Counted from the stretch's first letter, positions 1 to 36,933 are shown. The stretch: DNA of 36,933 nucleotides from Nitrospirae bacterium GWC2_57_9 (GCA_001805085.1 MHEA01000034.1:1-36933), one strand, 5' to 3'. A program made the numbers and translations. Notes: generated from the sequence alone by a model not told the origin.

Positions 1-315
1 GTCAAAGGCATTGTCCCCGTAGGGACGGGATGCCCAGTCAATGGCGTTCTTGAGAACTCCCGGCATGGAGTAATTGTATTCCGGCGTCGCGATCAGGATG
101 CCATCGGCGGCCCTGATCTTCGTTTTGAACTCCTTGATCTTTGACGGGGGCAGCAGCTCCAGGTCCTGATTGAAGCCCGGAATACCGTCGAGGTCGAAGA
201 TCTCGAGTTCAACGCCTTTGGGCAGCAGTTCGAGGGCCGCCCGAAGCAAGGCTCTATTGTACGATTCTTTCCGCAAACTGCCTGCAAAACCCAGAATTCG
301 AAACGTCTTGGTCAT
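1..315 (-). CDS. NADPH-dependent FMN reductase family protein (partial; C-terminus beyond window edge)
   Basis: Own translation from ATG 315-313 (GGAGG at 330-326): MTKTFRILGFAGSLRKESYNRALLRAALELLPKGVELEIFDLDGIPGFNQDLELLPPSKIKEFKTKIRAADGILIATPEYNYSMPGVLKNAIDWASRPYGDNAFD. The ATPEYNxSxPGxLKNAIDW block is typical of the FMN_red flavodoxin-like reductase family. It is absent from the ORF track because the frame is open at position 1. Confidence 0.75.
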   Translation of the reverse strand, partial: MTKTFRILGFAGSLRKESYNRALLRAALELLPKGVELEIFDLDGIPGFNQDLELLPPSKIKEFKTKIRAADGILIATPEYNYSMPGVLKNAIDWASRPYGDNAFD

Positions 316-491
316 GGTGTGGGTACCTCCTTGTTGGTTATATTGACCATCCGTGCCTTTTAAATCCCGGCCTGACCTTTTCGACACGGAAACGAGATGA
401 CAACAGCTGATAAAAGCGGATAAAGAACTATAACTATACTGTTCAAAGTCTTTTCATGCTTCTTCATAGCCGTTATCCGCCGTTATCAGTG

Positions 492-1235
492 TCAAAGGTT
501 TCCTTTCGCCTTGATGAACTCCCGGTACAGCTTCGCAATGAAGCGGACCTTGATCCCCTTGGGGCAGACCGCTTCGCATTCATAATGGTTGCTGCAGTTG
601 CCGAAGCCCTGTTTCAACATCTCTTCGGTCATGACACAGACCCTGCTGCCCGCCTCGATCCGCCCCTGAGGCAGCATGGCAAGGTGGGAGACCTTGGCCG
701 CGGTGAACAGCATGGCCGAGCCGTTCGGGCAGGCAGCGATGCAGGCTCCGCATCCGATGCATTCGGCAGCATCCATGGCTGCATCGGCATCGCGCTTCGC
801 TATCAGGACCGCGTTGCCGTCAGGTACGCCTCCGGTATGCACCGAAATGTATCCGCCCGATTCGATGATCTTCTCCATGGCTGTCCTGTCCACGATCAGG
901 TCCTTGATGACCGGGAAGGCCCGGGCACGGAAGGGTTCTATATAGAGAGTATCGCCGTCCTTGAAGTGCCGCATGTGCAGCTGGCAGACCGTCGTTTTCT
1001 TTCTCGGTCCGTGGGCCACGCCGTTCACGACCTGGCCGCACATGCCGCAGATGCCTTCCCGGCAGTCACTGTCGAAGGAGATCGGGTCGTCGCCTTTCTT
1101 GACCAACCCCTCGTTCACGATGTCCAGCATTTCGAGAAAGGACACGTCCCGGGAGATGTCCCTGGCCTCGTATTGGACGAGACGGCCCTTGTCGTTTCGG
1201 TCCTCCTGGCGCCAGACGTATAATGTTAGATTCAT
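492..1235 (-). CDS. sdhB: Succinate dehydrogenase / fumarate reductase iron-sulfur subunit
   Basis: Track ORF 492..1304. Its first 23 codons read through the intergenic repeat, so the start is moved to ATG 1235 ([10 protein letters not shown]...). Three Fe-S Cys clusters are visible: [22 protein letters not shown] and [12 protein letters not shown]. It lies directly downstream of sdhA. Confidence 0.9.
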
Positions 1236-1247
1236 GGAACAACCTTT

Positions 1248-1362
1248 CAAATTCCAAATGGCAAATTCCAAGCTCCAAATAATATCCAAGCACCAATGAT
1301 CCAAGTTTAGAAATTGGAATTTCGAGCTTGGTGCTTATTTGGAATTTAGTGCTTGTTATTTG
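1248..1362. repeat. AT-rich CCAAAT/ATTTGG long imperfect palindrome (family A, copy 1), sdhA-sdhB intercistronic
   Basis: The left arm caaattccaaatggcaaattccaagctccaaataatatccaagcaccaa faces the right arm ttggtgcttatttggaatttagtgcttgttatttg. An inner hairpin is tccaa-gtttagaaa-ttgga. The element fills most of the 139-nt spacer 1236-1374. Confidence 0.8.
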
Positions 1363-1374
1363 TTGCTAGTTTTA

Positions 1375-3288
<1,914 letters not shown>

Positions 3289-3293
3289 GCCTT

Positions 3294-3427
3294 AGCACCA
3301 AATTCCAAATTGCAAGCACCAAAATCCAAATAAATACCAATTTCCAAAAAACAAAATGGGAAACGTTTTGAATTTGACAGTTGAGATTTAGAAATTATTT
3401 GAGATTTGGGATTTGAACTTTGGAATT
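3294..3427. repeat. Family A palindrome, copy 2, sdhC-sdhA intercistronic
   Basis: The left arm agcaccaaattccaaattgcaagcaccaaaatccaaataaataccaatttccaaaaaacaaaa faces the right arm ttttgaatttgacagttgagatttagaaattatttgagatttgggatttgaactttggaatt. The arms are roughly 70 percent complementary by eye, with the centre at tgggaaacg. The spacer 3289-3427 is again exactly 139 nt. Confidence 0.8.
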
Positions 3428-4099
3428 TCATTTTAAGATTCCCATTAAAATGCTGACCGGTATTGCTGCGTACATCAGGAACAGCACGACCGATATCGCC
3501 ATCCCGGTCCTTACCACGACCGGCAGCGTCCTGTCATTGTTCAACCCTTCCGTCTGGATGGAACTCTCTATTCCGTGATACAAATGAAGCCCCAATCCGA
3601 GCACGCCTACGACGTACAAGGCTGCGATCCCGGCGCGCTGAAAGCTCCCGACCACCATCGTCAGCACATCGGGCCGGCCAAGCGCATCGGGATGAGCGGT
3701 CGCCGCAATGCCGGGTTCGATCACCTGGAAGGTGAAGTGCAGGAGGTGGAATATCAGGAAGAGAGCGATGAGCAGTCCGCTCCAGACCATGGTCCTTCCG
3801 GCAAGGGATGCGCTGCGGTAGCGCGTCAGGGCGTAGGTTTCCGGCTTTGCTTTTCTGTTCTCCAGTTTCAATATGATGCCGTACCAGGTGTGGAGGAAGA
3901 CGGAAATGAGGAGGAGCGTCCGGGAAGACCAGAGAATGATGGTATAAGGCCAGTGGCGCAGGCCTTCGGCATAGGCATTGATGGCCCCGGCGAAGATGGT
4001 GTAATTGCCGAGAACATGGGCGATGACGTAGAGGATCATGAACTGGCCGGTCACGGCCATCATGAGCTTTCGTCCGACTGTGGAAGTGGGTAGCAGCAA
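3428..4099 (-). CDS. sdhC: Succinate dehydrogenase / fumarate reductase cytochrome b membrane anchor (single large subunit type)
   Basis: 223-aa protein that looks five-TM, with conserved His residues in the helices (HVLGN, FLHTWYG, HLLHF, HLYHG). It lies immediately upstream of sdhA on the same strand. The N-terminus STVGRKLMMAVTG resembles b558-type anchors. The start is apparently TTG. Confidence 0.8.
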   Translation of the reverse strand: MLLPTSTVGRKLMMAVTGQFMILYVIAHVLGNYTIFAGAINAYAEGLRHWPYTIILWSSRTLLLISVFLHTWYGIILKLENRKAKPETYALTRYRSASLAGRTMVWSGLLIALFLIFHLLHFTFQVIEPGIAATAHPDALGRPDVLTMVVGSFQRAGIAALYVVGVLGLGLHLYHGIESSIQTEGLNNDRTLPVVVRTGMAISVVLFLMYAAIPVSILMGILK

Positions 4100-4116
4100 T
4101 TTTTTAACCCTTGAGA

Positions 4117-4156
4117 ATAAATTCGAAATTGAAATTGTTTCGGATTTAGAAATTTG
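4117..4156. repeat. Family A palindrome, short copy 3, fumC-sdhC spacer
   Basis: aataaattcgaaattgaaattgtttcggatttagaaattt: the left arm aaattcgaaattgaaa faces the right arm tttcggatttagaaattt, within the 60-nt spacer 4100-4159. Confidence 0.6.
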
Positions 4157-4159
4157 TGC

Positions 4160-5563
4160 TCAGGATTTGCCGTCCTCTCCGATTCCGCCCTCAGTCATTT
4201 TCCTCGGGTCGAGCAGCTTGTCCAGTTCGTCCCTCGACAGGCCCGTCATCTCCGCGGCAACGTCCTTGAGCGACCGGCCTTCGGCGTAGGCCCTCTTTGC
4301 GATCCGGGCGGCCTTGTCATAGCCGATCACGGGGTTGAGCGCCGTGACCAGGATCGGGTTCCTGTCCAGCAGCGCCGTGATGCGTTCCTTGTTCACGGTG
4401 AACCCTGCTATGGCCCTATCGGCAAGCAGACGCGCGGCATTCCCCAGGATCGTGATGGACTGGAGCAGGTTGTGGCCGATCACGGGCAGCATCACATTCA
4501 GTTGAAAGTTCCCCTGCTGGTTCGCGACCGTGATAGCTGCGTCGTTCCCGGTCACCTGGGCAGCGACCATCATCATCATTTCGCACATGACCGGGTTCAC
4601 TTTCCCGGGCATGATGCTTGATCCGGGCTGGAGCGAGGGCAGCGCGACTTCGCCCAGGCCCGCGATCGGTCCGCTGTTCATCCAGCGCAGATCGTTCGCC
4701 ATCTTCATGAACGATGAGGCGGTGGCTTTCAACTGCCCCGAAAGCTCGACGGCGGCATCCATCACCGCCTGGGCCGCAAAGTGGTTGTCCGCTTCGACAA
4801 AGGGCAGCTTCGTGCGTCCGGCAAGCCTGCTTGCCACGATCCTTCCGAAGTCTTTTGCGGCATTGATGCCGGTGCCGACGGCGGTCCCGCCGATGGCGAG
4901 TTTGGCAAGACGCGGCAGGCTCGACTCGATCCGTTCGACGGCCTGCTGCGCCTGGTATGCCCATCCGCCGATCTCCTGGCCCAGCGTGACCGGCATGGCG
5001 TCCATCAGGTGCGTGCGGCCTGTTTTGACTATATCATGGAACTCCGCCGCACGTTTTTTTAGCATATCCTGAAGGTGTTTAAACGCGGGGATAAGGACTT
5101 CCGTTACCTCGATATAGGCGCTTACATGGATCGTGGCGGGGATCACATCGTTCGAGGACTGGCCCATGTTAACATGATTGTTCGGATGGACCCCGGCGTT
5201 CCGATCCAGGAGGAGCTGGTTGGCGCGGTTCGCGATAACCTCATTGGCATTCATGTTCGTCGAGGTGCCGGACCCGGTCTGGAAGATATCGAGCGGGAAC
5301 TGGTCGTCCCATTTGCCGTCGGCAACTTCCAGTGCCGCCTGGTGGATCGCCTGGGCGATCGTCGCATCGAGCAGTCCCAGCCCCGCGTTGACCTCTGCGG
5401 CAACGGCCTTGATCAGGCCCAGCGCGCGGATGAAGGACCGGGGAAAACGGATGCCGCTCACGGGAAAGTTCTCCACGGCGCGCTGCGTCTGTGCCCCGTA
5501 CAAGGCATCGGCCGGGACCTTGATCTCTCCGAGGGAATCTTTTTCGATACGGAAGTTTTCCAT
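4160..5563 (-). CDS. fumC: Class II fumarate hydratase
   Basis: 467 aa with the GSSIMPGKVNP signature of the fumarase/aspartase family. The N-terminus SLGEIKVPADALYGAQTQRAVENF looks like FumC rather than AspA. The TCA gene context supports the call. Confidence 0.88.
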   Translation of the reverse strand: MENFRIEKDSLGEIKVPADALYGAQTQRAVENFPVSGIRFPRSFIRALGLIKAVAAEVNAGLGLLDATIAQAIHQAALEVADGKWDDQFPLDIFQTGSGTSTNMNANEVIANRANQLLLDRNAGVHPNNHVNMGQSSNDVIPATIHVSAYIEVTEVLIPAFKHLQDMLKKRAAEFHDIVKTGRTHLMDAMPVTLGQEIGGWAYQAQQAVERIESSLPRLAKLAIGGTAVGTGINAAKDFGRIVASRLAGRTKLPFVEADNHFAAQAVMDAAVELSGQLKATASSFMKMANDLRWMNSGPIAGLGEVALPSLQPGSSIMPGKVNPVMCEMMMMVAAQVTGNDAAITVANQQGNFQLNVMLPVIGHNLLQSITILGNAARLLADRAIAGFTVNKERITALLDRNPILVTALNPVIGYDKAARIAKRAYAEGRSLKDVAAEMTGLSRDELDKLLDPRKMTEGGIGEDGKS

Positions 5564-5619
5564 AGTATTAAGAATAACGAACGGGCCCCAGGGCAGAATC
5601 TTCTTTAAAATGATATGTC

Positions 5620-5698
5620 ATCCCCGAATGCCTCTATCGGGGATATGGTTTTCTCACAGTCAACGATGAACCATATTCCCGATGAAAACTTCGGGAAT
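5620..5698. repeat. Two related 8-bp-stem hairpins in the fumC / malic enzyme divergent region
   Basis: Hairpin 1 is ATCCCCGA-atgcctcta-TCGGGGAT (5620-5644). Hairpin 2 is ATTCCCGA-tgaaaact-TCGGGAAT (5675-5698). Their flanks atgtcatccccgaa and ttcgggaatgacat are near reverse complements of each other. Confidence 0.7.
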
Positions 5699-5850
5699 GA
5701 CATACAATAGGGCGAATATAGCCTCAATTATACCTGCTCTCTTTCCGGTTTGCATCGTCTTTTTTAAAGAAAGAAGACCTATTCAGGCGCGGCAATCCAT
5801 TGACCAAAGCAGGAATAGACCTTATAATAATGAAAGCAAAGGAGCACACA

Positions 5851-7275
5851 ATGAACAACCCCGTCAAATACGTCTGCAACCCCAGCCCCAGCTACAGCAT
5901 AACCATCCGGGCAGAGATCGAGAACCGGATCGGCATGTTCGCGAAGATCGCCACGGCGATCAGCAGCGCCGGCGGCGATATGGGGGCTGTGGACATCGTG
6001 CGCGTGGAGAAGGGCAAGATCGTCCGGGACATCACGGCGAACGCCCGCGACGAAGACCATGAAAAGGCCATAGTCCGCGCGATCAGGACGGTATCGGGGG
6101 TGAAGGTACTGCGCGTGATGGACAGAACCTTTACCGCGCACGAGGGCGGAAAGATCGAAATAAGGAGCAAGTTGCCGGTGCGGGACAGCACGGACCTCTC
6201 CAAGGTGTATACTCCCGGCGTGGCCCGGGTCTGCATGGACATCCATCAGAACAAACAGCATGCCTACCGCTACACGATCAAGGGCAATGCCGTGGCAGTG
6301 GTGTCCGACGGCACGGCCGTCCTCGGCCTGGGGAATATCGGACCGGAAGCGGCGCTGCCGGTCATGGAGGGCAAGGCGATGATCTTCAAGGAGTTCGCCG
6401 GGATCGATGCTTTTCCGATAGTGCTTTCCACCACGAACGTGGACGAGATCGTGGCCGCGGTCAAGGCGATCTCGCCCGGCCTGGGCGGGATCAACCTGGA
6501 GGACATCTCGGCCCCACGCTGCTTCGAGGTGGAGGCGCGGCTCAGGAAACTGCTGGATATCCCGGTGTTCCATGACGATCAGCACGGGACGGCCGTGGTC
6601 GTCCTGGCGGCTCTCATCAATGTTGCCCGGCTGATGAAACGGGACCTGAAAAAATTCAAATGCGTGGTGGTTGGCGCCGGAGCGGCAGGGTCGGCCATAA
6701 CAAGGATGCTCCTGTCCTCGGGGGTCAGGGACATCGTCGTTTGCGACCGCAAGGGCATCCTTTCCCCAGGGCTGAAGGGAGCGGGGAACGCGAACAAGCG
6801 CGAGCTGGCGAGATTGACGAACCCGCGCAAGGTCAAAGGCGGCATACCGGAGGCGATGAAGGGGGCCGAGGTGTTCATCGGCGTATCAGGCCCGAACGTG
6901 ATCACCGGCGACGACGTCCGGAAAATGGCCGACGATCGCATCGTCTTCGCCCTCGCCAATCCCAATTCCGAGATCGCGCCCGAGGAGGCGCTGCCCCTGG
7001 TCCGGATCATGGCAACCGGCCGGTCCGACTATCCGAACCAGATCAACAACATGCTCTGCTTTCCCGGCCTGTTCCGGGGCCTGCTCGACGTGAAGGCGAC
7101 CGGCGTGAACGAAGCGGTGAAGCTCGCGGCCGCCCGCGCGATCGCGCATTGCGTGGACAAAGAAGAACTGCACGAGGACTATATCATTCCGAGCATTTTC
7201 GATCGGAAGGTGGTAGCGTCGGTGGCCGATGCCGTTGCCGAAGCGGCGCGGAAGACGGGACTGGCCAGGAAGTAG
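5851..7275 (+). CDS. NAD(P)-dependent malic enzyme with N-terminal ACT domain
   Basis: Track ORF 5800..7275. The start is moved to ATG 5851, which sits behind AAAGGAG. An ACT-like N-terminus (ITIRAEIENRIGMFAKIATAISSAGGDMGAVDIV) is followed by the malic enzyme core (DLSKVYTPGVARVC, VAVVSDGTAVLGLGNIGP, FHDDQHGTAVV, VVVGAGAAG). Confidence 0.88.
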   Translation: MNNPVKYVCNPSPSYSITIRAEIENRIGMFAKIATAISSAGGDMGAVDIVRVEKGKIVRDITANARDEDHEKAIVRAIRTVSGVKVLRVMDRTFTAHEGGKIEIRSKLPVRDSTDLSKVYTPGVARVCMDIHQNKQHAYRYTIKGNAVAVVSDGTAVLGLGNIGPEAALPVMEGKAMIFKEFAGIDAFPIVLSTTNVDEIVAAVKAISPGLGGINLEDISAPRCFEVEARLRKLLDIPVFHDDQHGTAVVVLAALINVARLMKRDLKKFKCVVVGAGAAGSAITRMLLSSGVRDIVVCDRKGILSPGLKGAGNANKRELARLTNPRKVKGGIPEAMKGAEVFIGVSGPNVITGDDVRKMADDRIVFALANPNSEIAPEEALPLVRIMATGRSDYPNQINNMLCFPGLFRGLLDVKATGVNEAVKLAAARAIAHCVDKEELHEDYIIPSIFDRKVVASVADAVAEAARKTGLARK

Positions 7276-7397
7276 CGAGTTCGGAGTGAGGAGTTCGGAG
7301 TGAGAGGCGAAGCGAAAGCCCCGGTACTTAGTTCGGTAGCTTTGAGATAAGCTGGGAGTAGCGGAATTTTTTCTCCCAACGAAGAACTCCCAACTCG
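7276..7397. repeat. GAGTTCGGAGTG element (family B, copy 1): stop-codon-abutting long hairpin filling the malic enzyme-gdh spacer
   Basis: It starts on the base after TAG 7273-7275. There is a perfect 14-nt tandem gagttcggagtgag x2 (7277-7304). The right arm ctcccaacgaagaactcccaactcg (7373-7397) is largely complementary to it. Confidence 0.8.
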
Positions 7398-7418
7398 TTA
7401 CGGCTTTAAAGGAGAACC

Positions 7419-8690
7419 ATGAACCGCAACCACGAACGGCTCCACCGCGACGAGAAAGACCTCCGCAGCCTGGCCATGACGGAGTTGCAGAATATCTATG
7501 CCGGTCTCGGCCTCACCCGGGAAGAGCTCGATCTGCTGTCCCTGCCCCGCCGTTCCTTCACTGTCAGTTTTCCCGTAAAGATGACCTCGGGCAGGACACA
7601 GATGTACACGGGCTACCGCGTGCAGCACAACGACGCCCGGGGCCCGGCCAAGGGGGGGATCCGCTTCCACCACGAGCTGGATGAAGAGCACGCCACGGAG
7701 CTTGCGCTCCTGATGGCGCTCAAATGCGCGGTCGTGAACATCCCCTTCGGCGGCGCCAAGGGCGGAGTTGCCGTCAACCCGCTGGAGCTTTCGCGCATCG
7801 ATCTCGAGAACGTCACCCGTGGCTACATCAGGGCCATCGCGGACCATATCGGTCCCTTTAAGGACATTCCCGCGCCCGATGTCTATACCGATGAGCAGAT
7901 CATGGCCTGGATCCTGGACGAGTACGAACGGATCAAACGGGAGCATGTTCCCGCCGTGGTCACGGGCAAGCCTCCGGAACTGGGAGGCATTGCCGTGCGC
8001 CGGTACTCCACCGCGCTGGGCGGCGTTCATGTGCTGGAGCAGGCCTTGAAAGAGCGGGGAATGGCCGGCTCCGGTCTGCGGGTGGCGGTACAGGGGTTCG
8101 GCAATGTGGGGGAGCATACCGCGCGCATCCTGCATGAACGGGGGTACCGGGTCGTTGCCGTGAGCGATGTGAATGGAGGCATCCAGGACCCTGCAGGTCT
8201 CGATATCCCTGCGGTGAGGAAACACCGCGATGCCGCAGGAAGCGTTGCCGGGTATGCCGGCGCCAGGGCGATCACCAACGCCGGGCTGCTTGCTGCCGAA
8301 TGCGACGTGCTTATCCCCGCGGCTCTCTCCAACCAGGTCGACAAGAGCAATGCCCGCGAGGTGAAGGCAACGGTCGTGCTTGAAATGGCAAACGCGCCGC
8401 TCACGGCCGAGGCCGACGAGATCCTGTTCCACAGGGACGTGACGGTCATTCCCGATATCCTGGCCAATGCCGGCGGAGTGGTCGTCAGCTACTTCGAATG
8501 GAGCCAGAACCTGAGCAACGATACCTGGCCGGAAGACAAAGTGCTGGCCCGGCTCGCCCTGACCATGGCAGCGGCCTATGCCGATGTGCTCGCCCTGTGC
8601 AGCAACGGCCGGTGCCGGATGCGTCAGGCGGCTTATGAGCTCGCGGTCAAGCGGATCCTGCAGGCAGAGCGCCTGCGCGGCAATCTGTAA
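7419..8690 (+). CDS. gdh: Glutamate dehydrogenase (Glu/Leu/Phe/Val dehydrogenase family)
   Basis: 423 aa with KGGIRFHHE...NIPFGGAKGGVAVNP (catalytic Lys region) and the Rossmann motif VAVQGFGNVG. Confidence 0.88.
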   Translation: MNRNHERLHRDEKDLRSLAMTELQNIYAGLGLTREELDLLSLPRRSFTVSFPVKMTSGRTQMYTGYRVQHNDARGPAKGGIRFHHELDEEHATELALLMALKCAVVNIPFGGAKGGVAVNPLELSRIDLENVTRGYIRAIADHIGPFKDIPAPDVYTDEQIMAWILDEYERIKREHVPAVVTGKPPELGGIAVRRYSTALGGVHVLEQALKERGMAGSGLRVAVQGFGNVGEHTARILHERGYRVVAVSDVNGGIQDPAGLDIPAVRKHRDAAGSVAGYAGARAITNAGLLAAECDVLIPAALSNQVDKSNAREVKATVVLEMANAPLTAEADEILFHRDVTVIPDILANAGGVVVSYFEWSQNLSNDTWPEDKVLARLALTMAAAYADVLALCSNGRCRMRQAAYELAVKRILQAERLRGNL

Positions 8691-8893
8691 GCAAACTTTT
8701 CTGTTCACCATCATTTCCAAGCTTTGACACAGAAAAAAGCCGATAAAATATGATTTTCACGGATAGCAGGTCGCCCTTATCAGGTGTAAAGTTCTTCCGG
8801 TTTGTCTTCTTCATCTCAACTAAAATCGCATTTCTCGGAAATACGACAAGCTTTCTTTCTGCTACTCCCGTCGAACGTGCTCTTCACGGTAAT

Positions 8894-8902
8894 TGTTATA
8901 AT
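8894..8902 (+). promoter_or_regulatory. Candidate extended -10 promoter (TGtTATAAT) for the CxxC-protein gene
   Basis: tgttataat at 8894-8902 matches TGnTATAAT, about 60 nt upstream of ATG 8964. No good -35 box is present. Confidence 0.3.
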
Positions 8903-8963
8903 TAATCATACGAGCTTCCCTCAGAATCACCTGCTGTCGTAATGCAACCAGAAGGAGGTGCTC

Positions 8964-9308
8964 ATGAAGGATTACCTTGGCGAGAAAGGTTTGTGCATCG
9001 TATGCAAAGAGTCGATGACCACGATCAGCGCCGATGTCGAGGGAGGAACGAAGCTCTTCGTCTGCGAAAAATGCCTGGAAACGACAAAGCAGAACTTTAT
9101 CTGGATCTGCATGGGGTGCGGCAATGTGTACATCCGGCCGAAGGCGATCGTGCTCAAGAAACTGTCCGACTCTCATCTGAAGAAGGCTTATCAGGCGTGC
9201 GAGGATCTGCAGCTCATCCAGGGACTCGACCGCTGCATCGAATGCGATCCGGAAGGCATCATGGAGGCGGTCGCAGCGGCGAAGAGCGAGAAGGGAGGTC
9301 ACTGTTAA
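8964..9308 (+). CDS. Small cysteine-rich protein with four CxxC pairs (probable double zinc ribbon), function unknown
   Basis: Track ORF 8958..9308. ATG 8964 sits 5 nt after GGAGG. The CxxC pairs are CIVC, CEKC, CMGC and CIEC. Confidence 0.55.
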   Translation: MKDYLGEKGLCIVCKESMTTISADVEGGTKLFVCEKCLETTKQNFIWICMGCGNVYIRPKAIVLKKLSDSHLKKAYQACEDLQLIQGLDRCIECDPEGIMEAVAAAKSEKGGHC

Positions 9309-9420
9309 ACGTCCCCGTCTCCGGACCGGGCGTGCGGTATGGGATCAAAGAACGGGATCGCGCAGGCCGGAAGTCATTCGACCCTTGATCGCACAGCCGA
9401 AAAAACCCGTCAATTTTTGG

Positions 9421-9450
9421 TTGCCTTTATGCCTCATTTTCCTCTATAGT
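9421..9450 (+). promoter_or_regulatory. Candidate sigma70-type promoter TTGCCT-18-TATAGT upstream of the Nuc-like gene
   Basis: ttgcct at 9421-9426 and tatagt at 9445-9450. This is sequence resemblance only. Confidence 0.3.
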
Positions 9451-9487
9451 CGGGAGTGGAAGAAGAACATCCCCGGAAGGAGAGAAG

Positions 9488-10075
9488 ATGAGCATGAAGG
9501 CATTTGTTGTTCTCGCCTGTATCATGACCCTGTCGTGCGCACGTCTTGCGCCCACAGTGGACCCCTGTTTCACCCCGGGCGGCAACTGCCTGGCTACGGT
9601 CATCGAAGAGATCGGCAAGGCGAAGTCGGAGATACTGGTACAAGCCCATTCGCTCAGCGCGAAACCGGTCGCGGATGCGCTGATCAAAGCAAAGGAAGCG
9701 GGCGTGAAGGTCGAGATCATCCTCGATAAAAAAGCCCATGCCGCCCAGAACAACGCGGTCTATTTTTCCGCGCTCAACGGCATCCCGACCCATCTCGACG
9801 CCCGTCATGCGGTCGCGGACAACAACGTCATTATCATCGACAACGGGACGGTCATTGCCGGGAGCTTTAAATTCACGAAAGAGGCGGAAGACAGGAACGC
9901 CGAAAACGTGATGATCGTGAGAGCAGCCGGCGTTGCCGGCAGCTACCGGGAGAACTGGGAACAGCACAAGGCCCATGCCGAGACGTTCAAGACCGGTCCC
10001 GTGGCACAAGCCCGGCAGGAGCCCGTGGCCGAGAAGAAGAACATTAATAATAAAAAGAAGAAAAAGACCAATTAA
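9488..10075 (+). CDS. Secreted phospholipase D superfamily, Nuc-like endonuclease homologue with degenerate HKD motif
   Basis: It has a signal peptide (MSMKAFVVLACIMTLSCA). FTPGGNCLATVIEEIGKAKSEILVQAHSLS...GVKVEIILD and DNNVIIIDNGTVIAGSFKFTKEAEDRNAENVMIV align with the single-HKD Nuc family, but the H, K and N positions read D, N and K. The C-terminal tail is Lys-rich (EKKNINNKKKKKTN). Confidence 0.75.
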   Translation: MSMKAFVVLACIMTLSCARLAPTVDPCFTPGGNCLATVIEEIGKAKSEILVQAHSLSAKPVADALIKAKEAGVKVEIILDKKAHAAQNNAVYFSALNGIPTHLDARHAVADNNVIIIDNGTVIAGSFKFTKEAEDRNAENVMIVRAAGVAGSYRENWEQHKAHAETFKTGPVAQARQEPVAEKKNINNKKKKKTN

Positions 10076-10147
10076 GCGAAGCGATCCCGGTCTGCCGGTC
10101 AACAGGGTCCGCCGGGTGCACCTCAAAGAGAGAGCATATCCCACTTT

Positions 10148-10513
10148 ATGAAGACCAAAAAAAACCTTATCATAGTCGGCGACCGGGTCCTCCTCGATCC
10201 CGACGAACGCATGGATAAAACACCCTCCGGTCTTTACCTTCCCCCGACGGTCAAGGAAAAGGAAAAGATCATGGGCGGTCATGTGGTCAAGACCGGTCCC
10301 GGATATGCCATACCCGACGCGGCCCCGAGCGAATCGTGGACCACGAGCAAGAAGGAAGTGAAGTACATCCCGCTCCAGGCAGCGGAGGGCGATTATGCCA
10401 TCTTCCTGAAGGACGCGGCCATGGAGATCGAGTTCGAGGAGAAGAAGTACCTGATCGTTCCGCATTCCGCCATCCTTGCCCTGGTCAGAACCGAGCTGTC
10501 CGACGAAGGGTGA
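10148..10513 (+). CDS. GroES/Cpn10-like co-chaperonin family protein (stand-alone, no groEL nearby)
   Basis: 121 aa. IIVGDRVLLDPDE...KTPSGLYLP...GHVVKTGPG follows the Cpn10 pattern with an extended C-terminal half. Confidence 0.65.
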   Translation: MKTKKNLIIVGDRVLLDPDERMDKTPSGLYLPPTVKEKEKIMGGHVVKTGPGYAIPDAAPSESWTTSKKEVKYIPLQAAEGDYAIFLKDAAMEIEFEEKKYLIVPHSAILALVRTELSDEG

Positions 10514-10535
10514 TTCGAGTTCGGAGTGCGGAATT
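10514..10535. repeat. Family B copy 2: 22-mer TTCGAGTTCGGAGTGCGGAATT directly after a stop codon
   Basis: It begins on the base after TGA 10511-10513 and is identical to 15673-15694. It continues as ...cggaatgc (a gaattcggaat unit). Confidence 0.8.
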
Positions 10536-10716
10536 CGGAATGCATGCGGCATCGTGAACTAATCGCTCCTTGAAACCAGCTACGGCGCGAATGTAACTCC
10601 TTCCCTTTATATATCCTCATATCTCCAAACTGTGCTAAAATGTGAATAGAGACAAGCAGTTGGGCTTTGCTTATCCTTGAAAATACAGGACTTATTCAAT
10701 CCCGATTGAGGCATAT

Positions 10717-12663
10717 ATGGCAAAGAACGTAACCCATAAGATACTGGAAGCCCATCTTGTCGAAGGCGAACTGGTCCCGGGCAAAGAGATCGGGATCCGG
10801 ATCGATCATACGCTGCTGCAGGATGCAACGGGCACGGTGGCCATGCTCGAGTTCGAGTCACTCGGCATCGACAAGGTGAGGACCGAGCTTTCGGCCCAGT
10901 ACGTCGACCATAACCTTCTTCAGACAGACAACAAGAACGCCGACGATCATAAGTTCCTTCAGACGGCGGCGGCGCGGTACGGCATCCATTTCAGCATGCC
11001 CGGCAACGGCGTTTCCCACCAGGTGCACATGGAGCGCTTCGGCGCTCCGGGCAAGACGCTCCTGGGCGCCGACAGCCATACTCCGGGAGCAGCCGGGGTC
11101 TCGATGCTCGGCATCGGGGCGGGCGGACTGGATGTCGCCCTGGCCATGGCCGGGTATCCCTATTATCTTTCCTGCCCGAACGTGCTCGGCGTAAGACTGA
11201 CCGGCAGGCTGCCCGATTGGGTGAGCGCCAAGGACGTGATCCTGGAGATGCTGCGGCGCTACGATGTCAAAGGCTGCATCGGCAAGATCATTGAGTACTA
11301 CGGCCCCGGCGTTGCGTCACTTTCAGCGACGGACCGCGAGACCATCGGCAACATGGGGACCGAGACCGGCGCGACCACCTCGATCTTTCCTTCCGACAAG
11401 AGGACCCGTGAATATCTGATCGCCCAGGGCAGGGGAGAGGCCTGGGTCCCGCTCGCTGCCGACGAAGGCGCGACCTACGACGAATACGCGGAGATCGACC
11501 TCTCGAAGCTCGAACCGCTCATCGCGAAGCCCTCGTCCCCGGGCAATGTCGTTGCGGTCCGGGAAGCGGCCGGAACGAAAGTGGACCAGGTGATCGTGGG
11601 CAGCAGCGTCAATTCCTCCTTCCGGGACCTGATGGTCGCCGCCAAAATGCTGGAAGGCCGGAGGGTCCATCCCAACACTTCGTTCCATGTGAATCCCGGA
11701 AGCAGGCAGGTGCTCGAGAACGTGTACCACGCAGGAGGATTGCTTGCGTTCCTCACGACCGGCGCGCGGGTGCATGAGCCCGGGTGCCAGGGCTGCATCG
11801 GCATGGGCCAGGCACCAGGCACGAACGAGGTGAGCCTCCGGACATTCCCGCGCAATTTCCCGGGCAGATCAGGCACGAAGGACGACAAGGTCTATCTCTG
11901 TTCGCCCGAGACGGCAACCGCGGCAGGCCTCACGGGCGTGATCACCGACCCCCGGGAGCTGGGAAAGGAAATGGCCTATCCCAGGATCGAGGACCCGAAG
12001 GAGTACAAGATCGATTCCCGGTCCATCATCTTTCCGTCGCCGGAGCTTTCCAGGACCGAGATCGTGCGCGGTCCGAACATACGTCCGCTGCCGTCCCTCG
12101 AACCCCTGCCGGATAGGCTCACTGCCGAAGTGGTGCTGAAAGTCAGCGACAATATCTCGACGGACGGGATCATGCCCGCGGGAAACCGGGTGCTGCCGCT
12201 TCGGTCCAATATCGAAGCGTTGAGCGCATTCGTCTTTTCCCAGATAGCACCGGATTTTGCAAAGGACTGCAAGGCGGTCCAGGGACCGGTTGCGGTCGTG
12301 GGCGGCGAGAACTACGGCCAGGGATCGAGCAGGGAGCATGCGGCCCTGGCGCCCCGCTATCTCGGCGTCCGGGTCAAGATCGCCAAGAGCTTCGCCCGCA
12401 TCCATAAGTCCAACCTCTGCAACTTCGGGATCCTTCCGCTCACGTTCAGGAATCCCGTGGACTACGAGCTGTTGAACAAGGGCAGCAGGATAGTGCTTCC
12501 TGATCTGCGTAAACGGATCGAGCGGGGAGACCGGGAGATCCCGGTCGAGCTGGCCGGCCAGACGATCATTACCCTGCTGGACGTGTCTGACCGGCAGCGA
12601 AAGCACCTGCTCGCAGGCGGGACGCTGAACTACGTGAAGGAACAGCTGATGGTGCAGGTATAA
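10717..12663 (+). CDS. acn: Aconitate hydratase (short, roughly 650-aa type)
   Basis: Motifs seen are GADSHTPGAAG, the CQGCIGMG Fe-S ligand region and GENYGQGSSREHAA of the swivel domain. Confidence 0.9.
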   Translation: MAKNVTHKILEAHLVEGELVPGKEIGIRIDHTLLQDATGTVAMLEFESLGIDKVRTELSAQYVDHNLLQTDNKNADDHKFLQTAAARYGIHFSMPGNGVSHQVHMERFGAPGKTLLGADSHTPGAAGVSMLGIGAGGLDVALAMAGYPYYLSCPNVLGVRLTGRLPDWVSAKDVILEMLRRYDVKGCIGKIIEYYGPGVASLSATDRETIGNMGTETGATTSIFPSDKRTREYLIAQGRGEAWVPLAADEGATYDEYAEIDLSKLEPLIAKPSSPGNVVAVREAAGTKVDQVIVGSSVNSSFRDLMVAAKMLEGRRVHPNTSFHVNPGSRQVLENVYHAGGLLAFLTTGARVHEPGCQGCIGMGQAPGTNEVSLRTFPRNFPGRSGTKDDKVYLCSPETATAAGLTGVITDPRELGKEMAYPRIEDPKEYKIDSRSIIFPSPELSRTEIVRGPNIRPLPSLEPLPDRLTAEVVLKVSDNISTDGIMPAGNRVLPLRSNIEALSAFVFSQIAPDFAKDCKAVQGPVAVVGGENYGQGSSREHAALAPRYLGVRVKIAKSFARIHKSNLCNFGILPLTFRNPVDYELLNKGSRIVLPDLRKRIERGDREIPVELAGQTIITLLDVSDRQRKHLLAGGTLNYVKEQLMVQV

Positions 12664-12744
12664 CAAATCCTAAATCCGAAGCACGAAATCCTAGATTTGA
12701 ATTTCGATATCGTTTAGAATTTCGAGCTTCGAATTTCGAGATTG
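12664..12744. repeat. Family A palindrome copy 4 (CGAAAT/ATTTCG variant), acn-citrate synthase spacer
   Basis: caaatcctaaatccgaagcacgaaatcctagatttgaatttcgata faces tcgtttagaatttcgagcttcgaatttcgagattg. Confidence 0.75.
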
Positions 12745-12764
12745 TCATGGATAGAAGGTCACCT

Positions 12765-13988
12765 ATGAATGCCAAAACTCAAAGAAGAGACACTACAGAA
12801 AAAGCTGAAGAGAAGACGAAAAACATCGGCTTGCGCGGCGTGACGGTTGCGGATACGAAGATCTCCGACGTGGACGGCGAGAACGGCATCCTGATCTACC
12901 GGGGGTACCGGATCGAGGACCTGGCGAAGAATTCGGCCTTTGAGGAGACTGCTTACCTGCTCCTGCACGACGACCTGCCGACCGATGAACAGTTGAAGGA
13001 CTTCAAGCAGCGCCTCGCAAAGGCCCGGCAGGTTCCCACGTTCATACTGAATGCGCTCAAGACCTGGCCCCATGGCGCGAATCCCATGGACGCGCTCCAG
13101 GCGTCCGTGCCGCTCCTTGCCATGGCGGACCCGGAACTGGAAGTGGAGACGCGGGAGGCAAACGTGGCGAAAGCCACTCGTCTCATCTCCCGGATCCCCG
13201 GTGTTGTTGCCGCCTGGCAGCGTATCCGTCATGACCAGGAGCCGATACCGGCTGATGAGCGGCTGAGCCATGCCGAGAATTTCCTGTGGCAGCTGACCGG
13301 GAAAAAGCCAGATGCGGAAATTGCCATGGATCTGGATATTGCGCTGATCCTGCATGCGGACCATTCCTTCAATGCTTCGACGTTCGCCTGCCGCGAGGTG
13401 GTGTCAACGCAGGCGCACATGTACGCCGCGGTGGCCGCGGGCGTGGGCGCGCTTTCCGGAAGCCTGCACGGCGGCGCCAATGCGGAGGTCATGAAGATGC
13501 TGCAGGACGTCCAGAACGAGAAGGATCTGGCCGAATGGGTCCGGTCGCAGCTCGGATCGGGTAAAAAGATCATGGGCATGGGCCATGCCGTATACAAAAC
13601 GAACGATCCCCGTGCCCAGTTCCTGAAGGAGATGGGCGGACGCCTGGGTCGAAAGCTCGGCCAGGAGCAGTGGCATCGGATGCTGAGGGAGATTGAAGCG
13701 GCGGCATTGGCCGAGTTCGAGAAGCGGGGAAAGACGACGATCAAGCCCAATGTGGATTTCTACAGCGCGCCCGTCTACCACCTCATGGGCATTCCCGGCG
13801 ACCTGATGACCCCCGTCTTTGCCATTGCCCGCATCGCCGGCTGGACGGCTCATATCATCGAGGAGAAGTTCGGCGAGGCCCAGGGCAAGCCGGCGCTGTA
13901 CCGGCCGTCCTCCGAATACATAGGCAACTACTGCGGCAGGACCGGGTGCGTGTATAAGCCGAAGGAGGAGAGGGCAAGCACCAAATAA
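12765..13988 (+). CDS. gltA: Citrate synthase
   Basis: Track ORF 12747..13988. ATG 12765 has a better SD (AGAAGG 7 nt upstream), but 12747 is also possible. Motifs seen are LILHADHSFNAST and the GMGHAVYKTNDPR citrate synthase signature. Confidence 0.9.
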   Translation: MNAKTQRRDTTEKAEEKTKNIGLRGVTVADTKISDVDGENGILIYRGYRIEDLAKNSAFEETAYLLLHDDLPTDEQLKDFKQRLAKARQVPTFILNALKTWPHGANPMDALQASVPLLAMADPELEVETREANVAKATRLISRIPGVVAAWQRIRHDQEPIPADERLSHAENFLWQLTGKKPDAEIAMDLDIALILHADHSFNASTFACREVVSTQAHMYAAVAAGVGALSGSLHGGANAEVMKMLQDVQNEKDLAEWVRSQLGSGKKIMGMGHAVYKTNDPRAQFLKEMGGRLGRKLGQEQWHRMLREIEAAALAEFEKRGKTTIKPNVDFYSAPVYHLMGIPGDLMTPVFAIARIAGWTAHIIEEKFGEAQGKPALYRPSSEYIGNYCGRTGCVYKPKEERASTK

Positions 13989-14160
13989 CAAGCACCAAAC
14001 TCCAAATAAGCTCCAAGTTCCAATGATCAAAGCTCGAAACGTTTGAATTCTGGAGTGAGCGCATTCCCCGCAGCTTGCTGCAGGGAGCTTCAATATGATG
14101 GGTGCTTGGAAATTGGATATTATTTGAGATTTGTTATTTGTAATTTGGAATTTATTTAAG
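13974..14160. repeat. Family A palindrome copy 5, overlapping the last codons and stop of citrate synthase, with a GC hairpin nested at its centre
   Basis: The left arm gcaagcaccaaataacaagcaccaaactccaaataagctccaagttccaatgatcaaagctcgaaacg faces the right arm gggtgcttggaaattggatattatttgagatttgttatttgtaatttggaatttatttaag. The centre carries the family D hairpin (14063-14094). Confidence 0.8.
14063..14094. repeat. 32-nt GC hairpin repeat (family D, copy 1)
   Basis: attccccgcagcttgctgcagggagcttcaat. The stem is ccccgcagc/gctgcaggg with one C-A mismatch. It is 29/32 identical to 25446-25476. Confidence 0.75.
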
Positions 14161-14260
14161 CGGGAGGCGCATGGCGACCAAGAGAACAGTGAAAAGTCGG
14201 AAGGCCAAAGCAGGGAATGCCGAGGCAAAAGCCACGTCCTCCCCCAAGGGGGTGAACAGT

Positions 14261-15670
14261 ATGAAGGTCAGTTCATTAAAGTCTTTTATTGAAAAGCGAA
14301 AGAGCATTCAGTCCATCAATCCCTATACCGAAGAGGTGATGAAAGAGATTCCGCTCATGACCCGCGACGATATCGCTGCTCAGGCCGAACGTTCCCGCGA
14401 GGCATTCAAAAGCTGGAGCAGCAGGCCCTTGTCCGAGAGGACGGGGCTCGTCAAGAAGCTTGGAGACCATCTCCGGGCGGACAAACGGAAATACGCAGAG
14501 CTGATCACCAAGGAGATGGGCAAACCGATCAAGGAGTCCCTGGCCGAGATCGAGAAATGCGCCTGGCTCTGCGATTATTATGCGGAGAACGCAGGGAACT
14601 TCCTGAAGCCGGAAGAGATCAGGACCGAGAACAAAAAGAGCATGGTCCTGTTCCAGCCCCTGGGCGTGGCGCTCGCGATCATGCCCTGGAACTTCCCCTA
14701 CTGGCAGGCGTTCCGGTTCGGCATACCGGCAGTCACGGCCGGCAATGTCATTCTGCTGAAGCATGCATCCAATGTCCCACAGACCGCGCTTTCCATCGAG
14801 GACGCCTTCAGGGCGGCCGGGTTCCCGGAGGACGTGTTCAAGACCCTGATCATCGATGTGAAGGAAGCGCTGAACTTGATCGACACTGACCAGGTGGATG
14901 CTGTTTCCCTCACCGGGAGCAACGCAGCCGGGGAGCAGGTGGGCGCCCATGCAGGAGCGAAGATCAAGAAACTTGTGCTCGAACTGGGCGGTTCCGACCC
15001 CTTCATCGTGCTCGATGACGCGGACGTGGAGAAGGCCGGCAGAACGGCGGCCAACGCGCGCATGATCAACGCGGGCCAGAGCTGCATCGCGGCCAAACGG
15101 TTCATTGTGATGGACAAGGCGGCGGAGGAGTTCAGGACGCATTTCATCGCGCGGCTGAAGGAGCTGAAGGTCGGCGATCCCATGGACGAAAGCACGGATG
15201 TGGGTCCGCTGGCGCGGCGTGACCTGCTCGAGGCGCTGAACAGGCAGCTGCAGGACGCAAAGAAGAGCGGGGCAGAGATCGTCCAGATCGGCAACGGCGC
15301 CGGCAGCAAAAAGGGGTTCTTCTTCTCGCCCGTGGCTGTCTTTAATCCCAGGCTCGACAGCAAGGTCATGAAGGAAGAGGTATTCGGACCGATCGCGCCG
15401 GTCGTCGTGGTGAAGAGCGAGGACGAAGCCGTCAGGATCGCGAACGACACCGAGTTCGGCCTGGGGGCGTCCATCTGGAGCAGGAACATCGACCGGGCAG
15501 AGAAACTGGCTGCCAGGGTCGAGTCCGGGTTCGTGGCGATCAACGACTCCGTGAAATCCGATCCGCGCCTGCCCTTCGGCGGCGTAAAGAAGTCGGGCAT
15601 CGGCAGGGAGCTGTCGGAGTACGGGTTGAAGGAGTTCGTGAATATCAAGACCGTGGTGGTGAAAGAATAG
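14261..15670 (+). CDS. NAD(P)+-dependent aldehyde dehydrogenase, succinate-semialdehyde dehydrogenase-like
   Basis: Track ORF 14171..15670. ATG 14261 (MKVSSLKSF...) follows AAGGGGGTG and gives a typical length of about 469 aa. ALDH catalytic motifs are LELGGSDP (Glu) and NAGQSCIAAKRF (Cys). Substrate assignment is by resemblance and context only. Confidence 0.8.
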   Translation: MKVSSLKSFIEKRKSIQSINPYTEEVMKEIPLMTRDDIAAQAERSREAFKSWSSRPLSERTGLVKKLGDHLRADKRKYAELITKEMGKPIKESLAEIEKCAWLCDYYAENAGNFLKPEEIRTENKKSMVLFQPLGVALAIMPWNFPYWQAFRFGIPAVTAGNVILLKHASNVPQTALSIEDAFRAAGFPEDVFKTLIIDVKEALNLIDTDQVDAVSLTGSNAAGEQVGAHAGAKIKKLVLELGGSDPFIVLDDADVEKAGRTAANARMINAGQSCIAAKRFIVMDKAAEEFRTHFIARLKELKVGDPMDESTDVGPLARRDLLEALNRQLQDAKKSGAEIVQIGNGAGSKKGFFFSPVAVFNPRLDSKVMKEEVFGPIAPVVVVKSEDEAVRIANDTEFGLGASIWSRNIDRAEKLAARVESGFVAINDSVKSDPRLPFGGVKKSGIGRELSEYGLKEFVNIKTVVVKE

Positions 15671-15672
15671 AC

Positions 15673-15694
15673 TTCGAGTTCGGAGTGCGGAATT
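15673..15694. repeat. Family B copy 3: the same 22-mer, 2 nt after a stop codon
   Basis: ttcgagttcggagtgcggaatt, 2 nt after TAG 15668-15670. Confidence 0.8.
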
Positions 15695-15720
15695 AAGAAA
15701 AGGCATGAACCGCGAAGCAT

Positions 15721-16060
15721 TGTCTCACAGGTCGCCACGGAGCCACGAAGAGAAAAAATTAAGGCGAAATGCTTTGTCTCGCGCAAAGCCGCAAAGACGC
15801 AAAGAAGGAGCGAACAACTGCTTATTCTTGTTAGCCCGTAACAGAAGCAGGGGATTTAGCGATTTTGTTTCTTTCGAATTTGAGGGCTGCATTAAAAGAT
15901 TGAATTCCGGCTTTCATAAGGACTTCTTCGTGGCTTTAGTGAGAGACCGGGGTTGTTTTTTGCATTGTTTTCCCTTTGCGACTTTGCGGCTTTGCGCGAG
16001 ACCGTTTTTGACTTGTTCTTTGTTTTTCTCCGGGTTCTCGTGCCTCTGCAAGAGACCGGG
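15721..16060. mobile_element. MITE-like non-coding element with nested inverted repeats (family C, copy 1)
   Basis: The 29-bp inverted repeats gtctcgcgcaaagccgcaaagacgcaaag (15776-15804) and ctttgcgactttgcggctttgcgcgagac (15974-16002) are 28/29 complementary. The outer arms ...gccacggagccacgaagagaaaaa / tttttctccgggttctcgtgcc are also inverted. There is no ORF with protein character inside. Confidence 0.65.
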
Positions 16061-16087
16061 TGTATATTTTCCCCGTTAGGAGAGTGA

Positions 16088-17722
16088 ATGAAAGCATCTG
16101 ACCTGTTCGTGAAGCAGCTGGAAGAAGAAGGCGTGAAATACATCTTCGGCCTGCCCGGCGAGGAGAACCTGGACCTGCTCGAATCGCTCCGGAGTTCGGA
16201 GATCAAGGTTGTCATCACCCGGCATGAACAGGCAGCTGCCTTCATGGCAGCCACCTACGGACGTCTCACGGGAAAGGCGGGCGTCTGCTTCTCGACGCTC
16301 GGGCCCGGCGCAACGAACCTGGTGACCGGCGTTGCCCATGCGCAGTTGATCGGCGCTCCGCTTATCTCCATCTCGGGTCAGAAAGCTCTCCGGGAGAACC
16401 GGCAGGCGCGCTTCCAGCTGATCGACATCGTGAGCATGATGCGGCCGGTCACCAAGGATGCCCTTACGATCGTCGATCCCGGCATGATCCCGACCGTGCT
16501 CCGGAACGCCTTCAAGCTGGCCCAGGCTGAACGGCCGGGCGCGGTCCATATCGAACTGCCCGAGGACGTGGCCGAGACCGAGACGGTCGCTGAGGTCCAG
16601 TCGCGGGGCCTCGTGCGCAGGCCTGCCCCGGACCCCAAGGCGCTCCACCGGGCGGCTGATATGATCAGCAAGGCCCGGAACCCGCTCATCATCCTTTCCT
16701 CGGGCGCCAACCGGAACCTGATCACCAAGCAGCTCATGCAGTTCATCCACCAGACGGGTATCTTTGCCGTGCACACCCAGATGGGCAAGGGCGTGGTGAG
16801 CGACGACTCGCAGTACAGCCTTTTTGCCACGGGCATTCACCGCCGCGACTACGTCAACTGCGGCATCGACCGGGCCGACGTGATCATCACGATCGGCTAC
16901 AATATCGTCGAGTATCCGCCCTATGTCTGGAACCGGGACCTGACCAAGAAGATCATCAACATCGATTTCGTGGAGGCGGAGACGGACAAGTACTACAACC
17001 CGGACATCGAGGTGATCGGCGATATCTCCTGCGCTCTTCGCGAGCTGGGAGAGCTGGTCCCGGCGCGTAAGAACGGCGAGGTGTTCAAGAATACCCGGGC
17101 CTTCCTGGAAAAAAAGCTCGCCCTGGACTACAAAAAACAGTATCCGCCCTCGCCCATGGAGATCGTCTCGCAGGTGCGGAGCGTGCTCGCACCCGAGGAC
17201 ATCCTGACCCTGGACAACGGCATCTACAAGTTGTGGTTCGCGCGGCTGTACAAAACGTACAAGCCGAACACGTTCCTGCTGGACAACGCCCTGGCAACCA
17301 TGGGTGCGGGCATGCCTGCAGGGATCGCGGCCAAGCTGGTTAGACCCGACCGGAACGTGCTGGCCGTCGTGGGCGACGGCGGGTTCATGATGAACTCACA
17401 GGAGATCGAGACAGCGCTCCGCTATTCCATCCCGCTCGTGGTCCTCGTGCTGAACGACAACGGCTTCGGTTTCATCAAGTGGGAGCAGCAGGCCAAGGGG
17501 TTCGGGAGCTTCGCCCTGGACACGGGCAATCCCGATTTTGTGAAGTACGCCCAGAGCTACGGGGCCATCGGTATGAAGGTGAACCAGGGCGACGATCTCG
17601 CAGCCGTGCTGCGGGAGGCCTTCGCGAAAAAGAAGTTTGTGCTCGTGGAATGCCCCATCGACTATTCCCAGAACTACGAGACTTTTTCAAGAGAACTGGC
17701 CAGCATCGCCTGCGAGTTCTAG
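16088..17722 (+). CDS. Acetolactate synthase-like thiamine-diphosphate enzyme (candidate 2-oxoacid decarboxylase)
   Basis: 544 aa with an N-terminal Pyr domain (FGLPGEENLDLLESL...RHEQAAAFMAATYGRLTGKAGVCFSTLGPGATNL) and the ThDP motif GDGGFMMNSQEIETALRYSIPLVVLVLNDNGFG. No small ilvN-type subunit gene is adjacent. Confidence 0.85.
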   Translation: MKASDLFVKQLEEEGVKYIFGLPGEENLDLLESLRSSEIKVVITRHEQAAAFMAATYGRLTGKAGVCFSTLGPGATNLVTGVAHAQLIGAPLISISGQKALRENRQARFQLIDIVSMMRPVTKDALTIVDPGMIPTVLRNAFKLAQAERPGAVHIELPEDVAETETVAEVQSRGLVRRPAPDPKALHRAADMISKARNPLIILSSGANRNLITKQLMQFIHQTGIFAVHTQMGKGVVSDDSQYSLFATGIHRRDYVNCGIDRADVIITIGYNIVEYPPYVWNRDLTKKIINIDFVEAETDKYYNPDIEVIGDISCALRELGELVPARKNGEVFKNTRAFLEKKLALDYKKQYPPSPMEIVSQVRSVLAPEDILTLDNGIYKLWFARLYKTYKPNTFLLDNALATMGAGMPAGIAAKLVRPDRNVLAVVGDGGFMMNSQEIETALRYSIPLVVLVLNDNGFGFIKWEQQAKGFGSFALDTGNPDFVKYAQSYGAIGMKVNQGDDLAAVLREAFAKKKFVLVECPIDYSQNYETFSRELASIACEF

Positions 17723-17771
17723 CGGCATAAGGCGGCAGCAGGTCGCTTTTCATCCAGGAAAATAACCGATT

Positions 17772-18116
17772 ATGAAAGAACCGGATTCGAAATTGGTCTA
17801 CTCGACAGAGTGGGCAGTGCCGAGAAAAGAAAAGCCTGCAGATCGCAAATCCGCGACACCTGCCGCTTCCGCAGGGAAAAGCGGGACGAGCGTTCGCTTA
17901 GACCGCAAGGGCAGAGGCGGCAAGTCAGTTACGGTAATAGAAGGGCTTAATCTTTCCATTAACGATAGCGAAAAGCTCCTGAAAGAGTTAAAGGCGAAAC
18001 TTGGTTCCGGAGGAGCTGTTAAGAACGGGGCGCTGGAAATTCAGGGGGATCATTGCGAGGCGGTCATGGCAGAGTTGGCCAGGATCGGCTGCAAGCCGAA
18101 ACGGTCGGGTGGATAA
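17772..18116 (+). CDS. yciH: Translation initiation factor SUI1/YciH family protein
   Basis: 114 aa. VRLDRKGRGGKSVTVIEGL...LKELKAKLGSGGAVKNGALEIQGDH is the typical SUI1 fold sequence. Confidence 0.85.
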   Translation: MKEPDSKLVYSTEWAVPRKEKPADRKSATPAASAGKSGTSVRLDRKGRGGKSVTVIEGLNLSINDSEKLLKELKAKLGSGGAVKNGALEIQGDHCEAVMAELARIGCKPKRSGG

Positions 18117-18175
18117 CAGTTAGAGCGCTCGGCACAAGAGTCGAACATTATAGAGCTTGACTTGACCACCATGTC

Positions 18176-18865
18176 CTAAGATGCCGGAGACGGATCGAAG
18201 CCTTTAACGATCAGCCAAATCGCCAAAACCAGTTCCTGCAAGGCTATCGGAAGATTTAAAATAACCTGTATGGCGGACAGGGCGCCAATGAGGCGGAACA
18301 GAAAGAGCATGCTTGCTGTTACGGCCAGCCCGATCCCAATAAGGCCCCAGATCGATAACCATCGTGGAATGAGTTTTGATCGATAAAATATATAGTAATA
18401 TATCAGAGCACCGATGCACCAGGGCAGTATCGCTGCAACATGGCTCACCCAATCACGTCCTGCTATTAATACAGCACTCAAGGTTTGGAAATAGGATGAT
18501 TCCGGAGCGCCTGCTTTCACAAATTCCCGGCTTAATGCCAACAGTAGCAGCAACCCGAGCACACCGACAATATGGAACACTGCCTCAATCATCCTGAAGC
18601 CGGCAGATCCGAGAGCCAGAGCATGGTCATATTTTTTCAAGACCGGATAAAGAGAGATCCCGATACCAGCACATGCAGCAGCCATAATGAACAGAAGGAG
18701 GGCGCCTGTTATTACCTGGTTTTGATTTGCAGAAATTTTAATAAAATGATCGGGAGCATCTAAAATAGGTTGTGTAAAAGCAACACCAAGTATCCCGGAA
18801 ATAATCGCGATGATAAATAGTACTCCCGCAGTTCTTGCCGTTTTCTTGTTTGTGCTCATCAGCAT
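18176..18865 (-). CDS. DUF4386-like integral membrane protein (paralogue 1)
   Basis: 229 aa, multi-TM. KKTARTAGVLFIIAIISGILG...SLYPVLKKYDHALALGSAGFRMIEAV matches my recollection of the DUF4386 pattern. It is clearly paralogous to 19461..20168 (shared ...RSKLIPRWLS.WGL..., LQELV..IWLI.KGFDP). Confidence 0.65.
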   Translation of the reverse strand: MLMSTNKKTARTAGVLFIIAIISGILGVAFTQPILDAPDHFIKISANQNQVITGALLLFIMAAACAGIGISLYPVLKKYDHALALGSAGFRMIEAVFHIVGVLGLLLLLALSREFVKAGAPESSYFQTLSAVLIAGRDWVSHVAAILPWCIGALIYYYIFYRSKLIPRWLSIWGLIGIGLAVTASMLFLFRLIGALSAIQVILNLPIALQELVLAIWLIVKGFDPSPAS

Positions 18866-18889
18866 TCTTTCTTAAATAGCATTTATAGT

Positions 18890-19468
18890 TCAGAGTCGCG
18901 TAACAACCCCGACAGCGACGCTCACGTCACTTTGTTTATCCATCTTCGATCCATCCAGTCGTTCCAGCTGATAACTCTTATATCGCGTATCAAGGAACAT
19001 CCCTGTCCGGCCGTCGAAAAGCCAGTCTACGGTGAATCCAGTAGATTGCCCGATAACTTCATGATGGCCATTGACTTTTACCCAAAGGAGACCCATGGGT
19101 ATCGCCGAAAGTGCAACGGTTTGAGATCCGGAGTCCAGAATTTTAGTCAGCGCAAGGCCCGTCGTAGCAAAATAAATGTGTTTATCGTTAAACTCCGGAA
19201 AATCCTTCTGAGCAGGGTCTGCTTTTATCGTTGCGTACTAGAAGCGCAACAAAAACTCGATCCAGCTTATCGGCAGCTGGTAATTCATTCCCAATGAAAA
19301 ACTATCGTCTGTTAAGCCCACATCAGCTGTTTTGAATGAATCGCTAAACCAATGCTCAAATCCTATGCGCAAGCGCATCTTTCCGTCGGGGATGCTGTCC
19401 TCGGCGAACGCGGCATGGCTTAAGCCGATCGTTACAATAAGCACGATACTGATGATCGTTTTATACAC
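18890..19468 (-). pseudogene. Outer-membrane beta-barrel-like protein gene interrupted by a single in-frame TAG (19240-19238)
   Basis: Track ORFs 19238..19468 and 18890..19096 are in the same frame (both first bases are 1 mod 3). The 47 codons between them (YATIKADPAQKDFPEFNDKHIYFATTGLALTKILDSGSQTVALSAIP) are open. The GTG start sits 5 nt after GGAGA, followed by the signal peptide MYKTIISIVLIVTIGLSHAAFA. Alternating hydrophobic strands run throughout, for 192 codons in total. Confidence 0.6.
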
Positions 19469-20168
19469 GGTTGTCTCCTATCGCGTCTGGATCGAATCCT
19501 TTGATAATGAGCCATATGGACATGACCAGTTCCTGCAAGCCAATTGGAGGCGCAAAGAAAACCATGGCCTTCATCAATGGCATGGTACCGAACATGCCGA
19601 ACGTATGTAGCAAGGCGCCTGTTGACAAAAATAGAGCTGCAAAAAGACCCCAAGCCGATAACCATCGGGGGATGAGTTTTGATCTGAATAATAAAGAATA
19701 AAACAGAAGAGCGCCTAAAGTAAAAACAATGATATAGAGCAATGTGGCCCATTCTATTCGTGCATGTATTGAATTACCCAAAGCCTGGAAACAGGAAGCA
19801 TCGGGAGTTCCCGGCCTTAAATAATCCTGACTTAAGCTTATGAGTGACAGCGAGTTAATCGCTATAAAAATAAAGAGAATACCCTCGAGCAGCCTGAAAA
19901 CAATGTACCCAAGCGCTATTCTTTCATCAAACAGCTTAAAGAGCGGAAACAGCAGAACGGGAATCAAGATCATGGCAGGGGCACAAATAAGGTCGAATAG
20001 TATTCCTATTTTCACCGGCATTTTATTTGGGTAAACAGTAGCAAGATAGTCCGGGGCATTGAGGATCGGTTGGTAAATATTCGAGGCGACAATGTCAAAA
20101 ACAAGCGCAATGAGAAATAATACAGCTACACTAATTGCAGTTTTTTTGTAAGTATTCATTTTCTTCAC
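19461..20168 (-). CDS. DUF4386-like integral membrane protein (paralogue 2)
   Basis: 235 aa with the same architecture as 18176..18865. Its stop overlaps the start of the OMP-like gene by 8 nt. Confidence 0.65.
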   Translation of the reverse strand: MKKMNTYKKTAISVAVLFLIALVFDIVASNIYQPILNAPDYLATVYPNKMPVKIGILFDLICAPAMILIPVLLFPLFKLFDERIALGYIVFRLLEGILFIFIAINSLSLISLSQDYLRPGTPDASCFQALGNSIHARIEWATLLYIIVFTLGALLFYSLLFRSKLIPRWLSAWGLFAALFLSTGALLHTFGMFGTMPLMKAMVFFAPPIGLQELVMSIWLIIKGFDPDAIGDNRV

Positions 20169-20190
20169 CCCGGATGTTGTTATACAGACC

Positions 20191-20538
20191 TCAGTTCACT
20201 ACGGCAGTACGCTGAGGATATGCCGTTGCCTTGAGGTCGGTACAGTACGCTGTTCCTACAAGCCCATACTTCCAGCGTTCGCTGACATTTATATCGGTTA
20301 CGGAATAGCCGGGTCCCGCGTCATTGAGCAGTTCGGCGTATGCCCGTTCATAGCGATCGTTGATCCTGATCGGAATAAGGAGCAGCAACTGAAAACCGCA
20401 GGCGCTGCCTGATACTGTCCGGCCCTTTGTCGGGTCATACGTGACGTCCGTCGATTTGAACGTAACCGGCGTTCCTGTACAACCCGCGCAGGCCGCAAGC
20501 AGTGCCAAAAGGGCCGCTTGCATTAGCGTCTTTTTCAT
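20191..20538 (-). CDS. Small lipoprotein, unknown function (paralogue B)
   Basis: Track ORF 20191..20592. ATG 20538 follows GGGGGAGG. It has a lipoprotein signal (MKKTLMQAALLALLAACAGC). It shares the pattern G.ACG...IP...R.E.AY...........T..NV...E.W...V.G...C....G.A with the upstream gene. Confidence 0.65.
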   Translation of the reverse strand: MKKTLMQAALLALLAACAGCTGTPVTFKSTDVTYDPTKGRTVSGSACGFQLLLLIPIRINDRYERAYAELLNDAGPGYSVTDINVSERWKYGLVGTAYCTDLKATAYPQRTAVVN

Positions 20539-20915
20539 CGGATCGCCTCCCCCGTGATCGTTACGCATTTCGTCGAGCCGAGCACCCACCAAAACCAGTT
20601 TTCCTGCATCGTCACGTTCAATAAAGCGGTCGCACCGGGAACGCTGTCAATGGCATTCTGGTACGCATTCTCGACGCGTTTATTCAGATCCCCGCCGAAG
20701 AAAGGGAGTTCGGCCACCGGGATGAAGTTATAGGGTGCGAGGATCATCATCGAACCGCAGGCATTCCCCCTGGCCTCTCCCAGTTTTTGATAGTGATCAG
20801 GCGGTCTCGGCAACACTGTTTTGTATGCCGATGCACAGCCTGTTGCCGTCATGCATGCGATCATCAGAAAGACAACTATGGATCGCGCTTCGACATCGTC
20901 CATTCGCGATAACAT
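20535..20915 (-). CDS. Small lipoprotein, unknown function (paralogue A)
   Basis: Track ORF 20535..20960. ATG 20915 sits 5 nt after GGAGG. The signal is MLSRMDDVEARSIVVFLMIACMTATGC. An ATGA overlap with the downstream paralogue suggests translational coupling. Confidence 0.6.
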   Translation of the reverse strand: MLSRMDDVEARSIVVFLMIACMTATGCASAYKTVLPRPPDHYQKLGEARGNACGSMMILAPYNFIPVAELPFFGGDLNKRVENAYQNAIDSVPGATALLNVTMQENWFWWVLGSTKCVTITGEAIR

Positions 20916-20978
20916 GCACACCTCCTTGATAAACAGATACAGCCGGGCTGTCCGCATCATGCGGTCTTTGATTAGACT

Positions 20979-21212
20979 TCATTTTTTCCCTTTTTGGATT
21001 CTATCGTCGAACGAAAATACCTCTTCCAGGGGGGTGCGGAACACCCTGGCAATGCGGAAAGCCAATTCCAGGGTCGGTGAGTATTTACCGTTTTCGATGG
21101 CTATGATGGTTTGTCGCGTAACGCCCACTTTATCGGCCAATTGCTGTTGAGTCATTTCATCGGCAAGGAAGCGTAACTTCCGGATGTTGTTGCTGATGGG
21201 ACAGGGGCTCAT
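20979..21212 (-). CDS. XRE-family helix-turn-helix transcriptional regulator (short YozG-like type)
   Basis: 77 aa. IRKLRFLADEMTQQQLADKVGVTRQTIIAIENGKYSPTLELAFRIARVFRTPLEEVF is a canonical HTH_XRE sequence. Confidence 0.85.
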   Translation of the reverse strand: MSPCPISNNIRKLRFLADEMTQQQLADKVGVTRQTIIAIENGKYSPTLELAFRIARVFRTPLEEVFSFDDRIQKGKK

Positions 21213-21213
21213 A

Positions 21214-21660
21214 TTAAAACCCTTTCCGGTAAAAATAGATCTTGGCCGTTTCCGAGACTATTGCTGCCAGGAACCCCGAATAAATAAGGGTAATGAACAT
21301 CACCCAGGGTTGCATCCCTATCGCCTGCGATCCCATTGACAGGATAAAGCCTGCTATGAACGTCCAATGAGCAAGCTTTATGGCTTTCAACTCGATCAAC
21401 TTGTCCCGCTCATCGGTAATGGTAGGCACATCCTCCTTGGTCACGATCTTGTTGATGATGAAAAAAATAATGTGAATGATGATTTGCGCCACGATTGCCA
21501 CCGGGATCAAGACCAGGTAGGCCTTTCCCCAGAATTTGAAGTCATTGAGAATAGCCAAATTACCCGCGATGTACTTGTAATATACAAACAGGGAATAGGA
21601 CCCGAGAATCAGTATGATGTTGATCAAAGATAGCAGTATCTGTTTTTCTCTCGGGTACAT
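21214..21660 (-). CDS. Four-TM membrane protein of the kind commonly paired with short XRE regulators (DUF2178-like; family call tentative)
   Basis: 148 aa with two hydrophobic hairpins separated by a charged linker (KEDVPTITDERDKLIELKAIK). Its stop is 1 nt before the XRE start. Confidence 0.6.
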   Translation of the reverse strand: MYPREKQILLSLINIILILGSYSLFVYYKYIAGNLAILNDFKFWGKAYLVLIPVAIVAQIIIHIIFFIINKIVTKEDVPTITDERDKLIELKAIKLAHWTFIAGFILSMGSQAIGMQPWVMFITLIYSGFLAAIVSETAKIYFYRKGF

Positions 21661-21720
21661 GGTTACCTCCGCTTGCCTTTTGATCTTTTCTTCATGTTAA
21701 CTATTATAGACTATATGTAT

Positions 21721-21749
21721 AATATATTTGACACTGTGTCAAGTATATT
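21721..21749. promoter_or_regulatory. Palindromic candidate operator carrying back-to-back TTGACA boxes
   Basis: aatatatTTGACACtGTGTCAAgtatatt. The core TTGACAC-T-GTGTCAA (21728-21742) is a perfect 7-1-7 palindrome. It lies between the divergent - strand operon (start 21660) and capA (21875). Confidence 0.55.
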
Positions 21750-21874
21750 TTACATTTATCTCGATAATCGGGGGAAAGGGACATGTCGCCTGGGAGGGAT
21801 TCTTTTATCGCTTTTCCATAAGCGTTATTATGTCTTAGAGGAACGGGTAAAGGAACCTGGTTTGCTGCGAGGAG

Positions 21875-23065
21875 ATGCGTGAAAGAATGAAAACAATCGA
21901 TCCCAAATCGGGTGTACGCGGAAACCCGGGCATCATCAAATTATTCCTGGCCGGCGATGTAATGACAGGCAGGGGCATTGACCAGATTCTGCCGCATCCG
22001 GGTGATCCCACGCTGTATGAGGATTATATAAAAGACGCGAGAGGATACGTTGAGCTGGCGGAAAAAGCAAGCGGTCCTGTCCCGCGCCCGGCCGAACCCG
22101 CGTATATATGGGGAGAGGCTCTCGGCGAGCTTGAAAAAGCTGCTGTTGATGTCAGGATCGCGAACCTTGAGACAAGCGTCACGCGGAGCGACAACTATTG
22201 GAAATGGAAAGAGGTCCATTATCGGATGAATCCGGCAAACATCGATTGCCTAACAGCTGCACGGATTGATGTGTACTCGCTGGCCAACAATCATGTGCTC
22301 GACTGGAGTTATGAAGGTCTCAAGGAGACCCTTGCAACGCTGCAAAAGGCGAACATAAAGAGTGCCGGGGCAGGGCTGACCCGGAAGGAGGCCGCGGCTC
22401 CTGCCGTCGTGGAGATAGAAGGAAAAGGCCGCGTGATCGTTTTCGCGTACGGCTCGCCCACGAGCGGTATTCACCTGAACTGGGGCGCGACAGAATATCA
22501 ACCAGGACTGAATCTTCTGGCCGATTTCTCGGAAGATACGGTTCGGCGGATCAGGGATGGAATTCGAAGCGTAAAAAAAGAAAATGACATTATCGTATTT
22601 TCCATGCATTGGGGAGCTAACTGGGGCTATGAGATCAAGAGCGAAGAGATCGAGTTCGCACACCGTCTGATCGAGTCCGGGGTCGATATCGTTCATGGCC
22701 ATTCTTCGCATCATGTAAAGAGCATTGAGGTCTATCAGGACAGGCTCATCCTGTACGGATGCGGCGACTTTTTGAACGACTATGAAGGAATTCCGGGTTA
22801 TGAGAATTACCGGACCGACCTTGGCCTCATGTATTTCGCGGCCATGGACCGGGCAACAGGCGGGCTTGCCGAACTGAAGATGGTACCGACCCGGATCAAA
22901 TACTTGAGGGTGAATCGAGCGTCGGCTGAGGAGGCCCTTTTGCTTGCCGATATTTTGAAGAGGGAAGGCAAAAGGTTCGGCACGGAAATAGAACTGAGTG
23001 ACGATGCTCTCTTGACGTTGGTTCTGCCGATTTCTCAGGATCGCCAGGATTCAGCCCGTCCCTGA
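21875..23065 (+). CDS. CapA / PGA_cap family metallophosphoesterase-like protein
   Basis: 396 aa. Motifs seen are FLAGDVMTGRGID, LANNHVLDW, MHWGANWGYE and VHGHSSHHVKS. The start is either 21875 or ATG 21887. Confidence 0.8.
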   Translation: MRERMKTIDPKSGVRGNPGIIKLFLAGDVMTGRGIDQILPHPGDPTLYEDYIKDARGYVELAEKASGPVPRPAEPAYIWGEALGELEKAAVDVRIANLETSVTRSDNYWKWKEVHYRMNPANIDCLTAARIDVYSLANNHVLDWSYEGLKETLATLQKANIKSAGAGLTRKEAAAPAVVEIEGKGRVIVFAYGSPTSGIHLNWGATEYQPGLNLLADFSEDTVRRIRDGIRSVKKENDIIVFSMHWGANWGYEIKSEEIEFAHRLIESGVDIVHGHSSHHVKSIEVYQDRLILYGCGDFLNDYEGIPGYENYRTDLGLMYFAAMDRATGGLAELKMVPTRIKYLRVNRASAEEALLLADILKREGKRFGTEIELSDDALLTLVLPISQDRQDSARP

Positions 23066-23087
23066 TCGGGGATTAGCGAGGTGCATT

Positions 23088-24572
23088 ATGGGAGAACTTG
23101 CGAAAAAAATGGAATTTCAAAGACCGGAGTTGGTCAGAATTTCCGACGTAATATGGGACCTGCTCCCGGACTTCAAGCACGGGATGAGGGTCCCCGCCCG
23201 GATAATAGCGACGAGAAAGCTAATCGATGCCATGGACCTTCAGGTCTATGACCAGATAGCGAATGTGGCAACGCTGCCGGGGATCCAGAAATACGCCTAT
23301 TGCATGCCCGACGGCCACAGCGGGTACGGGTTTCCGATCGGTGGAGTGGCGGCATTCGACGTGAACGAGGGAGGCGTCATCTCGCCGGGCGGGATCGGAT
23401 TCGACATCAATTGCGGCATGCGCCTGGTGCTCACAAACCTGACCTACGAACAGGTAAAACCTGAGTTGCGGACGCTTGTGGACAGGCTTTTCAGAAGTGT
23501 TCCCGCAGGCGTGGGGAGCAGGGGATTCGTCAGGCTTTCCCATAACGAATTCAGGGACGAGGTCGCCATGGACGGAGCGCACTGGGCTGTTCGGAGCGGA
23601 TTCGGATGGCTGGAGGACCTGGAACGGACGGAACTCCAGGGCAGGGCCGGGTGGGCGGACAGCGCGAAAATTTCTCCCCGGTCCGTAGAGAGGGGCTTTA
23701 ACCAGATCGGCACACTCGGCTCCGGCAATCACTACCTCGAGATACAGCGAGTGAAACCGGAGAACATTTTCAATAAAGAGCTTGCCGCAAAGTGGGGACT
23801 TTTCCCGGAACAGATCGTGATCATGTTCCACTGCGGTTCCCGGGGATTCGGACACCAGGTGGCTTCCGATTACCTCGAGCTGTTCCTGTCCGTCATGGAA
23901 GCGAAATACGGGATCAAGATCCTCGACCGGGAACTGGCCTGCGCTCCCTTTTATTCGCCTGAAGGGCAGGCATACTTCAAGGCCATGGGCTGCGCCGTGA
24001 ACATGAGCTTTGCGAACAGGCAGGTGATCCTTCACCGGATACGGGAAGTATTTGCGGATGTATTCAACAAGACCCCTGAAGAACTCGGCATGCACATGGT
24101 GTTCGATATCGCCCACAACCGGGGGACCTTTGAAAAGCACGAGGTGGATGGAAAAGTGAAAGAACTGATCGTGCACCGGAAAGGGGCCACCGGAAGTTAC
24201 CATCCAGGCCGGGAAGAGATCCCGGAGATCTACCGCGATGACGGATCGCCGGTCATCATCGGCGGGTCGATGGAGACGGGGAGCTATCTCCTCGTCGGCG
24301 GGCCGAACGCGAAAGAGACGTTCTGCTCCACGGCACACGGAAGCGGCAGGACCATGAGCCGGACCAAGGCGAAGCATATGGTGAACGGCCGTGAACTGAT
24401 TCGGAAGCTTGAGGCGAGCGGCATCTATGTCAGGACCGCGAGCTATCCGGGCGCGGCCGAGGAAGCGGGCTTTGCGTACAAGAACATCGACGATGTGGTA
24501 GAGGCAGCCGCGCTTGCCGGCATTTCAATGCCCGTCGCAAAGCTCGTGCCGCTGGGGAATGTGAAAGGATAA
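23088..24572 (+). CDS. rtcB: RNA 3'-phosphate ligase RtcB
   Basis: 494 aa. Motifs seen are CMPDGHSGYGFPIGGV, GSGNHYLE, FHCGSRGFGHQV and TAHGSGR. Confidence 0.92.
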   Translation: MGELAKKMEFQRPELVRISDVIWDLLPDFKHGMRVPARIIATRKLIDAMDLQVYDQIANVATLPGIQKYAYCMPDGHSGYGFPIGGVAAFDVNEGGVISPGGIGFDINCGMRLVLTNLTYEQVKPELRTLVDRLFRSVPAGVGSRGFVRLSHNEFRDEVAMDGAHWAVRSGFGWLEDLERTELQGRAGWADSAKISPRSVERGFNQIGTLGSGNHYLEIQRVKPENIFNKELAAKWGLFPEQIVIMFHCGSRGFGHQVASDYLELFLSVMEAKYGIKILDRELACAPFYSPEGQAYFKAMGCAVNMSFANRQVILHRIREVFADVFNKTPEELGMHMVFDIAHNRGTFEKHEVDGKVKELIVHRKGATGSYHPGREEIPEIYRDDGSPVIIGGSMETGSYLLVGGPNAKETFCSTAHGSGRTMSRTKAKHMVNGRELIRKLEASGIYVRTASYPGAAEEAGFAYKNIDDVVEAAALAGISMPVAKLVPLGNVKG

Positions 24573-24580
24573 CGATGAAA

Positions 24581-24701
24581 GCAAATTCGAAGCACTAATT
24601 TCTAAATCCTAAACAAAAAGTCGAAATCAAATGTAAGAAAAATTTAGTTTGACTCATTCGATATTGTTTAGGATTTCGAGCTTCGGGTTTAGGGTTTGAT
24701 T
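24581..24701. repeat. Family A palindrome copy 6, rtcB-archease spacer
   Basis: gcaaattcgaagcactaatttctaaatcctaaacaaaaagtcgaaatcaaatg faces cattcgatattgtttaggatttcgagcttcgggtttagggtttgatt. Confidence 0.75.
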
Positions 24702-24702
24702 T

Positions 24703-25134
24703 ATGAGATACCGTTTTCTTGAAGATATCGCCATCGCAGACGTAGCCTTCGAGGCAGAGGGAAAGACGCTCACGGAATTGTTTTTAAATGCGGCACTTGC
24801 TTTGACCAACACTATGGCGAAGGACTTGAATAGCGTGGAGCAGAAGGTGGTAAAGAACATTCAGCTCGAAGCTGATAATGCTGAGACGCTCCTGTACGGT
24901 TTTCTGCAGGAGCTTGTCTTTTATAAAGACGCCGAGCTTCTTTTGTTCTCCCGGTATGATATCGACATCAGGGAAGAAAAAGGGAAATGGCGGATCCAGG
25001 CGAATATTCACGGGGAAGAACTGAATCAGGAGAAGCACCAGCTTGTCGCCGATGTCAAGGCCGTGTCCCTCCACAATTTCAAAGTCCTGAAAACAGCAGA
25101 GGGATGGCGGGCCGAAGTAATCTTGGATGTCTAA
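24703..25134 (+). CDS. Archease (RtcB activator)
   Basis: 143 aa. MRYRFLEDIAIADVAFEAEGKTLTELF...LLYGFLQELVF...VKAVSLHNFKV is the typical archease pattern, and it lies immediately downstream of rtcB. Confidence 0.85.
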   Translation: MRYRFLEDIAIADVAFEAEGKTLTELFLNAALALTNTMAKDLNSVEQKVVKNIQLEADNAETLLYGFLQELVFYKDAELLLFSRYDIDIREEKGKWRIQANIHGEELNQEKHQLVADVKAVSLHNFKVLKTAEGWRAEVILDV

Positions 25135-25445
25135 TAGAGAACAGGACCCTTTCATCTGCCGAACAAGAAGTCTTTTGAGAAGCGATTGACTTTGGAGCAG
25201 GTCCTTGATAGCCGGCGGAAATCGGCTGGGAGATGGGATGCCAGGTGCTGGTCGAGGGGCCAGCGCGCCCTACTACATGCTCAGTCCACTGACCGACTTT
25301 GTCGCGGCACTGGAGCGGCTCGGGAGCCGGGAAGACTGGTGCTCCACCGCCGGCGCTGCTCAAGCTTTGCCGAAGATCGGCAGGTCATAACCTTGCTGCG
25401 GGGACAGTGAGCGAATAAGATAACGTTCCAACCTTAAGAATCGAG

Positions 25446-25476
25446 ATTCCCTGCAGCTGCTGCGGGGAGCTTCAAT
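25446..25476. repeat. Family D GC hairpin, copy 2
   Basis: attccctgcagctgctgcggggagcttcaat. A half-copy cttgctgcgggga lies at about 25392-25404. Confidence 0.7.
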
Positions 25477-25672
25477 CCCGCGACTTGGAACCCCCCGGCT
25501 CCCGCCGGAGAGGAAAGCGCTGTAACCCGCGTCTTGCACTCGCGCTATCGCACACCCTGCATTCGTGGCGTAGCGCTCATAACCGCAGGGCGCAAGGCTC
25601 GTTAACACCGGGTCCAGGCGGGGAAGAGGAAGCTTCCGGCTCCTGCCGGAGGGGAGCTCCACTGTCGGTTCA

Positions 25673-25984
25673 TCACTTCTTCAATTTCATTCCGAGTTTC
25701 TGCTCCACCGATTCGAGCTTTTTTTCTATCCGCTCCTCTTTCCCCTTGCGATCATCGATTATAATCGTCGTTTGAGCGCGCTCGGAATTTTTCATTACGA
25801 TATCGTGGCATTTCCTGATCACTGCCATAACGGAATCCCAATCGCCTTCGAGAACTGTGTTCATTGGGTTGGCTTTGTAGGTTATGCCACTCTCCACAAC
25901 GATTTTAAGAACCTCCGCGATTTGCGGACTGATACTTACACCCTTGCCCACCGGAACCACGCTGAATTCCACGAGCATGCCCAT
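25673..25984 (-). CDS. MTH1187/YkoF-like (UPF0045) small thiamine-binding-fold protein
   Basis: Track ORF 25673..26011. The likely start is ATG 25984, after GGAGG. LVEFSVVPVGKGVSISPQIAEVLKIVVESGITYKANPMNTVLEGDW is characteristic of the family. Confidence 0.72.
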   Translation of the reverse strand: MGMLVEFSVVPVGKGVSISPQIAEVLKIVVESGITYKANPMNTVLEGDWDSVMAVIRKCHDIVMKNSERAQTTIIIDDRKGKEERIEKKLESVEQKLGMKLKK

Positions 25985-26406
25985 CTTCGGTTTCCTCCTG
26001 TTTCCGCGCAAAGTTGTATGCCAGCATAATCAAGTTGGCAGGCTGACCTTTATGAAAAATCAGCGAACTTTTCAAGTATACCAGTTATCGTATGGCCCGG
26101 CACGTGATCGAGTGGCTTTGCCTGATGTGCATGAGAGAAAAAAAGAGGGAATGCGAGCTGTTATCTCCAAAAGAATGATCGCGATGATACTAAGAATAGA
26201 ATCACCCTCTCGAGACCAACTGCCTTTGGTAAAGCAACGTACTTTCGACTTCTCATTTGATGTAGACCGGAGCAGGGAGTGGTGTTTAAGGTGCCATGGC
26301 TGTTCCGCGCCGTGACGATTTTATCATGCCCTTTGAGCTGTTCTGAGTCATCAGCAGGATCTTCCCGGTCTTTGCGGAGGCAAAACAGGAGTAAACATTA
26401 GTGGCA

Positions 26407-26435
26407 TTGACTAAACCTTTCCTGCGTAATAGACT
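26407..26435 (+). promoter_or_regulatory. Candidate sigma70-type promoter TTGACT-17-TAGACT upstream of the DUF1540 gene
   Basis: ttgact at 26407-26412 and tagact at 26430-26435, about 40 nt upstream of ATG 26476. Confidence 0.35.
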
Positions 26436-26475
26436 TTCACTATCGGTGAGAAGGGAAACAACCAGGAGGTGAATA

Positions 26476-26766
26476 ATGGCGATAAGCATGCCGAAAATTT
26501 TAGATTGCGTGGTGACCGACTGCTCGTACAACAAGAACAAGGAATGTCATGCGATGGCCATCACTGTCGGTTCCGGAGGCCACCCCATGTGCGACACCTT
26601 ATTCAAGAGTTCGCAGAAGGGCGGGTTCATGGAGTTGATCGGCAGCGTAGGGGCGTGCAAGGAAGCGGACTGCAAGTTCAACCAGGCGCTCGAGTGCTCG
26701 GCTCCCGGCATCCATGTCGGGCTCCATGCGGACCATGCCGATTGTTCAACGTTTGTGTCACGTTAA
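26476..26766 (+). CDS. DUF1540 cysteine-rich protein
   Basis: 96 aa with two repeats of the C..C.(Y/F)N....C.A..I pattern (CVVTDCSYNKNKECHAMAITV and CKEADCKFNQALECSAPGIHV). A strong SD (AGGAGG) precedes it. Confidence 0.72.
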   Translation: MAISMPKILDCVVTDCSYNKNKECHAMAITVGSGGHPMCDTLFKSSQKGGFMELIGSVGACKEADCKFNQALECSAPGIHVGLHADHADCSTFVSR

Positions 26767-26906
26767 AAATTATACTATGTTGAATCGCGCGCAGGCGCGG
26801 CGCGCAGGTGCATGCGATTGGACAAGAATATCAAACCACCCCTTCACGCCGATCTACTTAATCTTACTCAGGGCTGGGAGGGCTGAAGCAATCTTCGGTG
26901 TTTGCT

Positions 26907-27458
26907 TCAGCTCCCGCAGCTATCTGCGGTATTTTTCCCAGAGCCGTAGACCCAGTCATGCCGTTTGCTCATTAACGCCCTCAGGTCCATGCGGATCTCC
27001 TCTGTGGTAGGACGCCCCACATACCACCACCCGTTATATATCTTATAAATCGTACGATCGTGATCCAGGATAAAGGTATAGGGTATATATATTTCTCCGT
27101 GAATCTTGTCGGTCGTGTCCGCCATTTCCAGCTCATGCAGCAGCTTGCGGTCGGTATCCATCAGAAAGGGAAAGTCCGCGGCCAGCGAATTTCGGGTCTC
27201 GTTCGTATTCATGTGATCGTCGACCGAAACAATGATCATGTGACAGTAATTGACCCTCAATTCCGGCTGGAGCTGCACAACGTAGTTCGTCAACTGACGA
27301 CGGTCCTTGGGTCAGAAATAGCCGCGGCTGAAAACGAGAACGCCGGGCATGTTCCGAAGTAAATGGGACAGTTTCTTACGATTGCCGGACTGGTCCGGCA
27401 GCTCGAAGTCGGGAAAATGCGCACCGACCTTCAAGTCCGATCGCATTGGATAATTCAT
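26907..27458 (-). CDS. AhpC/TSA-redoxin-fold protein with in-frame TGA at the active-site Cys position (candidate selenoprotein)
   Basis: The frame of track ORF 26907..27293 stays open upstream through a single TGA (27314-27312) to ATG 27458 (GGAGG 10 nt upstream). It reads MNYPMRSDLKVGAHFPDFELPDQSGNRKKLSHLLRNMPGVLVFSRGYF-TGA-PKDRRQLTNYVVQL... The thioredoxin-fold context xxVLVFxRGxx(C/U)Pxxxxxxxx is preserved. Confidence 0.7.
27285..27314 (-). promoter_or_regulatory. Candidate bacterial SECIS hairpin downstream of UGA
   Basis: The mRNA reads UGA-CCCAAGGACC-GUCGUC-AGUU-GACG(A)AC. That is a 5-6 bp stem with a GU-containing tetraloop at +20 to +23 from the U of UGA. Confidence 0.5.
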
Positions 27459-27668
27459 TAAACGGAAACCTCCTCGTCATTTTTCAAATCGATTACCTTA
27501 ATATATCTCACCACAACGCTATTATTGCTGTCTCTCGCGCTGGATTCAACATACTATTGATACTTCTAACTCCTCAAAATGCGCTCTTAGCACCTTCTCT
27601 GTACGGTAAATCCATCTGTTTTGTGATATGTAGAAAGAGAATGAAGATCAACAGAGGAGGGAATAGTT

Positions 27669-27962
27669 ATGCCGGCTTATTTAATACTCTTTAAATATAC
27701 CCAAAAAGGGACGGCAGCGATCAAAGAAAGTCCCAGGAGAGTGGAACAGGCAATGGAGATTGCCAAAAAGCTCGGTGGCAGCGTAAAGACCTTTTATCTG
27801 CTGATGGGACAATTCGATACCGTCTTTTTGCTTGAAGCGCCTGATGACGAAACTGCGACGAAGATTTCCCTGGCCATAAGTGCACTGGGAAACGTGAGTA
27901 CCCAGACCCTGAGAGGTTTTGCTCTCGACGAGTTCGAAAAGATGATATCGGAAATGCCGTAA
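27669..27962 (+). CDS. GYD-domain protein
   Basis: 97 aa. MPAYLILFKYTQKGTAAIKESPRRVEQAMEIAKKLGGSVKTFYLLMGQFDTVFLLEAPDDETA fits the GYD family (GQFD replaces GxYD). A strong SD precedes it. Confidence 0.72.
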   Translation: MPAYLILFKYTQKGTAAIKESPRRVEQAMEIAKKLGGSVKTFYLLMGQFDTVFLLEAPDDETATKISLAISALGNVSTQTLRGFALDEFEKMISEMP

Positions 27963-28018
27963 CCCGGCCGAACGGCCTCGACTGCATCGAGCCTCACTTT
28001 CCTGTTTGAGGAAATGCC

Positions 28019-28549
28019 GTGAGAACGATTCTTGTCATGCCGATCGGCCATGTGGATCGGGAAACGATCGATTTCATAACAGGAGCTATACGGGAAACCG
28101 GTGAGTGCGATATCATACAGGGCGAACCGATTCCCGTGCCTCAAAAGACCTTTAACGCTCGAAGAAGTCAATACAACTCCACAAGGATATTGAAAGCGCT
28201 CGAGGGTCTAAAGCCCGATACCTATGAACGGCTCCTCGGCGTGCTGGATGAAGACCTCTATGTTCCTGAGCTTAACTTTGTTTTCGGAGAGGCCGATATG
28301 ATTGCCCGGGTCGCCGTGATCGGCCTTCCCCGGCTGCGCCAGGAGTTCTACGGGTTGGAGCCGGACCGCGCTCTCTTTCTCAGGAGAGCGGCAAAGGAAG
28401 CAGTGCACGAGCTGGGGCACTTAAAAGGTCTCGGCCATTGTCCTGTTCCCCGGTGCATTATGCATTTTTCAAACAGCCTCGCGGAGACGGATATGAAGGA
28501 AGCGAAGTTCTGTGCCCAATGCAGAAACAAATTGAACGAGTTAAGATGA
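28019..28549 (+). CDS. amzA: Archaemetzincin-type zinc metallopeptidase
   Basis: 176 aa. HELGHLKGLGHC matches the HExxHxxGxxHC motif, and a C-terminal CxxC (CAQC) is present. The start is GTG, after GAGGAA. Confidence 0.85.
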   Translation: MRTILVMPIGHVDRETIDFITGAIRETGECDIIQGEPIPVPQKTFNARRSQYNSTRILKALEGLKPDTYERLLGVLDEDLYVPELNFVFGEADMIARVAVIGLPRLRQEFYGLEPDRALFLRRAAKEAVHELGHLKGLGHCPVPRCIMHFSNSLAETDMKEAKFCAQCRNKLNELR

Positions 28550-28707
28550 CTTTATGGGTATCAGCGCTCTCTATGCAGCAACAAAGCGAACGCCAAAACA
28601 GGGGCCTCCGCGGAAGCCGGGAGGACCTCCCAGACCTTCACCGCCCAAGCCGAAACCCCCAAAACCACGGCCGTCGAAGGTGTGAACTAATAATTAAGGA
28701 GAAGGTA

Positions 28708-29124
28708 ATGAAAGGATACGTAGTCGATATCGAAAAGGCGACAAAGGAAAACGGCAACTTCCGCAAAGTGCTTTATACCGCGAAAAACAGCCAGCTGGTG
28801 TTGATGTCGTTGAGGCCGGGTGAAGACATCGGCGAAGAGGTGCACGACCTGGACCAGTTCATCAGAATAGAAGCAGGAACGGGAAAGGCAATGCTGGACG
28901 GTGTCGAACATGGGATCGAGGACGATTACGCCATCGTCATTCCCGCTGGAGCCAGACACAACATCATAAATACCTCGATAGACTCGGAAATGAAGCTCTA
29001 CAGCATCTATTCGCCTCCGGAGCATCGGGAAGGTGTGATCCACAAAACCAAGGCCGAGGCTATGGCCGATAATGAACAATTCGATGGAAGAACCAGCGAG
29101 CTGCTTGTTGGCTCCAGAGGCTGA
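28708..29124 (+). CDS. Cupin-domain protein
   Basis: This is the inner part of track ORF 28438..29124. ATG 28708 follows TAAGGAGAAGG. The cupin motifs are GEDIGEEVHDLDQFIRIEAG and IPAGARHNIIN. Confidence 0.75.
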   Translation: MKGYVVDIEKATKENGNFRKVLYTAKNSQLVLMSLRPGEDIGEEVHDLDQFIRIEAGTGKAMLDGVEHGIEDDYAIVIPAGARHNIINTSIDSEMKLYSIYSPPEHREGVIHKTKAEAMADNEQFDGRTSELLVGSRG

Positions 29125-29419
29125 AGCACGAGGAGTGCCGGGGATTGTGACGATAAAAGCAGGCTGAGGCCTGATGCTGACGCATCCCTCGCGGGAAATG
29201 CATAGAGAAGCACGGGTGTCGATAATACTTAATACCGGTGCATATGCTGTGAGTACTGTGGATAAAGTTATGTCTTTCACGCATAAGCGCTGCATTATAT
29301 AGCCCGATTAATACTTCGGACCTAAAAATGGATTGTATTACAAAATGCTGCTAAAAAATTTGCGTAAAAAATTATTCTACTCACATGCTTTTACGTGCAG
29401 TTCTGCTATATTCCATAAT

Positions 29420-29641
29420 ATGGAACTAAAGCCGTTTATATTCATCATGCGTTCACCCAACGGGCAAGAATATGAGATGGCGGTGCCTGCCCGTAGAGAA
29501 AGTGACGCCGAGCGTCTATTGAAGAACCTTCTGGACGCGCTCAATTCCCGGGATAAGATTCTTTTTCTGAAAGCCTCTGAAGGCGCCTCCGGCTTGATTG
29601 ATGCCGAAGAACGTAACCCTCCTACTCTTCAATTGGGCTGA
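29420..29641 (+). CDS. Hypothetical small protein
   Basis: This is the inner ATG of track ORF 29333..29641 (MELKPFIFIMRSPNGQEYEMAVPARRESDAERLLKNLLDALNSRDKILF...). There is no SD and no recognisable family. Confidence 0.3.
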   Translation: MELKPFIFIMRSPNGQEYEMAVPARRESDAERLLKNLLDALNSRDKILFLKASEGASGLIDAEERNPPTLQLG

Positions 29642-29749
29642 TAAGAACGTCATGCAAAAATAAAGAACCGAACTGATAGTAGCCTTTGTTTTATTTCCGC
29701 CTCTTAACCTTTCTCCTCATCCGGATCGTCCCCAGAACCGGAAACTGCA

Positions 29750-30268
29750 TTACAGATTAATCTTGAGGCCCATCTCATTTTTCATATGCAGCAACGCTTC
29801 GGCATTGCCCATCGCATCATCCACCGGATGGTGCGTGTGAATCGTTTTCCTGAGATGCTTGAAATTCTGCCGGCTGTCCTTGACCAGACCTTTGTACAGC
29901 GAGCCGAGGTCGGTAGACCTGAATCCGAAGGGGTTTGATCCGATAAAATGATGAAAGTACCAGCTTATGAACTGCCAGTCAAAGCCTATATTATCGGCGA
30001 TGAACGTCGGCCGGGTTTTCACTTCGTCCCTGATCCAGTTCGCGAACTTCTGCATCACATCCTTCGGTTCTTCGAATTGCAGCGTTTCCTCGCGGGTGAA
30101 TCCCGCTATTGCCAAAGACGGAGGGTCCCACTTTTCGGAAATCGGTTTCAAACGTCCATAAAAAACACGGTTCAGGCCGGGCTCAACGATGACTGCTCCG
30201 AAACAAATCATCGAATAATCGCCGGGGATCGGTCCATCTGCTTCGATATCAACCATTACGTAAGCCAT
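29750..30268 (-). CDS. DEDDh 3'-5' exonuclease (DnaQ/RNase T-like fold)
   Basis: 172 aa with VDIEADGP (Exo I), IADNIGFDWQF (Exo II) and HHPVDDAMGNA (Exo III, H-x4-D). Confidence 0.78.
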   Translation of the reverse strand: MAYVMVDIEADGPIPGDYSMICFGAVIVEPGLNRVFYGRLKPISEKWDPPSLAIAGFTREETLQFEEPKDVMQKFANWIRDEVKTRPTFIADNIGFDWQFISWYFHHFIGSNPFGFRSTDLGSLYKGLVKDSRQNFKHLRKTIHTHHPVDDAMGNAEALLHMKNEMGLKINL

Positions 30269-30560
30269 AGGTCACCCTCAAATGCTCATTGTCCATGATT
30301 CATTATAAACCTTTATGGAAATATCGCAGCCTGCCCACAACAGCATCCATGCATTCTGATACAATAAAAAAATTGTGAAATGAGATCAGTGTCATTCCAG
30401 TAATGGGAACCCAAAGGGCCGGATGAGCAGTGATGCTCAAATAAACCCGCCTCTCCTCAAAAACCATTTATCGCGGCCTGGACGAGAATCTGCGGAAGGG
30501 AGGAGCGGATCGTTTAAGTAAAAATTCAGAATTAAGAATAAAGGAGCGATCTCACATTTA

Positions 30561-30694
30561 CTTTGCGTCTTTGCGCGAGACAAGAATCTGCTTTTTATGT
30601 TAAATCTAAAATGTGTTCACCACACGAAGTCACGAAGGCACGAAGCAAGACTTGCAGATTCTTATCTTTAACCTTGTGGCTCTGTGCCTCTGTG
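30561..30694. repeat. Family C repeat, partial/variant copy 2
   Basis: It contains ctttgcgtctttgcgcgagac (30561-30581, a shortened version of the 29-bp repeat), cacgaagtcacgaaggcacgaag, the inner inverted repeat caagaatctgc / gcagattcttatc, and gtggctctgtgcctctgtg. Confidence 0.6.
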
Positions 30695-30926
30695 TCGGCC
30701 CTGCTTGATGCCTGCGAACGGAAGATCCGGGGGGAACGCTTGCTTATCCCGGAGGAGCTGTACGGCCCAGCACGAATACGGAGCATGCGGCGGTTCCTCA
30801 AAAGAGAGAACATTTATCAGACATCGTGGTTGCAAGAGCGATATGAAACGAGAGCCAGAAAGAACCTGCAGAGATCGATGCAAAGTCCAGGCAGACAAGG
30901 TAAACCATACAAAGGAGAAACCAGCT

Positions 30927-31454
30927 ATGAAAGGATTAACTCAGTCAGGGATACTTATCATTGTTCTGGCATTTGCGGCAACTGTTTCAGCGGATGAAAC
31001 AGTCGTTCAGATGAATCTTATTAATGAACGCGGTATCGGGAAGGCGATCGGAATGATTGCGCTTTCAGACACCACGACAGGGCTTAAACTGACGCCTGCG
31101 CTCAGCGGCCTTACCCCCGGATTTCACGGCTTCCACGTACACGAGAGGCCCGATTGCGGTCCGGGAGTAAAGGACGGCAAAATTCAGGCAGGAATCGCTG
31201 CAGGCGAACACTACGATCCGGCCGGAACGGGCAAACATGAAGGCCCAGCAGGGAAGGGACATCTGGGAGACCTGCCTTATTTGACAGTGGGGCAGGACGG
31301 AAAGGCTTCAACAGTCCTGTTGGCTCCGCGCCTCAAGCTATCCGACATAAAAGGCCGTTCGTTCATGATTCATGCCGGTGAAGATAACTACAAAGATGAA
31401 CCGGCGCCGCTGGGCGGCGGAGGCGGAAGAGTGGCGTGCGGAGTGATCAAATGA
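30927..31454 (+). CDS. sodC: Periplasmic Cu/Zn superoxide dismutase
   Basis: This is the inner part of track ORF 30684..31454. ATG 30927 follows AAAGGAG. It has a signal peptide (MKGLTQSGILIIVLAFAATVSA). Motifs seen are FHGFHVHE, GHLGDLP and GGGGGRVACGVI. Confidence 0.9.
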   Translation: MKGLTQSGILIIVLAFAATVSADETVVQMNLINERGIGKAIGMIALSDTTTGLKLTPALSGLTPGFHGFHVHERPDCGPGVKDGKIQAGIAAGEHYDPAGTGKHEGPAGKGHLGDLPYLTVGQDGKASTVLLAPRLKLSDIKGRSFMIHAGEDNYKDEPAPLGGGGGRVACGVIK

Positions 31455-31520
31455 AAGATTGCTTTTTCAATAATAATACAAATAGGCGAAATTAACCCTT
31501 TTAAAGCAGGCGCGGCTGTT

Positions 31521-31721
31521 CGCTCGACATCAGCCATTGCGATCGTTTCCGTTATTTCAATGGCGCATATCATGAAAATGAAGGTCGTGGCCGAAGGCGT
31601 GGAGACGGAGGAGCAGCTTGAATTTCTTATTAAGACGGGCTGCGATGAGATGCAGGGTTTCCTCTTCAGCGAGCCGATGACAGCGGAGAAGTTCGTGGAA
31701 CTGATGACCGTGGACACATAG
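31521..31721 (+). pseudogene. C-terminal remnant of an EAL-domain (c-di-GMP phosphodiesterase) gene
   Basis: Own translation: ...[66 protein letters not shown]. This is the last 60-65 residues or so of an EAL domain (AEGVET...QG(F/Y)LFS.P). No upstream EAL sequence, start codon or SD is present. Confidence 0.65.
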
Positions 31722-32473
31722 CGATCGCTGCCCGGCAGCGCGTACATACTTCAAATACTCCGTCTTTCAACCGGTAAATTGTGGGAATCATCAGAAGGCC
31801 TGCGATGCAACTTCGTAGGTGTACTCCCCACCCCCTGCACCCCTGCTTTTCCAGTCCTCTTTTCTCTAAAATACCTGCTTATTTCTTCCCGCCCGGCCAG
31901 CTCCATCATATCCTCCGATTTGATTTCTCGAAGGAGAGGTGCGAGGTCGTGTTCCGCATGATGAAACCGTGACGGGAAAGAATCATCTGCAGGCCGGATG
32001 TCCTGTCATTTGAGGACTCGCTATGAGATAGCGGCACAACTCCGTGTTCGGTCGTCCCTGCCGGCCTTGCCCGATACATATCTGAATGCCTGCCTGAATC
32101 CACGGTATAAACATCTTGCTATAGTAATATTTTCATGCTATAAAAGAATCGTTTTCACCGGCCTTTTTTATCTATTCTATCAACAACCATTAAATACCTT
32201 TCAGTGCTCAGTCTTTACCCCGTTGTTCCATAACTCATTCGAACCGACCGGGTTCAATCTCGTTAATTCAGTTCTGAATGATCTTTGTATAGACCTACCC
32301 AAAAAAATTATTTGGAAACGGATAAAATCTGATCAACACGGACTTACAAAGAACAACAACCCGTTCATGGTTCTCTAAAAGGGGGAGATGTTTGTTCTAT
32401 CGCGCCGTTTTCCGTGTTCATCCGTGTCCAACTGCCTTTTTCCGGTTAATAAAAACTGGAATAACATACCATC

Positions 32474-35400
32474 ATGAGAGTAGATAAAATCAACCTATCG
32501 CCTCGGACCATATTGGCCGGAGTCTGTACACTCTCGGCGTTGCCCATCCTGATCGTCGTATTGTTCCCCGGCTATTTTAACTTCGTAATCGCCCCCGCCC
32601 CCTACGTCGTTTTTCACAATATCGCCGAGTTCTTCAGCATAATGGTCTCGCTGTCCATATTCGGCATTGGCTGGTACACTTATGACCAGACCGGGGACCG
32701 GCACTCGCTTTTCCTGAGCACGGGTTTCCTCGCCATCGGGCTCATGGATTTCATGCATACCCTGGGCAATGCCGCCATGCCTGCCTTCGTAACACCCAAT
32801 TCCTCCAACAAGTCAACCCAGTTCTGGATTTCAGTCAGATTATTTCAGGCAGCCGTGTTCCTGGTCAGCGCTTTCATTTATTCAGGGGATCAACGCCGCT
32901 GGTTGTCGAAACGGATCCTGCTTTCGGCGGCCCTTCTTGTGCCGGGTACGGTCTTCGCCGGCATCACTTTCTTCCCCTCCTCTGTGCCTGATACGTTCAT
33001 TCAAGGTGTAGGGCTCACCCCTTTTAAAAAATATTCCGAATTCCTGGTCGTCGGCCTTCTGTGTCTGTCCCTGGCCGCATACTGGCAACGGATGGCGAGA
33101 TCGGGAAGCAGGCTGCTCCTCTATTATCTTGCCGCCTTGATCGTCAGCATCTTCAGCGAAATCTGCTTTGCGGTCTACACCAGGGTGTTCGACACCTACA
33201 ATGTTGTCGGACACATCTATAAAGTGGCGGCCTTTTCCCTCATTTATAAAGGCATATTCATTGTATCGGTGAAAGACCCGTATTCAAAACTTGCGGAGGG
33301 AGAACATGCAAGACGTCTTGCCTCGTTCCCGGAACTGAATCCGAACCCCGTTCTGGAGGTCGCCCCTTCCCGCGAGATTACATTTTTCAACCCTGCCACG
33401 GAAAAGACGCTCGTAAACCTCGGGATGGACAAAAACGATCCGGGCGTTTTCCTGCCCGGTGATATTGAAGCAATTTTACGGGACTTGGAGAAAAAAACTG
33501 AATCGACTTTATCTCGCGAGGTCACATTAAAAGACAGGGTCTTCGGCCAAACTATCTACCTTACTCCTCAGTTCAATGTGGCGAGGGTATATGTAAACGA
33601 TATCACCGGGCGCAAGCGGATGGAGGAGGAACGCGAGCGGCTGCTTGCCGAGGTACGGCGCCAGACTGCGGAACTTGGCGTTCAGCAGATTGAGTTGCAG
33701 GCGCAGAACGAAGAACTGCGGACAGCACAGGTTGAGCTGGAAGCCTCCCGCCGAAATTATGCGGATTTATACAATTTTGCTCCTCTCGGCTATTTTACGC
33801 TCGACACGAACGGTATTATTCTGGAGGTAAATCTTGCCGGAGCGAATCTCCTCGGGATAGACAAACAATTTCTTCTCAACAAACCGTTTTCCGTTTTTAT
33901 AGCCGGGCCTGATGATAGTGAAGTTCTCAGAAGGCATCGAAAAACGACTTATACCTCACAAAACAGACAGTCATGCGACCTTGCCTTAAAACGAAAAGAC
34001 GGCAGTATTTTTTATACCCATCTTGAAAGCATAGCGGTTGAAAACATAGATGGGAAGGCTGGCTATATCCGAACGGCGGTAATAGACATTACCGAGCGCA
34101 AGCGGGCTGAAGAGGCCCGCTCCCGTCTTTCAGCAATAGTAGAGTCTTCAGAGGACGCGATCTCCAGTACGAATATGGATGGTATTCTCCTCACCTGGAA
34201 CAGGGGCGCTGAAAAAGTATACGGGTATCATGCAGATGAGGTAATCGGAAAACACGTATCGATCCTTTACCCGCAGGAACGGTCCTCTGAACTCCCTCAA
34301 CTTATCGAAAAAATAAGCTGCGGAGAGAGTATTGAACGCTTTGAGACGGTGCGGGTCAGAAAAGACGGAAAAACCGTTCAGGTTTCCATCACGCTTTCTC
34401 CGGTCAAAGACTCAGCCGGGAATATGGTCGCGGTCTCCGCGATAACCCGTGATATCACAATTCAAAAGCAGGCCGAGGAGGCGCTACTCAAAGAACACCG
34501 CGAAATTGCGCTGGCAAACAGGCTTCTTGATGTATTTGTTAAAGAAACAGGGAATGACCTGTATGACAAGGCCCTGAACATCATGCTTGAGGCGATGGAA
34601 AGCCGGCACGGCGTATTCGGCTACATCGATGAGCAGGGTGACTTGATCTGCCCAACCATGTCGAAGCTCTTCGACCAGTGTGAGATCGCAGGGAAATGTA
34701 TCTGTTATACGCGGGATAAATGGAAAGGGCTGTGGAGCCGGGCGCTTTTGGAAAAGAAAACCCTTTTTTCAAACAAGACGGCAATAGTCCCAAGGGGTCA
34801 CATGCCGATCCGGAACAATATGGCAGTACCCATACTGTTTCAAGGCAATGTTATCGGCTTGATTAACCTGGCAAACAAGGATACCGGATACACCGAAGAA
34901 GACCGGGACTTTATTGAAGCAATTTCAAACAAAATAGCGCCGGTGCTTTTCGCCTGGATTCAGAAAGAGCTGCGGGAAAACGAACGGAAGCGGGCAAAGG
35001 AGAGAATCAGCCGCCAAAACGCAGTACTTGACGGAATCAATAAAATATTCCGGGAAGCACTCGCCTGCGATACGGAAGATGAACTGGGACGCGCCTGTCT
35101 GAATGTTGCCGAGGAGTTGACTCAGAGCCGGTTCGGGTTTATCAATGAGATGGGTTCTGACGGTTTACTCCATACTATCGCAATCAGCGATCCCGGATGG
35201 GATCTCTGCGCCATGCATGACAAGGCAGGACATTGCAGGCCTCCGGGCAATTTCAAGGTCCACGGCCTGTACGGCCGGGTGATGCTTGATAAAAAATCAT
35301 TTTTCACGAACGACCCGGCTTCCCATCCGGACAGCATAGGCACCCCGGAGGGGCACCCGTTTCTGAAGGCGTTTCTCGGCGTGCCGTTGATCCATGGTGG

Positions 35401-36933
35401 AGAGACCATCGGCATGATGGGGCTCGGCAACAGGGAGGAGGGGTATCGCAATGAGGACTTGGAGGCAGCGGAGGCCTTGTCCCAGGCCATAGTGCAGGTT
35501 TTAATGCGCAAGCGCATGGAGGAGCGGGTCGCTCATCTGGCATCCTTCCCGGAGATGGACCCCGCTCCCATTATCGAACTCCGTCCTTGTGGGGACGTAA
35601 TCTACGTTAATTCTGTTGTGAGAACACAATTCCCCGACCTGCCTGTGATGGGGCCGTCACATCCGCTGCTTTCGAATTGGCCGGAAATCTCAGCCGGCTT
35701 CAGCGATGGAAAAACCTGCTTTCTCTTCCTGGAAGCTGAAGCGGGCGGAAAGGCGTTTTACCAGGCAGTATATTATGCGCGGCAGTTGGACGTCATACGC
35801 ATCTATAATGCCGATATCACCGGGCGCAAGCGGGCGGAAGAAAAACTTATCAGGCTGAATGATGAACTCGAAAGGCGGGTCAAGGAGCGGACGGAAGATC
35901 TGGCAAAAACAGTCGCAACCCTTCGGCTTGAGATGGATGACCGACAACGCGCGGAAGAGGAAATCGTCCGTCTTGCCGCCGCCGTCGAATCCGCGGCAGA
36001 CGCCATAGTCATTACCGAGCAGGGTGCGATCCGCTATGTAAATCCCGCGTTCGAGAAGATGACGGGTTATTCAAGAGACGAAGTCAACGGCCGCGATCTT
36101 CACCTGTTCGACAGCGGCCATCACGATGAGACATACTTCATAAAGGTGCGTGAGATTCTCAAGAATGACGGGGTCTGGACAGGACGTCTTATCAATAAGA
36201 AGAAAGACGGCACACTGTACGAAGAAGAGTGCACGTATGCGCCGATCAGGGGCAGGTCGGGCGAAATCCTGAACTATATGGCGATCAAGCGCGACGTGAC
36301 CGAAAAAGTGCGGCTCGAGTCGATCGCGCAGGCGGTCGATACGATGAATAATATAGGATACATCTTCTCCGGGGTCAGGCATGAAATCGGGAACCCCGTG
36401 ACCACGATTGCAATGTCCCTGGATCTACTTCTGAAAAAAATCGAGGAATTGGACAAACAGTCCATCGCGAAGTACGTGAAAGGCTGCATCGAGCAAATCG
36501 AAAAAGTGGAATATCTGCTCCGGTGCCTCAAAAATTTCAACATGTACGAGCAACTCGAATCCCGGGACATTGTACTCAGCGAGTTCATGGACAAGTTGGT
36601 GGAGCTGGTAACAAACGATTTTGTAAAAAAGGGAATCGCAATACTCGTCGTGGTTGAACCTGACGATGCTAAGGCCTACGCCGATCCCCGTGCTCTCCAG
36701 CAGGTGCTCCTGAATCTGTTTACGAATGCAGCCGATGCGCTTGTCGGACGAGTCGATCCGAAGATCACGGTCACCGTAAATAAGGCGAAAGTTGTCCGGA
36801 TCCGGGTGGAAGATAATGGATGCGGCATTCCGGCACACAGGCTGCAGGACGTATTCAAGCCGTTTTACACGACGAAGGCGCATGGAACCGGGTTGGGCCT
36901 CATGATCGCCAGGAAGATGATCGCAAAGATGAA
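32474..36933 (+). CDS. Multidomain sensor histidine kinase (MASE3-like membrane domain, PAS x3-5, GAF x2, HisKA, HATPase_c), 3' end beyond window
   Basis: Own translation: the frame is open from ATG 32474 to the window end, and it is absent from the track because it has no stop. Membrane region: FHNIAEFFSIMVSLSIFGIGWY...GLMDFMHTLG. Modules: FPELNPNPVLEV...VNDITGRKR, PAS (YADLYNFAPLGYFTLD; LSAIVESSEDAISSTNMDG), two GAF-like regions, FPEMDPAPIIEL...YNADITGRKR, and PAS (LAAAVESAADAIVITEQG). Kinase core: H-box FSGVRHEIGNPV (His codon 36380-36382), N-box LLNLFTNAADA, G1 EDNGCGIP and G2 GTGLGL. Confidence 0.9.
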   Translation, partial: MRVDKINLSPRTILAGVCTLSALPILIVVLFPGYFNFVIAPAPYVVFHNIAEFFSIMVSLSIFGIGWYTYDQTGDRHSLFLSTGFLAIGLMDFMHTLGNAAMPAFVTPNSSNKSTQFWISVRLFQAAVFLVSAFIYSGDQRRWLSKRILLSAALLVPGTVFAGITFFPSSVPDTFIQGVGLTPFKKYSEFLVVGLLCLSLAAYWQRMARSGSRLLLYYLAALIVSIFSEICFAVYTRVFDTYNVVGHIYKVAAFSLIYKGIFIVSVKDPYSKLAEGEHARRLASFPELNPNPVLEVAPSREITFFNPATEKTLVNLGMDKNDPGVFLPGDIEAILRDLEKKTESTLSREVTLKDRVFGQTIYLTPQFNVARVYVNDITGRKRMEEERERLLAEVRRQTAELGVQQIELQAQNEELRTAQVELEASRRNYADLYNFAPLGYFTLDTNGIILEVNLAGANLLGIDKQFLLNKPFSVFIAGPDDSEVLRRHRKTTYTSQNRQSCDLALKRKDGSIFYTHLESIAVENIDGKAGYIRTAVIDITERKRAEEARSRLSAIVESSEDAISSTNMDGILLTWNRGAEKVYGYHADEVIGKHVSILYPQERSSELPQLIEKISCGESIERFETVRVRKDGKTVQVSITLSPVKDSAGNMVAVSAITRDITIQKQAEEALLKEHREIALANRLLDVFVKETGNDLYDKALNIMLEAMESRHGVFGYIDEQGDLICPTMSKLFDQCEIAGKCICYTRDKWKGLWSRALLEKKTLFSNKTAIVPRGHMPIRNNMAVPILFQGNVIGLINLANKDTGYTEEDRDFIEAISNKIAPVLFAWIQKELRENERKRAKERISRQNAVLDGINKIFREALACDTEDELGRACLNVAEELTQSRFGFINEMGSDGLLHTIAISDPGWDLCAMHDKAGHCRPPGNFKVHGLYGRVMLDKKSFFTNDPASHPDSIGTPEGHPFLKAFLGVPLIHGGETIGMMGLGNREEGYRNEDLEAAEALSQAIVQVLMRKRMEERVAHLASFPEMDPAPIIELRPCGDVIYVNSVVRTQFPDLPVMGPSHPLLSNWPEISAGFSDGKTCFLFLEAEAGGKAFYQAVYYARQLDVIRIYNADITGRKRAEEKLIRLNDELERRVKERTEDLAKTVATLRLEMDDRQRAEEEIVRLAAAVESAADAIVITEQGAIRYVNPAFEKMTGYSRDEVNGRDLHLFDSGHHDETYFIKVREILKNDGVWTGRLINKKKDGTLYEEECTYAPIRGRSGEILNYMAIKRDVTEKVRLESIAQAVDTMNNIGYIFSGVRHEIGNPVTTIAMSLDLLLKKIEELDKQSIAKYVKGCIEQIEKVEYLLRCLKNFNMYEQLESRDIVLSEFMDKLVELVTNDFVKKGIAILVVVEPDDAKAYADPRALQQVLLNLFTNAADALVGRVDPKITVTVNKAKVVRIRVEDNGCGIPAHRLQDVFKPFYTTKAHGTGLGLMIARKMIAKM

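Follow-up and report, generated by a model that had tools for sequence, protein, structure and literature searches.

Gene content of the window

We analyzed a stretch of 36,933 nucleotides from Nitrospirae bacterium GWC2_57_9 (MHEA01000034.1), in the following referred to as the window. Domain profiles place an aldehyde dehydrogenase (ALDH) gene and a gene for a 544-aa ThDP enzyme after aconitase and citrate synthase on the plus strand, as the initial annotation had described, and the other TCA-related neighbors named there (sdhCAB, fumC, malic enzyme and glutamate dehydrogenase) were likewise recovered by profile matches. Citrate synthase is located directly upstream of the ALDH on the same strand. 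Together, fumC-sdhCAB, malic enzyme, glutamate dehydrogenase and acn-gltA-ALDH-ThDP form an 18-kb block with the following features:

492-1304, minus strand: sdhB (NF005746)
1375-3288, minus strand: sdhA (NF005749)
3428-4099, minus strand: sdhC (TIGR02046)
4160-5563, minus strand: fumC (Lyase_1 and FumaraseC_C; TIGR00979 589 bits, below the cut-off of 664.75)
492-5563, minus strand: the fumC-sdhC-sdhA-sdhB string as a whole (profile matches)
5800-7275, plus strand: malic enzyme with ACT domain (profile matches)
7419-8690, plus strand: glutamate dehydrogenase (profile matches)
10717-12663, plus strand: aconitate hydratase, PRK07229 type (NF005558, 949 bits), first gene of the acn-CS-ALDH-ThDP string
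12747-13988, plus strand: citrate synthase (CS; PF00285 428.6 bits, TIGR01800 423.7 bits)
14171-15670, plus strand: ALDH, SsaD-like NADP-type succinic-semialdehyde dehydrogenase (PF00171; best NCBIfam model NF006915; residue map)
15671-16087, no strand: intergenic spacer with two inverted copies of a dispersed repeat of about 35 nt
16088-17722, plus strand: OgdA-like ThDP enzyme, candidate 2-oxoglutarate decarboxylase, 544 aa (NF006187; three ThDP domains)

The ALDH had previously been read from position 14261, giving 469 aa, but its frame opens at ATG 14171 instead, giving 499 aa. The 30 additional N-terminal residues are rich in Lys and Ala. Because in most of 15 relatives this extension can still be translated and remains basic, ATG 14171 is the likelier start.

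The 417-nt gap between the two genes, taken earlier for a single MITE-like element, is not one such element: a short dispersed repeat occurs in it twice, in inverted orientation. The arms (15776-15804 and 15974-16002) are 29 nt long each, 97% complementary and 169 nt apart; each has about 30 matches in the genome, and the interior of about 170 nt between them is unique. In 15 relatives the distance between ALDH and ThDP gene ranges from 17 to 440 nt, and the long spacer is therefore specific to the GWC2_57_9 lineage. As a separate observation, a 22-mer just past the ALDH stop codon (15673-15694) is an exact copy of positions 10514-10535.

The ALDH is of the succinic-semialdehyde dehydrogenase type

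The ALDH matches PF00171 with 465.6 bits. The top NCBIfam model is NF006915 (NADP-dependent succinic-semialdehyde dehydrogenase, SSADH) with 501 bits, which lies under the cut-off of 730. The same ranking, again below the cut-off, was found for the ALDHs paired with ThDP enzymes in cyanobacteria, Haloarcula and Rokubacteria (610-663 bits). Since even the Acaryochloris ALDH, an ortholog of the assayed enzyme, fails with 663 bits, the cut-off is too strict for the SsaD subgroup.

The closest solved structure is the SSADH of Synechococcus PCC 7002 (3VZ1/4IT9, 419 bits), the SsaD that is paired with an assayed decarboxylase, followed by E. coli Sad and Salmonella YneI (391 and 382 bits), which belong to the same ALDH subfamily. 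Sad and YneI function in the degradation of GABA and putrescine, without a ThDP enzyme as partner. A search of the GWC2_57_9 genome, which is 83.5% complete, turned up no glutamate decarboxylase.

In SSADH, Cys262, Glu228 and Asn131 are catalytic, Arg139, Trp135 and Ser419 hold the substrate carboxylate, and Lys154 and Ser157 determine NADP binding (PMC7510979). In the window ALDH (numbering of the 469-aa form) the catalytic residues are kept as C275, E241 and N144, the carboxylate-binding residues as R152, W148 and S433 and the NADP determinants as K167 and S170. The earlier SSADH call is thus borne out down to the substrate-binding residues, and all sequence tests that could be applied identify the ALDH as an SSADH.

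The ThDP enzyme belongs to a family with assayed 2-oxoglutarate decarboxylases

The ThDP enzyme comprises the domains PF02776, PF00205 and PF02775 and has no small subunit. In this it resembles the catabolic acetolactate synthases AlsS and BudB, which share the three-domain fold, a similar length and a stand-alone organization. Its nearest relatives of known structure bear the label acetolactate synthase (13bb_A, 397 bits; AlsS 4RJJ, 333 bits), all public names found read "acetolactate synthase large subunit", and the superfamily, the catalytic Glu and the GDG motif are common to AlsS and IlvB/IlvN as well. However, both AlsS models score below their cut-offs (460 vs 510 and 430 vs 551 bits). 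IlvB was also considered and rejected: TIGR00118 gives 373 bits against a cut-off of 538, and the genome encodes a true IlvB (TIGR00118, 878 bits) with an adjacent IlvN on contig C171. NF006187, in contrast, is matched with 789 bits vs a cut-off of 509. Orthologs from Acaryochloris, Nostoc and Merismopediaceae reach 865-875 bits for this model and share with the assayed 2-oxoglutarate decarboxylase of Microcystis, MaKGD, 16-17 of 17 residues described for it (PMC10418658). The window protein is 43-46% identical to the cyanobacterial proteins and 31-35% identical to AlsS.

A careful maximum likelihood tree with IlvB as outgroup places the ThDP enzyme within the NF006187 clade together with the cyanobacterial decarboxylases (support 98/93), apart from the budA-linked AlsS proteins, which form a separate clade (100/99), and from the IlvB encoded elsewhere in the genome. 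The deepest split within NF006187 separates a clade of 16 rows (100/98) from the one with the cyanobacterial enzymes (cyanobacterial clade 100/100). The former contains the ThDP enzyme, its Nitrospirota family, the proteins P0121 and P0123 and homologs from proteobacterial plasmids. The window protein therefore groups not with the assayed decarboxylases but with their sister clade; we found no assayed member on the 16-row side of the split.

We compared the residues described for MaKGD. The cofactor and catalytic residues Glu50, Met410, Asp435 and Asp462 (PMC10418658) are all retained. The predicted substrate contacts Gln254, Lys386 and Lys471 were obtained by docking to a modelled rather than a solved structure, and the specificity-pocket residues Val382, Ala384, His385, Tyr465 and Leu467 from docking or mutagenesis (PMC10418658). 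At seven of these eight positions the ThDP enzyme differs (Gln254 to His, Val382 to Asn, Ala384 to Ile, His385 to Tyr, Tyr465 to Phe, Leu467 to Phe, Lys471 to Glu), and only Lys386 is retained. Position 471, a predicted salt bridge in MaKGD, is Lys or Glu within the family, which makes one of the two less secure, the docking model or the decarboxylase assignment. Ala408 is also kept, and Lys386 together with Ala408 separates the whole NF006187 clade from AlsS and IlvB. At 408 the AlsS rows carry Gln, as do the AlsS and IlvB rows at 471, where the ThDP enzyme has Glu.

Natural fusions of ThDP enzyme and ALDH occur in the family, namely P0122 (1016 aa with 53% identity, encoded on a contig of 128 kb) and P0177. 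Judged from sequence, such fusions show that the product of the ThDP family is an aldehyde passed to a dehydrogenase. Contexts in the 16-row clade vary. Its proteobacterial members have no ALDH neighbor, and other members are found beside a monooxygenase, beside a glutamate-synthase-like gene or fused to an ALDH of a different type that is only 25% identical to the window ALDH.

The gene pair is conserved in relatives

ALDH and ThDP enzyme are adjacent in all 15 related loci. In 13 of the 15 the ALDH is preceded by CS, and in 12 CS is in turn preceded by acn; the acn-CS-ALDH-ThDP string is kept over at least 12 genera-level groups. An ortholog of the ThDP enzyme is present in 20 of 24 family genomes, the four misses being genomes 63-86% complete. 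The order ALDH then ThDP on one strand was also found in 20 of 26 cyanobacterial loci, one Rokubacteria locus and one Haloarcula plasmid, with ALDHs 46-50% identical to that of the window.

The 2-oxoglutarate step elsewhere in the genome and the family

As noted initially, the window does not contain sucA, sucCD or a 2-oxoglutarate:ferredoxin oxidoreductase (OGOR); none of the whole-genome profile matches to these genes falls on contig C34. We searched for alternative routes in the whole genome, where absences are provisional given the completeness of 83.5%. There, sucA, sucC and sucD gave no match above cut-off, but several 2-oxoacid:ferredoxin oxidoreductases are encoded on other contigs. 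Among them is a two-subunit 2-oxoacid:acceptor oxidoreductase (661 and 352 bits); further paralogs include a 1264-aa open frame. The two-subunit type was found in 24 of 31 family genomes. An OGOR-based route from 2-oxoglutarate may therefore exist alongside the pair. Of other genes searched for in the genome, icd was detected, isocitrate lyase and acetolactate decarboxylase were not.

Contig C175 carries a gene for a 700-aa ADP-forming acyl-CoA synthetase with a neighboring CoA-transferase-family gene, the latter far under every curated cut-off (succinyl-CoA:acetate CoA-transferase, 101 vs 500 bits). sucA was found in none of the 31 family genomes searched. sucC exceeds the cut-off in five of the 31, and the misses include genomes rated 100% complete. 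Of these five, we examined G007, G012 and G017 for the pair, and all three contain it; the distributions of pair and sucC thus do not complement each other.

A candidate bypass from 2-oxoglutarate to succinate

The pair probably converts 2-oxoglutarate to succinate without using CoA, as a 2-oxoglutarate decarboxylase/SSADH bypass. The ThDP enzyme (16088-17722) would convert 2-oxoglutarate to succinic semialdehyde and CO2, and the ALDH (14171-15670) would oxidize succinic semialdehyde to succinate, with NADP+ as probable cofactor. The products of fumC-sdhCAB would then take up the succinate formed. In this way the pair would fill the one TCA step for which the genome and most of the family show neither 2-oxoglutarate dehydrogenase nor succinyl-CoA synthetase. 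What the analysis shows directly is the identity of the genes and the families they belong to, their synteny, the conserved residues and the phyletic pattern. From these we infer 2-oxoglutarate as the substrate of the ThDP enzyme; the pair may act as the main route or as one beside a ferredoxin oxidoreductase. The bypass had been proposed in the initial annotation, and neither the tree nor the OGOR/sucCD search nor the synteny comparison overturned it.

Three other explanations have to be weighed. The chemistry could be as proposed with the pair only auxiliary, for instance under iron limitation or oxygen stress or for NADPH supply, while the main flux would reach succinyl-CoA via a ferredoxin oxidoreductase and continue via a CoA-transferase or an ADP-forming acyl-CoA synthetase. 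The genes on contig C175 and the oxidoreductases of genome and family would fit such a modified cycle, which is documented in Desulfurella (PMC9768450), and bypass mutants of Synechococcus PCC 7002 are viable (PMC5160925). Still, 2-oxoglutarate is a putative substrate of the oxidoreductases at most, the CoA-transferase match is far from its cut-off, and it is the bypass genes, not an oxidoreductase, that sit in the TCA gene string. We consider this explanation unlikely.

The pair could also be a decarboxylase and dehydrogenase for another 2-oxoacid, e.g. leading from 2-oxoadipate via glutarate semialdehyde to glutarate, or the ThDP enzyme a broad-range 2-oxoacid decarboxylase, its position among TCA genes being incidental. 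The sister-clade placement, the seven altered pocket positions and the unrelated contexts of other clade members point in this direction. We nevertheless regard it as rather improbable, as the ALDH keeps exactly those residues by which the PCC 7002 enzyme, in its solved structure, binds the C4 carboxylate of succinic semialdehyde, the gene string is conserved across genera-level groups and the clade-marking Lys386 and Ala408 are retained. Finally, despite its database name, labelled structural relatives and shared fold and motifs, the ThDP enzyme is very unlikely to be an authentic acetolactate synthase, or another carboligase, with no functional link to the ALDH, given the subthreshold AlsS and TIGR00118 scores, the separate position in the tree, Ala408 and Glu471, the lack of a detectable acetolactate decarboxylase in the genome, a gene that indeed stands alone without ilvN, ilvC or budA beside it, a complete IlvB-IlvN elsewhere, so that the enzyme is not needed for branched-chain amino acids, and the fact that assayed cyanobacterial decarboxylases bear the same name.

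Comparison with known systems

The bypass was reportedly described by Zhang and Bryant in 2011 as OgdA/SsaD of Synechococcus sp. PCC 7002 (A2770/A2771). The cyanobacterial OgdA group also includes Synechocystis Sll1981. The Nitrospirota pair shares with this system the NCBIfam family of the ThDP enzyme, the ALDH type including its residues for substrate and cofactor, the gene order and the genomic logic of a missing 2-oxoglutarate dehydrogenase. It differs in the low identity of the ThDP enzyme, its sister-clade position and the changed pocket residues, in being joined to aconitase and citrate synthase and in its non-phototrophic groundwater host. Whereas Synechococcus PCC 7002 possesses sucCD (PMC5160925), succinyl-CoA synthetase is also missing in most of the Nitrospirota family. 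ThDP-dependent decarboxylation of 2-oxoglutarate is further known from the SucA-type mycobacterial Rv1248c and from MenD (PMC10418658); these belong to different protein families, and SucA-type genes were found neither in the genome nor in 30 relatives.

Implications

Homologs of the bypass outside cyanobacteria were noted already in 2011 (PMC12214013). The pathway itself has been known since then; what is new is the host, and the gain is incremental. As a tentative and rather doubtful extension, the whole family of uncultured Nitrospirota may run a constitutively CoA-free oxidative TCA cycle, with the bypass built into the core acn-gltA operon in place of 2-oxoglutarate dehydrogenase and succinyl-CoA synthetase and with an enzyme from a deep decarboxylase branch with a remodelled pocket (Asn-x-Ile-Tyr-Lys for Val-x-Ala-His-Lys). 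If so, the bypass would be an ancient and widespread way of closing the cycle and not a cyanobacterial peculiarity.

The sister clade with its altered pocket is a target for enzymology, as it allows testing which residues set 2-oxoglutarate specificity. Should the bypass reading be correct, the curated name "acetolactate synthase large subunit" of NF006187 would be misleading for a large and phylogenetically wide family, and models of groundwater Nitrospirota would gain a complete oxidative TCA cycle that yields NADPH in place of succinyl-CoA and ATP at the 2-oxoglutarate step.

Gene content of the window

Scans with Pfam and NCBIfam bore out the gene list of the initial annotation. The features relevant here are:

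minus strand: sdhB, sdhA, sdhC and fumC
plus strand: malic enzyme and glutamate dehydrogenase
10717-12663, plus strand: aconitase
12747-13988, plus strand: citrate synthase
14171-15670, plus strand, downstream of citrate synthase: aldehyde dehydrogenase (ALDH)
15776-15804 and 15974-16002: arms of an inverted repeat, 29 nt, 97% complementary
16088-17722, plus strand, following the ALDH: 544-aa thiamine-diphosphate (ThDP) enzyme
next after the ThDP enzyme gene: SUI1/YciH gene

The window is one contig of a groundwater-derived metagenome-assembled genome of 253 contigs and 3.35 Mb with a completeness rating of 83.5%. Among public runs its DNA occurs in groundwater metagenomes, and no RNA data sets containing the window's sequence are listed. 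The named homologs nearest to it belong to MAGs labelled Nitrospirota or “Nitrospiraceae bacterium”.

The reading frame of the ALDH begins at the ATG at 14171 and gives 499 aa; the start had previously been placed at 14261. The 30 additional N-terminal residues (14171-14260) lie ahead of the canonical start region and are basic and rich in Lys, Ala and Ser. Since the majority of 15 relatives also have them open and basic, the longer form is the likelier gene. In most of these relatives translation gives a comparable basic tail with a “KGV..MK” motif at its end. The extension is absent from the cyanobacterial succinate-semialdehyde dehydrogenase (SSADH).

The gap between the ALDH and the ThDP enzyme gene measures 417 nt (17–440 nt in relatives) and contains a short repeat in two inverted copies. 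About 30 places on many contigs of the genome match each arm, the repeat unit being about 35 nt long and CGCAAAG-rich, whereas the sequence between the arms is unique in the genome. The gap is thus made up of dispersed palindromic repeats and not of a single transposable element, which replaces its earlier description as one MITE-like spacer. The same 22-mer is found after the ALDH stop (15673-15694) and at 10514-10535, directly after the stop at 10511-10513; it overlaps a GAGTTCGGAGTG-type repeat unit present elsewhere in the window.

The ALDH as a predicted succinate-semialdehyde dehydrogenase

The strongest single argument for a 2-oxoglutarate bypass of the Synechococcus PCC 7002 type (gene names ogdA and ssaD; PMC5160925) is the ALDH itself. 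Its top solved relatives are four PCC 7002 SSADH entries (3VZ1-3, 4IT9; 415–419 bits), followed by E. coli Sad, Salmonella YneI and a streptococcal SSADH. 3VZ3 shows A2771 together with NADP+ and substrate, and functional residues have been named for it (PMC7510979). We took the corresponding residues from the alignment and verified their positions in the sequence. The window's ALDH keeps the nucleophile Cys262, the general base Glu228 and Asn131, the carboxylate-binding residues Arg139, Trp135 and Ser419, and the NADP determinants Lys154 and Ser157 (PCC 7002 numbering). Its top NCBIfam model is the NADP-SSADH equivalog, with 501 bits under a cut-off of 730. The partner ALDHs of Acaryochloris, Haloarcula and Rokubacteria show the same model ranking and also stay under the cut-off (610–663 bits), so the low score is no argument against the assignment. 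By residue-level criteria the ALDH is a predicted SSADH.

Possible routes from 2-oxoglutarate in the remaining genome

An SSADH requires a source of succinic semialdehyde, and no glutamate decarboxylase was found in the window's genome. Isocitrate lyase and acetolactate decarboxylase were likewise not found there, while NADP isocitrate dehydrogenase is present and IlvB-IlvN is encoded on another contig (C171). The initial annotation had noted neither 2-oxoglutarate dehydrogenase nor 2-oxoglutarate:ferredoxin oxidoreductase nor succinyl-CoA synthetase in the window. Genome-wide this held in part: sucA, sucC and sucD were not found over cut-off in the 83.5% complete genome, but 2-oxoacid:acceptor oxidoreductases are present. 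Across the family sucA was found in 0/31 genomes and sucC over cut-off in 5/31, the misses including genomes rated 100% complete. The three sucC genomes checked of these five (G007, G012, G017) also carry the ALDH-ThDP pair; sucC and the pair are therefore not strictly complementary.

A two-subunit 2-oxoacid:acceptor oxidoreductase (661 and 352 bits; contig C117) is encoded in the window's genome and in 24/31 family genomes, and several more paralogs accompany it in the former. These enzymes could provide a route to succinyl-CoA, beside which the bypass would be auxiliary. However, the enzyme that normally takes the following step of such a ferredoxin route was not found in the genome. We regard the auxiliary role as unlikely; it overlaps with the preferred reading of the pair as turning 2-oxoglutarate into succinate, the chemistry being identical.

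Other candidates for handling succinyl-CoA were considered. On contig C175 (L011, L146) a 700-aa ADP-forming acyl-CoA synthetase adjoins a CoA-transferase-family gene with a C-terminal Pat-like acetyltransferase part. An assignment of the latter to succinyl-CoA:acetate transfer was not possible, every curated model lying far under cut-off. Contig C62 (L012) encodes an 874-aa GNAT-acyl-CoA-synthetase fusion. Weak sucC-like matches (frames of 426–455 aa) were considered as possible ATP-citrate lyase subunits; the one in the window's genome is PurD. A search with PF16114 (ATP-citrate lyase) gave no match in this genome and none in control genomes either, so this negative carries no weight.

Gene order in relatives and in other phyla

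The pair proved to be syntenic in relatives. Of 24 same-family genomes, 20 yielded a ThDP ortholog (68–82% identity), the four misses falling in genomes 63–86% complete. In all 15 fetched family loci the ALDH lies directly upstream of it, preceded by citrate synthase in 13 and aconitase in 12 loci.

Loci of other phyla came from a scan of species-representative genomes, which used a Methanoperedens-like query sequence to reach cyanobacteria; the window-family relatives stem from a separate genome search. In 20 of 26 cyanobacterial loci the ThDP gene is immediately preceded, on its own strand, by an SSADH-type ALDH (46–50% identical to the window's). This order recurs in a Rokubacteria locus and in a Haloarcula plasmid, where the ALDH is annotated as “NAD-dependent succinate-semialdehyde dehydrogenase”. 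The ALDH-then-ThDP order of the window is that of all these loci. Many loci of other phyla carry another ALDH type (25–34% identical to the window's) directly downstream of the ThDP gene; its best model is lactaldehyde dehydrogenase, under cut-off. This arrangement was seen in L029, L031, L032, L041, L048, L052, L057, L063, L065, L074 and L088, which belong to Pseudomonadota, Planctomycetota, Gemmatimonadota, Actinomycetota and Bacillota.

Family and active site of the ThDP enzyme

The ThDP enzyme scores 789 bits on NF006187 (“acetolactate synthase large subunit”; cut-off 509) and stays under cut-off on either AlsS model as well as on the biosynthetic IlvB model. The characterised group was represented by cyanobacterial orthologs from species-representative genomes, the sequence set not including A2770 itself. 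These orthologs score 865–875 bits on NF006187 and match MaKGD, the assayed Microcystis 2-oxoglutarate decarboxylase (PMC10418658), at 16 or 17 of its 17 listed residues, three proteins being in exact register. The window protein is 43–46% identical to them versus 31–35% to AlsS encoded beside budA on plasmids.

In a thorough maximum-likelihood analysis of 58 sequences, with which a quick tree of 69 sequences agrees, AlsS forms a separate clade (100/99) and the NF006187 group another (98/93). The latter splits basally: on one side lies the cyanobacterial clade (100/100) with many other phyla, on the other (16 rows, 100/98) the window protein, its family, the homologs P0121, P0123 and P0122, and proteobacterial plasmid homologs. 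The window's enzyme is thus neither AlsS nor IlvB, and it also lies outside the clade of the assayed decarboxylases. The proteobacterial relatives that group with it on this side lack an adjacent ALDH gene. In P0271, the nearest relative outside the family, a same-strand gene overlaps by 4 nt. Two family genomes contain an additional NF006187-like paralog that shares 45% identity with the window protein (G001:C60:44397-45998 and G006:C15:950754-952355). P0127 (677 aa, cluster of 16) joins a ThDP enzyme to a C-terminal cyclic-nucleotide-binding domain and P0266 (691 aa) to an N-terminal FlK-type thioesterase, both in or near the family. The NF006187 equivalog name covers the cyanobacterial orthologs of the assayed decarboxylase as well as the best hits of 871 plasmid records; for some of the family, at the least, it is probably a misnomer.

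The active-site comparison used an alignment whose reference is a cyanobacterial row matching MaKGD at 17/17 sites in register. The closest solved chain, 13bb_A, was discarded as a guide: it has Met at the Lys386 position and its source is not stated. The window protein keeps the cofactor and catalytic residues Glu50, Met410, Asp435 and Asp462 and the markers Lys386 and Ala408, which set the NF006187 clade apart from AlsS/IlvB. In the pocket predicted for MaKGD by docking on a predicted model, not a structure (PMC10418658), all seven positions differ: Gln254 is His, Val382 Asn, Ala384 Ile, His385 Tyr, Tyr465 Phe, Leu467 Phe and Lys471 Glu. Lys471 is predicted to form a salt bridge with the distal carboxylate (PMC10418658). 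Eight further family sequences have Lys (3) or Glu (5) there, and this alternation indicates no strict constraint on the position. The pocket differences are a real but soft objection to the decarboxylase reading. That the pair acts on another 2-oxoacid, for which this pocket speaks and against which the carboxylate-binding residues of the ALDH stand, we consider quite unlikely.

Two natural fusions join an NF006187-family ThDP enzyme to the second ALDH type (P0122 and P0177, one on a 128-kb contig). As domain architectures they show that the family passes an aldehyde to a dehydrogenase, as suits a decarboxylase but no carboligase. They support an aldehyde as product, not specifically succinic semialdehyde, and were rejected as backing for the exact window pair, their ALDH halves being of another type (25% and 31% identical to the window's ALDH). 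A true acetolactate synthase or other carboligase, as the model name suggests, is highly improbable in view of the fusions and of the phylogeny, in which the enzyme does not cluster with AlsS.

A candidate 2-oxoglutarate bypass in Nitrospirota

Judged from sequence and gene order, the pair probably converts 2-oxoglutarate to succinate. The ThDP enzyme would supply succinic semialdehyde from 2-oxoglutarate and the ALDH would oxidise it to succinate. The ThDP gene fixed beside the ALDH family-wide belongs to the only ThDP family for which formation of succinic semialdehyde is known. Its position after acn-gltA, in a block with fumC-sdhCAB, fits the missing TCA step. The bypass was described in 2011, when homologs in methanogens and anaerobes were already pointed out (PMC12214013). 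Our literature search retrieved no report of it in Nitrospirota, and Nitrospira combined with 2-oxoglutarate decarboxylase or SSADH gave nothing relevant. New here are the family-wide phyletic pattern of the pair and the residue-level support for the ALDH, together with a ThDP enzyme that falls into a sister clade of the assayed decarboxylases and has an altered predicted pocket.

What the first reader, a model, noticed from the sequence alone, without database searches (positions are those of the whole stretch)
26907..27458. Redoxin gene with TGA exactly at the active-site cysteine position: candidate unannotated selenoprotein with a SECIS-like hairpin
The six-frame track offers only a 128-aa ORF starting at a TTG (27293). 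The same frame continues upstream through one TGA (27314-27312) for another 48 sense codons, to an ATG with a GGAGG box. The upstream piece (GAHFPDFELPDQSGNRKKLSHLLRNMPGVLVFSRGYF) is the beta1-alpha1 entry of an AhpC/TSA-type thioredoxin fold. The TGA falls where these proteins carry the redox Cys (F-[C/U]-P-K). Eleven nt after UGA the mRNA can form GUCGUC-AGUU-GACG(A)AC, which places a loop GU at +21/+22. In the E. coli fdhF SECIS the SelB-contacting G23/U24 are at nearly the same distance. A plain nonsense mutation would be unlikely to hit the catalytic codon and also sit ahead of a fitting hairpin.
Basis: partly seen in the sequence, partly recalled or inferred. Interest (0 to 1): 0.7.

Follow-up and report, generated by a model that had tools for sequence, protein, structure and literature searches.

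The report
Unannotated selenocysteine redoxin gene with SECIS
A gene annotated as a truncated 128-residue hypothetical protein is almost certainly a complete 183-residue thioredoxin-fold redox protein in which an in-frame UGA is read as selenocysteine with the help of a small conserved RNA hairpin; the recoding mechanism is a well-known kind, but this particular protein subfamily does not appear in current selenoprotein inventories.

Summary
Window 27458-26907 (minus strand) is one gene: ATG, 48 codons, UGA (27314-27312), 134 codons, stop. The joined protein matches Pfam AhpC/TSA across the UGA. In hundreds of 70-80% identical homologues the UGA column is an invariant Cys.

Five independent assemblies of this organism carry the same TGA. 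Among 79 species-representative genomes, 26 have TGA at this column and 53 have TGC or TGT.

All 26 TGA copies keep a 5-bp stem with an AGUU loop starting 11 nt after the UGA. Its codons are frozen, two stem pairs show compensatory double changes, and the flanking codons drift freely. Only 4 of 53 Cys copies have the hairpin. It meets the published bacterial SECIS consensus. The region upstream of the UGA is under the same purifying selection as in Cys forms.

Two corrections. The Sec position equals the first Cys of a thioredoxin CxxC motif, not the peroxiredoxin peroxidatic Cys, and the motif is U-P-K-D. Folding energy of this one sequence is not significant; the support for the hairpin is comparative (orthologues and a codon-level null).

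The Sec machinery (selABCD) could not be checked for this organism. The U-x-x-D subfamily is absent from two inventories and from NCBIfam.

The parts
26907..27458 (-). Complete coding sequence of a 183-residue AhpC/TSA-fold selenoprotein (Met1 at 27458-27456, Sec49 at 27314-27312, stop TGA at 26909-26907)
   Evidence: Same-frame translation. Pfam AhpC-TSA covers residues 11-139 across the TGA. Full-length Cys homologues are 70-80% identical. A start codon lies exactly 48 codons upstream of the TGA in 21 of 26 Sec-form orthologues.
27312..27314 (-). In-frame UGA read as selenocysteine (residue 49, motif F-U-P-K-D)
   Evidence: Aligns with an invariant Cys. TGA at the same column in 26 of 79 species representatives. 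The same TGA is present in 5 independent assemblies, L001-L005.
27285..27301 (-). Bacterial SECIS hairpin. Conserved core: UCGUC (27300-27296), loop AGUU (27295-27292), GACGA (27291-27287). Optional sixth pair G27301-C27285 with A27286 bulged. The hairpin lies inside codons R53-R54-Q55-L56-T57-N58.
   Evidence: RNAalifold predicts exactly this stem. 99.2% of cells are paired, 2 pairs have compensatory changes, and slid controls give 4-78%. Codons are frozen only in TGA copies. The bSECIS criteria are met.
27469..27473 (-). Shine-Dalgarno-like GGAGG, 10 nt upstream of the ATG
   Evidence: Read directly from the sequence. Function inferred.
27521..27549 (-). Weak sigma-70-like promoter match (TTGAAT-17-AATAAT), about 63 nt upstream of the ATG
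   Evidence: Consensus scan, 9 of 12 matches. The number of hits in the region is not above the shuffled expectation. Tentative only.
27243..27245 (-). Codon of Cys72, the second nearly invariant cysteine of the family (V-N-Y-C)
   Evidence: Nearly invariant column in alignments A1 and A3. The AF2 model places it at the far end of helix 50-69 from residue 49.
26873..26920 (-). Strong 3' hairpin spanning the true stop codon; probable transcript 3'-end or terminator-like structure (no U tract)
   Evidence: MFE -25.7 kcal/mol, z = -4.8, and 0 of 200 shuffles fold as well. It does not fit bSECIS spacing or loop size, and the C-terminal tail is not conserved in orthologues.

Best explanation
Window 27458-26907 (minus strand) is a single gene for a cytoplasmic, stand-alone, 183-residue thioredoxin-fold protein of the AhpC/TSA-Redoxin superfamily. 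Its catalytic residue 49 is selenocysteine.

During translation, UGA49 is recoded. A 5-6 bp hairpin with an AGUU tetraloop starts 11 nt after the UGA and puts a G-U at +21/+22. It acts as a bacterial SECIS that recruits SelB-GTP-Sec-tRNA(Sec) to the ribosome. The gene's own terminal UGA has no such element and terminates normally.

The hairpin is built from the codons of the conserved peptide R-R-Q-L-T, so those codons are locked (CGU CGU CAG UUG ACG) wherever Sec is used.

The Sec sits at the N-terminal cap of helix alpha-1, in the position of the first Cys of a thioredoxin/ResA CxxC motif. The motif is U-P-K-D, so there is no second redox residue in it. The protein most likely acts as a single-selenol nucleophile in a thiol-dependent reduction (of a disulfide, a sulfenate or a peroxide), and the resulting selenenylsulfide or selenenic acid would be resolved by an external thiol.

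Shown: one gene, the Cys/Sec pairing, SECIS conservation and covariation, purifying selection on both halves, fold and residue placement.
Inferred: SelB dependence, actual Se incorporation, the chemistry and the substrate.

The family-wide pattern is one identical SECIS in several deep clades, with Cys forms nested among Sec forms and some Cys forms keeping a relic hairpin. This suggests that Sec is old in the family and has been replaced by Cys repeatedly (inferred).
For: - One gene: the Pfam domain spans the TGA, and more than 480 homologues of about 175 aa have Cys at that column.
- Not an error: identical TGA in 5 contigs from different samples and assemblers.
- Cys/Sec pair across species: TGA 26, TGC 36, TGT 17 among GTDB species representatives spanning Acidobacteriota, Gemmatimonadota, Neomarinimicrobiota, Chloroflexota, Rokubacteria, Methylomirabilales, KSB1, Leptospirales and others.
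- SECIS codons: in TGA copies R is CGT in 24/24, R is CGT 23 / CGC 3, Q is CAG in 26/26, L is TTG in 25/25 and T is ACG in 23/23, while the neighbouring P, K, D, Y and V codons vary. Cys copies use scattered codons.
- SECIS association: full hairpin in 25/26 TGA copies against 4/53 Cys copies, p = 2e-15. Restricted to the identical peptide, 21/21 against 2/17, p = 9e-9. Random synonymous recoding gives the hairpin in 0.1-0.3% of draws.
- SECIS structure: RNAalifold recovers the same stem, with U-A to C-G in L016/L025/L084 and U-A to G-C in L082.
- bSECIS consensus met: loop 4 nt, G then U at loop positions 2-3, 16 nt between the UGA and the loop, 5-bp stem, MFE -8.5 kcal/mol.
- The upstream 45 codons have pN/pS 0.30 in TGA copies against 0.26 in Cys copies, with no stops or frameshifts in any of the 26. 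The start codon is conserved at about -48 codons.
- TGA is an ordinary stop in this genome. It ends this gene and also the fumarase, SodC, archaemetzincin and PGA_cap genes. 13 of 27 Sec-form genes end in TGA.
- AF2 model (pLDDT 87.6) puts residue 49 between strand 39-44 and helix 50-69. The nearest folds are PrxQ/BCP, ResA and Prx6.
- Groundwater Nitrospirae lineages with selB-selC are reported (PMC8124441).
Against: - No selA, selB, selC or selD was found. However, only the window plus about 26 kb of extra contig from this organism, and 614 kb of loci in total, could be searched.
- No Rfam family matched.
- The single-sequence fold of the 60 nt after the UGA prefers another structure and is not more stable than shuffles.
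- The stem is short (5-6 bp), at the lower end of described bSECIS elements.
- There is no direct evidence of selenium incorporation.
- Function and substrate are unknown, and no conserved gene neighbourhood gives a hint.
Confidence: 0.9

Rival explanations
1. Pseudogene or sequencing/assembly error: a Cys codon (TGC or TGT) of an ordinary redoxin gene mutated or was misread to TGA, and the gene is dead in this organism.
For: TGC/TGT to TGA is a single-base change. The public annotation treats the locus as a 128-aa hypothetical protein plus a 48-aa ORF. One Cys-form orthologue (L067) does carry a genuine in-frame TAA elsewhere in the gene, so decay does occur in this family.
Against: - Identical TGA in 5 independent contigs.
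- 26 species-level orthologues have TGA at exactly this codon and nowhere else.
- The hairpin is locked only in TGA copies, with compensatory changes.
- Purifying selection is equal on both sides of the TGA.
- The start codon is intact and conserved.
Confidence: 0.03
2. A genuine member of a selenoprotein family, but in this particular organism the Sec machinery has been lost or the gene is not expressed, so translation stops at UGA49.
For: Sec machinery genes were not found in any sequence available for this organism. Loss of the Sec trait is common in bacterial evolution (PMC1794560, title and abstract).
Against: After loss of the machinery the gene would be expected either to convert to Cys, as many relatives did, or to decay. 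Instead the TGA, the exact SECIS consensus, the start codon and both halves of the ORF are intact. Only about 63 kb of the genome was inspected, so not finding the machinery carries little weight.
Confidence: 0.05
3. Two separate small genes as annotated (a 48-aa peptide and a 128-aa protein starting at TTG 27293), or SECIS-independent stop-codon read-through or a reassigned UGA.
For: Gene callers produce exactly these two ORFs. AAGGA lies 10 nt upstream of the TTG.
Against: - The TTG is the conserved Leu56 codon inside the hairpin, and the AAGGA is just Lys-Asp codons that vary synonymously in orthologues (AAA 13 / AAG 13).
- The thioredoxin fold needs both halves: strands 1-3 and the catalytic residue are upstream.
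- TGA terminates this gene and its neighbours, so the codon is not reassigned.
- The hairpin's co-occurrence with TGA points to SelB-type recoding.
Confidence: 0.02

Closest known systems
Prx-like thiol:disulfide oxidoreductase selenoproteins (PF00578, motif UxxC/UxxU; Kryukov and Gladyshev 2004, as tabulated in PMC13188914 and PMC9312934)
   Same: AhpC/TSA fold. Sec is at the position of the first Cys of the thioredoxin-type motif. There are Cys-containing homologues. The bSECIS lies immediately downstream of the UGA inside the coding region. These proteins are predicted computationally and their function is uncharacterised.
   Different: The motif here is U-P-K-D. The +3 position is a nearly invariant Asp (Gly in four loci), never Cys or Sec, so no intramolecular selenenylsulfide can form within the motif. 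By the field's own rule (same domain but a different Sec motif means a different subfamily) it would be a separate subfamily.
Selenocysteine-containing peroxiredoxin (Prx, PF00578, PxxxTxxU; Eubacterium acidaminophilum, Sohling et al. 2001, cited in PMC13188914)
   Same: Same Pfam family and overall fold. PrxQ/BCP structures are the nearest solved folds (TM 0.67-0.74, about 20% identity).
   Different: The Sec is three residues earlier. In the alignment to M. tuberculosis BcpB (5epf), the peroxiredoxin Pro, Thr, peroxidatic Cys and catalytic Arg correspond here to R45, U49, D52 and P126. The peroxiredoxin catalytic apparatus is therefore absent.
ResA/TlpA-type thiol-disulfide oxidoreductases (CxxC)
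   Same: C/U49 aligns with the first Cys of the ResA W-C-x-x-C motif. ResA structures are among the top fold matches (TM up to 0.86 on the target). The I-P-Y-T-F segment resembles the cis-proline loop of this group (the resemblance is from my own knowledge of the group; the position is).
   Different: There is no second Cys in the motif and no membrane anchor or signal peptide. NCBIfam ResA scores 24 bits against a cut-off of 170.
E. coli fdhF SECIS (the SelB-binding apical hairpin)
   Same: A hairpin begins 11 nt after the UGA, with a tetraloop carrying G-U at loop positions 2-3 (fdhF G23/U24 against G21/U22 here). The fdhF details are from established literature. The consensus criteria are as quoted.
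   Different: It is much shorter (5-6 bp against a roughly 40-nt two-part stem), 2 nt closer to the UGA, and has no conserved bulged U. SelB binding has not been tested.

Membership tests
Bacterial selenoprotein gene (Sec-UGA plus bSECIS) | In-frame UGA aligned with a conserved Cys in homologues (Cys/Sec pair) | tested here: met
   Nearly invariant Cys column. Among species representatives: TGC 36, TGT 17, TGA 26.
Bacterial selenoprotein gene (Sec-UGA plus bSECIS) | TGA-containing orthologues in other organisms, with both flanks conserved | tested here: met
   26 species across about 10 phyla. pN/pS is 0.30 upstream and 0.29 downstream, with no extra stops.
Bacterial selenoprotein gene (Sec-UGA plus bSECIS) | bSECIS consensus: 3-9 nt apical loop, 4-16 bp upper stem, G in the first two loop positions followed by G or U, 16-37 nt from the UGA to the loop, MFE of -7.5 kcal/mol or lower (PMC13188914) | tested here: met
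   Loop AGUU (4 nt), 5-bp stem (6 with a bulge), 16 nt spacing, MFE -8.5 kcal/mol for +4 to +48. Spacing and stem length are at the lower limits.
Bacterial selenoprotein gene (Sec-UGA plus bSECIS) | Hairpin conserved by structure (covariation) and specific to TGA copies | tested here: met
   2 of 5 pairs have compensatory double changes and 99.2% of cells are paired. Hairpin in 25/26 TGA copies against 4/53 Cys copies.
Bacterial selenoprotein gene (Sec-UGA plus bSECIS) | Genome encodes selA, selB, selC (tRNA-Sec) and selD | not testable with these tools
   None found in the window, the contig extensions or any held locus, but only about 63 kb of this organism was accessible. Literature reports selB-selC in a groundwater Nitrospirae lineage.
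Bacterial selenoprotein gene (Sec-UGA plus bSECIS) | Selenium actually incorporated at the UGA | not testable with these tools
   Needs 75Se labelling or mass spectrometry.
Pfam AhpC/TSA (PF00578) and Redoxin (PF08534) | Score above the Pfam gathering threshold | tested here: met
   64.1 bits against 26, and 47.7 bits against 26.6.
Canonical peroxiredoxin (including Sec-Prx, PxxxTxxU) | PxxxTxxC/U motif with the peroxidatic residue at the second CxxC position, plus the catalytic Arg | tested here: not met
   Alignment to 5epf: Pro to R45, Thr to U49, peroxidatic Cys to D52, Arg to P126. NCBIfam PrxQ/BCP models score 16-21 bits against cut-offs of 140-260.
Prx-like thiol:disulfide oxidoreductase selenoprotein (UxxC/UxxU) | Second Cys or Sec at +3 of the Sec | tested here: not met
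   The +3 residue is Asp in 22 and Gly in 4 of the 26 Sec forms.
ResA/TlpA thiol-disulfide oxidoreductases | CxxC motif and the family HMM cut-off | tested here: not met
   Only the first Cys position is occupied. NF002854 scores 24.4 bits against 170.
SelL-related redox protein (NF040769) | NCBIfam cut-off | tested here: not met
   30.4 bits against 120.

The most novel reading that the evidence does not exclude
This is a selenoprotein subfamily that has not been catalogued: AhpC/TSA-fold, single-selenol U-P-K-D motif, with Sec at the thioredoxin first-Cys position and Asp where other families have Cys, Ser or Thr.

It is widespread: a third of species-level representatives across about 10 phyla carry the Sec form. 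It has an unusually small and almost invariant SECIS embedded in a conserved R-R-Q-L-T peptide.

Sec is probably the ancestral state and has been replaced by Cys many times, leaving relic hairpins. If so, the family would be a clean natural system for studying minimal SECIS requirements and Sec-to-Cys conversion.
Probability: 0.45. Interest if true: 0.5.

Novelty: new member of a known kind. Interest (0 to 1): 0.4.

Why it matters
- **Annotation:** the gene, and at least 26 species-level orthologues, are split or truncated in public annotation. A functional redox enzyme is therefore recorded as a hypothetical fragment. A family-specific model would repair many genomes at once.
- **Selenium biology:** the family adds a thioredoxin-fold selenoprotein type with a U-x-x-D motif that is not in the 2022 and 2026 inventories.
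- **SECIS biology:** it offers a very compact SECIS (5-bp stem, AGUU loop, 16-nt spacing) whose sequence is fixed across phyla, with natural compensatory variants. That is useful for defining the minimal SelB recognition element.
- **Evolution:** the interleaving of Sec and Cys forms, with relic hairpins in some Cys forms, makes the direction and frequency of Sec/Cys exchange directly testable.
- **Limits:** none of this changes known mechanisms. It is an incremental but solid addition.

Tried and rejected
- Rfam gathering scan of the whole window: no family.
- ARAGORN on the window and 28 loci: no tRNA-Sec.
- Scan of the window for other ORF pairs interrupted by TGA: 64 candidates. Apart from this locus they are adjacent genes or non-coding frames.
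- Pfam annotation of the rest of the window and a contig walk beyond its start: TCA-cycle genes, an ABC transporter and polymerase X, but no sel genes.
- tblastn of E. coli SelA, SelB and SelD against all 614 kb held: only one weak hit to the N-terminal region of SelB (E 3e-4, probably a generic GTPase domain).
- Single-sequence RNA fold as evidence for the hairpin: not significant, so it was replaced by comparative and codon-level tests.
- Alternative pairing register (CGUCG/UGACG with a 5-nt loop, which RNAfold prefers in several sequences): rejected, because L082 and L085 break it while keeping the AGUU-loop register.
- The idea that the terminal TGA (preceded by C-G-S) is a second Sec in a CxxU motif with its own hairpin: rejected. 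The tail is not conserved, and the spacing (5 nt) and loop (10 nt) do not fit bSECIS.
- Conserved gene neighbourhood as a clue to function: none.
- A GPx-like catalytic tetrad involving the conserved N-G-W-W: considered, then dropped. By my own reading of the GPx fold, its Trp-Asn occupies the cis-Pro-loop position, not this one.
- Look-up of U-containing full-length proteins in the public clusters: the tool does not accept U.
- Literature searches for UxxD, cd02969 and the MAG name: no papers.

Full report
OBSERVATION. On the minus strand, an ATG at 27458 opens a frame of 48 sense codons, then TGA at 27314-27312, then 134 more sense codons to a TGA stop at 26909-26907. A GGAGG box lies at 27473-27469. 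ORF listing gives only the two pieces: 48 aa from the ATG, and 128 aa from TTG 27293. Public gene calls on the same sequence show the same two pieces. The joined 183-residue protein, scanned with Cys at position 49, matches Pfam AhpC-TSA (E 1.6e-17, residues 11-139) and Redoxin (E 1.8e-12) in one stretch crossing the TGA.

IS IT ONE GENE, AND IS THE TGA REAL? A search of 5.8 billion proteins returned 483 homologues. The best 120 are 67-80% identical over 90-100% of the query (one 320-aa hit is 49% identical) and mostly 171-205 residues long. The exception is P0070, the 128-residue truncated call from 'Nitrospirae bacterium GWC2_57_9', which is 99% identical to the window. So the organism is a groundwater Nitrospirae MAG, and bacterial rules apply. 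In an alignment of 27 homologues the TGA column is Cys in the motif F-C-P-K-D-R-R-Q. Five contigs from different samples and assemblers (ENA and Logan) carry the identical TGA, which rules out a sequencing error.

COMPARATIVE TEST. A scan of one genome per GTDB species returned 80 loci encoding relatives. Reading the codon at the Cys column gives TGC 36, TGT 17 and TGA 26 (one locus was not scored). The TGA carriers include KSB1, Neomarinimicrobiota, Leptospirales, Acidobacteriota, Gemmatimonadota, Methylomirabilales, Rokubacteria, Anaerolineales, Dehalococcoidia and an alphaproteobacterium.

In all 26, the 45 codons upstream of the TGA are free of stops and frameshifts. They evolve under purifying selection as strong as in the Cys forms: pN/pS 0.30 against 0.26 upstream, and 0.29 against 0.20 downstream. 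A start codon lies exactly 48 codons upstream of the TGA in 21 of the 26, and within four codons of that position in all but one, a locus cut by its contig end. These are therefore single translated genes, not pseudogenes.

THE HAIRPIN. In the TGA copies the codons that form the hairpin are frozen:
- Arg53 is CGT in 24/24.
- Arg54 is CGT in 23 and CGC in 3.
- Gln55 is CAG in 26/26.
- Leu56 is TTG in 25/25.
- Thr57 is ACG in 23/23.

The flanking Pro, Lys, Asp, Tyr and Val codons vary freely. In Cys copies the same residues use scattered codons. The full five-pair stem with G at loop position 2 occurs in 25/26 TGA copies and 4/53 Cys copies (Fisher p = 2e-15). Restricted to copies encoding the identical peptide RRQLT, the counts are 21/21 against 2/17 (p = 9e-9). 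Random synonymous recoding of the window's peptide yields the hairpin in 0.1-0.3% of draws.

RNAalifold on the 27 TGA sequences predicts exactly this stem. Pair counting shows 99.2% of cells paired, against 4-78% when the partners are slid. Two of the five pairs carry compensatory double substitutions: U-A to C-G in L016, L025 and L084, and U-A to G-C in L082. Both cost an amino-acid change. These variants also reject an alternative register that RNAfold prefers for some single sequences.

The element meets every criterion of the published bSECIS consensus: 4-nt loop, G then U at loop positions 2-3, 5-bp upper stem, 16 nt between UGA and loop, and MFE -8.5 kcal/mol. It is at the short end for spacing and stem length.

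An honest caveat: the 60 nt after the UGA, folded alone, prefer another structure and are no more stable than shuffles (z = +0.33). Folding energy of this single sequence gives no support for the hairpin. The support comes from the orthologues and from the codon-level null.

CODE CONTEXT. TGA is an ordinary stop in this genome. It ends this gene and the neighbouring fumarase, SodC, archaemetzincin and PGA_cap genes. 13 of 27 Sec-form orthologues also terminate in TGA. Recoding is therefore local and signal-dependent.

The window gene's terminal TGA lies in a strong hairpin (26873-26920, -25.7 kcal/mol, z = -4.8) and is preceded by C-G-S. I checked whether this could be a second Sec in a CxxU motif. 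No orthologue shares the tail, and the spacing and loop do not fit a bSECIS. I read it as a normal stop inside a 3'-end structure.

WHAT THE PROTEIN IS. An AlphaFold2 model of the closest Cys homologue (P0001, 80% identical to the window protein) is confident: mean pLDDT 87.6, pTM 0.84. It places residue 49 between strand 39-44 and helix 50-69, the classic thioredoxin-fold active-site cap. Foldseek's best PDB matches are PrxQ/BCP, ResA and Prx6-type proteins at about 20% identity, with TM 0.6-0.74 on the query.

Sequence alignments to solved structures are informative. C/U49 aligns with the first Cys of the ResA W-C-x-x-C motif. In M. tuberculosis BcpB (5epf), the peroxiredoxin Pro, Thr, peroxidatic Cys and catalytic Arg correspond here to R45, U49, D52 and P126. 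So this is not a canonical peroxiredoxin. It is a single-selenol (or single-thiol) thioredoxin-fold protein with motif U/C-P-K-D.

A second nearly invariant Cys (C72) lies at the far end of the 20-residue helix, so it is unlikely to resolve an intramolecular bond without unfolding (inference). The gene is monocistronic here, lying between divergently and convergently oriented neighbours. Homologues on long contigs have unrelated neighbours, so context gives no clue to the substrate.

My best mechanistic reading is inferred. The selenolate at the helix N-cap attacks a disulfide, sulfenate or peroxide, and an external thiol regenerates it.

EVOLUTION. In a neighbour-joining tree with the C/U column masked, Sec forms fall in several deep clades interleaved with Cys forms. 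The Cys forms closest to Sec forms (L007-L009) still carry CGTCAGTTGACG. Because all Sec clades share one SECIS, a single old origin of Sec with repeated Sec-to-Cys replacement is the simplest reading (inference). This matches the general picture in PMC1794560.

SEC MACHINERY. This is the one named refuter I could not test. There is no tRNA-Sec and no SelA, SelB or SelD homologue in the window, in about 26 kb of additional contig from the same organism, or in any of the 614 kb of loci held. The literature reports selB-selC in a groundwater Nitrospirae lineage (PMC8124441), so Sec use in this group is plausible.

COMPARISON WITH WHAT IS KNOWN. Thioredoxin-fold and AhpC/TSA-type bacterial selenoproteins are well known. 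The 2026 inventory of 119 families lists these:
- Prx (PF00578, TxxU)
- Prx-like thiol:disulfide oxidoreductase (PF00578, UxxC/UxxU)
- a cd02970 family (UxxS; PF13911 in the 2022 table)
- UGC-containing TlpA
- Redoxin (PF08534, UxxC)
- Prx-SUH (CxxU)

None has U-x-x-D. Those reviews treat the same domain with a different Sec motif as a separate subfamily. NCBIfam release 20 has no model that this protein reaches; the best is SelL-related at 30 bits against a cut-off of 120. Literature searches for the motif found nothing. I could not compare sequences directly with the listed representative accessions, so an earlier description under another name cannot be excluded.

VERDICT. The window contains an unannotated selenoprotein gene with a genuine, conserved bacterial SECIS (confidence about 0.9). 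The kind is known. The particular subfamily appears to be uncatalogued, and it is a neat system for studying a minimal SECIS and Sec/Cys exchange. Interest is moderate (0.4).

Noticed in passing
window 26873-26920 (-): A very stable hairpin (-25.7 kcal/mol, z = -4.8) spans the redoxin gene's true stop codon (TGA 26909-26907). The preceding residues C-G-S mimic a CxxU spacing. No orthologue shares the tail and the geometry does not fit a bSECIS, so it is probably a transcript 3'-end or terminator-like structure without a U tract.
   Followed up: partly
L067:3144-3206 (Calditrichaceae MAG, Cys form): This Cys-form orthologue has TAA in place of the conserved Gln55 codon (CAA to TAA) inside the gene. 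It is likely a real pseudogene or an assembly error, and it shows that decay does occur in this family.
   Followed up: no
L007:3145-3200, L008:1902-1960, L009:3042-3100: Cys-form (TGC) orthologues that sit next to Sec forms in the tree still carry the SECIS core CGTCAGTTGACG. These look like relic hairpins left by recent Sec-to-Cys conversions.
   Followed up: partly
P0053 (protein hit, 320 aa): A homologue nearly twice the normal length (49% identity over 90% of the query). It may be a tandem duplication or a fusion of the redoxin domain.
   Followed up: no
window 23088-24572 (+) vs L002:12585-14031: RtcB is a single 494-aa ORF in the window and in L001, but it is split into overlapping 72-aa and 422-aa calls in the L002 assembly of the same population. 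This is a frameshift difference between assemblies.
   Followed up: no
window 1-16000 and 28000-31500: The gene context is ordinary metabolism. Upstream region: succinate dehydrogenase/fumarate reductase flavoprotein, fumarase, malic enzyme, glutamate dehydrogenase, aconitase, citrate synthase and aldehyde dehydrogenase. Near the selenoprotein gene: an archaemetzincin-type peptidase M54, a cupin and a Cu/Zn superoxide dismutase, about 3 kb away but not in an operon with it.
   Followed up: partly
window 32513-36933 (+): The apparent 5-kb gap in the ORF list is a roughly 1500-aa MASE3/PAS/GAF sensor protein gene that runs off the end of the window. It is not a non-coding region.
   Followed up: yes
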